A stretch of 51,497 nt of DNA. Origin: Candidatus Kaiserbacteria bacterium (GTDB taxonomy: Bacteria; Patescibacteriota; Minisyncoccia; Phycocordibacterales; UBA2100). Shown here piece after piece: positions 1-51,497 of the stretch; the stretch's first letter is position 1, and the number at the start of each line of letters is the position of its first letter. The position numbers were made by a program, and so were the translations under genes. The stretch lies in contig JACROD010000014.1 of assembly GCA_016214605.1 (NCBI GenBank), forward strand, positions 107,074 to 158,570, in the 5' to 3' direction. The notes below the pieces were generated by a model. The model saw nothing but the letters and a program-made list of their open reading frames with translations, did not search any database and was not told the origin of the DNA.

Positions 1-1
1 C

Positions 2-304
2 GCCTGGAGTGTCGTGCGCAACACGCCGCAGGTCACCGGATTCGTCGGTACCGCCAATCAGGCGGTACCACTTGAGCAGACCGAAGTCGACAAGATCCTC
101 AAGCGCGCCGGCGGCGATACGGTCCGTCACTCGATCGATCTCGCGGCAGGCGAGGCGGTCATCATCATCGACGGTCCGTTTAAGGACCTCGAAGGCAAGG
201 TAGGGGAGGTCGACGAAGAGCGCGGCAAGGTCAAGGTGATGGTCCCGATGTTTGGCCGCGAGACTCCCGTAGAGCTCGAAGCTGATCAGGTCCAGCGGGT
301 TTGA
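2..304 (+). CDS. nusG: NusG transcription elongation/antitermination factor, C-terminal part (5' end outside window)
   Basis: Open from the window edge. Contains ...WSVVRNTPQVTGFVG... followed by the KOW segment GEAVIIIDGPFKDLEGKVGEVDEERGKVKV. Lies upstream of rplK as in the canonical cluster. Confidence 0.85.
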   Translation, partial: AWSVVRNTPQVTGFVGTANQAVPLEQTEVDKILKRAGGDTVRHSIDLAAGEAVIIIDGPFKDLEGKVGEVDEERGKVKVMVPMFGRETPVELEADQVQRV

Positions 305-328
305 CAAATAAAATATATAGTGTATTAT
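301..328 (+). promoter_or_regulatory. Putative sigma70-type promoter for the 379-672 ORF
   Basis: ttgaca (301-306), 16-nt spacer, tattat (323-328). Confidence 0.35.
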
Positions 329-378
329 TGCAATAGGTTTGCGAAATTTGGCCGTTTGGCCAGCTAGGAGGAACCGCG

Positions 379-672
379 ATGTATAAGCGCCAAACCTTGA
401 GGAGAACTCCGAAGCCGACCGCCATACAAGTAGCTTCGGCGGAGTATGCAAAGTTTTCGACCAAGGATAAGCTCGATGCCCTGCTACGCAGTTTGCAAAA
501 TTCAATTGCGAATGCGGAATCGGCGGTGCGAGGACTTAAAGAGAATCCCACAGGATTTTTGGCGGAATCTAATCTTGAAAGTGCCGCAAGCGCTATCCGT
601 AGCGCGCAAGGCTCTCTCAAGGGGATGAGAGAACTTCAGACGCCAATTGGTCGACAGCCCAACTTTCCATGA
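379..672 (+). CDS. Hypothetical small protein (97 aa), predicted helical
   Basis: ATG preceded by a strong aggagg Shine-Dalgarno. Followed by an intrinsic terminator. No recognisable family. Confidence 0.55.
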   Translation: MYKRQTLRRTPKPTAIQVASAEYAKFSTKDKLDALLRSLQNSIANAESAVRGLKENPTGFLAESNLESAASAIRSAQGSLKGMRELQTPIGRQPNFP

Positions 673-681
673 GTTTTTGTG

Positions 682-731
682 CCCCGCCCCTCATGGCAGC
701 TATGCCGCAGAGGGTCGGGGATTTTCTTTTT
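682..731 (+). terminator. Rho-independent terminator
   Basis: GC-rich stem ccccgcccctc / gagggtcgggg followed by attttcttttt. Confidence 0.7.
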
Positions 732-739
732 GCCGAAGA

Positions 740-767
740 TTGACAACTTTTTAAGTGTTGCTACAAT
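740..767 (+). promoter_or_regulatory. Promoter of a small RNA. It shares the module TTGACAA-N5-TAAGTGTTGCTACA with 23420-23447.
   Basis: ttgaca (740-745), 16-nt spacer, tacaat (762-767). 14 identical nt (taagtgttgctaca) are shared with the second copy. Confidence 0.55.
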
Positions 768-773
768 GACAAC

Positions 774-835
774 GTCAAGTCCGGGTTCTATATGAGTCCT
801 GAAAATCCGACGCATTCCGCGTTGGATTTTCGCTT
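774..835 (+). ncRNA. Candidate small RNA (~60 nt). Its 5' 15 nt are complementary to 941-955.
   Basis: Predicted start is 7 nt after the -10 box. Terminator-like hairpin aaaatccgacgc/gcgttggatttt (802-830) is followed by a T run. 774-788 pair with 941-955 (15 bp, one G-U). Confidence 0.4.
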
Positions 836-863
836 TTTAAGACAAATACTCTATACTGCGGCC

Positions 864-992
864 CGTGGAGCCATCTCAAGGAGCTACGGCACCGAGGTGC
901 AGAATTGAGCACAATTCTGCGGGGGCCACCTCATGGTGAGGAATCCGGACTTGACACTCGGATAGAGGGGCTCGATACCCCTTGGCTCCACG
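864..992 (+). ncRNA. Structured RNA with a tRNA-like (tmRNA-TLD-like) acceptor/T-arm module; class unknown
   Basis: 10-bp terminal helix 864-873/983-992. T-arm-like 5-bp stem with 7-nt loop ctcgata (966-982). t874 sits at the U8 position. Helix 892-896/957-961 encloses two hairpins (899-920, 929-941). No D arm and no 7-nt anticodon loop. Confidence 0.4.
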
Positions 993-994
993 TC

Positions 995-1025
995 AAAAAG
1001 CATCTCACGTACGAGATGCTTTTTG
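995..1025 (+). terminator. Rho-independent terminator of the tRNA-like RNA
   Basis: Stem gcatctc/gagatgc with an A run upstream and ttttt downstream. Confidence 0.7.
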
Positions 1026-1039
1026 TTTGTAAGGAATGC

Positions 1040-1067
1040 TTGAAATCTCCAGCCGTTCCTGTATAGT
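1040..1067 (+). promoter_or_regulatory. rplK promoter (leaderless transcript predicted)
   Basis: ttgaaa (1040-1045), 16-nt spacer, tatagt (1062-1067). The ATG lies 8 nt after the -10 box and there is no SD. Confidence 0.5.
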
Positions 1068-1075
1068 ACCCCGAC

Positions 1076-1498
1076 ATGGCAAAAGAAGTCACCAAGATCA
1101 TAAAGCTCCAGCTCCCTGCGGGTGCTGCTACGCCGGCTCCTCCGGTGGGTACCGCTCTGGGCCCTGCGGGCGTCAATATCGGCGAATTCGTCAACCAATT
1201 CAACACCCAGACCCGACCACTCGCCGGTTCGATCCTCCCGGTCTTGATGCATGTCTACAAGGACCGCACCTTCTCCTTCATCGTCAAGAAGCCGCCGGCG
1301 TCCAAGCTCGTGCTCAAGGCCGCAGGTGTCGAGAAGGGCTCGGCGAAGCCACATGCCCAAAAGATCGGCAAGATCACCAAGGCTCAGCTCGAAGAGATTG
1401 CCAAGGACAAAATGGAAGACATGAATGTCAACGACCTCGACCACGCCAAGTCCGTCATCGCCGGTACTGCCCGCAGTATGGGAGTAGAGGTAGTCTAA
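1076..1498 (+). CDS. rplK: 50S ribosomal protein L11
   Basis: [43 protein letters not shown]... is a typical L11 N-terminal domain. 140 aa. Confidence 0.95.
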
Positions 1499-1513
1499 TC
1501 TTCAAATATCAAG

Positions 1514-1544
1514 AAACAGCGCGGATACTTCCGCGCTGTTTTCG
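1514..1544 (+). terminator. Rho-independent terminator after rplK
   Basis: Hairpin aacagcgcgga...tccgcgctgtt followed by ttt. Confidence 0.6.
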
Positions 1545-1582
1545 TATATGATCCGCGGTATGATATGAATTACAATACTCGT

Positions 1583-3334
1583 ATGAACACAGCTCAAGAT
1601 ATCAAACAGGCTATTGCTCGGGCGTTAGAGAACGTTGGTATTCCGACTGCGTCAGAGTCGATAATGTTGGAACATCCCGCAGAGCTTTCACGCGGGGATT
1701 ATGCGACTAATGTCGCTATGCAAGCTTTCGGTCGTATCGCCAAATCGCAAAATCAGTATCATAAAGATGATACTACGGTTCCAAAAATAAAGACTGGAAA
1801 TTTCGTTTTGGACGGGTTTAAGAATCCAGAACAACTTGCTGAGAAGCTAGTTGCTACTATGGGAAATATCGAAGGAGTTTCAAGTATCGTTGCAGTTAAA
1901 CCGGGCTTCATCAATTTCACCCTTGCATCGCAAACGATCGCCGCATCGCTCGACTCTGCGCGCACGCAGGATATGTGGGGGAATAATGAGATGCGTGCTG
2001 GGCAGAAGATAATGGTCGAGTATACACAGCCAAACCCTTTCAAAGAATTTCACATCGGACATCTCATGGGCAATGTCAACGGTGAATCGATCGCGCGACT
2101 CATGCAATACGTTGGCGCCGAGGTCCTTCGAGTGAATTACCAAGGCGATGTGGGTGTGCATGTGGCATGTGCCATTTGGGGTATCAAGAAGCTCGATATT
2201 GATCCATCGACAGCAGATGAATTTGGCCAGGCATACAGCACAGGAGCAATGGCATATAAGGCGGATCCACAAGCAAAAAATGAAATCGATGAAATCAATA
2301 AAAAAGTTTACGATCGAAGCGATCCGGAAATTAATACTCTCTACGATGCCGGGCGAAAAAAATCACTTGAAGCGTTTGAAAGAATCTATGTGATTCTCGG
2401 GACGACATTCGATCATTATTTCTTTGAAAGTGAGACAGGTCCTATTGGCAAGGAGATCGTGCTCGCGCACCCCGACATCTTTCCCGAATCCGATGGTGCC
2501 CGTATCTTCCGCGGTGAAGAGTATGGACTACATACGCGCGTGTTTATCAATGCCACGGGCCTGCCCACCTACGAAGCAAAAGAAATCGGTCTCCAGCGGC
2601 TCAAAAAGGATCTCTATCCGGATACAACCCTGCTTATTATCGAAACTGCCAATGAGATTGACGAGTATTTTAAGGTGATACACAAAGTTCTTGAGCTTAT
2701 ATATCCTGATATTGCAGCCCAGATGAAGCATGTGAGTCATGGATTAATGAAACTCTCGACCGGTAAAATGAGTTCGCGCACGGGCAATGTCATCACGGGC
2801 GAATCACTTTTGAATGAGCTTGCGGAGGCCGCCAAGGCGCGCGCCGCAGAAAGTCGCGCGGATGATACGGAGAAGTTGGCCGAGCAGATCGCCGTCGCCG
2901 CCATCAAATACCAGATCCTCAAACAAGGTTCGGGCAAAGACATCGTCTTTGATCGCGAGCGAGCGCTTTCGCTCGAAGGGGATTCGGGTCCGTATTTGCA
3001 ATACGCCTACGCACGCACGAATGCGATTATCGCAAAAGCACACGAGCAGGGGATCGTGCCGATGATCGATCAGAGTGCTATGCCGAGCGAAGTCACACGA
3101 CTGATCCATCGTTTTCCCGAGATCGTGGAGCACGCTTCGCATGAGCTTGAGTCGCACATCGTGACGCAGTACCTCACACATCTCGCGAGTTCATTCAACA
3201 GCTGGTACGCGCAGGAGCAGATACTCGACGGTACGCCTGCTGCAGCGCACAAGGTCGCCATCGTCGAAGCCGTCAATCGCACACTCAAAAATGGCCTCTG
3301 GATCCTCGGCATCACTGCGCCGGAGAAGATGTAG
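1583..3334 (+). CDS. argS: Arginine--tRNA ligase
   Basis: HIGH-type motif FHIGHLMGN, KMSKS-type motif KMSSRTGN, and a C-terminal ...APEKM. The ORF opens at 1565. ATG 1583 is preferred because a tacaat -10 box lies 6 nt upstream. Confidence 0.9.
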   Translation: MNTAQDIKQAIARALENVGIPTASESIMLEHPAELSRGDYATNVAMQAFGRIAKSQNQYHKDDTTVPKIKTGNFVLDGFKNPEQLAEKLVATMGNIEGVSSIVAVKPGFINFTLASQTIAASLDSARTQDMWGNNEMRAGQKIMVEYTQPNPFKEFHIGHLMGNVNGESIARLMQYVGAEVLRVNYQGDVGVHVACAIWGIKKLDIDPSTADEFGQAYSTGAMAYKADPQAKNEIDEINKKVYDRSDPEINTLYDAGRKKSLEAFERIYVILGTTFDHYFFESETGPIGKEIVLAHPDIFPESDGARIFRGEEYGLHTRVFINATGLPTYEAKEIGLQRLKKDLYPDTTLLIIETANEIDEYFKVIHKVLELIYPDIAAQMKHVSHGLMKLSTGKMSSRTGNVITGESLLNELAEAAKARAAESRADDTEKLAEQIAVAAIKYQILKQGSGKDIVFDRERALSLEGDSGPYLQYAYARTNAIIAKAHEQGIVPMIDQSAMPSEVTRLIHRFPEIVEHASHELESHIVTQYLTHLASSFNSWYAQEQILDGTPAAAHKVAIVEAVNRTLKNGLWILGITAPEKM

Positions 3335-3421
3335 AAAAATGTCCGGAGGTACAAACAAGTGCTTGGATCGGTAAAGATCTTGTGGCATTATCATACATAG
3401 TGCAACCTATAGGAGGAGACT

Positions 3422-3775
3422 ATGCTCAGTACACTTGTTTTGTATATGCCGCCCCCCGGCAGTCCTGTAGCAGGGACCTTGTCGATCCTGATCGCGATCA
3501 CGATCGCGTTTTGGGGACCTATTCTCCTGCTTGTTCGGCGGGTCAGACATCGGCCGATCCTGATCGAGGAGGACTGGAGAAATCTTTTCCTCAAAAGACA
3601 GGAAGAATCGGGCGGGGCGATCACGTTGGATCATGTCCTGTTGGAGCGGGCACGAGGTCATCCGGATGTGATCCGGGCCATGAAAGCGCGGGATCGCGGC
3701 GGCCAAGTCTGGTTTCGCGACCGAAAGGGAAGGGTGGCCAGATTGCCTCTCGACGATCTTCGAAAGGCTGCTTGA
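3422..3775 (+). CDS. Hypothetical membrane-anchored protein (117 aa)
   Basis: aggagga SD upstream, N-terminal TM segment, shared terminator downstream. Confidence 0.5.
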   Translation: MLSTLVLYMPPPGSPVAGTLSILIAITIAFWGPILLLVRRVRHRPILIEEDWRNLFLKRQEESGGAITLDHVLLERARGHPDVIRAMKARDRGGQVWFRDRKGRVARLPLDDLRKAA

Positions 3776-3780
3776 AAACA

Positions 3781-3814
3781 AATAGGCATCCGGTGCGCCG
3801 GATGCCTATTTTCT
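3781..3814. terminator. Bidirectional intrinsic terminator between convergent genes
   Basis: Perfect hairpin aataggcatccgg tgcg ccggatgcctatt, flanked by A and T runs. Confidence 0.75.
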
Positions 3815-4100
3815 AATGGAGGACAAGCATATGTCCTATGACCTCGAATTCGCGCGGCTGGATCAAGTGTGTATGGGCGACCCGCACCTGATAGAGCGGT
3901 CCGTCGAGTGTCCGATACCAAAAGCCGAGAAATTTTCGCAGTTCCGGGAATTCCGGCGCGAAGTCGTATTCTTGCCAGATGTATGTCTGCAAGATATCTC
4001 GGTAGTCGGGTAGGCGATACACTATCTCCGCTGTCGTAAGACCATAGCCGGCGAGTATTCTTGCGAATTCCGGATCTGTCGCAGGATTCTTTTTCATCAC
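3813..4100 (-). CDS. Usg-family protein (95 aa)
   Basis: GYGLTTAEIVYRLPDYRDILQTYIWQEYDFAPEFPELRKFLGFW...VRVAH matches my memory of the Usg-like family signature. aggagg SD present. Confidence 0.55.
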   Translation of the reverse strand: MMKKNPATDPEFARILAGYGLTTAEIVYRLPDYRDILQTYIWQEYDFAPEFPELRKFLGFWYRTLDGPLYQVRVAHTHLIQPREFEVIGHMLVLH

Positions 4101-4160
4101 ATCCTCCTGATTTCCCCCCGTCTTCCCATTTCAGATTATACGTTTGTGTACAATCGTCAA

Positions 4161-5708
4161 TCAGTTGGCGGAGTACGCATCTTTCACAAACTGTACGAGC
4201 TTCGCTACATCGCGCTGCACGTCTTGCGAGCCGAGTACGATCACGACGATCTGACGTTCATGGCCGTCGACCGGTATTGAGAAGATCCCCGCGTATGTCT
4301 CGCCCGCCTCGTTGGTCTGACCTACTTTGCCGCCGACGAAGGTCTCAGGCGCTTTTTTGATGATATTGAAGTTGCTGAGCCCGGTAAAGGTCGGCGTACC
4401 GTATGCACTGTCGGCAAGGTCGCCTTTGGTGATGTCCAAGATAAAGCTTCGGTTTGCGTAGATATAACGCAGAAGCTTATAGAGGTCTTCCGGCGTCGAC
4501 ATGTCTTCCTTGGCGCCGGAAGGGTCGCTGAAGGTGGATTGTGTGAGGCCGATCGATTGCGCCTTGCGATCCATGGCCGCGATAAACGCGTTGCGTCCGC
4601 GTTCGGCGGCGAGCGTCTCGGCCGCTTCGTTGGAGGATTCTTGAAGCAAGAGGAAGAGGAGATCGTATGCCCGAATGTGTTCTCCGGGGTGCAGGCGTGG
4701 CACGGTCGTATACACGATCGCATCGCGCGGCACGGTGAGCTTCTTATCCAGATCGATGTACTCCGTCGCCACGAGCGCCGTTATGAGCTTGGTGATCGAG
4801 GCGATCGGTGCGGTGGTCGACGCATGGGAGCTTGCGAGCACGGTGCCGTTGTTCAGGTCGGCGAGGAGATATCCTTTTGCGGAGATCCGGGCAGGTTTTT
4901 TCTCCGGATAACTGAAACTGTCTTCTTGATAAGAGGTATTGAACACTACGACCGGCATGCCTACCTGCGCGAGCTTGTATACCTTTTCCGCGTCTTCCGT
5001 GGAAAGCCGGATACAGCCGCCCGAGTATGAGGTGGCGACTGGTGTACCGTCGTCGTAGTAGGGCCAACCGTGAATGAAGAAGTTGCCTTGGAATGCCAAG
5101 CTCCACGGCTGGTGGACGTGTCCGATGGACGAAAAGTGGTCTTCCTCGCGCCATTCGACTCGGTAGATACCGACGGGCGTTTCCCACCAGGAGCCGATCT
5201 TGCCTTTGGCGAGGATAGGCACGGTGAGCGCGAGCTGTCCGTCGGTATAGACGCTCATTTCCATCGCAGAGAGGTCCGCGCTGATGAACGATATTTTTTC
5301 GTCGATAAGGCGCAACTTGACGGACGTATAATAATGGGGATCAGAAAGCGCGGGCAGTGCGCCGTACGAGAGCGCGGGAGAGGTCGAAGCCATGCCTGCT
5401 TCCGGGATCGAAATGGAATACACGACAGGCGGTCGCATGTAGAGAAAGGTGAAGGATGCGAAGAAAGACAGCAGAAAAAGCCCGCCCATTACGGTGATGG
5501 GGGATGGTTTTTTACGCGGTGAACGTTTCGGGTCGGCGTGTTGCGGTGGCACGGGGGGAGAGGGGATCTTCATACCGCGCGACGCGAATATCGGATCAAT
5601 CGTCTCGCGATCCCATCCTTCGAGCAGGAGGACTTGATAGGCCTCAGTGTCCGGCACACCGCTTGCATGCAAGCGGTGGATAAAAGGATGTGGATCATTG
5701 CGCCTCAT
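4161..5708 (-). CDS. Membrane-anchored fusion protein: L,D-transpeptidase (YkuD) domain plus D-alanyl-D-alanine carboxypeptidase (peptidase S11) domain
   Basis: YkuD catalytic motif HGWP...SGGCIRL. S11 motifs SITK (SxxK), SSNEAA (SxN) and KVGQT (KTG-like). One TM segment after the N-terminal cytoplasmic part. Confidence 0.8.
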   Translation of the reverse strand: MRRNDPHPFIHRLHASGVPDTEAYQVLLLEGWDRETIDPIFASRGMKIPSPPVPPQHADPKRSPRKKPSPITVMGGLFLLSFFASFTFLYMRPPVVYSISIPEAGMASTSPALSYGALPALSDPHYYTSVKLRLIDEKISFISADLSAMEMSVYTDGQLALTVPILAKGKIGSWWETPVGIYRVEWREEDHFSSIGHVHQPWSLAFQGNFFIHGWPYYDDGTPVATSYSGGCIRLSTEDAEKVYKLAQVGMPVVVFNTSYQEDSFSYPEKKPARISAKGYLLADLNNGTVLASSHASTTAPIASITKLITALVATEYIDLDKKLTVPRDAIVYTTVPRLHPGEHIRAYDLLFLLLQESSNEAAETLAAERGRNAFIAAMDRKAQSIGLTQSTFSDPSGAKEDMSTPEDLYKLLRYIYANRSFILDITKGDLADSAYGTPTFTGLSNFNIIKKAPETFVGGKVGQTNEAGETYAGIFSIPVDGHERQIVVIVLGSQDVQRDVAKLVQFVKDAYSAN

Positions 5709-5791
5709 ACGGATAAGTATAACTGATACTACAGCCCTGTTACTACAAGGAGCCCTCGCGGTCGGGCTTTTCCTTTGCTACATTTAGAGCC

Positions 5792-8725
5792 ATGGACGAT
5801 AAAAAAAGGGAGGTCAGCGAGGTCGCCAAACGCGAGGAGGATATTCTCGCGTTTTGGAATAAGAATGAGATCTTCCGGAAGACCGTCGATCGAGAGCCTG
5901 CCAAAGGCGACTTCGTCTTTTATGACGGTCCTCCGTTTGCGACCGGACTCCCACACTACGGGCATCTCTTGCAGAGCTTCGTCAAAGATGCGATTCCTCG
6001 CTACAAGACCATGCAGGGTTACCGCGTGGAGCGCCGGTGGGGATGGGATTGTCACGGCCTCCCGATTGAGAATATCGTCGAGAAAGAGCTCGGCACCAAA
6101 TCCAAGAAAGACATCGTGCAGATGGGGGTGAAGAAGTTCAATGACCTTTGTCGCGAGCGTATCTTCACCTTTATTGGCGAGTGGGAGCGGATCATCCCGC
6201 GCATCGGACGATTTGTCGACATGAAGCATGCATATCGTACAATGGACTTTTCCTACATGGAGAGCGAGTGGTGGGCCTTCAAGACGCTCTACGAGAAGGG
6301 TCTCATTTACGAGGACTATCGTTCCATGCACATCTGTCCGCGCTGCGAGACGACACTCTCCCAAGGCGAGGTTGCGGAAGGATACAAAGATGTCAAAGAC
6401 ATTTCAGTGACGGTCAAGTTCGAGCTCGTGAATGAGCCGGGCACGTATTTGCTTGCATGGACGACGACTCCATGGACGCTTCCCGGCAATGTCGCGATCG
6501 CTGTCGGCGCAGATATCACGTATATCAAAATCGAAGACACATGGAATGAAGATATTGGCGACAGTTCATACATGAAGACCGGCGTATACATTCTTTCCAA
6601 GCAGTCATACGAGCACTACAAGCAAGAATTTAAAAACCCAAAGATCGTGGGAGAAATGAAGGGGTCGGACCTGGTCGGCACGACATACAAGCCGCCATTT
6701 AGCTATTATATCGACGATGAGCATCTCAAGAATCGCGAGAATGGCTGGAAGGTCTACGCTGCGGATTTTGTCACGGAGGGGAGCGGCACCGGCATCGCGC
6801 ATGAAGCGCCGACCTTTGGCGCCGATGACTGGGCGCTCTTAAAGAAGTACGATCTTCCGTTCGTCCAACATGTAGGGATGGACGGCCGTATGAAGCCCGA
6901 GGTCATTGATCTTGCCGGCATGGAAGTGAAGCCGCGATCCGACGACGACAAGACGCGTCTCGGTACCGATATTGTCGTTCTCAAATATCTGCAGGATCAC
7001 CACCTCTTTTTCTCCAAAGAGAACATCACCCATGCGTACCCGCACTGCTGGCGCTGTGATACGCCGCTTCTCAACTACGCGATGTCTTCCTGGTTTGTCG
7101 CCGTGGAAAAAATGAAACCGACGCTACTCGAGACGGCACAGAGTATCAACTGGTCACCAGAACACATCAAGGAGGGGAGGTTTGGCAAGTGGCTTGAGGG
7201 TGCGCGCGACTGGTCTATCAGTCGCCAGCGCTTCTGGGCCAACACAATCCCCGTATGGCGCTGCGAAGCTTGTAAGAAAGATCAGGTCTTCGGTAGCGCA
7301 GCAGAGCTTGCGCAGGTAAGTAACGTAACCGTGACCGACCTTCACAAAGATGTAGTGGACAAAGTGAAGGTGTCATGCGCGTGCGGCGGTACGGCTGCTC
7401 GCGTGCCCGATGTGCTTGATACGTGGTTTGATTCCGGTTCGGTGCCGTTTTCCTCCGAGCATTATCCGTTTGAGAATGAGCAGCGGTATGAAGCGCGCGA
7501 GACCGCCGACTTCATCGGCGAGGCGCAGGATCAGACGCGCGCGTGGTTTTACTACTTGCACGTGCTTTCGGGCGGCCTTTTTGGCAAGGCTGCGTTCAAG
7601 AACTGCATCGTGACGGGGCTCGTCATGGCACAAGACGGCAAGAAGATGTCCAAGAAGCTTCAGAATTATCCCGATCCGATGGAGATCGTGGACAAATATG
7701 GTGCCGACGCGCTGCGACTCTACATCCTCTCGGCACCGATCGTACAAGCGGAAAATCTCAACTTCTCCGAGCGCGGCGTCGACGAAGTGCAGAAGAAAAA
7801 CATCAATCGTTTGCACAACGTCCTTGCGTTTTACCAGCTCTATGCGGATGGCACACCGCGCGATTTCAAGAGCGAAAATATTCTGGATCGTTGGATCGTG
7901 GCGCGCCTCGCGGCGTTGATCGCCGAATCGACGGACGGATTCGAAGCGTATGAGCTGGATGTCGCGCTGCGGCCGTTCGCGCTCTTCATCGACGATCTGT
8001 CGGTATGGTACCTGCGGCGTTCGCGCGAACGCTTCAAGGAAGACGACGATGATAAAAAAGCGGCGCTTGCGACATTGCGGTATGTCCTCCATACTCTTGC
8101 GCGCGTGTTGGCGCCGACGATGCCTTTTTATGCGGAGTATCTTTTCCAGGCAGTGCGCGAAGAGGAGGACGAAGAAAGCGTGCACCTGAGCGCGTGGCCC
8201 GCGATCCCGCCGCTTTCGTTTGACCCGACCGAAGTGCTCGCGACGATGCTCTTCGCGAGAAGCTTCGTTACTATGGCTCTGATGCAGCGGTCTGAGGCCG
8301 GTATCAAGGTCCGGCAGCCGCTCGCCAAACTCACCATCAAGCATCGTGGTCCCGAGGTCCCCTTTTGGAAGGAGGTAGTGCCGATCATCGCCGATGAGGT
8401 CAATGTCAAAGAGGTCGTGTTGGATGCCGATGCCGGCCAAGATACTCCCGGCATTTCACTCGATACGCATCTTACGCTGGAGCTGATAGAGGAGGGCCTG
8501 ATGCGCGAAATGATGCGTTTTGTACAGGGACAGCGCAAAGATATGAAGCTGGTGCCGTCCGACAAGATCCGCCTGACCGTCCTTGAAAGCGAAGCAGTGC
8601 GCCGCCACGAAGCAGAGATCGGCAAGACCCTCAACGCATCCGAGATCGTCTATGCACTCGAGTGGCAGGGGGTGCCGCTCAAGCTTACTGAAGGCGATAT
8701 CGTCGTCGGGATCGAAAAGATCTGA
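5792..8725 (+). CDS. ileS: Isoleucine--tRNA ligase
   Basis: PPFATGLPHYGHLL (HIGH), GWDCHGLPIE, WTTTPWTLPGN, KMSKKLQNY (KMSKS). 977 aa. An extended -10 (tgctacatt) lies 7 nt before the ATG. Confidence 0.93.
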   Translation: MDDKKREVSEVAKREEDILAFWNKNEIFRKTVDREPAKGDFVFYDGPPFATGLPHYGHLLQSFVKDAIPRYKTMQGYRVERRWGWDCHGLPIENIVEKELGTKSKKDIVQMGVKKFNDLCRERIFTFIGEWERIIPRIGRFVDMKHAYRTMDFSYMESEWWAFKTLYEKGLIYEDYRSMHICPRCETTLSQGEVAEGYKDVKDISVTVKFELVNEPGTYLLAWTTTPWTLPGNVAIAVGADITYIKIEDTWNEDIGDSSYMKTGVYILSKQSYEHYKQEFKNPKIVGEMKGSDLVGTTYKPPFSYYIDDEHLKNRENGWKVYAADFVTEGSGTGIAHEAPTFGADDWALLKKYDLPFVQHVGMDGRMKPEVIDLAGMEVKPRSDDDKTRLGTDIVVLKYLQDHHLFFSKENITHAYPHCWRCDTPLLNYAMSSWFVAVEKMKPTLLETAQSINWSPEHIKEGRFGKWLEGARDWSISRQRFWANTIPVWRCEACKKDQVFGSAAELAQVSNVTVTDLHKDVVDKVKVSCACGGTAARVPDVLDTWFDSGSVPFSSEHYPFENEQRYEARETADFIGEAQDQTRAWFYYLHVLSGGLFGKAAFKNCIVTGLVMAQDGKKMSKKLQNYPDPMEIVDKYGADALRLYILSAPIVQAENLNFSERGVDEVQKKNINRLHNVLAFYQLYADGTPRDFKSENILDRWIVARLAALIAESTDGFEAYELDVALRPFALFIDDLSVWYLRRSRERFKEDDDDKKAALATLRYVLHTLARVLAPTMPFYAEYLFQAVREEEDEESVHLSAWPAIPPLSFDPTEVLATMLFARSFVTMALMQRSEAGIKVRQPLAKLTIKHRGPEVPFWKEVVPIIADEVNVKEVVLDADAGQDTPGISLDTHLTLELIEEGLMREMMRFVQGQRKDMKLVPSDKIRLTVLESEAVRRHEAEIGKTLNASEIVYALEWQGVPLKLTEGDIVVGIEKI

Positions 8726-8732
8726 TCAATCC

Positions 8733-9323
8733 ATGTACCAAAAATATCAGACGGAGGCGCTCGTGTTGCAGAGCCGCCCCATGGGGGAGGCAGACAGGAT
8801 GTATGTGCTCTATACGCGTGATTTCGGACTCATACGGGCGCGCGCCTCGGGCGCGCGCAAAGAGACTTCCAAGATGCGCTATGCGCTGCAGCACTATAGC
8901 CGTGCAACGGTCGGTCTTATACGTGGGGTGCGCGGATGGCGGCTTGCGGGTGCAATCGCGCTGGAGACATCGGCGCGCAAAGACACGGACTCCGTCCGTG
9001 TCTTTGCGCGCCTGAGCGACTTGGTCGCCAAACTCGTCATCGGCGAAGAAGAAAATCCTTACCTATATGAAGCTCTTTCACAGACATATGAAGCCCTTAT
9101 AGGGGGATGGGAAGGTCAGACCTTCCCGTCCCCGGCGGCCACGATCGAGATCGTAGCGGTGGCCCGCATTCTCTATGCGCTCGGATATATATCATCGGAA
9201 GCGCTCAAGACCGCACTCTTTACCCATACGGCGTATGCGCTCGAGCACCTGATTGAAGCCGAGTCGATCCGCGAGGATCTCTTACTATCTATCAATCGCG
9301 CACTGTCCGAAACACACCTCTAG
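8733..9323 (+). CDS. recO: DNA repair protein RecO
   Basis: MYQKYQTEALVLQSRPMGEADRMYVLYTRDFGLIRARASGARK... is a typical RecO OB-fold N-terminus. Start is trimmed to the first ATG after the ileS stop. Confidence 0.8.
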   Translation: MYQKYQTEALVLQSRPMGEADRMYVLYTRDFGLIRARASGARKETSKMRYALQHYSRATVGLIRGVRGWRLAGAIALETSARKDTDSVRVFARLSDLVAKLVIGEEENPYLYEALSQTYEALIGGWEGQTFPSPAATIEIVAVARILYALGYISSEALKTALFTHTAYALEHLIEAESIREDLLLSINRALSETHL

Positions 9324-9348
9324 ACATTCGCGTGGTATTATTTTCCGT

Positions 9349-11358
9349 ATGGATCCTTCCGAGACACCGGAGCCGATGGAGACCAATCATGAGAAAGGCA
9401 AGGTCGAGCGTCTACGGCGTGCGATGTATTCGCGCGTGCTCGCCGACAAGCTCAAGGACAAAGAGCGTCGTGGGCTCGAGGAACATCCCGAATTGGTCGG
9501 GGAAGACTGGATGCATCCTGATGAGGGAGTATCGGGGACCATCATCGCGCCACGCGGCCTCACCGTCATGCGCTCCATTTTGCAGTGGTTGCTTGTAGCA
9601 GCCGCAGTTTTCTTCGTCGGTTCGATACTTTTCTTCGCGTACTACTTTACGTTCGGTTCGGGCAGCTTGTCAGCATCGGCCAACAACATAGATCTGATCG
9701 TGTCCGGACCTCCACAAGTCGCCGGCGGCGAGCCGACCGAGATCCAAGTTTCCATCACTAATCGTAATCGCGTACCGCTCGAACTCTCACAGCTGGTCGT
9801 GACTTATCCCGACGGCACGCGCTCGGTCAACGATCTCCTCACTCCATTGCCGTCTATACGTCAGGATTTGCAGACCATTCAGCCGGGAGAGACCAAACAA
9901 GGAGTGCTCAATGCTATCTTCTCCGGACAGGCAGGCGAACATAAAGACGTGAAAGTCGAACTTGAATACAGACTGAGCGGATCAAACGCCATCTTCGTGG
10001 CTTCAAGGGATTATAGTCTTTTGTTTGGAACCTCACCCCTGACAATCGCCGTCGACGGCAATACGTCGGCGATTTCTGGCCAACCGGTATCCATGACCGT
10101 CTCCGTTTCGTCCAACTCGAACACAACTGTGCGAGATGTGATCTTGCACGCCGACTTTCCGTTCGGGTTTTCTTTTACCGACGCGTCTCCGCATGCGTCC
10201 GATGCAGGTGTGTGGAATTTGGGCGACATCGGTCCGGGCCAGAAGAAAGAGGTCGTGATCGACGGTACGCTTCTCGGTGAGATGGGGGATGACAAAGTGT
10301 TTGACTTTACCGCCGGTGGTCGCACGAATGCGTCGAGCACCTCTATCAGTACTCAATTCGCTGAAAACCCTTTCAGTATCAACGTCGCAGAGCCATTTCT
10401 CGGATTGTCCATGAGTGTCAACCGATCGACAGGTTCTAATGTTGTCTTGGCGCCGGGAGATCTCGTGCAGGTCATTTTGAACTATGTGAACAATCTTCCG
10501 ACACAGATCACCGACGCGGTCATCGTTGCGCGTCTCTCCGGAGTTGCGGTTGACGGTGCGACGGTTCAGTCATCCGACGGATTCTACCGATCGACGGACA
10601 ATATCATGCTTTGGGACAAGATCACGACCGAAGGAAGGTTGGGTGTAATATCGGCAGGTCAAAAAGGGAGTGTCACGTTCTCTTTCAAGGTTCCCGACGC
10701 AGCGACGATAAACAACATCTCAAGTCCATATATAGATATCAGCGTGAATGCGAAAGGGAATCGCATCTCGGAGGTTGGGGCGCCGCAAAATCTGCAGTCG
10801 GCAACGGTCGAACATATCGCGCTTGCGAGCGATCTTCAGCTTTCGGCTCAAGGTCTCTACTTCCAAAATCCGTTCGGTTCCACCGGATCCTTGCCTCCAC
10901 AGGCCGGCAAGGAGACCAACTATGCGATCGTTTTCACAATCAAAAATACGACCAACAAGATCATCGGAGCTAAGGTGACAGCCGTCATTCCTCCGTATGT
11001 GCGCTGGCTCGGGAGCCACGCCCCGGCGTCTGAGAATCTTACCTTCAACCAAAATTCGAGCACCTTCACATGGGATGTGGGGGACATCGAGCCGGGGGTC
11101 GGGATGGGTGATACGCCGCCGCGGCAACTTGCGGTCTCGATCGGATTCGACCCCTCGACGAGCCAGGTCGGCCAGCAGCCGGTTTTGATCCAAGGCATTA
11201 CACTTATCGGTACTGATGATTCGACCAAAGCGAAGATTACGCGTACGACTCGTCCTGACGTGACCACGGACCTTATCCATGTATCGAAGTCTTCAGGTGA
11301 TGTCGTAGTGGGCACCGATAAGGGGTTTAATCCTGATCAGGCGACGGTGGTGCGATAG
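9349..11358 (+). CDS. Hypothetical large extracytoplasmic protein with one N-terminal TM anchor (669 aa)
   Basis: TM segment ILQWLLVAAAVFFVGSILFFAYYF followed by repeated beta-rich segments. Start trimmed to ATG 9349 (MDPSETPEP...). Confidence 0.65.
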   Translation: MDPSETPEPMETNHEKGKVERLRRAMYSRVLADKLKDKERRGLEEHPELVGEDWMHPDEGVSGTIIAPRGLTVMRSILQWLLVAAAVFFVGSILFFAYYFTFGSGSLSASANNIDLIVSGPPQVAGGEPTEIQVSITNRNRVPLELSQLVVTYPDGTRSVNDLLTPLPSIRQDLQTIQPGETKQGVLNAIFSGQAGEHKDVKVELEYRLSGSNAIFVASRDYSLLFGTSPLTIAVDGNTSAISGQPVSMTVSVSSNSNTTVRDVILHADFPFGFSFTDASPHASDAGVWNLGDIGPGQKKEVVIDGTLLGEMGDDKVFDFTAGGRTNASSTSISTQFAENPFSINVAEPFLGLSMSVNRSTGSNVVLAPGDLVQVILNYVNNLPTQITDAVIVARLSGVAVDGATVQSSDGFYRSTDNIMLWDKITTEGRLGVISAGQKGSVTFSFKVPDAATINNISSPYIDISVNAKGNRISEVGAPQNLQSATVEHIALASDLQLSAQGLYFQNPFGSTGSLPPQAGKETNYAIVFTIKNTTNKIIGAKVTAVIPPYVRWLGSHAPASENLTFNQNSSTFTWDVGDIEPGVGMGDTPPRQLAVSIGFDPSTSQVGQQPVLIQGITLIGTDDSTKAKITRTTRPDVTTDLIHVSKSSGDVVVGTDKGFNPDQATVVR

Positions 11359-11368
11359 AGCTGCTTTC

Positions 11369-11404
11369 GCCGGCAAAAACGGCCCCGGGGCCGTTTTTGC
11401 CGGC
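11369..11404. terminator. Perfect 36-nt palindrome / hairpin after the 9349-11358 gene
   Basis: gccggcaaaaacggcccc|ggggccgtttttgccggc. Confidence 0.5.
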
Positions 11405-11431
11405 GAGCATTTTCGAGGTACACTCTACACC

Positions 11432-12817
11432 ATGACAGAAGTAACCATGGAAAAGATCATCTCCCTCTGCAAGCGCCGCGGGTTTATATTCCAGGGGTCC
11501 GAGATCTACGGCGGCCTTGCCGGCATCTACGACTTCGGGCCGCGTGGCGTCGAGTTGCTCAACAACCTGAAGCGCGAGTGGTGGAAAGCCAACGTATACG
11601 ACCAAGAAAACGCATACGGCTTGGATACCGGGATGTTCAAACACCCACGTACATGGGAAGCAAGCGGACACATAGGTGGATTTTCGGACCCGCTCGCTGA
11701 ATGCCGCAATTGCAATACGCGCATTCGTGTCGACAAAGCTCTGGCGGAGATTGGTGTTAATGCCGACGAGAAAATGTTTGAAGAAGATATAAATACATTG
11801 TTCGATCAGAATCGCGACAAAATAAAATGTCCTACTTGCGGCAAAAAGGATTTTTCACCTGTCCGTAAATTCAATTTGCTCGTCAAGTCGAATCTCGGTG
11901 ATTTTACCGGGGAAAACATCGAGCCAGTGTACCTGCCGGGCGAAGCGTGTCAGGGCATCTACCTTGATTACAAGAACATCGTCGATTCGATGAATCCGAA
12001 AATCCCATTCAGTGTTGTGCAGATAGGGAAGGCATTCCGCAATGAAATCTCGCCGCGCAACTTTCTTTTCCGAACGCGAGAGCTCGAACAGGCAGATACA
12101 CAGACATTCGTTCGTCCGCATGAAAACAAGGAGATGTATGAGGCGATTAAGCAAAATCGGTGGAATTGGTATCTTTCCCTCGGTATTCGCGAAAAAAATC
12201 TCCGTTGGAAACAGCACGAACGCCTTGTATTTTATGCTGCTGATGCGTGGGATATCGAGTACAATTTTCCAGCCCTTGGTTTTGATGAAATGGAGGGTGT
12301 TCACGATCGCACCGATTATGATCTGACGCAACATCAAAAGTTTTCGGGTGTCGATCTGCGCTATATCGATCAGGAAACGGGAGAGAAATACATTCCGTGG
12401 ATATTAGAAACATCAGTCGGTATGGGCCGCATGTTTATGGCTTTTATGTCAGATGCATATCGTGAGGATAATTTGGGTGGTGAGATGCGTGTTTATTTGG
12501 CACTGCATCCGGCACTTGCCCCCGTCAAGGCAGCCGTCTTTCCGCTCCTCAAGAACAAGCCCGAGCTGGTGGAGAAGGCGCGCGAAGTATATCTGATGCT
12601 CAAAAAGACCACGCCGCAGATCATGTGGGACGACAACGGCAATATAGGCAAGCGCTATCGCCGTCAAGACGAGATCGGCACCCCGGTCTGCATCACGATC
12701 GACTTCGACACCTTGGGCGAGAATCCCGACCTCAAAGATACCGTCACCGTCCGCGACCGCGATACAGGCGAGCAGAAGCGCGTGACGATCAGTGAACTTC
12801 CAATGATGTTGGGGTAG
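11432..12817 (+). CDS. glyQS: Glycine--tRNA ligase (dimeric class II type)
   Basis: IISLCKRRGFIFQGSEIYGGLAGIYDFGPRGVELLNNLKREWW is the characteristic GlyRS N-terminus. tacact -10 box lies 7 nt before the ATG. Confidence 0.92.
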   Translation: MTEVTMEKIISLCKRRGFIFQGSEIYGGLAGIYDFGPRGVELLNNLKREWWKANVYDQENAYGLDTGMFKHPRTWEASGHIGGFSDPLAECRNCNTRIRVDKALAEIGVNADEKMFEEDINTLFDQNRDKIKCPTCGKKDFSPVRKFNLLVKSNLGDFTGENIEPVYLPGEACQGIYLDYKNIVDSMNPKIPFSVVQIGKAFRNEISPRNFLFRTRELEQADTQTFVRPHENKEMYEAIKQNRWNWYLSLGIREKNLRWKQHERLVFYAADAWDIEYNFPALGFDEMEGVHDRTDYDLTQHQKFSGVDLRYIDQETGEKYIPWILETSVGMGRMFMAFMSDAYREDNLGGEMRVYLALHPALAPVKAAVFPLLKNKPELVEKAREVYLMLKKTTPQIMWDDNGNIGKRYRRQDEIGTPVCITIDFDTLGENPDLKDTVTVRDRDTGEQKRVTISELPMMLG

Positions 12818-12859
12818 GGTTTTGGTCTCAAAAGCGTTGGTGTGCTACGATTCGGCTAT

Positions 12860-13927
12860 ATGAAGGCCGACCAGCATACCACCATTTCCATCACCACCGG
12901 CACCGTCTTGAAGACGCTCCTTTTGATCATTCTCGTGGCACTTCTTTTTTTCTTGCGCGATATCGTGCTCGATGTGCTCGTGGCTATCGTCATATCCTCA
13001 GCGATCGAACCGCCAGTCAAGACCCTCCGCAGGGCGGGGATTCCGCGCGTGTTGAGCATCGCCCTGATGTACGTGGCTCTGCTCGTCGGGTTTTTTGCGA
13101 TCTTCTATTTCTTCTTACCACTCCTTTTCGAGGATATAGCGGCGTTCGTATCCGCCATTCCGAGCTATCTTGAGGCGATCAACAGCAGCGGCGTACTCGA
13201 TCACTACACCGAGATATTCGGCATATCCACGGTGCCCATTACATCGACGGCAGGAGTGTTTGAGAGCTTCCAATCTTTCATGAGCACTACATTTCTTGGC
13301 CAGTCTTTCAGCAGTGTCGGGGGCATATTCAGCGGCGTGTTCTCGTTTGTGATCATCTTTGTGTTTTCATTCTATTTTGCGGTGATCGAGACAGGGGTCG
13401 ACGATTTCCTCGAGATCATTATGCCCAAGGCGTACAAGCGTTACGCGCTCGGTCTCTGGAAGCGCGTACAGCACAAGATCGGCCTTTGGATGCAGGGCCA
13501 GATTTTGCTCGCACTCATCATGGGTGTGCTCGTCTTCCTCGGCCTCACTATCCTCGGCGTTCCCAATGCGTTTCTGCTCGCCGTCCTGGCCGCTGTCTTT
13601 GAGATCATTCCGGTCTTTGGGCCGGCGCTGGCGGCCTTGCCTGCGATTGCGATCGCATTCACCGCCGGCGGCCTCACACTCGGGCTCCTCACGATCGCGC
13701 TCTATGTAATCGCCCAACAATTCGAGAATCACCTGATCTATCCGCTCGTGGTGACGCGGGTGGTGGGTGTGCCGCCCTTGCTGGTGATCCTGGCGCTGAT
13801 CATCGGCGCACAGCTCGCCGGCTTCCTCGGCATAATCCTTTCGGTGCCGATCGCGGCGTCGATCCAGGAGTTTATCCGCGACCTCAAGGCGAATCGCATA
13901 CGCGCCGAATACATGGCGGATGCATAA
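12860..13927 (+). CDS. AI-2E family (PerM-like) transporter
   Basis: Multi-TM protein with the ...QQFENHLIYPLVVTRVVGVPPLLVILALIIG... signature. The ORF opens at GTG 12842. ATG 12860 is preferred because an extended -10 (tgctacgat) lies 8 nt upstream. Confidence 0.8.
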   Translation: MKADQHTTISITTGTVLKTLLLIILVALLFFLRDIVLDVLVAIVISSAIEPPVKTLRRAGIPRVLSIALMYVALLVGFFAIFYFFLPLLFEDIAAFVSAIPSYLEAINSSGVLDHYTEIFGISTVPITSTAGVFESFQSFMSTTFLGQSFSSVGGIFSGVFSFVIIFVFSFYFAVIETGVDDFLEIIMPKAYKRYALGLWKRVQHKIGLWMQGQILLALIMGVLVFLGLTILGVPNAFLLAVLAAVFEIIPVFGPALAALPAIAIAFTAGGLTLGLLTIALYVIAQQFENHLIYPLVVTRVVGVPPLLVILALIIGAQLAGFLGIILSVPIAASIQEFIRDLKANRIRAEYMADA

Positions 13928-13936
13928 GAAGCACAT

Positions 13937-15400
13937 ATGGACAAAAAAGCTTTTTATCTGACGACGACCTTGCCGTATGTAAATGATAAGCCACACATCG
14001 GCTTCGCACTTGAGATCGTGCAAGCCGATATATTGGCCCGCTATTGGCGCTCGCTGGGCAAAGATGTTTTTTTTACGACCGGCACCGACGAGCATGGTCA
14101 AAAGATCTTCCAAAAAGCCAAAGAGACCGGCACGGACGTGCAGGAGTATGTCGATCGGTATGCCGCCGAATTCGGCAAGCTCCGTGATGCGCTCGACCTC
14201 TCGTATGACGCATTCATCCGCACGACCGATGAAAAACATGTACGAGCTGCTCAGGAGCTTTGGAAACGCTGCGAGGCAGCGGGGGACATCTACAAGAAAA
14301 GCTACAAAGGCCTCTATTGTGTCGGTGATGAGGCGTATGTAAAAGAAGGGGACCTGGTCAATGGTCGCTGTCCCAATCATCCCAACCAAGACCCGATCGA
14401 GATCGAGGAAGAGAATTATTTTTTTCGTCTGAGCCACTATCAAGATCGATTGCTTGAATATCTCTCGAGTGCTGATGTCATCGTGCCTGCGTGGCGCCGC
14501 GAAGAGGCGATCAGTTTCGTGCAGCAAGGACTCGAAGATTTTAGTATTTCGCGCGAGACGGCGCGCATGAGCTGGGGGATCCCGGTGCCAGGCGATGAGG
14601 CACAGGTCATGTACGTGTGGTTTGATGCGCTCACCAACTATATCTCCACGCTCGATTGGCCCTCCTCCGCTAAAGCTACGGAGGGCAAGCCCGACTTGTT
14701 CGAGAAATATTGGGTGAATGGGGTCACGTACCAAATGGCAGGTAAGGATCAGGTGCGCTTCCAGTCGATCATGTGGCAGGCGATGCTGATGTCGGCCGGT
14801 ATCCCGACCACACAGCATGTGCTCTATCACGGCTTCATCACAAGTGGCGGCCAAAAGATGTCCAAGTCAATCGGCAATGTCATCGAGCCGTATGCGCTCG
14901 TCGAAGAATACGGCACCGATGCGGTCCGCTACTTCCTCGCGCGACACATCCACCCATTCGAGGATTCGGACTTCACCATGGAGCGATTCAAGGATCTGTA
15001 CAATGCCGACCTCGCCAATGGTCTCGGTAATCAAGCCGCGCGTATCATGAAGCTCGCGCAGGACAATCTCGACGGTCCGGTCGAGCTATCGGCAGAATCA
15101 CTGCAACTACAGAAGCCTTTTTGCGACCTGCTTGATCAGTATGATTTTGCCGCCGCGACCGGCCTTATCTGGGAACACATCACCAAGGCCGACGGATACA
15201 TCCAAGAGAAAAAGCCGTTTTCACTGGTCAAATCCGACGAGACCCGCGAAGAGGGCAAGCAGATCATCGCGCGATTGGTCAATCACCTCGCCATGATCGC
15301 CACACATCTCGCCCCCATCATGCCCGAGACCGCCACGAAGATTATGATTGTCGTGCGCGAAAACAAAAAACCAGAGAATCTTTTTGCGAGAAAAGAATAA
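13937..15400 (+). CDS. metG: Methionine--tRNA ligase (short form)
   Basis: LTTTLPYVNDKPHIGFALE (HIGH region) and KMSKSIGNV (KMSKS). 487 aa. Confidence 0.92.
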   Translation: MDKKAFYLTTTLPYVNDKPHIGFALEIVQADILARYWRSLGKDVFFTTGTDEHGQKIFQKAKETGTDVQEYVDRYAAEFGKLRDALDLSYDAFIRTTDEKHVRAAQELWKRCEAAGDIYKKSYKGLYCVGDEAYVKEGDLVNGRCPNHPNQDPIEIEEENYFFRLSHYQDRLLEYLSSADVIVPAWRREEAISFVQQGLEDFSISRETARMSWGIPVPGDEAQVMYVWFDALTNYISTLDWPSSAKATEGKPDLFEKYWVNGVTYQMAGKDQVRFQSIMWQAMLMSAGIPTTQHVLYHGFITSGGQKMSKSIGNVIEPYALVEEYGTDAVRYFLARHIHPFEDSDFTMERFKDLYNADLANGLGNQAARIMKLAQDNLDGPVELSAESLQLQKPFCDLLDQYDFAAATGLIWEHITKADGYIQEKKPFSLVKSDETREEGKQIIARLVNHLAMIATHLAPIMPETATKIMIVVRENKKPENLFARKE

Positions 15401-15406
15401 TGTGGT

Positions 15407-15649
15407 ATGATAAACATTATGAAAAAGGAACGAGAATATACGGCGGTTATAAAGAAAGAGGGTTCATGGTATGTCGCATGGCTTGAGGAGGTGCCGGGCG
15501 TCAACACGCAGGGACGTACACTCAAAGAAGTGCGCGAAAATTTAAGGGAAGCGGCGGCACTCGTCTTTGAGGTTAATCGGGAACTCTCTATGACGCACGG
15601 TCGTGGTTTCAGACATGAGCCGTTTCGTTTCTCTCCGGTGACGGCATGA
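15407..15649 (+). CDS. hicB: HicB-family antitoxin
   Basis: EYTAVIKKEGSWYVAWLEEVPGVNTQGRTLKEVRENLREA matches the HicB/UPF0150 fold signature. 4-nt ATGA overlap with hicA. Confidence 0.75.
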   Translation: MINIMKKEREYTAVIKKEGSWYVAWLEEVPGVNTQGRTLKEVRENLREAAALVFEVNRELSMTHGRGFRHEPFRFSPVTA

Positions 15650-15843
15650 AGCGGGCAAAATTGGTCGCTTATCTCGAAGAACACGGGTGTCTGCTTTATC
15701 GCGAGGGTGCGAGGCACTCGGTGTTTGTAAACATGATTTTGCGACGCACCTCGGCAGTGCCGCGACATCGCGAGATCAAAGATATGCTTGCGTACGAGAT
15801 TTGCAAAGACCTCGGGATCCCGAAAATTAAACGAGGTAAGTAA
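15646..15843 (+). CDS. hicA: HicA-family mRNA interferase toxin
   Basis: KLVAYLEEHGCLLYREGARHSVFVN...VPRHREIKDMLAYEICKDLGI matches the HicA/YcfA pattern. Confidence 0.8.
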   Translation: MKRAKLVAYLEEHGCLLYREGARHSVFVNMILRRTSAVPRHREIKDMLAYEICKDLGIPKIKRGK

Positions 15844-15845
15844 CT

Positions 15846-17573
15846 ATGACAACGGAACCTTATACGACATTTGGTCCGCCGTATGCGGTGGTCAATCTCT
15901 CCAAGCTTGGGCTTCGTTATTTTAGATTTATACTCAAAGTCCGTCCCGAAGTGCGTGATGTCCTGGTAGCGCAGCTTAAAACGCATCCCGGAGTAGGGTG
16001 GATACTGTCATCGGAGGGCTGGTTCAATCTTGGTGTGGGCGTGTGGGCGACGAGTAATGCGGAGATTGTCGACGTAAGCGCTGCCATCCGTAGCTTGCTT
16101 GGTGCGGGGGATACGATCGTCTATCAATCCGAGCTCACGAGTTTGTATGGCTTCGCCAAGCGACCGTACGAGCAAGACACCGTTGCACTACCCATTCTTG
16201 ATGCGATGCATGCGTCTATAGAGCTTTCACCGCTCGAACTCGATTATATAAAAATCGTCACGATGGATAATTCACACAGCTCAGATGAGCTTGCGGAACT
16301 TCTCGGAATTACCTCAACAGAAGTGGGGGTTTTACATATGGGGCTCGTTAGCAAAGGCGTCATTGTGGGGATGCAACAGCGAGTTAATCACATAGGTGTC
16401 TATCACAAGGTCTTTGTGGATACCTTGAGCGCTATCCGCGCTGGCGCGGCTGACGATCTACTCAAGCGGTTGTGGGAGGATCAAGCTTGTATTTATATTG
16501 AGAGGGCGGTCGCGAAATACGACATGGAGTTTGAAATGATCTTGCCGCCCGAAACGGATATTCGCGAATATCTCAAAGACTTCAAAGAATACCAGACTGC
16601 GGTCCTGACGGAAAATTTGTACACAAATCTCTACCCGCTGAGCAAGGTCGCAAACTTTACCGAGATCAAAAATGCATATAGTAGTCAGGTGGGGAATATC
16701 GTTGATCTGCGCACGTCCAAACTCTGGTATCTCAATTACCGCGGTACCGATGCGTACCTCCATATATACGATCAAAAAGAATACGGTGAAGTGATGGAGC
16801 AGGGTGAGATGACGTTGTTTCCGGACGTAGCCAAATATCTCAATGAGAAGCAGTCGGGAGTATCGTATAACCTTATAGATATCGGCAGTGGCAACGGAGT
16901 GAAGGGGCGTACGTTTATCGAGTGTCTGGGTGAGCAATCGGTCAAGGCGTATTATCCGGTTGATATTCAATCTATCGAGCTTGCCGCCGCGCTTCGTGTG
17001 CATCATGACGGCGCGTATGCCAAGCACCCGACACTCCTCAGTTTCGAGAGTCTGGGGACCCGTTTCCCGTTGCGCCTGCTACCATCCGAAAGACAAGTGT
17101 ATGTTTTCTTCGGTGGGACGTACGGTAATTTTCCGTCTTCCGTTATCAACAAATATCTGTTGGCCACGCTTGCGTCCACGAGCGTGCTTCTGGTCGCGGT
17201 GCCGATCGTGGCGCAATCACAGAGCGATGAAGAAATAATCGCCTCGTATAGTAATGAACAGGTTGAAAATATGGCATTTGGTCCGCTGGCCCAGGTCGGA
17301 TTTACCAAGGATATGTTTGAAGATAGTCCGCGCGTGGGCGGACTCAAGGTCCATGTAGCGATAGAAGACGAGCGTCTCGTTACGTCGTTTGTCTTAAGTC
17401 GTACTGTCATGATCACCGGTCGATCGTTTGACGCAGGGACAGTCTTCAAGGTGACCACTTCATGGAAGCCGACACTTGAGCAATTTCGCGCGGCACTGGA
17501 AGCTGATTTTACCGTTGAACGCATGTTTACCAATCAAAGTATGGCGATTGCCGTATTGGCACGAAAAGATTAA
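15846..17573 (+). CDS. Fusion protein: Lrp/AsnC-like modules (N-terminal) plus an EgtD-like SAM-dependent methyltransferase domain (Methyltransf_33-like, C-terminal)
   Basis: HTH segment SSDELAELLGITSTEVGVLHMGLVSKGVI lies between two AsnC-type ligand-domain-like regions. C-terminal LIDIGSGNGVKGR...YYPVDIQ...VFFGGTYGNF...VTTSWKP resembles EgtD-type methyltransferases. Confidence 0.65.
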   Translation: MTTEPYTTFGPPYAVVNLSKLGLRYFRFILKVRPEVRDVLVAQLKTHPGVGWILSSEGWFNLGVGVWATSNAEIVDVSAAIRSLLGAGDTIVYQSELTSLYGFAKRPYEQDTVALPILDAMHASIELSPLELDYIKIVTMDNSHSSDELAELLGITSTEVGVLHMGLVSKGVIVGMQQRVNHIGVYHKVFVDTLSAIRAGAADDLLKRLWEDQACIYIERAVAKYDMEFEMILPPETDIREYLKDFKEYQTAVLTENLYTNLYPLSKVANFTEIKNAYSSQVGNIVDLRTSKLWYLNYRGTDAYLHIYDQKEYGEVMEQGEMTLFPDVAKYLNEKQSGVSYNLIDIGSGNGVKGRTFIECLGEQSVKAYYPVDIQSIELAAALRVHHDGAYAKHPTLLSFESLGTRFPLRLLPSERQVYVFFGGTYGNFPSSVINKYLLATLASTSVLLVAVPIVAQSQSDEEIIASYSNEQVENMAFGPLAQVGFTKDMFEDSPRVGGLKVHVAIEDERLVTSFVLSRTVMITGRSFDAGTVFKVTTSWKPTLEQFRAALEADFTVERMFTNQSMAIAVLARKD

Positions 17574-17579
17574 ATAGAT

Positions 17580-17822
17580 ATGGATCTCGAACAAGAAATT
17601 AAAAAGATACAGGATCGGAATCAGCGCGTTGAGGCTGACAAGAAATGGGAGGTGAGTCTCGTCCGGCGCGGGAGTATTACTGTACTGACATACTTTTTTG
17701 CCGTTTTGTGGCTGGTCTCGATCGGGAATGCGTATCCGTTTCTCAACGCGGTCATTCCTGCGGCCGGATACTTCCTCTCGACACTCACGTTAACCATTAT
17801 TAAGACGTGGTGGCAAAAATAA
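17580..17822 (+). CDS. Hypothetical small membrane protein (80 aa)
   Basis: N-terminal charged helix plus two TM segments. Tightly packed between neighbouring genes. Confidence 0.5.
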   Translation: MDLEQEIKKIQDRNQRVEADKKWEVSLVRRGSITVLTYFFAVLWLVSIGNAYPFLNAVIPAAGYFLSTLTLTIIKTWWQK

Positions 17823-17829
17823 AAACAAT

Positions 17830-18480
17830 ATGCATGAAATGATCGATCGGGTTGAGATGGCAGTGCGACGTGCGATGGAGGCGCAGGACAAAGCACATGA
17901 CTGGCATCACATCGAACGCGTGCGCACGATGGCCTTGCGTATAGCCGAGAAAGAAGGTGGTGACAAAGAGCTTATCGAACTAGGGGCACTGATACATGAT
18001 GTGGGCGACCGCAAGGCTCATGAGAGCGAAGAGGCAGGACATGCGGCGACGTTTGCTTTGCTTGCGGAGTGCGCGGTGCCTCAGGATCTGGCGGACAAGG
18101 TCGCCGATATCGCCCACCGAGTATCTTTTAAGGGTGCGGGAGTGGTCGACGACATGCCGACTCTCGAAGGGCAGATCGTGCAGGATGCAGACCGTCTCGA
18201 TGCAATCGGCGCCATAGCCATTGCTCGTACATTCACATGGGGAGGGGCGAAAGGACGTGCGATATATGATCCTAATGAATCGATTACCTTGGCACAAAAT
18301 GCAGAGCAATACTACTCGCGCGGAGCATCGAGTATCGGGCATTTCCATGAGAAGTTGTTGCATTTGAAAGATCGCATACACACCAAGACCGCTCGCGAGA
18401 TTGCCGAGCATCGCCATGAGTTCATGGAACACTTCCTCGATGAGTTTATGAAGGAATGGGAGGGGAAGGACGTGCTATGA
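17830..18480 (+). CDS. HD-domain phosphohydrolase
   Basis: HDWHHIERV ... LIHDVGD ... DADRLDAIG motif set. Confidence 0.85.
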   Translation: MHEMIDRVEMAVRRAMEAQDKAHDWHHIERVRTMALRIAEKEGGDKELIELGALIHDVGDRKAHESEEAGHAATFALLAECAVPQDLADKVADIAHRVSFKGAGVVDDMPTLEGQIVQDADRLDAIGAIAIARTFTWGGAKGRAIYDPNESITLAQNAEQYYSRGASSIGHFHEKLLHLKDRIHTKTAREIAEHRHEFMEHFLDEFMKEWEGKDVL

Positions 18481-19334
18481 AATACTTCGACGCACATACG
18501 CATGTACAATTTGCCGCTTATAATGCGGATCGTGCGGAGGCGATCCTGCGTGCGCAGGAGGCTGGGGTAGGGATGAATGTCGTGGGGACGCAGATCGATA
18601 CGTCGCGCGCGGCGGTCGCCGTGGCTGGGCAATATGACGGGGTCTGGGCGACGATCGGCCTGCATCCGGTGCATACCAGCAAGTCGTATCACGATACCAA
18701 AGAGCTTGGCCCCTCCTTCGCCAAGGCTTCGGAGGGCAAGGAAGGTCGGGAGGGCTTCATGTCTCGGGGGGAGGTTTTTGATTTTGCCGCGTACGAAGCG
18801 CTCGGGCAAAATCCCAAAGTGATCGCCATCGGCGAGTGTGGACTCGATTATTACCGCGTCGACGAAAGCACCAAGGCGGTCCAAGTGGAGACTTTCATAC
18901 AGCAGATCGAACTGGCCAACAAGTTGGAGAAGCCTCTCATGCTCCACATCCGCAATGGGGCGGGTGAAGCCAATGCATATCTCGATGCGCTCGACCTCAT
19001 CAAATCGCACGCCAAGGTACGCGGCGATGTACATTTTTTCGCAGGTGATTGGGATATCGCACGTCGATTTCTCGACCTCGGATTCACACTATCATTCACC
19101 GGCGTGATCACTTTCACGCATGACTACGACGAAGTGGTCCGCAATACGCCGCTCGATATGATCCTGTCTGAGACTGATGCGCCGTACATCACGCCCGTGC
19201 CGTTCCGTGGCAAGCGCAATGAGTCGGCCTACATTCCGTATGTTGTCGAGCAAATAGCCAAGATCCGCGGGGAAGACACCGAAGCGGTGCGGGGGCAAAT
19301 ACTCAAAAACGCCCGCCGGGTTTTCAATATGTAA
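18477..19334 (+). CDS. tatD: TatD-family metal-dependent hydrolase
   Basis: MKYFDAHTHVQF..., IGECGLDYY, ..LMLHIR.., DVHFF.., SETDAPY. ATGA overlap with the preceding stop. Confidence 0.88.
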   Translation: MKYFDAHTHVQFAAYNADRAEAILRAQEAGVGMNVVGTQIDTSRAAVAVAGQYDGVWATIGLHPVHTSKSYHDTKELGPSFAKASEGKEGREGFMSRGEVFDFAAYEALGQNPKVIAIGECGLDYYRVDESTKAVQVETFIQQIELANKLEKPLMLHIRNGAGEANAYLDALDLIKSHAKVRGDVHFFAGDWDIARRFLDLGFTLSFTGVITFTHDYDEVVRNTPLDMILSETDAPYITPVPFRGKRNESAYIPYVVEQIAKIRGEDTEAVRGQILKNARRVFNM

Positions 19335-19369
19335 AATAAAAGAGCTATCGGGAAAATCTCGATAGCTCT
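19335..19369. terminator. Intrinsic terminator hairpin; the T run is better on the minus strand
   Basis: agagctatcg ... cgatagctct with aaaataaa on the left side, which reads as a T run for the minus-strand gene. Confidence 0.6.
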
Positions 19370-19410
19370 CAGTTGAAGTGTTACTCGTCGGGACCCTTGC
19401 GAATCAGGGA

Positions 19411-19611
19411 TCAAAATCCTTCGGCCGCTACGATGCCTGCGACTATCGCCGCCGATACGATCAAGATCGAGTTCCCTAGGAGTATACCGATCACCGCAAT
19501 CACCATCATTAAGGCGAACACAAGATAACCCATGAGCATTTCTCCGACCCACTTTCTGCCGATAAAATAACCCTTCTTTAAATTGCTGTCAAGTATTGTA
19601 AACCGCTGCAC
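19411..19611 (-). CDS. Hypothetical small hydrophobic protein (a shorter ~40-aa form from an internal ATG is possible)
   Basis: Strongly hydrophobic C-terminal half. Properly oriented terminator downstream. ggag lies upstream of the internal Met codons. Confidence 0.35.
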   Translation of the reverse strand: MQRFTILDSNLKKGYFIGRKWVGEMLMGYLVFALMMVIAVIGILLGNSILIVSAAIVAGIVAAEGF

Positions 19612-19635
19612 GTCGTGATACAGTGCCGGCTACAT

Positions 19636-20154
19636 ATGGCAAAAGATATTGTGGCTGAAATTGACGCAAAAGACACTCCTGAGACGAGTGAGCTTCGCAT
19701 TTATGAGGTCGGTTACCACATCATCCCTACCGTCAAGGAAGAGGAGCTCGATGGGGTAGTCGGCAAGATCCGCGCTCTCATCGAGAAGGCTGGTGGCTCA
19801 TTTATCGCCGAGGGGGCGCCTGTCCAGATGAAGCTCAGCTACCCGATGTCTATCCGCGAAAACGAGCGCCACAGCGAGTACGATCACAGCTACTTCGGCT
19901 GGCTCAAATTTGAGGCCCCGGTAGAGGCCGCGCTCGTCCTCGAAAAGACCCTCCAGGCCGACATGCAGATCCTCCGCTCAATCGTTTTTCGCACGGTCCG
20001 CGAGGAGACCCGTGCACGCCTCAAGCTCGGCACCTTGCGCGAAGTGCGCCGCACCGATACGATTAAGGCACCGGTCCGCCGCGTGGAAGAGGTCTCCGCC
20101 CCGGTCTCCGAAGTCGATCTCGACAAGGCCCTCGAAGAGCTCACCACCGAATAA
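19636..20154 (+). CDS. rpsF: 30S ribosomal protein S6 (with C-terminal extension)
   Basis: RIYEVGYHIIP... S6-like core. Canonical rpsF-ssb-rpsR gene order. Confidence 0.85.
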   Translation: MAKDIVAEIDAKDTPETSELRIYEVGYHIIPTVKEEELDGVVGKIRALIEKAGGSFIAEGAPVQMKLSYPMSIRENERHSEYDHSYFGWLKFEAPVEAALVLEKTLQADMQILRSIVFRTVREETRARLKLGTLREVRRTDTIKAPVRRVEEVSAPVSEVDLDKALEELTTE

Positions 20155-20160
20155 CCAACT

Positions 20161-20634
20161 ATGTACATCAACAAGGCGATCCTTTTCGGCAATCTCACGC
20201 GCGATCCCGAATTGCGCGCACTTCCGTCGGGAATGAATGTGGCTAGCTTTTCCATCGCTACCAATCGTACCTTCAAGGATCGCGACGGCAAGAAGCAGGA
20301 ACAGACTGATTTTCACAATATCGTCGTCTTCGGTCGTCAGGCGGACATCGTCAGTCAATACCTCAAGAAGGGGAGCTCGGTCCTTATTGAAGGCCGCATC
20401 CAAAATCGCAGCTGGGACGACAAAAAGACCGGCGAGAAGAAATACCGCACCGAAGTCGTCGCCGAAAACGTCCAGTTTGGTCCGAAGCCTTCAGGGGGAG
20501 GGTCGGGCGGAGGTAATTATGGCGGCGGTTCACCGGCTCGCACCGAAGATCACGATATGGATCAATCTTCCGGCGGAGGTTCTGGGATTGATTATCCGAA
20601 GGACGACATCAATCCCGATGATATTCCATTCTAA
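20161..20634 (+). CDS. ssb: Single-stranded DNA-binding protein
   Basis: NKAILFGNLTRDPELR...FHNIVVFGRQA OB fold, Gly-rich linker, acidic tail ...DDIPF. Confidence 0.93.
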   Translation: MYINKAILFGNLTRDPELRALPSGMNVASFSIATNRTFKDRDGKKQEQTDFHNIVVFGRQADIVSQYLKKGSSVLIEGRIQNRSWDDKKTGEKKYRTEVVAENVQFGPKPSGGGSGGGNYGGGSPARTEDHDMDQSSGGGSGIDYPKDDINPDDIPF

Positions 20635-20659
20635 AAATTAAGATGTAACAACAAGTCAT

Positions 20660-20854
20660 ATGAACATCCTTACCCAAAACGACATACAACACATCGACTA
20701 CAAAGACGTCGACCTCTTGAAGCAATTCATCAATCCTCACGGTCGCATGATGAGTCGCCGTCGCGCGGAGCTCACCGCTCGTCAGCAGCGTGCCGTAGAG
20801 ACCGCCGTGAAGCGTGCCCGCTTCATGGGCCTTCTCCCGTACGTTCAGAAGTAG
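20660..20854 (+). CDS. rpsR: 30S ribosomal protein S18
   Basis: [50 protein letters not shown]. Confidence 0.92.
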
Positions 20855-20883
20855 CCACTAGCCATTAGGGTATAGCCACTAGC
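20852..20883 (+). repeat. Heptanucleotide tandem repeat TAGCCAC-TAGCCAT-TAGGGTA-TAGCCAC-TAGC, starting at the rpsR stop codon
   Basis: Direct reading shows TAG every 7 nt, so stops fall in all three frames. Confidence 0.85.
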
Positions 20884-20885
20884 AA

Positions 20886-20914
20886 AGCGACAGTCCTTGG
20901 GGCTGTCGCTGTTT
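20886..20914 (+). terminator. Rho-independent terminator after rpsR
   Basis: agcgacag ... ctgtcgct followed by gttt. Confidence 0.6.
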
Positions 20915-20976
20915 GACTTTGTGTTCGGCGTGCGTTATCAAGTAGTCTGGATTCACGAGCAGGAAAGGAGACTGCT

Positions 20977-21153
20977 ATGACCACCTTCGTGATGACCCTG
21001 GTGGAAAACCACCCCTACATGGCAGCAGGCGTACCATTCATTGTTATTGGTGTGGTCAGTATGCTCACTGTCCTTAAGCGCCCGTTTACCAACCCAGTTC
21101 CCTCGGAGAAAATCGAGCCCGAAGTTCCCTGGAAGGATCCTCAGGACGAATAA
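20977..21153 (+). CDS. Small membrane protein (58 aa); below the ORF-track size cutoff
   Basis: aggaaaggag SD 6 nt upstream of the ATG. One TM segment (AAGVPFIVIGVVSMLTVL). Strong terminator immediately downstream. Hand translation is open over 59 codons. Confidence 0.5.
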   Translation: MTTFVMTLVENHPYMAAGVPFIVIGVVSMLTVLKRPFTNPVPSEKIEPEVPWKDPQDE

Positions 21154-21163
21154 TAAACCAAAA

Positions 21164-21195
21164 GGCCCGAGCGATGCTCGGGCCCGTTTCTTCTT
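21164..21195. terminator. Bidirectional intrinsic terminator (small ORF / efp)
   Basis: ggcccgagc gatg ctcgggcc flanked by an A run and a T run. Confidence 0.7.
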
Positions 21196-21228
21196 CACTA
21201 ATGGCTAAACCCGAGTGGCTAAAAGCTA
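21194..21228 (-). repeat. Heptad repeat of the TAGCCAC family immediately downstream of the efp stop
   Basis: Minus strand reads TAGCTTT-TAGCCAC-TCGGGTT-TAGCCAT-TAGTGAA. Confidence 0.75.
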
Positions 21229-21231
21229 TTC

Positions 21232-21798
21232 CTACACCCGCTCCGTATACTCGCCGCTCTCCGTATTGATACGGATCACATCGCCTGCTTCGATAAACAT
21301 CGGGACGGTGATCTTGGCCCCGGTCTCAAGCTCGACGAGCTTATCGCCGCCTTGGGCAGTGTTGCCGCGGGTATTTGGGGGAGCCTCGATGACCTTGAGC
21401 TCGACCTTGACCGGCATGTTGACCTGCACCGGCTCTTCGTCGAACCATCTGACGGCTACCTCGGTATTGCCCTTAAGCCACTTGCCGGAATCACCGATCA
21501 TTTCATCGGAGAGTGTGAAGCGCTTGGATTTGTCGTCGACCTCGTGGAAGACCCACTCACCGTTGCGGTGATAGACGAAGACGGCCTGACGGTTCTCCAC
21601 CTCGGCCTCTTCGACCTTGTCGGAGACGTGGAAGGTGTGTTCCATGATCGATCCGGTCCTGATATTGCGGAGTTTGGCCTGATTGACCGGCTTGCGCTGT
21701 TGTTTGCGGAAGACCCATGCGGAGACGACCTCATATGGTTCGCCGTCCATGATAATAAGCTTCTTCGGAAGCACATCGTTGTATGCAAGCATTGCCAT
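21232..21798 (-). CDS. efp: Elongation factor P
   Basis: 188 aa. ...FRKQQRKPVNQAKLRNIRTGSIMEHTF... is typical of EF-P domain I/II. Confidence 0.9.
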   Translation of the reverse strand: MAMLAYNDVLPKKLIIMDGEPYEVVSAWVFRKQQRKPVNQAKLRNIRTGSIMEHTFHVSDKVEEAEVENRQAVFVYHRNGEWVFHEVDDKSKRFTLSDEMIGDSGKWLKGNTEVAVRWFDEEPVQVNMPVKVELKVIEAPPNTRGNTAQGGDKLVELETGAKITVPMFIEAGDVIRINTESGEYTERV

Positions 21799-21857
21799 AT
21801 CGGAGGATTATAGCCGTCTAGAGGCATTTGTCCACTCTCTATACGTTATCGAGAACA

Positions 21858-22142
21858 CTACCGGAGTCTCCTGAGGATTTCTTTGTACACCACCGAACGG
21901 TGACCAATAGTGACGATTTGTACTGTTTTGCCCTGTAGTCGGTATATGACGCGATAATCCCCGACGCGCAGCTTGCGGCAGCCTTTGAGTGTGTTGCGCA
22001 ATGGCAAGCCGTACATGGTCGGGGAAGTCGTTAGTTTTGCGCGGATCGCGTCGCGGATCTTTTGTCGCCAATCAGGATCGAGCCCCGGAAGATCTTGCTT
22101 GATCACGGATGGATGAAGGGTAATGGAGTATCTTACTTCCAT
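21858..22142 (-). CDS. RelE/ParE-family toxin
   Basis: ...LRVGDYRVIYRLQGKTVQIVTIGHRSVVY is a RelE/ParE C-terminal signature. Overlaps the upstream antitoxin gene. Confidence 0.8.
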   Translation of the reverse strand: MEVRYSITLHPSVIKQDLPGLDPDWRQKIRDAIRAKLTTSPTMYGLPLRNTLKGCRKLRVGDYRVIYRLQGKTVQIVTIGHRSVVYKEILRRLR

Positions 22143-22357
22143 ATTTCATCGTGATCCCTGACCCATCGCACCTTACCCTTCAAGCGTTCGGTAGCTACTT
22201 TTTCAAAATAGGCATCTTCCTCAAGCTCAAGTGCGAGATCCAAAAGCGCGGCGGCCTTGGTAGCCTCGGGCACTTGATCGCGCTTAGCGAGGCCTGCGAG
22301 GGCCTTACGCATGTCTTTTGTGATGCTGATGTTGATACGCTCCTTGGTCGTGGCCAT
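22133..22357 (-). CDS. Ribbon-helix-helix-type antitoxin
   Basis: KERINISITKDMRKALAGLAKRD... looks like an RHH beta-strand plus helices. Start is placed at ATG 22357, which has a tacact -10 box 7 nt upstream. Confidence 0.7.
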   Translation of the reverse strand: MATTKERINISITKDMRKALAGLAKRDQVPEATKAAALLDLALELEEDAYFEKVATERLKGKVRWVRDHDEIWK

Positions 22358-22363
22358 ATCCAC

Positions 22364-22392
22364 AAGTGTATCAAAAGTGTATCACCTGTCAA
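22364..22392 (-). promoter_or_regulatory. Promoter with a tandem 10-nt operator-like direct repeat for the RHH-relE operon
   Basis: On the minus strand: ttgaca, 16-nt spacer, tacact. aagtgtatca occurs twice with an 11-nt period (22364-22373, 22375-22384), overlapping the -10 box and spacer. Confidence 0.5.
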
Positions 22393-22411
22393 ATTGATTG
22401 ATGAACACCGA

Positions 22412-22666
22412 TTATTTATGTCGATACCGATCCCAGATGCACTGGTGCATCGAGACGAAGGTCGAGGCGAGGTGCGGGCTTCGTATGATGAGCGCGTAGG
22501 GATTGCCGTGCGGCTGGATGAGGAGCACGAGGCTCTTGGTGGCGACGACAGTGGTGTCGAAGGGATACATGTGCGGGGAGAGAAGAATGGTGTCACGCAG
22601 TTGTTTCTTGTCCTCGCTCAACATGCGGCGTGTGGTCGGTGATTCTTCGGTAAGGGAAAGGATCAT
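22412..22666 (-). CDS. Hypothetical protein (about 84 aa)
   Basis: ORF only; no recognisable motif. Lies in the accessory island. Confidence 0.3.
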   Translation of the reverse strand: MILSLTEESPTTRRMLSEDKKQLRDTILLSPHMYPFDTTVVATKSLVLLIQPHGNPYALIIRSPHLASTFVSMHQCIWDRYRHK

Positions 22667-22776
22667 CTTTGATTTGATCCCGCACAACTTGACCAAGATT
22701 CAATTATATGATTAGCTCCACCAAGCGCACGAGCTTGTACGCAGTGTACAAGCGAGTGAGATAGGGAGTAGAGGTC

Positions 22777-23280
22777 ATGATTAGTGGACGGAAATTCGCG
22801 CTTTGTATGGTGTTGGTGCTGTCAGTGGGCTTCGTCGCAATCGACGGATATGTTGCGCCGTTCATGTTGAACTATGAGACGAGAATAACTAAGGATGAGA
22901 TCGTCATCGGACGTGTTGACGGGTTCGGCCAGATGACCACATATATGAGAAATTTCGTATCTGGAGATGAGAAAGTGAGAATTATGAAATTCACGTTGTT
23001 TTCTCATCGGTACCTGTCTATCGAATCTTCCGGCGCATGTCACTGCCTAACGAGTGTGTATAAAGATGACAGGGATGACGGACAATACTACTCACTGGCC
23101 CGCATGTCATGGAATGGATTGATATCGGGATTCATAGGGAGGGAACTCTCGACCACTATCATTAATGCGGGCACTGACGATCCACGCGTCAAACAAAAGC
23201 TCTTGGATGATGGAGAAGTCTTGGAAGAGACGCGCCATCGCTTCGCGGGATTGATAACGCCCTCCCCAGTCCTTGAGTGA
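22777..23280 (+). CDS. Hypothetical membrane-anchored protein (167 aa)
   Basis: gagg SD, N-terminal TM/signal anchor, terminator-like hairpin downstream. Confidence 0.5.
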   Translation: MISGRKFALCMVLVLSVGFVAIDGYVAPFMLNYETRITKDEIVIGRVDGFGQMTTYMRNFVSGDEKVRIMKFTLFSHRYLSIESSGACHCLTSVYKDDRDDGQYYSLARMSWNGLISGFIGRELSTTIINAGTDDPRVKQKLLDDGEVLEETRHRFAGLITPSPVLE

Positions 23281-23419
23281 AATCTCGAGACTTTGAGGTC
23301 AAGAAAACAAAAGTCTGGCCAACTTGCCGGACTTTCTTTTATAGTTCGCGGCCGTGAGAGATAAACAAGTTGAAGTGCAAATGTCTGTCCGTCCCCGCTG
23401 CTCCGTTCCTCACCTCACC

Positions 23420-23447
23420 TTGACAAGCATCTAAGTGTTGCTACACT
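23420..23447 (+). promoter_or_regulatory. Second copy of the TTGACAA-N5-TAAGTGTTGCTACA promoter module, firing toward the 3' end of the pemK-like gene
   Basis: ttgaca (23420-23425), 16-nt spacer, tacact (23442-23447). Followed by hairpin accgccc gcaa gggcggt (23478-23495). Confidence 0.45.
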
Positions 23448-23504
23448 AAATGGCATAAGTTGGGGAAACCCAGTGAGACCGCCCGCAAGGGCGGTTCAAA
23501 CATT

Positions 23505-23891
23505 CTATTCAGAGATGAGTTTGCAATATGAGGCGATCAACTTCCGGAGCTCATTTTCTGAAATTTGCCCCATGTGACCCAATAGTCTCTTTGTGTCCAA
23601 GGGTCTGGCCTGATTGAGAATTGCACATGAGGTGTCTCCAAAGTGTGGCAAAGGGTAGTACCAGTTACTCGATTTGCCTTTTGTGGTAAGTGGAGCGGCA
23701 AGCGCGATCTCGTGTGAGAATTTCTTGATGATGAGGACGGGGCGAATATATCCTGTTGTGCCTCCGTCCTGTTCGACACCGATGTTCAGCCCGATCCTAC
23801 ACCAGTACACCTCTCCCGGTTTGATAGGGGCACGATTACCTTGGTCAGTTTTCTTTTTAATCTCATTCCATGCGTCAAAATCTTTTTCCAT
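23505..23891 (-). CDS. PemK/MazF-family toxin (no adjacent antitoxin gene)
   Basis: PIKPGEVYWCRIGLNIGVEQDG...RPVLII...LNQARPLDTKRL is a typical MazF/PemK SH3-like barrel signature. Confidence 0.75.
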   Translation of the reverse strand: MEKDFDAWNEIKKKTDQGNRAPIKPGEVYWCRIGLNIGVEQDGGTTGYIRPVLIIKKFSHEIALAAPLTTKGKSSNWYYPLPHFGDTSCAILNQARPLDTKRLLGHMGQISENELRKLIASYCKLISE

Positions 23892-23909
23892 ACGACCCCT
23901 TCTTTTTCT

Positions 23910-24067
23910 TTATTCCTCCTCGCTCTCACCACCACCGCTCTTCGCCTTGCCGATGACACCACCACCGTCGTGGAGGGCTTTGCGGATGTTTTTCAATAGT
24001 TCGTTGAGTATAGGCTTGTTGGTATGCAGGTATGTGCGCGCCGCATCGTAGCCGCGGCCGAGCTTGG
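23910..24067 (-). pseudogene. recA: Detached duplicate of the recA 3' end (last ~52 codons, no 5' part)
   Basis: 23940-24067 equals 25054-25181 except for one synonymous position. The tail would read ...GKAKSGGGESEEE*. Confidence 0.9.
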
Positions 24068-24098
24068 AGTGCCTTGCGAACAACAACAACCGAGTGAG

Positions 24099-24995
24099 TT
24101 ACAATTCTTCGCGACTATCCCCAGTGTCATCATCACTATATACGTCTCGTCGAATATTGAATATCGTTTTAGGATCAAGAAGCGGTAGTGCTTGGGGTGC
24201 ACCCAGCAGTTTGCGGATGCGGATCGTAGAGAACTCGGGCTCATCGGGAATAACGGCATTATCAAACCCGTTGGCGCTGTACTGTACTTCGAGTACATCA
24301 TGATACTTTTCTCGGAGCATTTGTCCCCACACGTCAAGGACATGGTTGAGATCTACGGGTATTTGGATAAGCATCAAGCCTCCTTCCCGCAGTAATCCAT
24401 ACCATTCTTGAACAACGTTCGCGAGCATGTATGGTTCCTCAGGAAATAGGTCGAGACCACCTGCCATTCTTTCGACAATCAAATCTGCTTGTTCGGCTGA
24501 GAGCCATTCTTTTACCTGTGCGACGGTATCACGTGATGTTACATCGCCCTCAAGTATCGAATGATGCATCTGCGCGTCGTTGCTACCGTTTATGTTTGTT
24601 GCAGAGCGACGAAAGTCTGTAAGAGTAATACCTATAGATTTTTTGAAAAAACCAGGTGTAAATTCTCGGAAGAATCGGGTGCCGACCCCGCCTAATTCGA
24701 TGCCTATTGCTTTTCCCTGATGCGCGGCGAGTGTTGTTTCTATGTATGTCTTCAGGGAAGTTTCTTTATCGGGCAAAATACTACGAAAGGTATCGAGAAA
24801 GGAGCCACGCAGATTCAGATTTCCATCTTTATCCACACCAGACTCATCAATTCCAGAGTCGACCCAATTGTAATATTCACCAGCGGTACCTTCTCGATTG
24901 TTTGTCTGCTGTATTGCCGTAAAGATTTTCTCCGTTATTTGACGCAAACCTCGTCGTTCTGTGCCCATCGGAAAATGTTTTTTATGTTCAAACAT
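24099..24995 (-). CDS. Putative class I SAM-dependent methyltransferase (298 aa)
   Basis: Motif I-like AIGIELGGVGTRF and a later EGGLMLIQIP. No closer family recognised. Confidence 0.55.
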   Translation of the reverse strand: MFEHKKHFPMGTERRGLRQITEKIFTAIQQTNNREGTAGEYYNWVDSGIDESGVDKDGNLNLRGSFLDTFRSILPDKETSLKTYIETTLAAHQGKAIGIELGGVGTRFFREFTPGFFKKSIGITLTDFRRSATNINGSNDAQMHHSILEGDVTSRDTVAQVKEWLSAEQADLIVERMAGGLDLFPEEPYMLANVVQEWYGLLREGGLMLIQIPVDLNHVLDVWGQMLREKYHDVLEVQYSANGFDNAVIPDEPEFSTIRIRKLLGAPQALPLLDPKTIFNIRRDVYSDDDTGDSREEL

Positions 24996-25026
24996 ATTTA
25001 TCCACTATAACATGTGAGGTGGGACG

Positions 25027-26106
25027 TTATTCCTCGCTCTCACTGCCGCCAGCCTTCGCCTTGCCGATGACACCACCACCGTCATGGAGGGCTTTGCGGA
25101 TGTTTTTCAATAGTTCGTTGAGTATAGGCTTGTTGGTATGCAGGTATGTGCGCGCCGCATCGTAGCCGCGGCCGAGCTTGGTCTCGCCTATCGAGTAGGC
25201 ACCGCCGGAGGACTTTTGCACGAATCCAAGCCGCTCGCCGAGCGCGAGTGCTTCGCCCTCACGCGAGATGCCTTCGCCGTACATCATGTCGAATTCGGTC
25301 TGGCGGAATGGTGCGGCGACTTTGTTCTTGACGATCTTCACACGGTGGCGGCCACCCATGACCTCGTCGCCCTTCTTGATCTGGGCGATGCGGCGGATAT
25401 CGATGCGCACTGATGTGTAGAATTTGAGCGCCTTGCCTCCTGGGGTGGTTTCCGGATTCCCAAACATGACGCCAATCTGCATGCGGATCTGGTTGATGAA
25501 TATGACCACGGTCTTGGTCTTGGCGCAGATGGCGGTGAGCTTGCGCAGGGCCTGGCTCATCAGGCGTGCTTGTTTGCCCACATGCGACTGGCCCATGTCG
25601 CCTTCGATTTCATCCTTGGGAGTGAGTGCGGCGACCGAGTCGACGACGATCACATCGATCTTGCCGGAGCGCACGAGGCTCTCGACGATCTCGAGCGCCT
25701 GCTCGCCGGTATCAGGCTGGGAGACAAGGAGACTGTTGATATCGACACCGATCTTCTTGGCGTATTCGGGGTCGAGCGCATGCTCCGCGTCGATAAAGGC
25801 ACAGATACCGCCTTTCTTCTGGGCTTCGGCGATGACGTGGAGGGAGAGGGTGGTCTTGCCGGATGATTCGGGGCCGAATATTTCGATGATGCGGCCGCGC
25901 GGGACGCCGCCGATACCGAGTGCCCAATCGATGCCAATCGAGCCCGAGGGGATCGCGTCCACGTCCACCTTGGGCGAGGCACCGAGCATCATGATCGACT
26001 CATCGCCGAATTTGGTCTTGATCTCCGCGAGAGCGCGCTCGATGTCTTTGTCTGTGCCGGTGCCTGTCTGCTTCGGCGGAGCCTTTACCTTTTTTGTCAT
26101 TGCCAT
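25027..26106 (-). CDS. recA: Recombinase RecA
   Basis: [13 protein letters not shown] Walker A, ...[22 protein letters not shown]... 359 aa. Confidence 0.97.
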
Positions 26107-26201
26107 ACCCCTGTGTATTTAAAATTAGAGAATAAAATTCTTGAAACCAAAGACAGTTTACCCCGCATTATAAGATGAGTGCAACAAAAATATGTGTTGT
26201 T

Positions 26202-26720
26202 CTATTGGGGGGATGTCGTAGATGCCGAAGGGTCGGAAAATACAGGTTCGGTAGAGGTGTTCGGGTTCGTTTGCGTCTCGGCACTAGGTAAAGATCCCTG
26301 TGATCCTTGTGTCACTGCCGGTTTTGTCGATGTGGCGGGGGTCAAAGCAGAAGAAAACGCGTCCGGAGAGTCGTCGCTCGGTGCGTAGACGATCTCCACG
26401 GTTTTGGAGGTGGTATGACCATAGTTGTCGCGGGCGTCAAATGTGATCTGATTGATACCGGAGGCCAATAGGTAGGGTACCTCAAAGGTTCCGTCTTGAG
26501 TCATGGATACGGGAGCTCCGTCGACGCTCAGTGAAGCGATGTGGTCGGCATGTCCGCTGATGACCACGTATCGCTCATGCGAGGTGGCTACACTCGAATC
26601 TATGTTGATGTGCGGCCCATAGAGGAGTCCGCGCACTTCAAAATACGCGTATGCGAGCACTGCGAGAAAGAATATCACGAGGGCGATCTGTGTCAGGCGG
26701 CTATCGCGATAGGGGCGCAT
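26202..26720 (-). CDS. Hypothetical membrane-anchored protein with a Ser/Thr/Pro-rich tail (172 aa)
   Basis: N-terminal TM segment. Packed 5 nt downstream of ftsK. Confidence 0.55.
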   Translation of the reverse strand: MRPYRDSRLTQIALVIFFLAVLAYAYFEVRGLLYGPHINIDSSVATSHERYVVISGHADHIASLSVDGAPVSMTQDGTFEVPYLLASGINQITFDARDNYGHTTSKTVEIVYAPSDDSPDAFSSALTPATSTKPAVTQGSQGSLPSAETQTNPNTSTEPVFSDPSASTTSPQ

Positions 26721-26725
26721 GGTGG

Positions 26726-28993
26726 TTATTCGGTATCTTCAAGAGCTTCATTCTCATCCTGGCTTGCTCGCGCGAGCTCGTCCGCATTGCCTTCGCCGAT
26801 GATCGCGCGCGGCTTGGCGCCGTCTGCCGGGCCGATCACGCCGCGATCCTCGAGGATATCCATGAGCTTGGCAGCGCGTGCATAGCCGACGCCGAGCTTG
26901 CGCTGTAGGTACGAAGTAGACGCCTTACCGGCCTCAAGTACGGTGCGTTTGGCTTCGCCATAGAGTTCGTCGCCCTCATCGTCATCCCCTCCGCCAACCA
27001 TCGAAGAAAATATCGGATCCATACCACCACCTGTTTTGCCAGCGTCGCTAAAGTCGATTTCACTGGGGAGATGGCCTTCGGCTTGGCGAGCGAGGTAGGC
27101 AACGACCTTTTTCGTCTCATCCTCGGTGATATAAGGGGCTTGTATGCGCACCGGTTTGGACATGTCGCCCGAGAGGAAGAGTATGTCGCCGGCACCGAGG
27201 AGCTTCTCGGCACCACCCATATCGAGGATTGTGCGCGAATCGATTTGTGATGCCACCTGGAGTGCTACGCGTCCCGGGATGTTGGCCTTGATGAGGCCGG
27301 TGATCACTTTTACGCTCGGACGTTGTGTCGAGAGGATGAGGTGTATGCCTACGGCACGACTCATTTGAGCGAGGCGTACGATACCGCTCTCAAGCTCGCG
27401 CGGGTATGCCTGCATGATATCGGCGAGTTCGTCGATGATGAGTACGATATAGGGCATTGCTTCGGGTAAATCCTCATCTTCATCAAGTTCGCCGGTTTCG
27501 GCTTTTGCGAGAGCGGGGACAAGGACGTTTTCGTGATACGAAGAAATATCGCGCACTTTTTCACGCTGAAGGACGTCGTAGCGACGATCCATCTCTTTGG
27601 CGAGCCATTTGAGTGCGAGGATGGCTTTTTTGGCGTCGGTGATCACCGGGGTGAGCAAATGTGGGATCGAATTATAAAGCGTGAGTTCGACGCGCTTGGG
27701 ATCGACCATGATGAAGCGTAGGCGCTCCGGCCCGCATCGGTACAGGAGAGAGACGATGAAGTCGTGGATGGTCACCGATTTGCCGGCGCCAGTCGTACCT
27801 GCGACGAGGAGATGGGGCATCTTGGCGAGGTCTGCGTATTGAGCTTGTCCAGTGATCGTTCGGCCGAGCGCCATAAGGAGTGGCTTGGGCGACCCGACGT
27901 ATGCTTCATCGGATACGAGGGGTGCAAGGCCGAGCGTGGTGCGGGCGATGTTGGGCACTTCAATGCCGACGAGCGATTTGCCCGGTATCGGGGCTTCGAT
28001 GCGCACGGGAGAGACCGCGAGTGCGAGCTCAAGATTACTCTGCAATGCAAGGATTTTGGAGAGACGCACCCCCTCGGCAGGCTTCATTGAGTAGCGCGTC
28101 ACCGTCGGTCCGATAGTGGCCTCATCCATCTCGACCTGTATACCGAAGTTTTGGAGCGTCCGCTTTATGATGTTCATGTTGGCCTTCACGTCGCCTACCT
28201 CGGGCTTACCTTTATTCTTTGCGAGTATGGAAAGAGGTGGTGGCACATACGTGCTTCCTGTCGCGGCGATCGGCGCGAAGTCTTCCGTGTCGTTCTTCTT
28301 GCTGTTAAAGGTGGAGATGACGGCCTCGCGCACGCTCTTTTTTCCCTGATTTTCTTCGGGAGTCTCCTCTTGGGCCATGGGCGCCACGATCGTGGGCGTG
28401 GTCTCCGGCAGAGGTGCGGCAACGGTCATGCCAAATTCGTCGTCCTCGCTGCCTGCAAACATATCTCTTATGCGACCGGCCAATGCACCCAGATTGATAT
28501 CAAAAGCGATCACGAGAGAAGCTACGATGAAAGCGAATAGGAAGATCACGGTCGCTGGCGTACGCATCGCCGCGATGAGCGGATCCGATACAGAGCCGAG
28601 GACTCCCGCATAGGTGGGGAAGGCGACATTGATCAAGCCGAGTGCTGAAAGGAGGAAGACAAACATACTTGCGATCTGGACCCATCCGAAATGCTTCTCA
28701 AATGATCTAAAAAGAATGACAGCAAGCAGAGTGAAAGACAGGGGTAGGAGAGGATAACCCACGGCACCCACAAGCCATTTGAGCGCACTATATACCATGT
28801 TTCCTGCTGGCCCGCCGAAGCCAATCTCGGCGATGAGGAAGAATATCGCGATGGCGACAAAAAAAACAGCAGCTACGCTTCGGAGTGCTCCGGAGCTCAC
28901 CGCGCCTTTTTGCGTATCAGAAATATCGTCTTGATCTTCATCGCGACGAGCTCGTCTTTTTGTTTTTTTCTTCGTTCGCTCCACCCTTTTCAT
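26726..28993 (-). CDS. ftsK: DNA translocase FtsK/SpoIIIE
   Basis: N-terminal TM domain, Walker A LVAGTTGAGKSV, and a C-terminal gamma-domain-like YLQRKLGVGYARAAKLMDILE. Confidence 0.93.
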   Translation of the reverse strand: MKRVERTKKKTKRRARRDEDQDDISDTQKGAVSSGALRSVAAVFFVAIAIFFLIAEIGFGGPAGNMVYSALKWLVGAVGYPLLPLSFTLLAVILFRSFEKHFGWVQIASMFVFLLSALGLINVAFPTYAGVLGSVSDPLIAAMRTPATVIFLFAFIVASLVIAFDINLGALAGRIRDMFAGSEDDEFGMTVAAPLPETTPTIVAPMAQEETPEENQGKKSVREAVISTFNSKKNDTEDFAPIAATGSTYVPPPLSILAKNKGKPEVGDVKANMNIIKRTLQNFGIQVEMDEATIGPTVTRYSMKPAEGVRLSKILALQSNLELALAVSPVRIEAPIPGKSLVGIEVPNIARTTLGLAPLVSDEAYVGSPKPLLMALGRTITGQAQYADLAKMPHLLVAGTTGAGKSVTIHDFIVSLLYRCGPERLRFIMVDPKRVELTLYNSIPHLLTPVITDAKKAILALKWLAKEMDRRYDVLQREKVRDISSYHENVLVPALAKAETGELDEDEDLPEAMPYIVLIIDELADIMQAYPRELESGIVRLAQMSRAVGIHLILSTQRPSVKVITGLIKANIPGRVALQVASQIDSRTILDMGGAEKLLGAGDILFLSGDMSKPVRIQAPYITEDETKKVVAYLARQAEGHLPSEIDFSDAGKTGGGMDPIFSSMVGGGDDDEGDELYGEAKRTVLEAGKASTSYLQRKLGVGYARAAKLMDILEDRGVIGPADGAKPRAIIGEGNADELARASQDENEALEDTE

Positions 28994-29215
28994 GGCTCTA
29001 TGATAACACGGATCGACGATCTGAAGAATCTCAAAAACAAAAGACGAAAGATCACATCACTACTCGTCACTTTGATACAAACCTTCTGGAATGTTGCACA
29101 TCACGTTTCGTAGTGTTGCAATTGCGTGCCCAGATTGTCCTATATATAATCATGGATAAGGACACGGACACAACAGAATGAAACAATTCTGAAATGGACA
29201 AATAAAGAACACAAA

Positions 29216-29980
29216 ATGGACTACATAAAAAACACACAAAAAAGTGAGCAATTGCCGAGATTTTTGGATGGTGTGCGCTCTGTCCGCACAAATCCTTTTG
29301 GAGAGAACAAGGCGGGTGATCGAGCATATCGCCGGGCAGAGCGTCTGGTCGCAGCGATCCACTTACTCACCAACCATATCCCATCCGATGAACCCTTGCG
29401 CACAAACATACGAAGACAGAGCCTAGCACTCCTTTCCGATGTGATCGAACTCCGCGATGAGATGCGCGCTGTCGATTCACACAAAGTGCACCTATTTCAG
29501 GTGAGCGTGAGGCACCTCATCTCAATGTTGCGAATTCTGGCAGTGGCAGGGTTCATATCGATCCAAAACGCTGATGCGGTCACCGAGGCACTTGATGAGC
29601 TCGGCAACTTCTTGGCCGTTTCGCAAAGATCGCCTATGTCGGAAAGCGTCCACTTCTCCCGAGAAGATCTGCTCGATGTCCGTATGTCAGACCTGTCCTT
29701 TAAAAAGGACTTAAAGGACAGCATGAATATTAAGGACAAACGCTCAGGAGATACAAATGTCCTTAATAATAAGACAAGCAACACAGTCACGACTCGCGGC
29801 AATGTAATTCTGGATATTTTGAGGACTGGTGGAGAGATGGGTATTCGTGACGTGGCGGCACAGGTACCAGAATACAGCGAAAAGATGATTCAGCGCGAGC
29901 TTCTTGACCTCACGCAGCGTGGATTGGTTAAAAAGTCCGGGCTCAAGCGGTGGAGTAAGTATTCTCTGGCTGAGGTGTAA
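29216..29980 (+). CDS. Hypothetical protein with a C-terminal winged-helix DNA-binding domain (254 aa)
   Basis: C-terminus NVILDILRTGGEMGIRDVAAQVPEYSEKMIQRELLDLTQRGLVKKSGLKRWSKYSL is wHTH-like. Confidence 0.6.
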   Translation: MDYIKNTQKSEQLPRFLDGVRSVRTNPFGENKAGDRAYRRAERLVAAIHLLTNHIPSDEPLRTNIRRQSLALLSDVIELRDEMRAVDSHKVHLFQVSVRHLISMLRILAVAGFISIQNADAVTEALDELGNFLAVSQRSPMSESVHFSREDLLDVRMSDLSFKKDLKDSMNIKDKRSGDTNVLNNKTSNTVTTRGNVILDILRTGGEMGIRDVAAQVPEYSEKMIQRELLDLTQRGLVKKSGLKRWSKYSLAEV

Positions 29981-30866
29981 TAGGATACAGAGTCCTCGGG
30001 CACCTGTTCTTTGGTTACCCGGTGCGATGCGGTCATGCGGAAGTATTGGACACTGACTATGTAGTGGTGTCAATATCCGCTCAACAAAGCTAGAATACCC
30101 GCCATTCATGATTGACTCTGATTTCATAGCAGGGTATTCTACCTGGGTAACTTGCTAACCGAGAAGATAACCCGACTGGCGACAGAGAGGGAACTTTTTG
30201 TTAACAAGTTATCCACAAAATGTTGTGGTGATGATACAGCACGGCTACGTTTCTCGGTATATAATTGTGCCGATGATGTCTCTATGGGGCATCGTCAGCT
30301 CAGAGATTATCCAAAAAGGTCTGTGTATCTCTGCGAAGTTCATTGACATTTTATATAGTGAAAGAAAAGAACGATGATGAAGCGTTCTTCATCAACCGGA
30401 CGCCCTTATCGGCACCGGCTGCCTGAGCGCACGAGCATATTTTATGTATGTATGCGCGTTCATGTATCTCTGTATTTTCTGATCGTCCCGATCTGTCCGC
30501 CTACCCGCATGACCCCCTTACCGTACTGCTAACCTCACGACTTTTGGCGACAAGGGTCAGTGGGCTAGCAAAGTTATTGCTTCGTGAAGCGCAAACGAAA
30601 GAGATCATTGAGACTTTCTTGTCGGTGGTAATTCACCGCAAGAGCTCTGAGTGTATATAGTTGCACAGCTTGCTGTGCGAGCTAACTACCACTTTCGTAC
30701 AAGCGGCCACGATAGCGCATTATCAGTTGTCTTCAGTTATCAATTAATAACTTTAATAGAAGGCACACAAAAACGTCCCGTGTTCTCGTCGAAAGAACAC
30801 GTTACGGGCTCATTGAGGTAGATCCGCAAGGATCTCGCTCATGAGTTGAAAGGTCAAAATAAATAT

Positions 30867-33800
30867 ATGATTAAAGCATTAGCAACAAAGAACGTTGCGG
30901 CAGTGCTTTTGACCATCAGCATGGTTCTCGGATTCGCGTTTGTCTTTGCCGCTCCGGCAAAGGCCGACACGCTTTCTGACCTCCAGACTCAGGTCCAAGC
31001 TTTGCTCGCACAAATCGCTGCTCTCCAGGGTTCGTCTTCGACGGGCTCTATGACGAGCTCTTCATGCTTCACCTTCACGATGAACCTCAAACAAGGTGCA
31101 ACGAACAGTGAAGTCATGCAGCTTCAGAAATTCCTTAATAGCCACGGCTTCACTGTATCCGCTTCGGGTGCAGGTTCAGCCGGCAACGAAACCAGCTACT
31201 TCGGTTCCGCGACCAAGGCAGCCGTCGCCAAGTTCCAGAATGCTTACGCTTCTGACATCTTGACTCCGGTCGGTCTCACCGCAGGCAACGGCAATTGGTT
31301 CTCGTCTACGCGAGCCAAGGCCAACGCTCTCTGTGTCGGCGGCACTACAGGTATGGGCACAGGTACGGGCACAGGAACAACCGTTCCGACAACCGTTCCG
31401 ACAACCGGCGGTCAGATCTCAGTGATGGCAGGCTCACAGCCGGCCAACTCGCTCGCTCCGGCAGGTGCAGCTCGCGTTCCATTCACAACCTTCACGCTGA
31501 CGAACAATAGTTCAGCAGCTGTGACGGTCAACGGAGTGAATGTTATGCGCACCGGCCTTGCCAATGATGCTGTCTTTGCAGGTGTCGTTCTCATCGACGA
31601 GACTGGCGCTCAGCTCGGCAACTCGCGAACCTTCAATTCGGACCACACCTTGAGTGCGGGCGATGGGTTCACGATCAATCCGGGTCAGACAAAGACCATC
31701 ACTGTTGCAGGTAACATGGCCTCGTCGCTCTCGAGCTACTCTGGTCAGGTTGTCTCGCTCCAGGTCACTGGCATCAGCACCACGGGTACGGTCTCCGGAT
31801 CACTCCCGATCACTGGCGCTTCACAGACGATCAACTCAACTCTCTCGATCGGCACAGCCGATACGGCAGTTGGCGGATCCGATCTCAATGCAGCTCAGAC
31901 CAGTGTTAACATCGGCACGACGGGTAACGTCGGCGCAGGTGTCCGTGTCACTGCCGGTTCTGCAGAAGATAACTGGGTCAAGTCGATCCGCTGGAATCAA
32001 TCTGGTTCTGCGTCGGCTTCCGACATCAGCAATGTTGTAACGGTTGTTGACGGTACCTCGTACCCAACAGTGCTCTCAGCAGATGGTAAGTACTACACGA
32101 CTGTCTTCCCAGGCAATGGCATCCAAATCGCGAAGGGACTCAACAAAGAGTTCGTCGTGAAGTTTGACATCGTCTCGGGTCCGGCTCGTACGGTTAACTT
32201 CGACATCTACAAGGCAACTGACGTCTACGTCATGGGCGGTACTTACGGCTATGGCATCACTCCGACATTCAGTGGCACGACAGCTTCGGCTACGACTGCT
32301 TCTGAATTCACCGGAGGTACACCGTTCTTCTCAGGCTCAACCTTCACTATCAGTGCAGGCACGGTTACGTCGCTTTCACGCGCCAATGAAGTCGCAGCTC
32401 AGAACATTGTTCTCGGCACTCCGAACCAGCCATTGGGCGGTTTCGCAATGAACATCCAAGGTGAACCGATCTCGGTCACTTCGATGAACTTCTACATCGC
32501 GACGTCTTCTGGTATCGGTACTGCAGTAATCACGGGCGTTCGTCTCGTGGATGAGTCCGGTAAGGTAGTTGCTGGTCCGATTGATTCGGTAACCAGTACT
32601 AATGCACAAGGTAAGCTCGCGGTCGCGTTCACCAGCACGGTGACGTTCCCGACGGGACGCCATGTGTACACATTGCAGGGTCAGCTTCCGACCACTTACG
32701 CCAACGGCGGAACGGTCCAGGCTGCCACGAAGCCTTCGACAAATTGGTCAGGTGCAACTGGTCAAACGACCGGCAACTCGATCTCTCTCTCAAGTCTCTC
32801 AAGCTCTGTTACTACCAACACTATGACCGTGCGCGCGGGCGGTACAGTAGTAGGAGTCGCTTCGGCTCCGGCTGCTCAGACGATCGTCGCTGGTCAATCA
32901 CAGATGACAATTGCAGCATTCACATTCGACGGAACACAGTCGGGTGAGGATGTGCGCTATACATCTATGAAGGTCTACCACACGGAGACTGCGCTCACCG
33001 GTGGTGACGCTACCAACTGCTTCGCCTATGACGGTGCAACGCAGTTGAACAACACGGCGGTACTCCCGACCACAACTACGACGGATTACACATACACATT
33101 CAATACGGCACTTCTCGTCCCGAAAGGCACAGTGAAGACCGTCAGTATCAAGTGTGATGTCCCTGGAAGTATCACTTCCGGATCCTTCAGTGAAGGTCTT
33201 AACTACAGCTCAGGCCTTACCTTCACGGGTACGGGCGTAGCATCGACACAGTCGATCACCCCGACATCTTCAACAGGTGCCGCACAGACTGGCAACACGA
33301 TGACTGTCACGACAAGTGGCGCTCTTACTGTTGCATTGGATGCTTCGAGTCCTTCGTACGCTATTGCAGCAGGAGGTTCAACTGGGATAACACTCAGCTC
33401 TCTGCGCTTTACCGGTACGAACGAACCGATGAAGATTGATCGCGTAGCTCTTCAATTGACGGGCGTCGCAGCGACTTCATCGCCGGGCAACATCACTCAG
33501 GTCACACTTTGGGATGGTGCCACGCAGGTAGGTACGGCAATCTTTGCAGGTACTCGCTTCGCGACATCGACCCTCTCGAGTAGTGTCATCATTCCTTCCA
33601 ACGGTTACAAGATCCTTACAGTCAAGGGTGATCTTGCTGGTATCGGTCTGTCATCCGCGGGTACGGAAGGCGCACTTATCCAGGTTGACTACGACGGCGC
33701 TGACTCGACAGGCACACGTGCTGTCGGCCAGTCATCCGGTTCGACTATCAACCAGGGATCGAGTTCGGATACAGCGGCTTCAGGCGTACGCGTCTTCAAG

Positions 33801-34409
33801 TCATATCCGACAATCGCTAAGATTGCAGTCCCGACAACCGTACTTGGTACGGGCGCGGGCCAGGTATTCTATCGCTTCTCGATCACGGCAAACGCCTCCG
33901 GCGATGTCGGTTTGAGTACGGTCGGTGCCAACATTGCGACCTCAGCGGTCTCAACTGCTAACGGTACAACCTCAGTCACAGCTCTCAAGCTCTACGCCTT
34001 TACCGACTCTAGCTTCTCATCGGGTGTCTCCGGATTCGTTTCGGGCCTCGTGAGTTCGCTCTCGGCGGTAAATTCGGGCAACAATGTGCTCGTGATCAAC
34101 CAGAGTAGTCTCGATAAGCTGGAGATTCCGGCCGGATCGACGTACTACTTCCAGGTATCGGGCACGGTTTCGCAGGTCGCCGGTACAACCGGTGCTGCAG
34201 GAACGGTCTCCGCATACCTCTCGGGTGATTCAGCCTACTCACCAGTTGCTACAACTCTCTTGGCAGCACAGTCTGGTGTGACAGGTAACTTCATCTGGTC
34301 ACCAAACGCGACAACGACATCCTTGACGACTCATGCAGACTGGACGGACGGCTACGGTGTAGTCGGTCTCCCAGCCGGTGGTACGGACACAGTGACGTTG
34401 ACGAAGTAA
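30867..34409 (+). CDS. Large secreted surface protein (S-layer-like): signal peptide, coiled coil, PG_binding_1-like domain, then a long Thr/Ser/Gly/Ala-rich beta region
   Basis: Signal peptide ...VFAAPAKA. LQKFLNSHGFTVSASGAGSAGNETSYFGSATKAAVAKFQ is a peptidoglycan-binding motif. The ORF opens at 30846 (TTG); ATG 30867 is preferred. Confidence 0.8.
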   Translation: MIKALATKNVAAVLLTISMVLGFAFVFAAPAKADTLSDLQTQVQALLAQIAALQGSSSTGSMTSSSCFTFTMNLKQGATNSEVMQLQKFLNSHGFTVSASGAGSAGNETSYFGSATKAAVAKFQNAYASDILTPVGLTAGNGNWFSSTRAKANALCVGGTTGMGTGTGTGTTVPTTVPTTGGQISVMAGSQPANSLAPAGAARVPFTTFTLTNNSSAAVTVNGVNVMRTGLANDAVFAGVVLIDETGAQLGNSRTFNSDHTLSAGDGFTINPGQTKTITVAGNMASSLSSYSGQVVSLQVTGISTTGTVSGSLPITGASQTINSTLSIGTADTAVGGSDLNAAQTSVNIGTTGNVGAGVRVTAGSAEDNWVKSIRWNQSGSASASDISNVVTVVDGTSYPTVLSADGKYYTTVFPGNGIQIAKGLNKEFVVKFDIVSGPARTVNFDIYKATDVYVMGGTYGYGITPTFSGTTASATTASEFTGGTPFFSGSTFTISAGTVTSLSRANEVAAQNIVLGTPNQPLGGFAMNIQGEPISVTSMNFYIATSSGIGTAVITGVRLVDESGKVVAGPIDSVTSTNAQGKLAVAFTSTVTFPTGRHVYTLQGQLPTTYANGGTVQAATKPSTNWSGATGQTTGNSISLSSLSSSVTTNTMTVRAGGTVVGVASAPAAQTIVAGQSQMTIAAFTFDGTQSGEDVRYTSMKVYHTETALTGGDATNCFAYDGATQLNNTAVLPTTTTTDYTYTFNTALLVPKGTVKTVSIKCDVPGSITSGSFSEGLNYSSGLTFTGTGVASTQSITPTSSTGAAQTGNTMTVTTSGALTVALDASSPSYAIAAGGSTGITLSSLRFTGTNEPMKIDRVALQLTGVAATSSPGNITQVTLWDGATQVGTAIFAGTRFATSTLSSSVIIPSNGYKILTVKGDLAGIGLSSAGTEGALIQVDYDGADSTGTRAVGQSSGSTINQGSSSDTAASGVRVFKSYPTIAKIAVPTTVLGTGAGQVFYRFSITANASGDVGLSTVGANIATSAVSTANGTTSVTALKLYAFTDSSFSSGVSGFVSGLVSSLSAVNSGNNVLVINQSSLDKLEIPAGSTYYFQVSGTVSQVAGTTGAAGTVSAYLSGDSAYSPVATTLLAAQSGVTGNFIWSPNATTTSLTTHADWTDGYGVVGLPAGGTDTVTLTK

Positions 34410-34478
34410 CCTGAACGCGGCAACTTAGCTCTATAGCTAACTTTCCACCTTCAGTCCTCATGGCGACAACATGAGCAG

Positions 34479-34508
34479 AAAAAGCCCCTCCGAAAGGAGG
34501 GGCTTTTT
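34479..34508 (+). terminator. Rho-independent terminator
   Basis: gcccctcc gaaa ggaggggc followed by ttttt. Confidence 0.8.
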
Positions 34509-34549
34509 CGTTGTTGAGTATATGAGGATCGCAGGGTAAAATAGCAAAC

Positions 34550-43036: not shown

Positions 43037-44616
43037 GGTGAGGGGAGTGAAATAGAACTGAAACCGTGCGCCTACAAGGAGTCGGAGCGGGCATTTATGT
43101 CCGTCACGGCGTGCCTATTGAAGAATGAGCCAACGAGTTGATGCGTACGGCGCGGCTAAGCCCTTTCGGGTGGAGCCATAGCGAAAGCGAGTGTGAATAG
43201 CGCGTTTGTCGTACGTATCAGACCCGAAGCCAGGTGAGCTACCCATGAGCAGGATGAAGTTTGTAGAGATACAGATGGAGGTCCGAACCCATAGATTGTG
43301 CAACATCTCGGGATGACTTGTGGGTTGGAGTGAAAAGCTTATCGAACCTGGTAATAGCTGGTTCTCTCCGAAAGAGCTTTCGGGCTTGCGTCGTGCGTTC
43401 CCTCTGGGGGTAGAGCACTGGAAGGTGTCGATAGGTCGCAAGACCACGACTCCTATCAAACTCCGAATACCAGAGGCCAGAGCACGGCAGTTAGACTACG
43501 GGGGCGAAGCTCCGTTGGTCAAAAGGGAAACAGCCCTAGATCGCCAGTTAAGGTCCCAAAATATATGCTAAGTGAACTTAAGGAGGTGAGATTTCTTAGA
43601 CAGTGAGGAGGTTGGCTTAGAAGCAGCCATCCTTTAAAGAAAGCGTAACAGCTCACTCACTCAGAGATCTTGCGCCACAAATGATCGGGTCTAAGCATAT
43701 TACCGAAGCTGCGGATTCGTGTACTTCATTGAGGATACAACTTCGATTGTATTCTCAATGAAGTACACGAGTGGTAGGAGAGCGTTCTGCACTGCGATGA
43801 AGTCCAAGGGGTGACCCACGATGGAGCGTGTAGAAGTGAAAATGTTGGCACGAGTAACCGCAATGCGAGTGAGATTCTCGCACGCCGAAAGAACAAGGTT
43901 TCCTTCGCAATGGAGATCATCGAAGGGTTAGTCGGGCCTAAGCCGATGGCGAACGCCGGAGGCGATGGACACATGGTTAATATTCCATGACCCGGCACTG
44001 ATGCGATGGAGGGACGGAATGCTGTACTGTACGCCCATTATTGGATTTGAGGTTCATGCCGTGAGGACTAGCGATAGGAAAATCCGTCGCGATATGTCCG
44101 AGCGGAGTGGAAATGAGGAGGCCTCGGCCGAATCAGATGTACAGGAGCGCGTTTTCAAGAAAAACTTCTAAGCATAATCAGTGTTGGACCGTACCGCAAA
44201 CCGACACAGGTGTTCAGGGCGAGTAGCCCAAGGCGAACGAGTGAGAGGTCCCCAAGGAACTCGGCAAAAAAGCGACCGTAACTTCGGGATAAGGTCTGCT
44301 CCTCTTTGAGGAGCCGCAGCTAAAGTTTCCCAACCAACTGTTTACCAAAAACACAGCTCCCTGCAAACTCGTAAGAGGAAGTATAGGGGGTGATGCCTGA
44401 CCAATGCCGGAAGGTCAAGTATGGGGGGTGTGCGCATCACATTGCATGTGATATGAGTTCACAGAAAACAGTTTACAGTTTACAGAAAATGCGACATCGC
44501 ATCCTTCTGTTTACTGTACACTGTCAACTGTAAACTACATCGCGCGCAGCGTGATGTGCATGCTGATCTATATAAGCCCCGGTCAATGTCGGCGATAACT
44601 ATAATCGTCCTAAGGT

Positions 44617-45179
44617 TCTGCTTCTCTCGCAAGAGGGAAGTGGAAGGACTGGGACGATTACCAGTTAGTAAAATTGGTACACAATACAAAATACCTAAAG
44701 TTGCCTCGTCACGCAGTAATGCATGACTGGTCCTAGAAAATAATACATGGCTATATGCTGGGAAGTTTGCGAAAGCAAACGATCAGCAGGGAAGACTCGG
44801 TACCACTTTGTCCTCAACGAAAAGTGGAGATAAGCATCATGAAAGTGCAGATAGGTTCGTCCAGCTCTGTCGAAATGACGTCTGATGAAGCAGCGCATGC
44901 AATGAAGGAGCATTTCGCAGCGCATGGAGTAATCCTCGAATACGTACGCATCGACGAAGATGGAGAAGTCCAATTCAAGATGCCCACGGGTTTCAAGGTT
45001 GTTCTTCGGCCAGGATTCGGCGGAGAGCACGAAATTCTATTGTGCTAGATAGAAAGTTCTTTAGTTTCAATATCTCCGGACATTGAGGCTAAAGTGGTGC
45101 CGAGAACCCTCAGAGACTACACGCCGTGCTCCCACGAAAGTGGGATGAAGATATAGTCCAAGACTTTAAAGGAGGTCAG
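44617..45179 (+). mobile_element. Group I intron at the 23S L1931-equivalent site
   Basis: Exon sequence ...cgtcctaaggt | agcgaaattccttgtc... is contiguous in E. coli. The 5' exon ends in U and the intron ends in G. Core motif gaagatatagtcc is present. Helix 44796-44809/45091-45104 closes the ORF loop. Confidence 0.8.
44839..45048 (+). CDS. Intron-encoded small ORF (69 aa) without a recognisable homing-endonuclease motif
   Basis: ggag lies 8 nt upstream of the ATG. MKVQIGSSSSVEMTSDEAAHAMKEHFAAHGVILEYVRIDEDGEVQFKMPTGFKVVLRPGFGGEHEILLC. Sits in a peripheral loop of the intron. Confidence 0.35.
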   Translation: MKVQIGSSSSVEMTSDEAAHAMKEHFAAHGVILEYVRIDEDGEVQFKMPTGFKVVLRPGFGGEHEILLC

Positions 45180-45902
45180 AGCGAAATTCCTTGTCTGGTA
45201 AGTTCAGACGCGCACGAATGGTATAATGAGTTGGGAACTGTCTCGGGGACTTGCTCGGTGAAAATACAAGGGCGGTGAAGATGCCGCCTTCCTGCAGCTA
45301 GACGAAAAGACCCCAGAAGCTTTACTGCAGCTTGATATTGGGGATACGGGTGCGATGCGTAGCATAGATGGGAGACTTTGAAGCCATGGCTTTGGTTGTG
45401 GTGGAGTCGCCAGTGCAATACCATCCTTCGTTTCTGTATCTTCTAACTTCTAGGGAGAAACCCTAGAAAGACAGTATCTGGTGGGCAGTTTGGGTGGGGC
45501 GCTCTCCTCCTAAAAAGTAACGGAGGAGCCTAAAGGTCAGCTAGGCGCGAATGGAAACCGTGCCGATAGTGTAATGGCACAAGCTGGCTTAACTGCGAGG
45601 CGTACTTGCCGAGCAGGCGCGAAAGCGGAGCATAGTGAACCGACCATTCGCATTAGATGCGGTGGAAGATTATCGGACAAAAGTTACTCTGGGGATAACA
45701 GGCTGGTTTCGCCTAAGAGTCCAAATCGACGGCGAAGTTCGGCACCTCGATGTCGGCTCATCTTATCCTGGGGCTGGAGAAGGTCCCAAGGGTTTGGCTG
45801 TTCGCCAATTAAAAAGGTACGTGAGCTGGGTTCAAACCGTCGTGAGACAGGTTGGTCTTAATCTGCTGCAGGCGTTGATTCTTGAGGAGATTTGTTTCTA
45901 GT

Positions 45903-46690
45903 AAAGTATTGCTACTTCAGGGAGAGATCCCTGATGACAATGCGGCTTATAACGGTGAAGTCTAATTCGCTTCCGATCCGAGAGTTTTATGCACGCTGGT
46001 CCGTGGCATAGAGCTCGCTTGAGGACCGGGTAAGTGATATGATAATACCGTGGGAAGTCGATCTAATGTTGATACAGCTTACATCGCGGGATTTCTTGAT
46101 GGTGATGGCAGTGTGATGTTGCAAGTAAAGTTGCGAGCCGACACAAAACGCGGCGCGCGATTTATGGCAACCATCTGCTTCTATCAGGATACCCGCCATG
46201 AGAAACCTCTCTTGTGGATACACAAACAATTGAAAGTCGGTTATGTCTCGCGTAGAAACGACGGCATGACCGAGCTGAGGATCAATGGATTCGCTCAAGT
46301 GCGGGAAATTCTTTCCGAACTAAAGCCATTCATCCGATTCAAAGCCAAGCAAACGGACGCGCTTATCAAAGCGTGTGCCTTGCTTGAAAGTAAATCAATC
46401 AGTTTGTTGTCAAAACAAGAGCTTCGGAAATTGGTAGATCTCGTCTTCGTGATACGAAACGAGAATTATGCAAGCCGAAGTACAGTGACTAAAGAAGAGT
46501 TGGATACAAGATTAGGTTTGACCCCGTAACGACTGTACACTCAGTGTACGACTCATGTGTAGAGGAATCAGTTCTTGCAACTGACTGCTCATATGGGTAA
46601 GATGCCGCGATCCTAATCCGCACAATCAGTTTTTGTTGCGCGGAAAGGATCAAGATATAGTCTGCGCTCCATGAAAGTGGGGAATGTGCG
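45903..46690 (+). mobile_element. Group I intron inside the sarcin-ricin loop of 23S rRNA
   Basis: Exons read ...gtttctagt | acgagaggaccgaaat..., i.e. AGU|ACGAGAGGACC. The 5' exon ends in U and the intron ends in G (46690). Core motif aagatatagtc at 46652-46662. Confidence 0.8.
46050..46529 (+). CDS. LAGLIDADG homing endonuclease, single-motif (homodimer-type), intron-encoded
   Basis: YIAGFLDGDGSVML motif near the N-terminus. 159 aa. GTG start. Confidence 0.85.
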   Translation: MGSRSNVDTAYIAGFLDGDGSVMLQVKLRADTKRGARFMATICFYQDTRHEKPLLWIHKQLKVGYVSRRNDGMTELRINGFAQVREILSELKPFIRFKAKQTDALIKACALLESKSISLLSKQELRKLVDLVFVIRNENYASRSTVTKEELDTRLGLTP

Positions 46691-46769
46691 ACGAGAGGAC
46701 CGAAATGAACTGACCTCTGGTCTGGGGGCTGTCACGCCAGTGGCACCGCCCCGTAGCTATGTCGGGAAA

Positions 46770-46802
<33 letters not shown>

Positions 46803-47051
46803 AACTCCAAGATAAGGAATCGTTTGAGGGCCGTGGGAGATGATCACGTTGATAGGCACTAGGTGGAAGCACAGCGATGTGTTGAGCCGAGGTGTACTAA
46901 TCCCCCGACAGAACTCTCGAAAGGAATTGTGAGAGTCGCGTAACGCTAAAGTTTGAATTTAATTCTTGCCTCGCCGAAGTCCGCAAGGACATAGGCGGGT
47001 TGTATATCGTTGTTCAGGTCATAAGCAGCAGAGAGATCATTTGAGCTCTCT

Positions 47052-47160
47052 GTGTTGGTGCTTCGTCGGAGGGGGTACACCCGTTCTCATTCCGAACACG
47101 GCAGTTAAGCCCTCCAGAGCCGATGGTAGTCGCAAGGCAAGAGTAGGTAGGCGCCAACAC
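47052..47160 (+). rRNA. rrf: 5S ribosomal RNA
   Basis: Helix I gtgttggtgc/gcgccaacac, ...ccgttctcattccgaacacggcagttaagc..., ...ccgatggtagt... Flanked by the processing stem gagctctctg/cagagagctc. Confidence 0.93.
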
Positions 47161-47175
47161 AGAGAGCTCAAATAC

Positions 47176-47228
47176 AAAACACCTCGTGAGATAGACAAAA
47201 ACTGTCACCTCACGAGGTGTTTTTGTTT
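47176..47228 (+). terminator. Terminator of the rRNA operon
   Basis: aaaacacctcgtgag ... ctcacgaggtgtttt followed by tgttt. Confidence 0.75.
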
Positions 47229-47262
47229 GGTGTCAATACAATCTCTGAGGTACAATCACCAT

Positions 47263-48045
47263 ATGTCATGGGCATCTCGACGTCGCGCTTTGTATATCAC
47301 TAGTATCTTCCTGTTTTTCTTTATCCTGATCGGTACGCCGATCGCGTACAAGATACTGAGTGTTCCCGAGACGTGCTTTGACGGTATCCAAAATCAGACA
47401 GAGACGGCGGTCGATAAGGGCGGTCCGTGCCTGCTTGTCGATGAACGCTACCTGCAACCGCATGCGATCATGTGGGCGCGCGGATTTCGGGTACGCGACG
47501 GCACCTATAACGCCGTCGCGTATATCCAAAATCCCAACGAAGGTGCGGGTGTCGAATCGGTGCCGTATCACTTCAAAATGTACGATGCGGATAACATCCT
47601 GGTCGCCGAACGCACCGGTACGATGTACATCATGCCGGGAGGCATCACGCCGGTCATTGAGTCGCGGATCGACACCGGTTATCGTATCGTCGCACATACC
47701 TATTTCGAATTCACTGCGCCGCTTGTATGGAAGCGTATGAAGAACAGGTCGACCGCGATCACTATCAACAACAAAGAAGTAATGCTGCGCGATGATCTCC
47801 CTCAGGTGACCGTGACCGCGCGCAATGAGTCTGTCGACACCCTCAACAAGGTCTCATTCGTAGCGGTGGTCTTCGACTCGGACGGCAATGCTTTTCAGGC
47901 TTCTGCGACGGCGATCGACCAGTTTGTCCCTGCGACCACGGAGAATCTCGTATTTACCTGGCCAGACCCGTTCACTTCTTCTATTGGTCGTGTTGATATA
48001 TTACCCGTCGTACCGCCGGTGCTTGCACCCGTGTCGGTGAAATGA
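47263..48045 (+). CDS. Hypothetical membrane-anchored protein (260 aa)
   Basis: Start trimmed to ATG 47263 because the longer ORF runs through the 5S gene and the terminator. TM segment ALYITSIFLFFFILIGTPIAY. tacaat -10 box upstream. Confidence 0.6.
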   Translation: MSWASRRRALYITSIFLFFFILIGTPIAYKILSVPETCFDGIQNQTETAVDKGGPCLLVDERYLQPHAIMWARGFRVRDGTYNAVAYIQNPNEGAGVESVPYHFKMYDADNILVAERTGTMYIMPGGITPVIESRIDTGYRIVAHTYFEFTAPLVWKRMKNRSTAITINNKEVMLRDDLPQVTVTARNESVDTLNKVSFVAVVFDSDGNAFQASATAIDQFVPATTENLVFTWPDPFTSSIGRVDILPVVPPVLAPVSVK

Positions 48046-48052
48046 CGCCGAT

Positions 48053-49207
48053 ATGGTCTCGCGTCTTGCCAAAAGTACCGCCTCATCCGCTCGATGGTTC
48101 CTCCATATCGATTGGTTCCTTTTTGGTGCGGCGTTCGTCATTTCTATTCTCGGGCTGATGACCATGCGTTCGTTCTCAGTCGAGAATTCTTTTTTCGATA
48201 AACAGCTCATCTGGATCGCTTTGGCAGTCGGCCTGTTCTTTGTCGTGAGTTTTGGGGACTACGGCTTCTTGCGTCGCACGAGGATCATTGTAAGTCTCTA
48301 TATGGTGGTGCTCGCACTGCTCATGCTCATCTTTGCCTTTGGGGCGATCGTGAAGGGCTCTCAAAATCGTTTCGATCTCGGATTCTTTGCGGTACAACCG
48401 TCCGACCCCGCCAAGCTCATACTCGTCGCCCTGCTCGCCAAATATTTCGCGCGCCGTCATATCGAGATCGCTCATATCCGGCATATCCTCGTCTCGGGCG
48501 TGTATGCCTTTGCGGTATTCGCACTTGTTTTTCTTCAGCCGGATTTTGGGTCCGGCATCATCATTGCTTCCATATGGCTTGGCATGGTCTTGGTCGCCGG
48601 AATCTCCTGGCGGCATTTGGCAGTGCTCGGGATCACCGCCACGATCGTGCTCACGGGCCTTTGGCAATTCGCTCTACACCCGTATCAGAAACAGCGTGTG
48701 CTCACCTTCATACATCCGCTTGCCGATATTCGTGGGGCAGGGTACAACGCCTACCAATCGACGATCGCGGTCGGATCGGGCGAGGTCTTGGGCAAGGGAG
48801 TCGGCTACGGCACGCAGTCCAAGCTCCAATTCTTGCCCGAGTATCAGACCGACTTCATCTTTGCGGCATATGCCGAGGAGTGGGGTTTTGCGGGTGTGAT
48901 ACTGCTCCTCGGGCTTTTTTTCGTCTTGGTCGTGCGGATACTTCTTATCGCCGCGCATGGGCGGGACAATTTTGACACGCTTTTTGCCGCAGGTATCGCG
49001 ATCTACTTCGCAGCGCAGTTCATGGTGCATGTGGGTATGAATATCGGCCTCATGCCGATCACGGGGACGACCCTACCTTTCATGAGCTATGGCGGTTCGC
49101 ATCTGCTTACCGAATACTTGGCACTCGGCATGCTCATGAGTCTCCGCCGCCACGCCCGCCCCGCGCTCGGGGTGCGGGATAATACCGAGCTGGTGGGGGC
49201 GTTATAG
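48053..49207 (+). CDS. SEDS-family peptidoglycan polymerase (RodA/FtsW)
   Basis: About 10 TM segments. ...QSKLQFLPEYQTDFIFAAYAEEWGF... and ...LPFMSYGGSHLL... are SEDS signatures. Confidence 0.9.
   Translation: MVSRLAKSTASSARWFLHIDWFLFGAAFVISILGLMTMRSFSVENSFFDKQLIWIALAVGLFFVVSFGDYGFLRRTRIIVSLYMVVLALLMLIFAFGAIVKGSQNRFDLGFFAVQPSDPAKLILVALLAKYFARRHIEIAHIRHILVSGVYAFAVFALVFLQPDFGSGIIIASIWLGMVLVAGISWRHLAVLGITATIVLTGLWQFALHPYQKQRVLTFIHPLADIRGAGYNAYQSTIAVGSGEVLGKGVGYGTQSKLQFLPEYQTDFIFAAYAEEWGFAGVILLLGLFFVLVVRILLIAAHGRDNFDTLFAAGIAIYFAAQFMVHVGMNIGLMPITGTTLPFMSYGGSHLLTEYLALGMLMSLRRHARPALGVRDNTELVGAL
49172..49207 (+). repeat. Direct repeat copy 1: the last 11 codons plus stop of rodA/ftsW
   Basis: gtgcgggataataccgagctggtgggggcgttatag encodes VRDNTELVGAL*. 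Confidence 0.9.
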
Positions 49208-49247
49208 TGAAATATCGAATTATTCCTTCGTTGCTTTGGGCAGGGCC

Positions 49248-49277
49248 TTGACGAGTTTATGCAAAAGTATATACTTT
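49248..49277 (+). promoter_or_regulatory. Promoter plus palindromic operator of the dinJ-yafQ-like operon
   Basis: ttgacg (49248-49253), 16-nt spacer, tatact (49270-49275). Perfect palindrome aaagtat|atacttt (49264-49277). The ATG lies 7 nt after the -10 box. Confidence 0.5.
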
Positions 49278-49282
49278 GGTAT

Positions 49283-49558
49283 ATGAACACGAAGACAACC
49301 ATTCTTATCAAGACTGATAAAAAGATCAAAGTTGCCGCACAAAAGGCAGCAAAGGACATCGGCATACCCTTGAGCACGGTGTTGGGAATGTACTTGCGTA
49401 AATTCGCCCATGAGCGCCGCATCGAATTTGAAGCGTCCTTGGTACCGAATGCAAAAACAATCCAAGCAATTAAAAAATCGCAAAAGGAATATGAGCGCGG
49501 CGGATATACAGGGCCGTTCTCCAATCTCGAAGATCTCCACAAGGCCCTTAGTACATAA
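49283..49558 (+). CDS. RelB/DinJ-family antitoxin
   Basis: TTILIKTDKKIKVAAQKAAKDIGIPLSTVLGMYLRKFAHE is an RHH-type DinJ pattern. The ORF opens at 49259; the leaderless ATG 49283 is preferred. Confidence 0.7.
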   Translation: MNTKTTILIKTDKKIKVAAQKAAKDIGIPLSTVLGMYLRKFAHERRIEFEASLVPNAKTIQAIKKSQKEYERGGYTGPFSNLEDLHKALST

Positions 49559-49561
49559 GGT

Positions 49562-49825
49562 ATGCAATTCGTTTTCTCACGCCTTTACAAGAGGCAATTC
49601 AAGAAGCTACCCCTTGATTTGCAAGTGAAAGTGATGATACGGCTCGATCTTTTTATGCAAGACGAGACGCATCCACTGCTTGATAATCACCAACTCCGTT
49701 TTGAATGGCAAGGATATCGAAGTATGAATATTACCGGTGATTATCGTGTGATATTCAAGAAAGAATCAGATGATATGGTACGTCTGGAACAAGTCGGTAC
49801 GCATCATGAATTGTATGGATCGTAA
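49562..49825 (+). CDS. RelE/YafQ-family mRNA interferase toxin
   Basis: FKKLPLDLQ...PLLDNHQLRFEWQGYRSMNITGDYRVIFKKESDDMVRLEQVGTHHELYG. Confidence 0.8.
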   Translation: MQFVFSRLYKRQFKKLPLDLQVKVMIRLDLFMQDETHPLLDNHQLRFEWQGYRSMNITGDYRVIFKKESDDMVRLEQVGTHHELYGS

Positions 49826-49884
49826 GGTTGGTGTTTGCAAAACCTCATTCAACTGTATAGCCCCACGATTCGTTCGATCATTGG

Positions 49885-49920
49885 GTAAGGGATAATACCG
49901 AGCTCGTGGGGGCGCTGTAA
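49885..49920 (+). repeat. Direct repeat copy 2: a detached, synonymously diverged copy of the rodA/ftsW 3' end
   Basis: gtaagggataataccgagctcgtgggggcgctgtaa also encodes VRDNTELVGAL*. It differs from copy 1 only at synonymous positions and in the stop codon. Confidence 0.9.
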
Positions 49921-49946
49921 TATTCCCCATAAACACACAAATATAC

Positions 49947-50210
49947 GTGATATTTATATTGCATATGTTTAATGACTCTGTGAATCAACGAGGAGTTACA
50001 AGTATTGTATTGATAGTCTGGTTACTCATTTTATTGTTCATAGGAGGAAGTGTATGGTGGTTGCAGAACAAGCAGTCGAATGTGACACCGACATCGTCTA
50101 CCTCTACTTCTAAATTGTCAGCGACACAGCAATACACAAACGCTGAGATTCAAACGACACACAACAACCCGCAAAGGATAATCAGTCAGAGGCGCAATCA
50201 CGACTTATAG
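49947..50210 (+). CDS. Hypothetical membrane-anchored protein fragment (87 aa); possibly the N-terminal part of a frameshifted gene
   Basis: TM segment VTSIVLIVWLLILLFIGGSVWW followed by a Ser/Thr linker. The reading frame of the next ORF is already open from 50147. Confidence 0.4.
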   Translation: MIFILHMFNDSVNQRGVTSIVLIVWLLILLFIGGSVWWLQNKQSNVTPTSSTSTSKLSATQQYTNAEIQTTHNNPQRIISQRRNHDL

Positions 50211-50239
50211 CAGATCTTTCGAACGTCACCCCGCAGTTT

Positions 50240-51412
50240 GTGGAATATAAAGAAGGAACCGATGGCAAGCAACCACTCTCTCCTGCTCTAGAGAAGATCA
50301 ACCAAGATATGGCGTCCATCCTTATTCCTAAAGAGCATGCTGACTCGTGGGATGTTACCTTGGGGGCGGTTGGTAAAAGATATGTCGTGGTAACTATAGC
50401 TAGACCTACTGGCGCAGGATCTTCAGATCAAATCCTTGATTCAGTCACTTTGAAATCAAACTATGTAGATGGACTATTCCAATTTGTGGTTGGTAAGACT
50501 GCCGTATATGTGAGTGGCACGGACATCTGCGCATATACACTTGATCAGCCATCATGTGTTGCGTTACCAGGAGCCAAACTTTCGGGGGATGAGGTGTATG
50601 GAGATGCTGGCGGACTTGCTGGTTACTTTGAGCCACAAGGTTTAACACATACAAATACGACACTCACCATTGATATTCTCAAGTGGGTGCCTGACCAAGA
50701 GACGGGTTATTCCAAGCTCCAGAAAGCACGGGATGTAATGTTGAAACTACCGGCATCAAAGCTAGAAGTTTCATTGTCTACGCTACCTGAGAAATGCCAA
50801 AATACAGGGGACAACGATCCGGTTTCCATCGATTCTAAAATCACTTCGCAAGACGGTTTAGTTGTTGGTTATAGTGGACAGAATACAATTTGCATTATTG
50901 ATACAGTAGCAGGTAATGTTGAATACTATCGACTCTCGGGTGCAGGAGCGATCTCTATTTCGCGTGATGGATCAAAGATTTTTTACAATTACCCAGCTTA
51001 CTTCAAGGATGATGCGAGCGGTCCTCCTGACCCTGAAGCGGGATTACATAAAATAGAAAGATCGACCGGCAAAGATACCTTCGTCACGAAGGGAATGTAT
51101 GTCTTATGGGATGGTATCGATGGAAACAAGCATGGGCCCATTTTGTTATCCGGTTTCAGTGATCGTCACTCCCCGCAGATTATTGACGTGCCTCATCGGT
51201 TGCTCGTTGACGTTGAAGGATTCTTCAGTAAGAACGAAGTGCAGATTGTTGTTCGGCGATTACCTCAAGGTACAGGTGCTTGGGATTATTTGGCCGAAAG
51301 TGATATTGAAAAATTACCTATACTCGCAAAAACGAATGTTGTCGAACCGGCGTTTTTTGATTCCCCATACCTCGATGCTTTGCATCGGTCCACTCGCAAG
51401 ATACTCTGTTGA
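50240..51412 (+). CDS. Hypothetical extracytoplasmic protein (390 aa); the start is uncertain
   Basis: Long ORF with a GTG start in the track. No ATG or SD at its beginning. No family recognised. Confidence 0.55.
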   Translation: MEYKEGTDGKQPLSPALEKINQDMASILIPKEHADSWDVTLGAVGKRYVVVTIARPTGAGSSDQILDSVTLKSNYVDGLFQFVVGKTAVYVSGTDICAYTLDQPSCVALPGAKLSGDEVYGDAGGLAGYFEPQGLTHTNTTLTIDILKWVPDQETGYSKLQKARDVMLKLPASKLEVSLSTLPEKCQNTGDNDPVSIDSKITSQDGLVVGYSGQNTICIIDTVAGNVEYYRLSGAGAISISRDGSKIFYNYPAYFKDDASGPPDPEAGLHKIERSTGKDTFVTKGMYVLWDGIDGNKHGPILLSGFSDRHSPQIIDVPHRLLVDVEGFFSKNEVQIVVRRLPQGTGAWDYLAESDIEKLPILAKTNVVEPAFFDSPYLDALHRSTRKILC

Positions 51413-51415
51413 GTA

Positions 51416-51497
51416 ATGGTCGAGCACATACACAAGCGACACAACAAAAACCTGTTGGTATATCACATAGTCTGTCCCGTAAAGTACCGCAGGAACG
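51416..51497 (+). CDS. IS200/IS605-family TnpA-like transposase, N-terminal 27 codons (runs off the window)
   Basis: MVEHIHKRHNKNLLVYHIVCPVKYRRN resembles the N-terminal beta-strand motif (..YHIV...KYRR) of Y1 transposases. Confidence 0.45.
   Translation, partial: MVEHIHKRHNKNLLVYHIVCPVKYRRN

What the first reader, a model, noticed from the sequence alone, without database searches (positions are those of the whole stretch)
740..1025. A pair of small RNAs upstream of rplK: a ~60-nt RNA whose 5' end is fully complementary to a tRNA/tmRNA-TLD-like RNA encoded just downstream
**First RNA.** A good promoter (740-767) predicts a start near 774. A terminator-like hairpin lies at 802-830 and is followed by a T run.

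**Second RNA (864-992).**
- It is closed by a 10-bp helix. Within it, 867-873/983-989 plus A990 look like a 7-bp acceptor stem with a discriminator base.
- Directly adjacent is a 5-bp stem with the 7-nt loop CTCGATA. This fits the T-loop pattern xTCRAxx.
- t874 occupies the U8 position.
- A 5-bp helix (892-896/957-961) sits where an anticodon stem or tmRNA P2 would be. It encloses 60 nt with two hairpins.
- There is no D arm.
- A strong terminator follows at 995-1025.

**Link between the two.** nt 774-788 pair with 941-955 over 15 consecutive positions, with one G-U pair.

**Assessment.**
- The second RNA is not a canonical tRNA. It is 124 nt long with no anticodon loop and A3-U70 rather than G3-U70.
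- It is far too short for tmRNA or RNase P.
- It may be a new tRNA-like regulatory RNA with a cognate antisense partner, or a single pseudoknotted RNA if the first hairpin does not terminate transcription.
Basis: partly seen in the sequence, partly recalled or inferred. Interest (0 to 1): 0.6.

Follow-up and report, generated by a model that had tools for sequence, protein, structure and literature searches.

The report
Alanine tRNA mimic with antisense partner
The nusG-rplK spacer of this tiny groundwater bacterium (Candidatus Kaiserbacteria) holds two small RNA genes, a 69-base look-alike of alanine tRNA and a short RNA built to pair with it. The pair recurs and co-evolves in many related bacteria and matches nothing I found in Rfam or in the papers searched.

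Summary

**What is there**
- The tRNA-like RNA is nt 922-990 (69 nt). It has a G3:U70 / A73 alanine-type acceptor stem, a small D arm, an arm with an enlarged loop, and a T arm.
- Nt 864-921 are a 5' leader.
- Nt 874-920 of that leader are a 47-nt dispersed repeat with about 10 copies in this genome. It is absent from all 20 other distinct close homologues.

**Relatives**
- Covariance-model searches found 45 loci (42 distinct) across Patescibacteria.
- G3:U70 is kept in 42 of 42 distinct sequences, while the other stem pairs covary.
- In 39 distinct loci a separately promoted, terminated sRNA lies next to the mimic. Its first 13-21 nt pair with the mimic's arm and loop, and the pairing is kept by compensatory changes.

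**Context**
- The locus is an insertion. The nusG-rplK spacer is 9-190 nt in ten of the eleven same-genus loci where nusG lay in reach (1420 nt in the eleventh) and 771 nt here.
- No protein gene travels with the module.

**Reading**
- Most likely the sRNA's free 5' tail docks on a U-turn loop and unzips the arm of an alanine-accepting tRNA/tmRNA-TLD mimic.
- What the mimic does is unknown, and no RNA evidence for this organism was available.
- Rfam, ARAGORN and the papers searched do not describe the pair.
- This scan has noted the same module before on other genomes.

The parts
740..767 (+). Promoter of the antisense sRNA (TTGACA, 16 nt, TACAAT, TG-extended)
   Evidence: 11 of 12 matches. 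About 28 of the 31 family loci read have a TTGACA-N17-TAnAAT box ending 4-9 nt before the start of the complementary segment.
774..838 (+). Antisense sRNA, about 65 nt. It has a 5' tail (774-782 free in the fold), hairpin 783-799, terminator hairpin 800-832 and a U run. Nt 774-789 are complementary to 940-955.
   Evidence: fold: 9 free 5' nt, then two hairpins; the mimic is the only perfect target in the genome. The transcript ends are inferred, not measured.
851..856 (+). Probable -10 box (TATACT) of the tRNA-like gene. It has no TG extension and no good -35.
   Evidence: Read from the sequence. All 14 close homologues read have a TATAAT-like box 8-10 nt before the leader, and several are TG-extended. 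Not found by the two-hexamer scan.
864..873 (+). 5' leader segment (C-GUGGAG-CCA), an inverted copy of the 3' end. It can pair with 983-992.
   Evidence: MFE of the precursor. GUGGAG plus two pyrimidines can pair with positions 67-74 in all 21 distinct members of this subfamily: the six GUGGAG pairs in 21 of 21, the two pyrimidine pairs in 18 and 19 of 21. Both strands are conserved, so there is no covariation.
874..920 (+). 47-nt dispersed structured repeat inserted in the leader. Module A is 874-899. Module B is hairpin 899-920 with loop AGCA.
   Evidence: about 10 copies on both strands of this genome, with compensatory changes in the hairpin; one copy in a same-genus genome; absent from all homologues, whose linker is 4-7 nt against 51 nt here; a DNA contig bridges 751-970 without a difference.
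922..990 (+). tRNA-like RNA core (69 nt):
- acceptor 922-928/983-989 with G924:U987 (G3:U70)
- D-like arm 929-932/938-941, loop AUGGU
- arm 943-948/958-963 with 9-nt loop 949-957
- T arm 966-970/978-982, loop CUCGAUA
- discriminator A990
   Evidence: Model R3 scores it 83.2 bits. Alignments A5, A6 and A7. Pair counts. The cloverleaf is essentially the MFE of the 69-mer plus CCA. Other contigs of the same groundwater samples match 922-991 only.
940..955 (+). Target site of the sRNA: the end of the D arm, the 5' strand of the arm, and the loop through the conserved C
   Evidence: the two-RNA cofold is about 17.7 kcal/mol more stable than the two RNAs apart.
995..1025 (+). Hairpin with flanking A and T runs, the probable two-way terminator that closes the module before the rplK promoter (1040-1067)
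   Evidence: 13-bp hairpin; promoter 1040-1067. Not flagged by the simple terminator scan.

Best explanation
Nt 740-1025 are one copy of a small, RNA-only, two-gene module that recurs in Patescibacteria.

**Gene 1 (promoter 740-767, RNA about 774-838)** makes a roughly 65-nt sRNA with a free 5' tail.

**Gene 2 (-10 box 851-856)** makes a precursor whose mature product is most likely the 69-nt RNA 922-990.
- It is a compact cloverleaf with the alanine identity set: G1-C72, G2-C71, G3:U70 and A73.
- It has a miniature D arm that carries the GG of a D loop, and a normal T arm.
- In place of an anticodon arm it has a 6-bp stem with a 9-nt loop.
- In Rfam terms its relatives score best against the tRNA-like domain of tmRNA.

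**Inferred steps**
1. RNase P removes the leader.
2. The 3' end is trimmed and given CCA, as for every tRNA of this genome.
3. AlaRS charges the RNA.
4. The sRNA's 5' tail nucleates on the loop, which follows a U-N-R U-turn rule. Pairing then spreads into the stem to give a 16-bp duplex that destroys the arm, switching the mimic off or marking it for cleavage.

In this window the leader has also been invaded by a 47-nt dispersed repeat.

**What the mimic does once charged is not known.** My leading guess is that it interferes with, or substitutes for, tmRNA-type ribosome rescue, and that the pair behaves as a mobile, self-controlled (toxin-antitoxin-like) unit.
For: **Shown here**
- Homologues. 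A single-sequence model found 5 loci with the same plan in 150 genomes of the family. Improved models found more in order and class samples and in named Uhr-, Yanofsky-, Magasanik- and Azambacteria MAGs. The total is 45 loci, 42 distinct.
- Cloverleaf. 95.3% of cells are paired and 171 cells are changed on both sides, against 45.5 in shuffles. Slid controls give 47-65% paired.
- On an independent MAFFT alignment, acceptor plus T stems are 99.7% paired. G3:U70 holds in 30 of 30, and positions 4-7 covary.
- Partner sRNA. 39 distinct loci have a 13-21-nt complement. The 12 core columns are 95-100% paired, most of them with three or more pair types, against 62% with shuffled partners.
- In about 28 of the 31 loci read the sRNA has its own promoter and terminator. 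It lies upstream in 27 loci and downstream in 18.
- Inside the duplexes G-U outnumbers A-C by 29 to 13, which favours RNA pairing on this strand.
- The loop rule is N-U-N-R-N-C-A.
- In the fold, the W sRNA has 9 free 5' nt. The cofold gains about 17.7 kcal/mol.
- The mimic is the tail's only perfect target in the genome.
- The module is an insertion. The nusG-rplK spacer is 9-190 nt in ten of the eleven same-genus loci where nusG lay in reach (1420 nt in the eleventh) and 771 nt here.
- No conserved protein neighbour.
- tRNA genes of this genome do not encode CCA. AlaRS, SmpB and a normal tmRNA are present.
- Compact relatives hit Rfam tmRNA at 20-42 bits (E 6e-5 to 4e-14), below the gathering score of 47.
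- In two loci the mimic is followed 3 nt later by a tRNA-Tyr(GUA) gene, which fits tRNA-type processing.

**From established knowledge**
- G3:U70 with A73 is the AlaRS identity set, and acceptor/T minihelices are charged.
- U-turn loops speed antisense RNA pairing.

Against: - No transcript data. Only DNA contigs of this organism were found, so both RNAs, their ends, RNase P cleavage at G922 and charging are all inferred.
- This copy deviates from its relatives in three ways:
  - a 47-nt insertion in the leader
  - C instead of U at T-loop position 54, unique among the 45
  - a -10 box without the TG extension seen in several of the close relatives
  It may therefore be weakened or decaying.
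- W itself gives no Rfam tmRNA or tRNA hit at E up to 10.
- The conserved leader can pair with the 3' acceptor strand (8 pairs; the six GUGGAG pairs in 21 of 21, the other two in 18 and 19 of 21). It competes with the G3:U70 stem, and its role is unexplained.
- The UUCGAC D-loop motif of the tmRNAs I compared (this genome's; E. coli and B. subtilis from memory) is absent, so SmpB binding cannot be assumed.
- The counts use an alignment fitted to the model.
Confidence: 0.72

Rival explanations
1. One RNA, not two. Transcription from 740-767 reads through the 800-832 hairpin to 1025, and the 774-789/940-955 helix forms in cis, giving a roughly 250-nt structured RNA.
For: Both parts are on the same strand here. 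The 774-1030 fold uses this helix and is very stable (z = -8.8). The tRNA-like gene's own promoter is weak in this copy.
Against: - The 800-832 hairpin is a good intrinsic terminator: 14 bp followed by a T run.
- In 18 of 45 loci the order is reversed. Where the flanks were read, the sRNA has its own consensus promoter placed so that transcription starts at the complementary tail.
- All 14 close relatives read have a separate -10 box before the leader.
Confidence: 0.07
2. The 69-nt RNA is a working decoder. It would be an alanine-charged tRNA with a non-alanine anticodon (here UGA in the 7-nt core CUUGACA), so it mistranslates or suppresses. The sRNA masks its anticodon.
For: - The identity set for AlaRS is invariant.
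- The loop has an invariant U at the position of U33, followed by three variable bases.
- Arm plus D stem is about as long as the anticodon-D stack of a tRNA.
Against: - The loop breaks anticodon-loop rules. C sits at the position of the universal purine 37 in 36 of 38 sequences. G sits at position 32 in a third. Loop sizes are 7-11 nt.
- Nucleotides 8 and 9 are missing.
- ARAGORN and Rfam's tRNA model reject it.
- The three variable loop bases differ from locus to locus.
Confidence: 0.08
3. This particular copy is a decaying relic of the module, disabled by the repeat insertion, and has no present function.
For: - It is the only one of 21 distinct subfamily members with an expanded linker, 51 nt against 4-7 nt.
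- It has a unique C at T-loop position 54.
- Its -10 box lacks the TG extension.
Against: - The 16-bp complementarity, the sRNA promoter, both terminators, all four stems and the G3:U70/A73 set are intact.
- The insertion lies in a leader that would be removed.
- R3 scores the core at 83.2 bits, second highest of the 45.
Confidence: 0.15
4. The complementarity acts on DNA. The two 16-nt arms are inverted repeats of a small mobile or invertible DNA element, and the tRNA-like part is a degenerate tRNA or attachment-site remnant.
For: - The module is an insertion with a patchy distribution.
- A dispersed repeat sits inside it.
- tRNA-like ends are typical of integration sites.
Against: - No recombinase or any other conserved protein lies within 1.5 kb in 28 loci.
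- The cloverleaf covaries and keeps AlaRS identity, which a relic would not do.
- G-U exceeds A-C in the duplexes.
- One arm always sits exactly at a promoter's start site.
Confidence: 0.04

Closest known systems
Tag-less ('no CDS') tmRNA forms that consist of the tRNA-like domain only: mycobacteriophage DS6A, Mallomonadaceae plastids, jakobid mitochondria (PMC11915505)
   Same: - About 65-70 nt.
- Alanine-type acceptor stem with G3:U70 and a T arm, but no tag reading frame.
- Compact relatives of this RNA score best against Rfam tmRNA, with the whole middle of the model skipped.
- Some relatives share the acceptor stem GGGGGUG/CACCUCC with this genome's own tmRNA.
   Different: - The scores are below Rfam's gathering score, and W itself does not hit.
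- It has a closed stem-loop arm and a D stem instead of the open P2 connection.
- It lacks the UUCGAC D-loop motif.
- It occurs alongside a normal tmRNA and SmpB.
- Above all it comes with a dedicated antisense sRNA, which is not reported for those forms in the paper read.
tRNA-Ala
   Same: G1-C72, G2-C71, G3:U70 and A73. T loop of the UUCRAUN type. GG in the D loop. No encoded CCA, like the genome's tRNAs.
   Different: - No nucleotides 8 and 9, and a 5-nt D loop.
- The loop is 7-11 nt, with C where purine 37 should be, and has no alanine anticodon.
- ARAGORN and Rfam's tRNA model do not call it.
Antisense RNA pairs that start with a 5' tail docking on a target loop: RNA-IN/RNA-OUT of IS10, hok/sok-type and plasmid copy-control RNAs, and the YUNR U-turn rule (own knowledge)
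   Same: - A free 5' tail complementary to a loop with a U-N-R motif.
- Pairing that continues into the stem.
- A strong promoter on the antisense RNA.
- Cognate specificity that differs from copy to copy.
   Different: The target is not an mRNA, and no reading frame is controlled. Both partners are non-coding and are encoded side by side on the same strand, not overlapping.
RNA-only (type VIII) toxin-antitoxin pairs such as SdsR/RyeA and CreT/CreA (own knowledge)
   Same: Two small RNA genes with no protein. Patchy, mobile-looking distribution, and several orthogonal copies in some genomes.
   Different: Toxicity of the mimic is untested. CreA needs Cascade. None of the known RNA toxins is a tRNA or tmRNA mimic.
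REP/BIME- or MITE-like dispersed structured repeats (for nt 874-920 only)
   Same: A short hairpin-bearing unit. About 10 copies on both strands, mostly at gene borders. Modular, with compensatory stem changes.
   Different: No transposase or RAYT link was examined. No target duplication is visible at this site. The sequence has no Rfam match.

Membership tests
Uncatalogued Patescibacteria module 'tRNA-Ala-like RNA plus dedicated antisense sRNA' | 66-71-nt compact cloverleaf with G1-C72, G2-C71, G3:U70 and A73 | tested here: met
   W 922-990 scores 83.2 bits with model R3. G924:U987 and A990 are read from the sequence. G3:U70 holds in 42 of 42 distinct members.
Uncatalogued Patescibacteria module 'tRNA-Ala-like RNA plus dedicated antisense sRNA' | Adjacent same-strand sRNA with its own promoter and terminator, whose first 13-21 nt are complementary to the arm and loop | tested here: met
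   774-789 pairs with 940-955; the same layout in about 28 of the 31 loci read.
Uncatalogued Patescibacteria module 'tRNA-Ala-like RNA plus dedicated antisense sRNA' | Intermolecular pairing kept by compensatory changes | tested here: met
   the 12 core columns are 95-100% paired, most with three or more pair types. Cognate 83% against 62% for shuffled partners.
Canonical tRNA (Rfam RF00005, ARAGORN) | Recognised by tRNA models. Has U8/N9 and a 7-nt anticodon loop with pyrimidine 32, U33 and purine 37. | tested here: not met
   No ARAGORN call. No RF00005 hit at E up to 10. The acceptor abuts the D stem. C at position 37 in 36 of 38.
tmRNA (Rfam RF00023) | tRNA-like domain with G3:U70 | tested here: inconclusive
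   Relatives hit RF00023 at 20-42 bits, below the gathering score of 47. W gives no hit.
tmRNA (Rfam RF00023) | mRNA-like domain with a tag reading frame and pseudoknots | tested here: not met
   The RNA is 69 nt with a closed arm. The genome's real tmRNA (391 nt, with a 25-codon tag frame) is on another contig, next to smpB.
AlaRS substrate | G3:U70, A73 and G2-C71 in a 7-bp acceptor stem stacked on a T arm | tested here: met
   by sequence only.
AlaRS substrate | Actual aminoacylation with alanine | not testable with these tools
   Needs an in vitro charging assay. AlaRS is present in the genome.
Type I toxin-antitoxin | Small, usually hydrophobic toxin peptide whose mRNA is the antisense target | tested here: not met
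   The ORFs over the region (792-908, 905-1066) are not hydrophobic. The only shared 'ORF' across loci is a stop-free frame over the RNA gene itself.
YrlA / bacterial Y RNA | Occurs with a Ro60/Rsr (TROVE) protein and matches the Rfam model | tested here: not met
   No TROVE domain in the genome, which is 96.8% complete. No Rfam hit.
Ribosomal-protein leader of the L11 operon | Conserved structure directly upstream of rplK in relatives, co-transcribed with it | tested here: not met
   Relatives have spacers of 9-190 nt without it. A terminator (995-1025) and a separate promoter (1040-1067) lie between it and rplK.
6S RNA, SRP RNA, RNase P RNA | Match to the Rfam model | tested here: not met
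   No hit in the region at E up to 10. RNase P RNA is on another contig. 6S and small SRP RNA were not found anywhere in the genome with RF00013 and RF00169. The multi-branch 69-nt fold does not resemble them.

The most novel reading that the evidence does not exclude
The module is an RNA-only addiction or defence unit. The alanine-charged, tag-less tmRNA/tRNA mimic would jam ribosome rescue or translation in a cell that depends on trans-translation. Its cognate antisense sRNA would be the antidote. Each copy's private pairing code would make copies orthogonal, which would explain tandem copies with different codes and the patchy, insertion-like spread.
Probability: 0.22. Interest if true: 0.9.

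Novelty: categorically new. Interest (0 to 1): 0.72.

Why it matters
If the two RNAs are made as predicted, this is a widespread, gene-sized module built only of RNA, in which a chargeable tRNA/tmRNA mimic is held in check by its own antisense RNA.

No such pairing of a tRNA-like RNA with a dedicated antisense partner is in Rfam 15 or in the papers I could search.

It would add a new class of RNA-RNA regulation to the translation apparatus of the candidate phyla radiation, bacteria with minimal genomes and few known regulators.

It also gives a simple test system: two short RNAs, AlaRS, RNase P, SmpB and compensatory mutants.

In addition, it offers an explanation for some 'tmRNA without a tag' entries in tmRNA catalogues.

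For annotation, it shows how a dispersed repeat inside a leader can disguise a small RNA gene.

Tried and rejected
- **Rfam 15.** Searched at E up to 10 over 1-4000 and at gathering scores over the whole window. Nothing lies at 864-992. The only hit nearby is a weak rnk-leader match at 731-839 (E 0.36), driven by the terminator.
- **ARAGORN.** No tRNA or tmRNA in the window.
- **BLAST-type DNA search of 735-1030 in 40 relatives.** No homologue. It only exposed the dispersed repeat.
Rejected, because they lie in or at the inserted repeat.
- **SRP, 6S, RNase P, tmRNA and YrlA readings.** Rejected.
- **rplK leader reading.** Rejected.
- **Conserved protein partner.** None within 1.5 kb in 28 loci.
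- **ORF 379-672 (97 aa), just upstream.**
  - Only weak sub-threshold Pfam and PHROG matches.
  - No tblastn match in 13 same-genus loci.
  - No link to the module was established.
- **Pattern scan of genome contigs with the subfamily's first 18 specified bases.**
  - Of the 20 loci I then scored, 14 were true members.
- **The same pattern in viral contigs.** Two matches, neither confirmed by the model.
- **Sequencing runs.**
  - Only groundwater DNA contigs hold the locus.
  - The two RNA runs listed hold only a relative's rplK part.
  - There is therefore no evidence either way on transcription.
- **Two-piece tmRNA idea (sRNA as the coding piece).** I saw no conserved reading frame in the sRNAs. 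The conserved stretch after the tail is the 3' strand of a hairpin that mirrors the mimic's stem.
- **Literature.** Five full-text searches found no description of the pair.
Full report
**Setting.** The window is contig C16:107074-158570 of a 1.09-Mb, 34-contig genome. Earlier notes of this scan call it Candidatus Kaiserbacteria. The features near the finding are:
- nusG ends at 304.
- A 97-aa ORF with its own promoter occupies 379-672.
- rplK is 1076-1498 and argS follows at 1565.
- The finding lies in the 403-nt gap between the ORF and rplK.

**Checking the observation.** Most of the described features are there.
- The scan tool finds TTGACA-16-TACAAT at 740-767 (11 of 12) and a 14-bp terminator-like hairpin with a T run at 800-832.
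- Folding shows a 13-bp hairpin at 995-1025.
- The long-range complementarity is real and runs to 16 positions, 774-789 with 940-955.
- The 10-bp closing helix 864-873/983-992 and the T-arm-like hairpin are in the minimum-energy fold of 864-992. That fold has z = -4.3 against shuffles.
- Rfam 15 at E up to 10 and ARAGORN find nothing that explains the region.

**A dispersed repeat sits inside the 'second RNA'.** A DNA search of 735-1030 in 40 relatives found no homologue. It did show that nt 874-920 recur about ten times in this genome, on both strands.
- The unit has a 26-nt module and a 22-nt hairpin whose stem shows compensatory changes between copies.
- Some copies carry a third, 57-nt module between the two.
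- One copy occurs in a same-genus genome.
- Contigs from the groundwater samples break at 873/874 and 917-920, as expected of a repeat. One DNA contig bridges 751-970 without a difference, so the insertion is real in the population.

**Finding homologues.** The searches went in four steps.
1. A covariance model of 864-992 alone (R1) found five loci with a much shorter RNA in 150 genomes of the same family.
2. All five have the same plan as the window: a consensus promoter, an sRNA whose first 17-18 nt are complementary to the middle of the tRNA-like RNA, a terminator, a -10 box, and the tRNA-like RNA. The complementary sequences differ from locus to locus on both sides.
3. Aligned over the whole locus, the window alone carries the 46-47-nt block.
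4. Improved models (R2, R3) found further members in order- and class-level samples. A pattern scan of species-representative genomes added 14 in MAGs named Uhr-, Yanofsky-, Magasanik- and Azambacteria, among others.

The total is 45 loci, 42 of them distinct. The module is sporadic:
- 5 of 150 genomes in the family
- at least 4 of 150 in the order sample
- at least 12 of 150 in the class sample

The order and class counts are lower bounds, because only the top-scoring matches were inspected.

**The right register.** In every member of the window's subfamily an invariant GGGGCCA lies 4-7 nt after a conserved GUGGAG.
- GGGGCCA pairs perfectly with the 3' strand UGGCUCC and gives G3:U70.
- In the more distant members the stem sequence changes on both sides (GGGCCUG/CAGGUCC, GGGGGUG/CACCUCC, GGGCACG/CGUGUCC), but G1-C72, G2-C71, G3:U70 and A73 never change.
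- On a MAFFT alignment of 30 sequences, acceptor and T stems are 99.7% paired, with 72 cells changed on both sides against 19.8 in shuffles.
- On the model-fitted alignment of 45 sequences the full cloverleaf is 95.3% paired, with 171 double changes against 45.5. Slid controls give 47-65%. This alignment leans towards the model.

The mature RNA in the window is therefore 922-990, 69 nt. Its parts are:
- acceptor 922-928/983-989
- a 4-bp D-like stem with loop AUGGU, directly after the acceptor and without nucleotides 8 and 9
- a 6-bp arm with a 9-nt loop
- a T arm
- discriminator A990

The 69-mer plus CCA folds into this cloverleaf as its minimum-energy structure. Other contigs of the same samples resemble the window from 922/923 to 991 only, which marks the same boundary.

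**The leader.**
- Nt 864-921 are a 5' leader.
- Its GUGGAG plus two pyrimidines can pair with positions 67-74 in all 21 distinct subfamily members: the six GUGGAG pairs hold in 21 of 21, the two pyrimidine pairs in 18 and 19 of 21. Both strands are conserved, so there is no covariation. The neighbouring positions pair no better than chance.
- More distant members lack this leader.
- Its role is open. It may be a precursor fold that competes with the acceptor stem.
- Without the repeat, the window's linker would be 4 nt, within the family's 4-7 nt. With it, the linker is 51 nt.

**The sRNA.**
- In 39 distinct loci the best complement to the arm in the flanks is 13-21 nt.
- In about 28 of the 31 loci whose flanks were read, it begins 4-9 nt after a TTGACA-N17-TAnAAT box and is followed by a terminator.
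- It lies upstream in 27 loci and downstream in 18.
- In the register of the model alignment, the 12 core columns of the intermolecular helix are 95-100% paired, most with three or more pair types. Overall 83% are paired, against 62% when partners are shuffled.
- G-U is more frequent than A-C inside the duplexes (29 to 13). This gives modest support for RNA-level pairing on this strand.
- The window's sRNA folds with nine free 5' nt, a 6-bp hairpin that hides the rest of the antisense segment, and the terminator.
- The two-RNA cofold is about 17.7 kcal/mol more stable than the separate folds.
- The mimic is the tail's only 16-of-16 target in the genome.

**The loop.**
- Across members the loop reads N-U-N-R-N-C-A. 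The U, the purine two bases later, and the CA are nearly invariant.
- This fits the U-turn (YUNR-type) loops that antisense RNAs use for fast docking.
- It does not fit an anticodon loop. C stands at the place of purine 37, G at position 32 in a third of members, and loops are 7-11 nt.

**Context.**
- The nusG-rplK spacer is 9-44 nt in six of the eleven same-genus loci where nusG lay in reach, 123-190 nt in four and 1420 nt in one. It is 771 nt here. The ORF and the RNA module are therefore insertions at a variable spot.
- The ORF has no match in those relatives and only sub-threshold family hits.
- No protein gene recurs next to the module in 28 loci.
- Two loci have a tRNA-Tyr gene 3 nt after the mimic.
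- Some genomes carry two or three modules with different pairing codes, partly in tandem.

**Comparison with known RNAs.**
- The genome has a normal tmRNA next to smpB, an RNase P RNA and AlaRS. It has no TROVE protein.
- Its tRNA genes do not encode CCA, and neither does the mimic.
- Compact relatives hit Rfam's tmRNA model at 20-42 bits (E 6e-5 to 4e-14), with the whole middle of the model skipped. That is below the gathering score of 47. In these loci the tmRNA model beats the tRNA model.
- The window's own copy does not hit.
- Some relatives share the acceptor stem of this genome's tmRNA.
- The tmRNA database paper lists tag-less forms of about 65 nt in plastids and in phage DS6A. The DS6A form inhibits the endogenous tmRNA in E. 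coli. The paper also lists a CPR lineage that 'may lack' a tag frame (PMC11915505).
- None of the papers found describes an antisense partner.

**Mechanism, with its status.**
- Shown by comparative evidence: a conserved alanine-type cloverleaf, a cognate sRNA, co-evolving pairing, and independent promoters.
- Inferred: processing by RNase P at G922, CCA addition, charging by AlaRS, docking of the 5' tail on the U-turn loop, strand invasion, and loss of the arm.
- Speculative: the mimic competes in ribosome rescue or translation, and the pair acts as a self-controlled, mobile unit.

**This copy.** It is intact in all conserved elements but has three oddities: the repeat in the leader, a C at T-loop position 54 that is unique among the 45, and a plain -10 box. 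I put about 15% on it being a decaying copy.

**Relation to earlier notes of this scan.** The same module was reported before on other genomes. I used those notes as leads only. The homologues, covariation counts and register given here were derived here.

Noticed in passing
window 874-920; other copies at G000 C16:6318-6363, C16:87283-87329, C7:200-246, C8:9418-9489, C2:8515-8556, C5:22544-22585, C13:363-473, C18:57774-57798, C11:5674-5692, C12:31754-31771: A modular dispersed repeat family.
- It has a 26-nt module (TCTCAAGGAGCTACGGCACCGWGGTG), a 22-nt hairpin with loop AGCA and compensatory stem changes, and an optional 57-nt middle module with about 8 copies of its own.
- One copy starts at the last base of tRNA-Val.
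- The copy at C16:87283 sits at the tip of a 15-bp flanking inverted repeat.
- No Rfam match.
   Followed up: partly
window 301-672: A 97-aa ORF with a near-consensus promoter (301-328) and a low-GC leader lies in the nusG-rplK spacer. It has no match in 13 same-genus loci and only sub-threshold hits (DUF6468, a PHROG tail protein). It is probably a separate insertion at the same variable spot.
   Followed up: partly
window 1076-3334: rplK is followed by a two-way terminator and argS, not by rplA. argS also follows rplK in most same-genus relatives, so the usual rplK-rplA pair is split in this genus.
   Followed up: partly
L039:186-351 and L026:1501-1670: In two relatives the tRNA-like gene lies between rpoD and a tRNA-Tyr(GUA) gene, with only 3 nt before the tRNA. 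This suggests co-transcription and tRNA-type processing.
   Followed up: partly
L090 (three copies on one 6.4-kb contig with L112), L087 (two copies 0.7 kb apart), L085: Some genomes carry two or three modules close together. Each has a different arm sequence and a matching sRNA, like orthogonal pairs.
   Followed up: partly
L131, L157, L164, L192: Contigs of MAGs labelled 'uncultured Gammaproteobacteria' carry typical members of the window's subfamily at 41-51% GC. These are either mislabelled or misbinned Patescibacteria contigs, or the module reaches beyond that phylum.
   Followed up: no
whole genome G000: ARAGORN finds tRNA-Ala(CGC) and tRNA-Ala(GGC) but no tRNA-Ala(UGC) among 41 tRNAs. 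6S RNA and small SRP RNA were not found with RF00013 and RF00169. The assembly is 96.8% complete, so absence is not shown.
   Followed up: no
window 971: The T loop of this copy starts with C (CUCGAUA), where all 44 other family members have U.
   Followed up: yes

Follow-up and report, generated by a model that had tools for sequence, protein, structure and literature searches.

Direct repeats of conserved gene tails flank small accessory inserts in a Candidatus Kaiserbacteria contig

Among described systems, the closest to the arrangement reported here is insertion with long target duplication, first described in 2000 (Nobusato et al. 2000; Furuta, Abe & Kobayashi 2010, PMC2853133). [quoted passage not shown] In the described examples the cargo consists of 'selfish' restriction-modification systems and orphan methyltransferases, the host species are mostly naturally competent, and the mechanism was still called unknown in 2010 (PMC2853133). 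Decayed integrative elements, or CIMEs, are similar in another respect, since they too are flanked by attL/attR-like repeats that contain the last codons and stop of a gene and restore it; they lack an integrase, and rplL is a target gene in both (PMC9815147, PMC5704250). Campbell-type insertion-duplication and homology-facilitated illegitimate recombination likewise use host recombination and a single homologous anchor, which one crossover duplicates on either side of the insert without any element-encoded enzyme (PMC3240628). Finally, the minimal mobile elements of Neisseria (cited in PMC3787668) are small accessory cassettes that sit between conserved housekeeping genes, have no mobility genes and are exchanged by transformation; unlike the inserts described below, they rely on flanking homology at both sides and do not leave a duplicated tail.

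We analysed a window of 51,497 nt (the whole stretch of DNA considered here) from a Candidatus Kaiserbacteria contig. Patescibacteria are ultrasmall, with tiny, gene-dense genomes, and little is understood of the ways in which they gain accessory genes; an integrase-free route that recurs would show how these genomes stay plastic without the classical mobile-element machinery. On the minus strand of the window, recA (25027..26106) is intact and encodes 359 amino acids (Pfam RecA, 4e-138, plus RecA_C). A repeat search identified the recA tail pair as the sole long direct repeat of the window: positions 23917-24067, downstream of the gene, match 25031-25181, the final 151 nt of recA, at 95% identity, with an offset of 1,114 nt from one copy to the other. 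The detached tail (23910..24067, minus strand) comprises 50 codons and a stop codon, with no recA sequence upstream of it. Indeed, on the upstream side of 24067 and 25181 the aligned identity is only 25%, which is the random level. The first-pass annotation had described a 128-nt repeat with one His-synonymous difference and divergent ends, and both the repeat search and alignment confirm this. The core (23940-24067 and 25054-25181) is about 99% identical, with a single mismatch (CAT/CAC, both His) and a longest exact run of 97 nt. Over the final 30 nt or so the copies part ways, the detached one terminating in GKAKSGGGESEEE and a stop codon, and the attached one in a different ending of 12 residues. 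Two possible extensions of the pattern were rejected. A motif of the form S-x-G-[DE]-x-K, considered as a remnant of longer upstream recA homology, gave 25% identity and a local alignment score within those of shuffled sequences, and a third, older recA tail between the PemK gene and efp, as stacked insertions would leave, gave no score above shuffles.

The only real open reading frame between the two recA copies is, as had been proposed, 24099..24995 on the minus strand. It has the orientation of recA, begins 28 nt behind the stop codon of that gene and has a GC content of 45%, compared with 58-61% for recA. The proposal that foreign cargo and a second tail had been added at recA is supported by this arrangement, in which one low-GC gene sits between the intact and the detached tails. 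The 298-aa product has no match in Pfam, PDB sequences, PADLOC or PHROGs, and nine of the ten members of its family are also without a Pfam match. Only nine homologues were found (33-48% identity, most of them on short contigs); they apparently belong to Patescibacteria, the sole named match being annotated as such. None of the three homologue contexts examined (P0001, P0003 and P0006) adjoins recA or presents a donor arrangement. The motif AIGIE[FL]GGxG is invariant in the family, as are E100, G102, G103 and G105. An AlphaFold model (pLDDT 81, pTM 0.84) has a beta-alpha-beta order, and the best-ranked PDB structures in a Foldseek search are SAM methyltransferases and proteins related to them by the SAM fold, among them spermidine/spermine synthases (E about 1e-6, query-normalised TM 0.35-0.42), which account for nearly all of the best 50 of 314 matches at E <= 1e-3. 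The nearest structures are RNA or small-molecule methyltransferases; the cargo gene has no restriction partner beside it, and no DPPY-type motif was seen when the family alignment was read by eye. The description of the cargo as methyltransferase-like holds in part: the predicted model, a seven-stranded Rossmann-like fold whose glycine-rich motif I follows strand 1, supports a class I SAM-dependent methyltransferase at the level of the fold only, and sequence searches of Pfam and the PDB place the protein in no curated methyltransferase family. Defence and phage annotation of the cargo with PADLOC and PHROGs returned nothing but one MazF-like match.

On the other side of the detached tail, a solitary PemK/MazF-like toxin gene (23505..23891, minus strand; Pfam PemK 2e-9, 38 bits against a cut-off of 23) begins 18 nt past the stop codon. 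An orphan PemK behind the remnant had been noted and this is borne out: the gene has no partner, and its homologues are likewise solitary and sit downstream of varied genes. DNA homology to L171 and L168 is confined to 23885-23437. The PemK-like gene is older accessory DNA, outside the recA bracket. In the closest relatives recA is followed by efp, at a distance of 48-98 nt. Synteny by tblastn over about 45 relatives identifies efp (21232..21798, minus strand, in the window) as the conserved neighbour of recA. Here 3.2 kb separate the two genes, and 21799-25026 is therefore an accessory block. In more distant relatives the variable gap between recA and efp is for the most part taken up not by cargo but by two genes of the opposite strand that form a conserved unit, so that the term 'hotspot' applies to the closest relatives only.

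A similar footprint had been claimed at rplL and at rodA/ftsW, and repeat alignment together with an ORF-tail scan establishes its recurrence at both. On the plus strand, rplL with its attached tail occupies 39459..39822 (Pfam Ribosomal_L12). The tail (39795-39822, encoding GGKVTLK and a stop codon, plus 4 nt) is found again at 39961..39988 on the same strand, a short repeat with 25 of 28 positions identical, in which the stop is kept and both differences in the coding part are synonymous. Between the copies lies a non-coding insert of 138 nt (39823..39960, plus strand) made up of two hairpin units of roughly 62 nt, for which Rfam gave no significant match (a single one, at 19 bits against a threshold of 88). 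A native hairpin terminator (about 40013-40046) follows downstream of the detached tail. The rodA/ftsW gene (48053..49207, plus strand; Pfam FTSW_RODA_SPOVE 6e-89) ends in an attached tail at 49170-49207, and the detached tail (49883..49920, plus strand) encodes the identical protein, VRDNTELVGAL and stop, with four synonymous codon changes and a TAG-to-TAA stop swap. This repeat, too, is short (49170-49206 against 49883-49919, 32 of 37 nt identical). Its cargo (49283..49825, plus strand) is an adjacent type II toxin-antitoxin pair, composed of a RelB-like antitoxin (49283-49558; Pfam 2.7e-9, 37 bits, cut-off 22) and a YafQ/RelE-like toxin (49562-49825; Pfam 1e-8, 36 bits, cut-off 30), and the cassette DNA shared with L175 and L176 spans just 49265-49828. 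All three genes, recA, rplL and rodA, are intact despite the inserts; toxin-antitoxin modules and small genes are in this way placed right behind essential genes while the targets are preserved.

The scan of all ORF tails in the window returned recA, rplL and rodA only, the other rows being mechanical ORFs within the recA repeat. Upstream and reverse-complement control scans gave no independent match at a strict threshold of 24 nt with at most four mismatches, at which we estimate about 0.02 chance matches. Elsewhere, tail footprints were found at efp in L037 (45 nt), at a redoxin gene in three independent assemblies (L171, L172 and L173; 30 nt) and at rarA in L175 (102 nt), which brings the total to six footprints at six different genes. 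The redoxin-tail bracket of L171 contains a PemK homologue and the rarA-tail bracket of L175 a RelB/YafQ homologue, each 83% identical to that of the window and each with DNA homology confined to the cassette itself. The cargo families are not tied to one target but occupy different target genes in different genomes. Several other candidates were rejected as footprints: the one in L034 is a wrong-strand reading of a repeat inside a surface protein, those in L040 and L025 reflect paralogues or repeated domains, that in L042 consists of low-complexity sequence rich in AT, the copy in L133 reads GCAA where the native stop reads GTAA and so has no in-register stop, and L060, L071, L072, L124 and L131 have non-synonymous differences and no in-register stop. 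A scan of 46 Patescibacterial relatives showed one copy of the recA tail in each. No same-species or empty-site genome emerged when RecA, RplL and the 298-aa product were looked up as exact proteins; the closest sequences found have 86% recA amino-acid identity (genome_contigs) and 82% tail identity (metagenome_contigs).

Over the six footprints, the codon differences between the copies comprise 20 synonymous and 3 non-synonymous changes (expected synonymous fraction 0.23, P = 1.4e-10). All six detached copies keep their stop codon in register, three of them with a stop-to-stop swap, and in every case the homology between copies stops at the stop codon plus 0-4 nt. At rarA in L175 the divergence reaches 14% and is still coding-like. 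The synonymous bias and the in-register stops indicate that the copies are orthologous alleles and not a decaying local duplicate, and this pattern of divergence argues that one tail copy is probably an imported allele. The earlier claim of a foreign allele, made for recA, is weak for that gene alone, where it draws on one synonymous change and a low-complexity tail, and becomes strong over the six footprints together. In the footprints at recA, efp and the redoxin gene the copies agree in the upstream portion of the repeat and differ mainly beside the stop codon, a distribution that fits a crossover inside the repeat. The native downstream context stays with the detached copy, as seen from the terminators of rplL and rarA and from the PemK gene behind the recA tail, and cargo GC is below that of the host gene. 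In agreement with the first-pass annotation, which had seen no integrase, Pfam scans found no integrase, transposase or recombinase domain in about 40 window ORFs, nor in the brackets of L037, L171 and L175. The structure, its recurrence, the allelic nature of the copies and this absence of mobility genes are shown by the data. A diversity-generating retroelement was considered and rejected, since a reverse transcriptase is absent from the window and the synonymous changes between the copies are of several kinds, not confined to adenines.

The footprints are best read as a Patescibacterial variant of insertion with long target duplication. The repeats at recA (151 nt), rarA (102 nt), efp (45 nt) and rodA (37 nt) exceed the 30 bp that define that class, the one at rplL (28 nt) falls just below, and the Pfam scans of the window agree with its lack of mobility genes. 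Unlike in the described examples, however, the copies show an allele-like divergence of up to 14% with a bias to synonymous changes, the six tail cases always end at the stop codon of a housekeeping gene, and the cargo, in a Patescibacterial host, is a toxin-antitoxin pair, a solitary toxin or a methyltransferase-fold gene. The allele-like second tails add evidence on this class of insertion, in that the cargo would have come with an orthologous gene tail. Campbell-type insertion and illegitimate recombination differ in that they are known mainly from the laboratory, where the anchors measure 100 bp or more; to our knowledge, a natural, recurrent version that uses gene tails of 28-151 nt, the range of repeat lengths in the window, has not been described.

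As a mechanism we tentatively favour, at somewhat less than an even chance, the integrase-free insertion of small foreign cassettes, homology-anchored on a conserved gene tail. How the DNA recombined, which way it was transferred and what part competence played we infer as follows. DNA of a related lineage, probably entering by natural uptake, would bring the order orthologous gene tail, stop codon and cargo, and would recombine with the resident gene via the conserved 3' coding sequence and the host RecA. The far end of the incoming DNA would rejoin upstream of the resident stop codon, either in a Campbell-type event (single-crossover or 'ends-in') if the A-B-A fragment was circular or permuted, or by one-ended homologous recombination and then an illegitimate join. 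The product would read gene, incoming tail, stop, cargo, resident tail, stop and original downstream context; the gene would be intact and the displaced resident tail would still be followed by its own terminator or operon partner. Homology between the copies would end at the stop codon because conservation between lineages ends there. Toxin or toxin-antitoxin cargo may then stabilise a repeat structure that is otherwise prone to deletion. Single crossover of circularised DNA is known in E. coli to produce 109-950-bp duplications of the homologous locus (PMC3240628), and the Saccharibacteria, which are Patescibacteria, are naturally competent (PMC10633639). At rplL and rodA, the mismatched repeats of 28 and 37 nt do not have the length that RecA needs for an efficient crossover within them; these two cases would need a crossover further upstream and an illegitimate join, or some other mechanism. 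Nor does the general mechanism explain the presence of three footprints in the 51-kb window as against one in about 1.25 Mb of Patescibacterial loci in recA-centred scans.

The main rival, which we consider somewhat unlikely, is that site-specific integrative elements left the footprints behind as remnants. The tails would then be attL and attR, with an attP that mimics and restores the 3' end of the gene, and the integrase would have been lost or would act in trans, as in CIME-like cis-mobilisable elements. The classic signature of att sites, direct repeats that consist of a gene 3' end and restore the gene, is found at recA, rplL and rodA. Repeats that end at the stop codon also occur at true integrase att sites, for example in S. 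suis, in which ICEs integrate at the 3' end of rplL through a 15-bp att, TTATTTAAGAGTAAC (PMC9815147). On our own reading, this att gives, as its reverse complement, the VTLK codons and a stop, the same C-terminal peptide as in the rplL repeat of the window. CIMEs are by definition decayed, their integrase lost and their att flanks still in place (PMC9815147); toxin-antitoxin modules are typical survivors of decayed elements, and an attP tail that is translated while integrated would be predicted to show synonymous-biased differences as well. However, none of the six brackets and no part of the 51-kb window contains a recombinase, the inserts measure only 0.14-1.9 kb, 10-100 times less than those of CIMEs and other decayed integrative elements, and the three unrelated targets in one window would demand three different integrases. 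In other genomes the PemK, RelB/YafQ and 298-aa homologues are located elsewhere, with related PemK and RelB/YafQ cargo at different targets, and the same element does not recur at the same target. Of the 46 Patescibacterial relatives scanned, none has an insertion flanked by a recA tail copy. The six cargo-to-tail junctions share chance 7-mers only and no common recombination motif, and viral contigs hold no relatives of the cargo. No related integrase-bearing element was found for the window sites, and we know of none for these tails.

A bolder form of homology-anchored insertion, unlikely in our judgement, is that the A-B-A units are integrase-free mobile cassettes 'addressed' by homology, with the duplicated essential-gene tail as a portable RecA-dependent recombination site. 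Recombination between the tail copies would free a circle with one tail and the cargo, and this circle, or a permuted linear fragment, could be taken up by a related cell and re-insert at the orthologous tail by a single-crossover or ends-in event. Re-insertion would regenerate the bracket and overwrite the last codons of the gene with the allele of the element. If true, such cassettes would explain why the travelling tail is coding-competent and why toxin-antitoxin cargo, which stabilises the unit, is over-represented, and they would supply a mechanism for insertion with long target duplication.

A stricter form of the latter process, in which the resident target is truly duplicated by a break- or replication-dependent mechanism linked to selfish cargo and the copies diverge in place, seems improbable. 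Insertion with long target duplication as a class is documented for restriction-modification systems and orphan methyltransferases, with repeats of 30-420 bp and no mobility genes (PMC2853133). The 99% identity of the recA copies over 128 nt is compatible with it, and three of the four RelB/YafQ-family contexts examined (the window, L175 and L181, not L176) are flanked by direct repeats of 37-102 nt, one of which duplicates a promoter region. However, an unselected detached copy should change at random, with about 23% of changes synonymous, and 20 of 23 are so, with the stops preserved; the most divergent copy, in L175, is coding-like all the same, and true duplication gives no reason for six endings out of six at a stop codon. 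An assembly artefact is very improbable: serial strain haplotypes or chimeric joins could arise in a metagenome-type Patescibacterial contig of 158.6 kb, co-assembled strains would yield allele-like differences, and a peculiarity of this assembly could lie behind the three footprints of one contig, given a frequency of about one per Mb elsewhere, but more of the gene would be expected after a serial-haplotype error, and the sequence upstream of the detached copies is not gene-like (25% identity at recA, a hairpin element at rplL, non-rodA sequence at rodA), every bracket holds a complete, coherent cassette, and the footprint type is repeated in the three independent redoxin-gene assemblies and in unrelated MAGs or contigs (L037, L175).

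Detached gene tails with the stop codon in register offer a simple sequence signature by which recently acquired DNA can be recognised in uncultivated genomes. The promoter-region case mentioned above, L181, has its homologous toxin-antitoxin cassette between 59-nt repeats that do not derive from a gene tail, and the process is therefore not strictly confined to gene ends.

A repeat search found a single long direct repeat in the window (23917-24067 versus 25031-25181; 151 nt, 95% identity), formed by the 3' end of recA and a second, detached copy downstream. Alignment in recA orientation confirmed the duplicated tail reported in the first-pass annotation, with a 128-nt core whose one mismatch is a synonymous His change (CAT/CAC) and a longest exact run of 97 nt. 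The final ~30 nt differ, such that the intact gene ends in one 12-residue sequence and the detached copy in GKAKSGGGESEEE followed by a stop codon. The upstream edge is abrupt: identity is 25% past 24067/25181, and the best local alignment beyond these positions was no better than shuffled controls. recA itself (25027-26106, minus strand) encodes a full-length RecA (Pfam 4e-138), and the sole credible ORF between the tail copies is a minus-strand cargo gene for a 298-aa protein (24099-24995). A PemK/MazF-like gene (23505-23891, minus strand; Pfam 2e-9) begins 18 nt past the detached stop codon. Since no terminator-like site was found on the minus strand from recA to PemK, the 298-aa gene is probably co-transcribed with recA. 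The structure also suggests that 128-nt near-identical direct repeats should permit precise RecA-dependent loss of the cassette, and that either the recA insertion happened recently or selection maintains the cassette.

The nearest recA proteins (83-86% identity) come from Patescibacteria MAGs of the Nomurabacteria/Kaiserbacteria/Parcubacteria type, and the gene order orf254(-), ftsK, orf172, recA, efp ... ssb(-) is common to about 40 relatives. The first-pass annotation had asked whether related genomes carry a pemK-like gene directly after recA; in the closest relatives efp occupies that position, at a distance of 48 nt (locus L002) or 98 nt (L003), and the gap is 13-26 nt in several others. 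In the window this gap measures 3.2 kb and comprises the 298-aa gene, the detached recA tail, PemK, an opposite-strand 167-aa ORF and a ParE-like toxin with its antitoxin, this accessory block having a GC content of 45-50% versus 58-61% for recA. None of 46 Patescibacterial relatives scanned had a second recA tail. Larger recA-efp gaps in distant relatives, considered as possible cargo, mostly contain a conserved two-gene unit instead. The second toxin-antitoxin pair (ParE-like toxin and 76-aa antitoxin) and the 167-aa ORF, at 21858-22363 and 22777-23280, have no flanking repeats.

When the tails of all window ORFs were scanned for a downstream copy, only recA, rplL and rodA emerged, the other rows being mechanical ORFs within the recA repeat itself; upstream and reverse-complement control scans gave zero independent matches at the strict threshold. 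The recurrence proposed earlier at rplL and rodA/ftsW is real, though both footprints are short: 28 nt at rplL (39795-39822 versus 39961-39988, 25/28 identical) and 37 nt at rodA/ftsW (49170-49206 versus 49883-49919, 32/37). The rodA copies bracket an antitoxin of the RelB type and a YafQ/RelE-like toxin, each scoring above its Pfam cut-off. The rplL copies enclose 138 nt of non-coding DNA (39823-39960) made of two tandem hairpin units, each ~62 nt and of the form CCAACGCTC...TGCCGG-nnn-CAGTAG-nnn-CCGGCC, whose stems carry compensatory changes. This insert had no significant match in Rfam (sole hit 19 bits versus a gathering score of 88) and no further copy in 181 fetched loci or the rest of the window. 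Pfam scans of about 40 window ORFs recovered housekeeping genes; integrase, transposase and reverse transcriptase domains were all absent, in line with the earlier remark that no integrase is visible.

A search of about 1.8 Mb of fetched loci, from which protein-internal repeats, paralogues and low-complexity matches were dropped, left three further tail footprints. In one (L037), a 45-nt efp tail with a second copy 686 nt downstream encloses a 159-aa ORF (differences GCG/GCC, TAG/TAA). In three independent assemblies (L171/L172/L173), a duplicated 30-nt tail of a redoxin gene encloses an AAA_18 kinase gene and a PemK 83% identical to that of the window. In L175, a duplicated 102-nt rarA/mgsA tail encloses an ORF without assigned function and a RelB/YafQ pair, whose YafQ toxin is likewise 83% identical to the window's. 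Matches in 460 kb of non-Patescibacterial loci were without in-register stop and without stop-codon boundary. The detached-tail footprint is a real, recurrent structural signature.

A detached tail is not translated. In the gene's reading frame, nearly every change that separates an attached from a detached tail is silent: GTG/GTA (V), CGG/AGG (R), CTG/CTC (L), TTA/CTG (L) and TAG/TAA (stop) in rodA, GGT/GGC (G) and ACG/ACA (T) in rplL, and nine synonymous and two conservative changes plus a TAG/TGA swap in L175. Taken together, the six footprints give 20 synonymous and 3 non-synonymous codon differences (binomial P 1.4e-10; expected synonymous fraction 0.23). The detached copy keeps an in-register stop codon in 6/6 footprints, and in 6/6 homology reaches no further than the stop codon and the 0-4 nt after it. 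Because this silent bias is unlike a local duplicate decaying in place, the codon pattern identifies the tail copies as probable alleles, one of each pair having apparently been, until recently, the functional tail of an orthologous gene. The foreign-allele signature suggested from recA alone thus gains much firmer ground.

A strong rplL terminator hairpin sits behind the detached rplL tail, an intrinsic terminator behind the detached rarA tail (L175), and PemK behind the detached recA tail at operon-like spacing; in each case the detached copy appears to carry the native downstream context. On the simplest reading, incoming DNA would consist of tail'-stop-cargo, entering upstream of the resident tail. 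A search for a same-species empty site found none.

We tentatively favour, at somewhat under an even chance, recombination anchored on a conserved gene tail, with the DNA then rejoining at a point 5' of the resident stop codon. Incoming DNA would recombine at the tail and rejoin through a Campbell-type/ends-in single crossover, a kind of event known to leave duplications of 109-950 bp of the homologous locus (PMC3240628); the outcome would be no different if one-ended recombination were combined with an illegitimate join. Natural competence occurs in Patescibacteria (Saccharibacteria) (PMC10633639). Under tail-anchored recombination the copies should be allelic and their upstream boundary sharp, enzyme genes should be absent, and the detached copy should be followed by resident downstream context. 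The stop-codon boundary fits, since between-lineage conservation ends there. Additionally, the recA, efp and redoxin gene repeats are identical in their upstream part and differ beside the stop codon, the pattern expected from a crossover inside the repeat. The model's weak points are that mismatched repeats of 28-37 nt make poor substrates for RecA, that a donor arrangement was looked for and not found, and that it does not account for three footprints in one window. The overall interpretation of the first-pass annotation is supported, with a recombination mechanism that we infer.

It is possible, with a likelihood nearer one in four, that the footprints are site-specific integrative remnants, the tail copies being att sites and the integrase lost. 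This would account for tail-restoring repeats and silent differences; in Streptococcus suis, the VTLK-stop end of rplL is known to serve as an att site, and CIMEs, decayed but still att-flanked elements without an integrase, are known (PMC9815147). However, it needs integrase loss in all six elements and three different integrases for three targets within 51 kb, and related cargo would ride elements of different specificity. Strict in-situ long target duplication of the resident tail is improbable. Such insertions have been described around restriction-modification systems and orphan methyltransferases; they lack mobility genes, occur chiefly in competent species and arise by an unknown mechanism (PMC2853133). 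This reading fits the footprint anatomy but is at odds with the silent-site bias and the stop-codon boundary. The footprints are best classed as a variant of insertion with long target duplication (integrase-less att-flanked cassettes), distinguished by allele-like in-register copies of essential-gene tails and by Patescibacteria hosts. An assembly artefact is very unlikely, since the DNA preceding each detached copy is not gene-like, every bracket encloses a coherent cassette, and independent assemblies show footprints of the same type.

At the DNA level, the window PemK region is homologous to L171/L168 only across the gene plus the next 50-70 nt, and the window toxin-antitoxin cassette to L175/L176 only across 49265-49828. 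PemK cassettes lie behind recA or behind the redoxin gene, and RelB/YafQ cassettes behind rodA, behind rarA, at a site without repeats in L176, and in L181 between copies of a 59-nt direct repeat (429-487 and 1102-1160, 88% identical). The L181 toxin is 78% identical to the window's, and the repeat there corresponds not to a gene tail but to the promoter or 5' region of a downstream 422-aa gene. Flanking repeats were present in 3/4 RelB/YafQ and 1/4 PemK contexts examined, and recA-centred scans covering about 1.25 Mb of Patescibacterial loci yielded a single footprint; the association of footprints with addictive cargo is notable, in a comparison biased by locus choice. The six cargo-to-tail junctions share no motif. 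A PemK homologue in L170 has a 378-nt direct repeat (712-1088 and 1210-1585, 97.6% identical) just ahead of it. A leader, TATACTnnnnnnGTATGAGGGGTCATGC, is common to PemK and to a NYN-domain gene unrelated to it (L171 3036-3072 and 4072-4107; L168 6019-6054) and resembles a portable module of promoter and ribosome-binding site; at the window PemK, the detached recA tail stands in place of its promoter part.

The 298-aa protein had no match in Pfam, PDB sequences, PADLOC or PHROGs, and a search of 5.8 billion proteins returned only nine homologues (33-48% identity), mostly on short contigs, the one named match being annotated Patescibacteria. Three of their contexts were examined and all differ: adjoining pheS, adjoining trmD, and elsewhere. 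An AIGIE[FL]GGxG motif is invariant in the family alignment, from which AlphaFold gave a confident model (pLDDT 81, pTM 0.84) with a seven-strand beta-alpha-beta order. Its top Foldseek PDB matches are class I SAM methyltransferases and SAM-fold relatives (E about 1e-6), including Spb1/FtsJ, COMT, TTHA1280, MnmM and spermidine/spermine synthases. The motif, model and matches support the description "methyltransferase-like" only at the level of predicted fold. The closest homologue shares its contig (L081) with a more distant PemK (34% identical), which lies 2 nt past a short pheS (244-aa), ahead of a DUF5680 gene and pheT (region 2659-3830), with no tail repeat detected at the site.

The window contains no tRNA or 16S rRNA gene. 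A 23S rRNA match (42406-45932) spans 3,527 nt versus the 2,925-nt model, leaving about 600 nt of insertions, and a 5S gene (47054-47159) lies 1.1 kb beyond it. Directly upstream of the 23S rRNA are two copies, 114 nt apart and 86% identical, of a 36-nt palindromic element, AACCCCGC...GCGGGG (42230-42265 and 42344-42379).

Follow-up and report, generated by a model that had tools for sequence, protein, structure and literature searches.

The 23S rRNA gene of the window, i.e., the whole 51,497-nt stretch of DNA that was analysed, very probably contains a mobile IA-type group I intron with an I-CreI-type gene that splits the sarcin-ricin loop (SRL) at U2656/A2657. The 788-nt insert (45903-46690, + strand) interrupts the gene between E. 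coli positions U2656 and A2657, a site designated L2656, and this reading is carried by its position, a fold backed by covariation, the fold and catalytic residues of the encoded protein, and a wide distribution accompanied by ORF decay. Few RNA elements are as conserved and as fragile as the SRL, and toxins kill by touching one nucleotide in it. The coordinates of all features are given in the table.

Features of the interrupted 23S rRNA gene and of the L2656 intron (window coordinates; pairing and covariation values refer to the alignment of 66 full-length L2656 introns)
Feature	Coordinates	Strand	Evidence
23S rRNA gene (alignable part)	42406..46901	+	Rfam LSU_rRNA_bacteria 2111 bits; BLASTN to E. 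coli rrlH, Ec2884 at 46901
5' exon end A2654 G2655 U2656, 5' half of SRL bulged-G motif	45900..45902	+	
Group I intron, 788 nt, site L2656	45903..46690	+	
P1: exon UAGU + intron AA with guide UUGCUA (45909-45914); 45899-904 with 45909-914	45899..45914	+	99% of cells paired
P2 hairpin, 6 bp, GAGA loop	45918..45933	+	two-sided changes in 6/6 pairs; 99.5% paired
P3 5' strand GCGGC, pairs with 46604-46608	45942..45946	+	4/5 pairs covary; 95% paired
P4 5' strand CGGUG, pairs with 46046-46050 (UACCG)	45953..45957	+	98.5% paired; Rfam alignment concurs
P5 extension, ~88 nt, with conserved CUUGAGGACC and GGUCC elements	45958..46045	+	MFE fold only
Homing endonuclease gene, 159 aa, single LAGLIDADG motif, I-CreI-like, in P6 loop	46050..46529	+	
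P6 5' strand GGG-AA-GUC, pairs with 46520-46525 (GACCCC)	46052..46059	+	99% paired; Rfam alignment concurs
J6/7 (GUAA) and P7 5' strand A-(C bulge)-GACU; C46530 bulged	46526..46534	+	P7 invariant, 100% paired
P7.1 hairpin	46535..46549	+	covaries, ragged alignment there; covarying hairpins in ORF-less set
P7.2: 8-bp outer stem (46552-59 with 46590-97) and inner hairpin 46569-46583	46552..46597	+	two-sided changes in 8/8; 72% paired; ragged alignment
P3 3' strand GCCGC	46604..46608	+	
P8 hairpin	46609..46651	+	4/5 pairs covary
J8/7 AAGAUAU (46652-58) and P7 3' strand AGUCU, group I 'S' element	46652..46663	+	
P9.0 (46664-66 with 46687-89) around P9 hairpin 46667-82, GAAA loop	46664..46689	+	P9.0 3/3 and P9 5/6 pairs covary
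Terminal guanosine (omega-G)	46690	+	G in 88/88 introns at L2656
3' exon start ACGAGAGGACC, A2657-C2667, with GAGA tetraloop (ricin and sarcin target)	46691..46701	+	
5S rRNA gene	47054-47159		

The insertion site was placed by BLASTN against the E. coli 23S gene rrlH (L001:260-3163), in which Ec1932-2630 aligns with 45180-45877 and Ec2657-2884 with 46691-46901, the boundary falling between U2656 and A2657, where the original prediction had located it to within 1 nt. E. coli 2654-2667 reads AGUACGAGAGGACC, and joining of the two exons restores precisely this sequence. The 5' boundary reads ...UUUCUAGU(45902)/AAAGUAUUGCUAC and the 3' boundary GUGCG(46690)/ACGAGAGGACCG (or, quoted at other lengths, ...GUUUCUAGU(45902)/AAAGUAUUGCUAC and GAAUGUGCG(46690)/ACGAGAGGACCGAAAUG), so that A2654-G2655-U2656 are parted from A2657-C2667 inside the SRL bulged-G motif, adjoining the GAGA tetraloop. 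An A is shared at the boundary, and the sequence alone permits either 45903-46690 or 45904-46691; since a U.G pair ahead of the 5' splice site and a terminal G are obtained only with the former, it was taken as the extent of the intron. The same junction follows from one relative (locus L029), whose intron begins with G (UAGU/GAAGAUUCGCUAC; GAAG..) and carries a compensating U-to-C change in P1. The junctions are not an assembly artefact, as a DNA contig from a public groundwater run is identical (100%) to 45829-46720 and spans both, and as 88 independent genomes hold an intron at the identical site.

In all, the 23S rRNA gene contains two group I introns, the other being an ORF-less one of the classical kind at L1931, as well as two expansion inserts. 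The gene end reported by the Rfam LSU model, at 45932, lies ~970 nt short of the alignable 3' end and is an artefact of the L2656 intron, the model squeezing its last ~270 positions (from the SRL onward) into ~30 nt of intron. More generally, automatic annotation cuts 23S genes of this sort short and calls the ORF in the intron hypothetical.

The fold of the element, with P1-P9 and a P3/P7 pseudoknot, was evaluated on a MAFFT alignment of the 66 full-length L2656 introns, the pseudoknot being included in the count. In this alignment 90.8% of cells are paired, against 35-46% when the partners are slid by 1-3 columns; two-sided changes occur in 43 of the 61 pairs, and the covariation score reaches 0.387 compared with 0.07-0.11 for the slid pairings, none of 500 shuffles attaining any of the five measures. 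P1, P4, P6 and P7 are near-invariant (98-100% paired), and the R and S elements (GUAACGACU at 46526-34 and AAGAUAUAGUC at 46652-62) are invariant across the L2656 family. The wobble pair U45902.G45911 at the 5' splice site is U.G in 66/66 sequences, which, together with the omega-G, bears out the splice-site U and terminal G read from the single sequence. P7 is formed by a 5' strand within 46526-34 and a 3' strand at 46659-63, and includes G46531-C46662, which we take to be the counterpart of the guanosine-binding pair by analogy with Tetrahymena G264-C311. The J8/7-P7-like motif noted originally is AAGATATAGTC at 46652-46662; the 51.5-kb window has two copies of it, one per 23S intron, against a chance expectation of 0.02. 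P4 is compensated (CGAUG/UAUCG) in L015 and L095, two relatives without the ORF. Applied to the alignment with the ORF removed, RNAalifold recovered P1, P2, P3, P4, P6, P8 and P9, the P7 pseudoknot being beyond the method, and returned no consensus pairing for the P5 extension; likewise, no conserved pairing of the 3' exon with the P1 loop (P10) was found across the relatives. The presence of two extra hairpins (P7.1 and P7.2) between the P7 5' strand and the P3 3' strand assigns the intron to the IA type.

At its gathering threshold, Rfam finds no intron in the window. A permissive search with Intron_gpI (RF00028), the check proposed with the original prediction, does give a match (E 0.009), but its 20.4 bits stay below the gathering score of 50 bits, and only J8/7-P7'-P9 is aligned, the 5' half being mis-aligned into the ORF, because the ORF splits the core. 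Two ORF-less relatives score 33.2 bits (E 6.5e-7) and 41.1 bits (E 2.4e-9) with the same model, both also below 50. In one ORF-less relative (L057), the Rfam alignment yields the same P3, P4, P6, P7, P8 and P9, with a large insertion where P7.1 and P7.2 are assigned. Together with the covariation, this independent assignment supports the proposed group I identity.

The encoded protein is a single-motif LAGLIDADG protein of 159 residues, as had been recognized from its open reading frame, and matches Pfam LAGLIDADG_1 (PF00961) at E 2.7e-8 over one domain with one motif (YIAGFLDGDG). Upstream of the LAGLIDADG helix no start other than GUG 46050 is possible; this codon lies in the P4 3' strand and the P4-P6 junction, and the last codons (...GGU UUG ACC CCG UAA) form the P6 3' strand, the UAA stop belonging to J6/7; coding and catalytic sequences thus overlap at both ends of the ORF. 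In ORF-less copies a short P6 hairpin stands between GUGGGAAGUC and UUGACCCCGUAACGACU, and it is the tip of this hairpin that the ORF replaces. A phmmer search against PDB sequences retrieved I-CreI, I-MsoI and I-CvuI over the whole length (E 1e-10 to 1e-12), and in the phmmer alignment the motif Asp and the residues corresponding to I-CreI Q47 and K98 are conserved. The AlphaFold2 model (pLDDT 91.5) has an alpha-beta-beta-alpha-beta-beta-alpha core (H-E-E-H-E-E-H) and superposes on I-CreI in Foldseek with a TM of 0.84-0.89 and an rmsd of 1.8 A, at a protein identity of ~25%. More than 3000 homologues of the protein were found, many of exactly 159 aa, the named ones coming from Kaiserbacteria, Pacebacteria and similar groups. 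The presumed target lies in the intron-less SRL rDNA duplex, TGAGGAGATTTGTTTCTAGT/ACGAGAGGACCGAAATGAAC; the 22-bp target shows weak palindromy (at best 5/11 positions), which is low for a homodimeric enzyme and uninformative. An indirect precedent exists in I-ShaI, a LAGLIDADG enzyme of a CPR 23S gene that resembles I-CeuI, cuts its own site and forms dimers (PMC11270868), presumably from a site other than 2657.

The same intron is widely distributed. A scan of GTDB, in which each species was represented by a single genome, for GATATAGTC-N(12-42)-ACGAGAGGACC, i.e., an S element shortly upstream of the 3' half of the SRL, matched at least 120 species-level loci, nearly all labelled CPR/Patescibacteria, which agrees with the CPR context suggested for the element beforehand; the nearest relatives are labelled Kaiserbacteria, Paceibacteria and Patescibacteria. 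Both intron boundaries could be located in 88 loci, and all 88 introns follow ...AGU and end in G before ACGAGAGG. By length they comprise 11 ORF-less copies (279-364 nt), 11 intermediates and 66 full-length introns (735-889 nt), ~60 of the 66 keeping an open frame of at least 150 codons that holds the motif, and four of the intermediates having no more of the endonuclease gene than an N- or C-terminal fragment. The ORF-less copies and fragments fit the cycle of decay that homing endonuclease genes are expected to undergo. The window element is a well-preserved, probably active member of this large L2656 family, which extends across the CPR. A homologue labelled 'Nanoarchaeota archaeon' (P0087) was considered as a case of cross-domain transfer and rejected, as its contig has a bacterial-type LSU and 5S and is probably a mis-binned CPR contig.

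RNA evidence comes from three groundwater metatranscriptomes (X3, X4 and X6), from a study other than that of the DNA. At 92% likeness, the joint 45902>46691, which skips the 788 nt, was found in each run in 2-4 contigs, the intron itself having zero depth. At a likeness of at least 99%, the variable flanks (45845-45887 and 46695-46768) are matched perfectly by RNA contigs with a depth of ~1e3-1e4, the intron depth again being 0, and one RNA contig passes from the 5' exon through A45903 directly into CGAGAGGACCGAA. The RNA contigs are short (35-90 nt) and the ligated ones are not assignable to an intron-bearing genome; given this and the different origin of RNA and DNA, they could stem from intron-less relatives or a sister population. 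In the DNA run, the 45902>46691 joint also appears in one contig, from a relative that lacks the intron and differs by 2 mismatches, and across the 5' junction no contig other than the intron-bearing one matches perfectly (depth 4.3). In all RNA runs of the index the intron was absent, neither precursor nor excised intron being seen; coverage of the organism-specific 23S expansion was poor in every one of them (best share 0.29), and the groundwater metatranscriptomes matched only conserved segments of the New Zealand groundwater genome L050. The junction RNA that had been named as a check takes the form of ligated junctions with zero intron depth that are not assignable to the intron-bearing organism, a pattern as predicted by splicing with ligation, and supportive of it without being organism-specific.

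A single nick in the SRL, such as that made by alpha-sarcin, inactivates ribosomes, which speaks against an intervening sequence cut out by RNase III-type processing without ligation, with a mature 23S rRNA fragmented at the SRL. Bacterial 23S genes with such fragmenting sequences have been described, and CPR often carry short inserts that are not introns (PMC11270868), but this origin is very improbable for the window element, as the known sites are helix tips rather than universally conserved loops, as the group I core is complete and backed by covariation, with U.G, P9.0 and omega-G, and as the SRL runs uninterrupted across the junction in the RNA contigs. Retention of the unspliced intron in mature rRNA has been reported for Simkania L1931, and PMC11270868 refers to Everett et al. 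1999 for the precedent of an unspliced 23S group I intron; here it appears extremely improbable, in view of an RNA depth of 0 over 788 nt against 1e3-1e4 on perfectly matching flanks, and of the expectation that 788 nt in a factor-binding loop should abolish EF-G/EF-Tu docking.

It is also conceivable that the ribozyme no longer splices alone and needs the LAGLIDADG protein as a maturase, or host factors, and that the endonuclease may have lost cleavage. LAGLIDADG proteins can be maturases (PMC11270868), the two ends of the ORF extend into the core, P10 pairs weakly and the target is poorly palindromic, all of which would fit such a state. In contrast, ORF-less copies with an intact core persist in 11 genomes, so that splicing cannot depend on a protein of the same intron, and the catalytic Asp, Gln and Lys are conserved; protein dependence or loss of cleavage therefore seems unlikely.

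For a mobile group I intron at L2656, splicing chemistry, endonuclease activity, target and homing can be pictured from what its family does. In the precursor rRNA, the internal guide GCUA would pair with the exon end UAGU to form P1, setting U2656 in the U.G wobble, and an external guanosine in the P7 pocket would attack after U2656. The terminal G46690, placed by P9.0, would then replace the external guanosine, and the freed 5' exon would attack after G46690, ligating the exons and recreating AGUACGAGAGGACC; docking of EF-Tu and EF-G would become possible only after this ligation. The 159-aa protein, as a homodimer, is expected to cleave 23S rDNA that lacks the intron within the stretch encoding the SRL, and repair from an intron-bearing copy would spread the element by homing. 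As both the start and the stop codon lie in the ribozyme core, translation and ribozyme folding would be mutually exclusive on one RNA molecule.

The occurrence of an SRL intron in at least 120 species-level genomes, nearly all labelled CPR, indicates how far homing endonucleases exploit invariant sequence, and the L2656 family constitutes a source of natural I-CreI-like endonucleases whose predicted 22-bp specificity is new. In intron-bearing cells, every functional large subunit would depend on accurate ribozyme chemistry. A further-reaching scenario may be considered, in which an L2593-type (I-CreI-like, P7.1/P7.2) intron and its endonuclease were retargeted to the SRL within CPR and in which splicing, as the intron splits the factor-docking loop itself, became an obligatory, possibly regulated final step, a checkpoint of ribosome activation. 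If so, new large subunits would be translationally silent until removal of the intron, in organisms that mostly carry just one rRNA operon. As a whole this scenario is quite improbable, its part on origin, i.e., an ancestry shared with L2593 introns, having some support.

The kind of element described here is already published for CPR, and the window element mainly adds detail. In their survey of 348 CPR 23S genes, Tsurumaki et al. 2024 (J Bacteriol) found inserts in 82%, with hot-spots 23IS1-14, LAGLIDADG_1 being mainly encoded at positions 1917, 1931, 1952, 2593, 2604 and 2657, and group I introns at 23IS9, 10, 11, 13 and 14 being described as previously unreported in known bacteria (PMC11270868). 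Their 23IS14 ('position 2657') corresponds to the present element in CPR host, 23S gene, position, a mostly LAGLIDADG_1 coding content and group-I-like character by Rfam (PMC11270868), and the window intron, group-I-like and encoding LAGLIDADG_1 at E. coli ~2657 of a CPR 23S gene, has all of these properties. The novelty originally suggested for the site is lowered accordingly, although it is correct that the site is not a classical one. In that paper, inserts were placed only by comparison with E. coli, the boundaries being stated not to equal splice sites, and were presented without exact junction, secondary structure, RNA data or mention of the SRL (PMC11270868); in the open searchable literature, neither an L2656/L2657 intron name nor a link between the sarcin-ricin loop and homing endonucleases was found. 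The present analysis adds the exact U2656/A2657 junction, the covariation-backed IA fold, the ORF in P6 whose start and stop fall within the core, a connection with the L2593/I-CreI lineage, and the RNA contigs, which are supportive and not organism-specific.

The classical bacterial 23S introns (Thermotoga and Simkania L1931, Coxiella L1917 and L1951, Synechococcus L1917, L1931 and L2593) likewise carry a LAGLIDADG gene in a universally conserved 23S region, with an ORF reaching into the core (PMC1995217), but occupy sites other than L2656, which is absent from the compilation of endonuclease-bearing bacterial introns by Haugen et al. 2007 (only L1917, L1931, L1951 and L2593; PMC1995217). The closest resemblance is to the L2593 introns of chloroplasts, cyanobacteria and CPR, with their short P2 and P7.1/P7.2 extension (Haugen et al. 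2007, PMC1995217) and their single-motif endonucleases of ~160 aa, among which are the closest solved structures: all three solved relatives (I-CreI, I-MsoI and I-CvuI) come from L2593 introns. In contrast with these, the window intron lies 63 nt downstream, in helix 95 (the SRL) instead of the helix 92/93 region, and faces another target DNA. Among the at least 120 CPR loci, L1917-L1951 proteins are distant (at most 24 bits) and those at ~L2260 and L2500 unrelated, and the nearest proteins outside L2656 are those of ~L2533 (37-45 bits) and, above all, L2593 (46-98 bits). With the short P2 and the P7.1/P7.2 extension of L2593 introns, these similarities make it plausible that the L2593 and L2656 elements share an origin.

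Besides the intron at L2656 in the sarcin-ricin loop (SRL), the same 23S rRNA gene carries a second group I intron at a classical insertion site, together with two enlarged regions (coordinates in the table below). The second intron matches the Rfam Intron_gpI model with 25.2 bits, with P3-P8 aligned, and its boundaries are defined by a 5' exon ending in ...CCUAAGGU, a terminal intron G and a 3' exon beginning with AGCGAAAUUCC. It has no LAGLIDADG ORF: it contains a 97-aa ORF (44755-45048) without Pfam match, and the sole endonuclease remnant is a 12-aa trace of a relative's endonuclease, detected by tblastn.

Additional features of the 23S rRNA gene in the window
Feature	Window position	Size	E. 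coli 23S site or region
Second group I intron	44617-45179	563 nt	L1931 (classical site)
Extra sequence	44427-44560	~130 nt	1863-1889 (helix 68 region)
Domain I enlargement	42673-42972	exceeds E. coli by ~150 nt	270-422

The extra sequence in the helix 68 region is a long inverted repeat with repeated ACAGTTTACAG motifs; it is an IVS-like insert or, alternatively, an expansion segment. Its sole Rfam match, to a miRNA hairpin, was judged spurious. In the Rfam alignment, 94 nt of the domain I enlargement appear as an insertion; this region, too, is an expansion or insert of the CPR type.

The Rfam LSU match assigns model positions 1-2925 to window 42406-45932, whereas the true alignable end of the 23S gene lies at 46901, the model's final ~270 positions, starting at the SRL, being squeezed into ~30 nt of the intron. 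Automated annotation would thus shorten the gene by ~970 nt, with loss of the 3' half of the SRL and of domain VI.

The 42 kb preceding the 23S gene (window 1-42400) and the interval separating it from the 5S gene contain no 16S rRNA or tRNA gene, and the 23S-5S pair appears to be unlinked from 16S. A 359-aa ORF with a TTG start (46966-48045) spans the entire 5S gene (47054-47159). The N-terminal stretch of this ORF is probably spurious, the true start likely lying downstream of 5S.

The same L2656 intron is also found on four public contigs whose submitter labels are Elusimicrobiota (L019), Gammaproteobacteria (L060), WS2 (L081) and Nanoarchaeota (L123). The last is probably a mis-binned CPR contig, because Rfam identifies a bacterial-type LSU together with 5S.

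Among CPR relatives, a Nomurabacteria genome (L031:1701-2609) has an 889-nt L2656 intron in which a different insert replaces the LAGLIDADG gene; this insert does not align with the other L2656 ORFs and lacks the motif, and may be replaced or unrelated cargo. Many of these L2656-bearing CPR 23S genes harbor several introns at once, as in the Kaiserbacteria contig JACQKD010000008 (L002), with introns at ~L1923, ~L2449 and L2656, each containing a LAGLIDADG ORF. On a further L2656-bearing contig (L095), an intron near L2585 (at ~5200) has the P3-J3/4-P4 motif GGCUUAUAACGGUG in common with the L2656 family, a shared sequence which hints at related ribozyme cores in introns of different 23S sites.

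Follow-up and report, generated by a model that had tools for sequence, protein, structure and literature searches.

A toxin-antitoxin cassette between two allelic rodA gene ends in Candidatus Kaiserbacteria, and the recurrence of the same scar at other genes in Patescibacteria

Where the prophage e14 and phage 21 lie at the 3' end of the E. coli icd gene, a replacement tail keeps the gene intact, the old tail (icdC) is displaced, and the differences between the two tails are mainly synonymous (PMC13626634). The rodA locus described here resembles this arrangement: a housekeeping gene has an insert at its 3' end but is intact, one tail is displaced, and the differences between the tails are synonymous. 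However, e14, a prophage of 15 kb, encodes its own integrase and uses a defined att site, whereas the rodA insert consists of a 0.64 kb toxin-antitoxin (TA) cassette and a stub of a neighbouring gene, has no integrase and is located at a site that is not recurrent.

A second parallel is the displacement of C-terminal ends in rhs, CDI and T6SS loci, for which two routes without an integrase have been proposed: a single crossover by way of a circular intermediate, and homology-facilitated illegitimate recombination, HFIR (PMC2935791; PMC5361080). There too, an incoming module carrying a piece of a conserved gene shunts the resident 3' end downstream, the fragments are variable, and serial arrays are formed, as in one of the loci analysed here (L053). 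The displaced tips in those systems are different toxin domains and the cargo consists of immunity genes in polymorphic-toxin loci; by contrast, one and the same peptide is encoded by both rodA tails, the genes affected are rodA, recA, rarA, secF, a DUF6580 gene and 5S rRNA, and a type II or type IV TA pair or some unrelated gene forms the cargo.

HFIR itself, known from naturally transformable bacteria, has been documented (PMC3240628; PMC5361080). In experiments it usually leads to an insertion with a deletion, duplications having arisen from circular molecules; insertion duplications measured in E. coli were 109–950 bp long (PMC3240628). A single crossover by a circular intermediate leads to duplicated core fragments of variable length and to arrays (PMC2935791). 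The likeness of our loci to HFIR and to insertion-duplication by circular DNA would lie in the presence of one homologous anchor and an illegitimate joint with little or no microhomology, or of a homologous segment on both sides of the insert. The laboratory HFIR events use engineered donors, whereas the rodA case would be a natural event between diverged lineages, with the conserved end of an essential gene as its anchor and a product that was kept. Taken individually, the locus would hardly surprise anyone familiar with icd/e14 or with displacement at rhs; its interest lies in the recurrence and in the association with TA pairs.

The window (the whole stretch of DNA analysed, 51,497 nucleotides of a Candidatus Kaiserbacteria contig) contains an intact rodA gene of the SEDS family (48053–49207, plus strand), encoding a protein of 384 amino acids that matches Pfam FTSW_RODA_SPOVE over its full length (E 6e-89) and is 90–94% identical to RodA of Ca. 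Kaiserbacteria. The true gene end, tail copy 1 (49170–49207, plus strand), comprises the last 12 codons and the stop codon TAG. A displaced tail, copy 2 (49883–49920, plus strand), has the same 12 final codons with the stop codon TAA and stands without the upstream rodA sequence. Positions 49172–49207 (GTGCGGGATAATACCGAGCTGGTGGGGGCGTTATAG) and 49885–49920 (GTAAGGGATAATACCGAGCTCGTGGGGGCGCTGTAA) both translate to VRDNTELVGAL plus a stop, and the initial annotation correctly reported that their differences are silent only: 30 of the 36 nucleotides are identical, and the six changes, located in five codons (gtg/gta, cgg/agg, ctg/ctc, tta/ctg with two changes, and tag/taa), are all synonymous. The repeat starts two nucleotides before the coding match, at 49170 and 49883, making it 38 nucleotides long and 84% identical; its longest identical run is a core of 16 nucleotides (GGGATAATACCGAGCT).

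In simulations, six random substitutions preserve the peptide and the stop in a fraction of only 1.2e-4 to 6.6e-4. Direct pairs with at least 30 of 36 identical nucleotides and at most 3 kb apart number four in the 51.5-kb window, two of them stemming from a duplication at recA. The variant bases of tail copy 2 (AGG, CTC, CTN, TAA) are present in natural rodA tails of relatives. Judged by their sequences, the two rodA tails are alleles whose divergence took place in separate lineages and under purifying selection, in agreement with the original interpretation of the silent divergence as the history of a functional orthologue (six of six changes are silent, and the pN/pS ratio pooled over four loci is 0.085). 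The pS of the pair is 0.55, so the alleles must be distant. The differences reach both extreme ends of the repeat (49174/5 and 49207), so that a homologous crossover replacing one allele at a later time cannot account for them. The silent-only divergence implies that DNA from a related lineage was involved, as originally proposed. The proposal that the cassette or the replacement tail was imported holds in part: the imported DNA may be tail 1 together with the TA pair, or else tail 2 and what lies downstream of it. Codon usage favours tail 2 as the native one, if weakly (log-likelihood −8.3 versus −9.6), a signal not strong enough to set the direction of transfer. Tail 1 has a TTA codon, which accounts for 1.4% of the Leu codons in the core genes of this genome.

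The interior of the bracket (49208–49884) is 677 nucleotides long and contains a promoter-like site, a putative operator, a RelB/DinJ antitoxin gene and a YafQ/RelE toxin gene. It had been described as one complete TA module; these four elements are all there, but the bracket also holds a stub of ten codons from a glycosyltransferase gene of family GT4. The rodA stop is separated from the conserved core of the cassette by a spacer of 39 nucleotides (49208–49246, plus strand), unconserved among homologous cassettes; when these are aligned, conservation begins exactly at the −35 box. The sigma-70-like promoter site (TTGACG-16-TATACT, 49248–49275, plus strand) matches 10 of the 12 consensus positions. 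An inverted repeat (49258–49283, plus strand), the putative operator, overlaps the −10 box and ends at the ATG of the antitoxin gene; in homologous cassettes it is conserved as a near-perfect palindrome of 24 nucleotides with the consensus ATACCAAAGTATATACTTTGGTAT.

The antitoxin gene (49283–49558, plus strand; an alternative upstream ATG at 49259 is possible) encodes 91 residues. Its product scores 37.2 bits against Pfam RelB (cut-off 22.4) and 44 bits against TIGR02384, slightly below the cut-off of 45.65, and matches DinJ (4Q2U) with an E value of 0.009. It lies 5' of the toxin gene (49562–49825, plus strand, 87 residues), from which it is separated by a gap of three nucleotides. The toxin matches Pfam YafQ_toxin with 35.8 bits (cut-off 30), the NCBIfam model TIGR02385 RelE_StbE with 33.7 bits (cut-off 27.9) and the structure of E. 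coli YafQ (4ML0) with an E value of 4.5e-6. Gene order, protein sizes (91 and 87 residues), above-threshold family matches and a palindromic putative operator overlapping the promoter are all shared with RelBE and DinJ-YafQ type II systems, and the pair is probably an ordinary addiction module of this type. It differs from E. coli YafQ in that the toxin has an Asn aligned with what we take to be the catalytic His63 of the E. coli protein. The TA family of the window is small, with 18 homologues found. PADLOC defence models gave no matches for the TA pair, for the 298-residue ORF near recA (ORF298) or for a MazF-like gene, viral contigs yielded no relatives of the toxin, and exact-protein look-ups of the RodA and toxin of the window returned no record.

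The GT4 stub is located between the toxin gene and tail copy 2, on the minus strand (49844–49881), and reads MIERIVGLYS followed by a stop. It was detected with a position-specific scoring matrix of the GT4 C-terminal motif, built from 45 relatives: among the 77,660 positions of the six-frame translated window, the 9-mer of the stub ranks first with 13.8 bits, the runner-up scoring 10.5. The stop comes one codon past the 9-mer, as it does in the GT4 family, and 21 of 33 nucleotides (counted by hand) are identical to the GT4 end of relative L001. Another GT4-like peptide, LNEVLQTPTLR, is not colinear with the stub and was treated as a chance match.

In most of 87 related loci, a GT4 gene converges on rodA. 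In the closest relatives, including the nearest one (L101, 83% nucleotide identity), it is found 0–8 nucleotides past rodA, contrary to the earlier expectation that rodA in relatives would be followed directly by the sequence after 49920. The presence of the stub in the bracket therefore indicates that the cassette was formerly located between these two genes, and that two haplotypes were joined illegitimately on the right-hand side. This junction, between the stub and tail copy 2 (49881–49884), may involve a microhomology of at most 1–3 nucleotides. Inserts between rodA and GT4 are present in about 17 loci; they measure 0.35–5.5 kb and include pilins, a restriction-modification system, large surface proteins and Lnt-like genes, and neither a duplicated tail nor a TA pair is present at any of these approximately 17 loci. 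A second rodA tail was found in none of 80 related genomes (GTDB Paceibacteria loci, searched with 12 residues and at most four mismatches), so that attachment at rodA does not recur among them. A 26-mer of the tail had no match in the metagenome or viral contigs of JGI.

Beyond tail copy 2, the composition changes to that of a lineage-specific segment of low GC content (about 44%), which extends from 49921 to the end of the window at 51497 (plus strand). It contains a membrane-protein gene split between frames (transmembrane anchor 49947–50210, domain 50240–51412, plus strand), which looks frameshifted when compared with P0140. Homologues of ORF390 of this segment are hypothetical proteins in unrelated contexts and are uninformative.

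No integrase or transposase is recognisable in the scanned ORFs of the window, nor does the window contain a reverse transcriptase; the cassette ends lack terminal inverted repeats, and viral contig collections gave no matches. The genes recA, recO and ssb are encoded in the window, and competence and homologous recombination genes are known in Patescibacteria (PMC12455944). Integron and integrase readings were rejected on the features of the window. A transposon or IS target-site duplication was likewise rejected, the repeat being 38 nucleotides long and 84% identical, with divergence of the coding type and with neither a transposase nor terminal inverted repeats. We also rejected the template and variable repeats of a diversity-generating retroelement (DGR): only three of the six differences involve an A in copy 2, six other A positions are unchanged, all differences are silent and there is no reverse transcriptase.

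The same scar, consisting of cargo and an allelic duplicate of a conserved gene end, with no integrase, recurs at six genes in Patescibacteria. In the same window, ORF298 is the cargo between two recA tails, which have a pS of 0.14 and are separated by an in-frame codon indel; no relatives of ORF298 were found in metagenome or viral contigs. The TA family of the window also occurs at other loci, with sharp cassette boundaries: in L008 it is bracketed by a 139-nucleotide duplicate of the rarA tail and in L015 by a duplicated segment of 68 nucleotides, with a period of 673 nucleotides. At secF in L053, the cargo is hicBA and the tails form an array of three. A DUF6580 gene has abiE as its cargo. 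At 5S rRNA the cargo is a gene for a protein of 656 residues, and the terminator stems covary, with compensatory changes; the window represents the empty site for this insertion. The duplicated fragments in seven brackets are 36, 68, 86, 100, 104, 139 and 151 nucleotides long, and in three TA cases the joints are 0–57 nucleotides past the toxin gene. Pooling the four coding tail pairs (rodA, recA, rarA and secF) gives 41 synonymous and 11 non-synonymous differences, the pN/pS of 0.085 mentioned above, a pattern with a P value of 1e-16 under neutrality and of 5e-9 if one copy alone were constrained. Assemblies made independently of one another (JGI, ENA, Logan and NCBI) show this bracket architecture. 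According to the initial annotation, the cassette integrated precisely at the gene end, sparing the SEDS protein. RodA is indeed intact, but an event both precise and specific to the TA pair is at odds with the same scar at other genes with other cargo.

The bracket probably arose when DNA from a diverged lineage entered by homology-assisted illegitimate recombination, or by a single crossover, joining two rodA-downstream haplotypes. These would come from two diverged Ca. Kaiserbacteria lineages. The first haplotype (H1) would have had rodA, the TA cassette and the convergent GT4 gene, that is, the ancestral order of rodA and GT4 with the TA pair placed between their stop codons; the second (H2) would have had rodA followed by the low-GC membrane-protein gene. 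The window would then be H1, comprising rodA, the TA pair and the sequence up to the tenth-last GT4 codon, joined directly to H2 from the 13th-last rodA codon onwards. As a result, the rodA tail is present twice, as two alleles. No dedicated recombinase would have been involved: homologous exchange would have taken place on one side, in a conserved gene, most simply rodA itself, and the other end of the incoming DNA would have been joined illegitimately, amounting to HFIR after DNA uptake, in which competence may have played its part. A single or short-arm crossover in the 38-nucleotide tail, by a small unit of tail, TA pair and GT4 stub, would be topologically equivalent. The TA pair would have no part in the integration, but may favour retention of the insert. 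We lean towards H1 (tail 1 and the TA pair) as the immigrant into an H2 chromosome. Both parental haplotypes were sought in public data and neither was found, so that the route and direction given here stay inferential.

Several observations count against this explanation. With at most 16 identical nucleotides in a row, the tail offers poor ground for a crossover mediated by RecA. The experimental HFIR products were mostly insertions with deletions, duplications coming from circular molecules (PMC3240628). Finally, a sliding-window comparison with five relatives revealed no mosaic breakpoint inside rodA, the identity ranking being constant along the gene.

A bolder generalization, which we put forward tentatively and regard as less likely than not, is the following. 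TA cassettes and small accessory genes of Patescibacteria may spread without integrases, each carrying a short allelic 3'-end fragment of a conserved neighbour gene as a portable homology arm. RecA would excise and re-insert such units between paired tails, ordinary transformation would also deposit them after the same gene whatever the lineage or the downstream context, and the TA pair would enforce their retention. If so, each displaced tail would be a datable fossil of the lineage that donated the DNA.

The genomes of Patescibacteria (CPR) are tiny and encode few recognisable mobile-element enzymes, but contain many accessory cassettes. A recurrent scar of this kind suggests that genes are routinely gained by homology-assisted illegitimate recombination or by single-crossover capture, and also how TA modules move and persist. 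Displaced gene tails should be neither annotated as pseudogenes nor dismissed as misassemblies, and the synonymous differences between tails show the distance of the partner lineage (pS about 0.55 for rodA and 0.14 for recA).

The opposite direction of transfer, which we regard as rather unlikely, is the likeliest of the alternatives. The chromosome would be H1, and an incoming TA-less fragment of another lineage, starting inside its own rodA tail and carrying the low-GC genes, would have been anchored by homology to the right of the window, its left end being joined illegitimately just past the TA pair. A replacement by double crossover would remove the TA pair and kill the cell, so only products retaining the TA pair would survive, and the scar would record a failed TA curing; the generalization above, turned round in the same way, would make all these scars failed TA curing by transformation. 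GT4 adjoins rodA in all close relatives, which places H1 nearer to the ancestral state than H2, the insertion with deletion typical of HFIR would explain the loss of the body of the GT4 gene (PMC3240628), and the joints shortly past the toxin in the three TA cases agree with it. However, the same TA family is found in tight brackets of similar size at unrelated loci, such as that of L015, which suggests that it is the TA unit that moves. The rare TTA codon of tail 1 and the frameshifted appearance of the first gene downstream also argue against an incoming H2 fragment, the right-hand anchor of which would be out of view.

Site-specific integration appears improbable. The tails would be the attL and attR sites of a small integrative element, or of a larger one that has decayed (CIME-like), with a tyrosine or serine recombinase encoded elsewhere and a replacement gene end supplied by the element. 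The topology is identical to that of e14 at icd/icdC, synonymous differences included (PMC13626634), the repeats share the identical 16-nucleotide core, and the divergence of the rodA reading frame in L007 sets in exactly past its counterpart of this core. The core at both repeats and the intact RodA are also what homology-based routes would give. Neither the bracket nor the rest of the window encodes an integrase, the second tail is confined to this one locus when compared with the 80 related genomes, and a GT4 stub inside the bracket is unexpected for an element defined by att sites. Moreover, the same TA family is bracketed elsewhere by different sequences of different lengths, so that genomes of about 1 Mb would need a different recombinase for every such case.

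An assembly artefact, in which co-occurring strains were joined into a chimera via their shared rodA tail, is very improbable. The contig is metagenomic and the tails look like alleles at the strain or species level, as such a chimera would have it, but the shared identity of 16 nucleotides is shorter than the k-mers of assemblers, and a join at this point would give one hybrid tail and no bracket. The sequence at both junctions (49207/8 and 49882/3) is unique, and the independent assemblies cited above have the same architecture.

The reading in which the tail was duplicated in situ as a target site and the non-coding copy drifted, or in which the tails are a DGR template and variable repeat, takes its appeal from an insert flanked by direct repeats and from the frequency of DGRs in these bacteria (one is present in relative L005), but is effectively refuted by the substitution pattern: drift should give mostly changes of the non-synonymous type, of which there are none among the six at rodA, with a pN/pS of 0.085 over the four pooled pairs. 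In addition, the differences show no specificity for adenine, there is no reverse transcriptase in the vicinity, repeats of 36–151 nucleotides are unlike transposase duplications, the recA tails differ by a whole codon in frame, and the 5S rRNA case shows compensatory changes in its stems.

The two 36-nt segments at 49172-49207, the genic 3' end of rodA, and at 49885-49920, a displaced second copy, were confirmed by direct reading to encode VRDNTELVGAL plus a stop each, with 30 of 36 nucleotides identical. Their divergence had been described as silent only, and indeed the six nucleotide differences, in five codons, are all synonymous. When six substitutions were placed at random, peptide and stop were kept in just 1.2e-4 to 6.6e-4 of the trials. 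Both copies of the repeat extend upstream by another 2 nt, to 49170 and 49883. RodA ending in the first copy is intact at 384 amino acids, in line with the proposed preservation of the SEDS protein; its homologues place the host among Ca. Kaiserbacteria (Patescibacteria/CPR), where the C-terminal motif RD.TE[LI]VGA[LV] is widely conserved.

The substitution pattern means that the rodA tails must be alleles of separate lineages. With one copy constrained and the other free, arithmetic from site counts gives about 0.01-0.02 for rodA alone; when four pairs of coding tails (rodA, recA, rarA and secF) are taken together, with 41 synonymous against 11 non-synonymous differences and pN/pS 0.085, the same model gives P = 5e-9. 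Drift of a non-coding copy after insertion was rejected as contrary to the substitution pattern, which favours the earlier suggestion that the second copy evolved in a functional orthologue. The variant bases of this copy (AGG, CTC, CTN and TAA) are all found in natural rodA tails of relatives, and the rodA pS of 0.55 puts the partner lineage at roughly the distance of the sequenced relatives. Later homologous replacement of either copy was also rejected. Since differences occur at coding bases three and four of the repeat and at its final base, such a replacement would require crossovers in the flanks, which share no homology.

Between the tails lies a complete toxin-antitoxin (TA) module, as the initial annotation had it, all on the plus strand: a near-consensus promoter (49248-49275), a palindrome overlapping its -10 box (49258-49283), a RelB/DinJ-type antitoxin (49283-49558) and a YafQ/RelE-type toxin (49562-49825), both proteins scoring above curated family thresholds. 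Among solved structures, E. coli DinJ-YafQ match them best. With 18 homologues found, the toxin family is a small one, and the closest three homologues are at three unrelated loci. In an alignment of four cassettes, conservation begins exactly at the -35 box and ends a few bases past the toxin stop, with the palindrome kept and with neither terminal repeats nor att-like ends; what is conserved is thus the TA operon by itself.

The predicted empty site, with rodA followed directly by the sequence after 49920, was not what relatives contain; there, a convergent glycosyltransferase gene (GT4) follows rodA. Among seven loci with RodA 82-94% identical to that of the window (L001-L007), the GT4 stop lies 0-8 nt past the rodA stop in six, the contig of the seventh (L007) ending 148 nt beyond rodA. 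In L101, the nearest relative found (83% nucleotide identity), the two genes converge in the same way, and some half to two thirds of 80 GTDB species representatives have GT4 at most about 100 nt from rodA. Unrelated inserts of 0.35-5.5 kb occupy the interval in about 17 of the 80; the site where the two genes converge is variable. Inserts in L072 (10358-12533), L054, L059, L068, L076 and L094 carry a methylase/restriction pair, or pilin-like genes with small transmembrane proteins. In L095, a 118-nt non-coding repeat (6620-6737 and 10017-10134, 90% identical) flanks an Lnt-like gene and GT4 downstream of rodA. RodA of L007 (6100-6273) departs after VRDNTEL into YLQV and a stop, followed by AT-rich DNA up to the contig end; this sequence may reflect a joint within the rodA tail without tail restoration.

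A search of the 51.5-kb window found no GT4 gene. The DNA past the second tail is lineage-specific and low in GC (about 44% versus about 53%). It encodes a membrane protein, apparently frameshifted relative to 249-residue homologues such as P0140, with the transmembrane anchor (49947-50210) in a different plus-strand frame from the conserved domain, which starts at about 50160 and was called as ORF 50240-51412.

A trace of GT4 is nevertheless present. In relatives, the C-terminus of GT4 reads M[ILV]x[KQE]TxxLY with 0-4 further residues. A position matrix from 45 such ends was applied to every six-frame 9-mer in the window (77,660 in total), and the minus-strand peptide MIERIVGLYS (49844-49881, between the toxin stop and the second tail) ranked first, at 13.8 bits against 10.5 for the runner-up, and has a stop after one more codon. 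The peptide is thus a remnant of the GT4 3' end, a stub of 10 codons. The plus-strand order is rodA tail 1, 39 nt, TA operon, 18 nt, GT4 stub and rodA tail 2, so the TA operon formerly lay between the rodA and GT4 stops. From the sequence order, this putative rodA-TA-GT4 haplotype (H1) is broken within GT4 and now fused to a second putative haplotype (H2), the H2 part starting 12-13 codons ahead of its rodA stop and running on into the gene of low GC. Unrelated sequences meet at the fusion point (about 49881-49883), with a possible microhomology of at most 1-3 nt.

The data fit integrase-free capture, with the conserved gene end serving as homology; two routes on record lead to such a topology. 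A dedicated recombinase is unlikely, because none is recognisable in the 51.5-kb window, rodA is not a reused site (second tail in 0 of 80 related genomes) and each bracket would need its own enzyme. In homology-facilitated illegitimate recombination (HFIR), documented in transformable bacteria (PMC3240628) and proposed for T6SS effector displacement (PMC5361080), one homologous crossover in rodA upstream of codon -13 would combine with one illegitimate joint. Alternatively, a circular molecule bearing a fragment of the target could integrate by a single crossover, a model also put forward for C-terminal displacement in rhs loci, with its variable core fragments and arrays (PMC2935791); in E. 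coli such crossovers gave duplications of 109-950 bp (PMC3240628). Once formed, paired tails could serve as short homology arms. Competence and recombination genes are reported in Patescibacteria (PMC12455944), and RecA, RecO and SSB are encoded in the window.

The claim that the cassette, or the tail, was imported fares less clearly, as evidence on direction points both ways. Import of H2 into a resident H1 is favoured by GT4 lying next to rodA in all close relatives and by the loss of recipient DNA typical of HFIR (PMC3240628). Import of the TA unit is favoured by tight TA-centred brackets at unrelated loci and by the rare TTA codon in tail 1. Comparison with five relatives revealed no breakpoint inside rodA.

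Similar brackets recur at other genes. The last 151 nt of the window's recA (25031-25181, minus strand) are repeated at 23917-24067 with 95% identity, the differences including an extra in-frame Glu codon. These copies bracket a 298-residue minus-strand ORF (24099-24995; whole region 23910-25181) with no family match and no relatives in the scanned collections. A PemK/MazF-like toxin gene (23505-23891, minus strand; Pfam E 2e-9) begins 19 nt past the displaced recA tail, with no antitoxin ORF visible upstream. In L008, a 2-kb insert with the window's TA family has 139 nt of the rarA/mgsA tail on either side, the two copies differing synonymously in 15 codons and non-synonymously in 3; in L015, this TA family is tightly bracketed by a 68-nt repeat. 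L053 (7233-10119) holds a serial array of secF, hicBA, a displaced secF tail, a 225-residue ORF and a third secF tail, which shares its post-stop spacer with the first. In L097 (10832-11937; also L098-L100), an abiE (AbiEii-type) TA pair lies between two 100-nt copies of the 3' region of a DUF6580 gene that converges on it, the copies having 8 synonymous and 2 non-synonymous differences. In L005, which is related to the window, a 2.1-kb insert encoding a 656-residue beta-helix/PG-binding protein is flanked on both sides by the final 35 nt of 5S rRNA and its terminator (1417-1504 and 3541-3632). The stems of the two terminators differ in sequence but are each self-complementary, and covariation is seen at one helix-I pair, which means that both copies evolved as functional units. 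The window lacks this insert and represents the empty site. The brackets overall have repeats of 36-151 nt, differ in host gene and come from assemblies from four sources. Chimeric assembly is an unlikely explanation.

Among known systems, e14/phage 21 at icd and the C-terminal displacement of polymorphic-toxin loci come closest. Unlike the former, the window locus has no integrase; unlike the latter, it has tails that are synonymous housekeeping-gene alleles, not alternative toxin tips; and in contrast to both, the cargo is often a TA pair. A literature search found no account of such a pattern in Patescibacteria. The single locus is moderately interesting; the main interest lies in the recurrence and the TA association, which merit a systematic survey.

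Some further features were noted. In L053, the hicA stop codon is created at the junction with the second secF tail, and in L097 the genic DUF6580 copy gained a different C-terminal extension overlapping the abiEii end. L008 also has a repeat family of about 50 nt in three copies (636-694, 2295-2349 and 5030-5078), one directly past the toxin stop. Repeats beside bAvd and reverse transcriptase in L005 (8766-8908 and 9249-9391) look like a DGR variable/template pair and are unrelated to the tail brackets. The window's rRNA region (42406-47159) comprises 23S rRNA and then 5S (47054-47159), with a LAGLIDADG endonuclease ORF (46050-46529) within an insertion relative to L005 and L007; no tRNA gene occurs in the entire 51.5 kb. 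Directly upstream of the 23S 5' end are two similar GC-rich stem-loops (CCCCGC...GCGGGG; 42230-42265 and 42344-42379), which may be processing stems.
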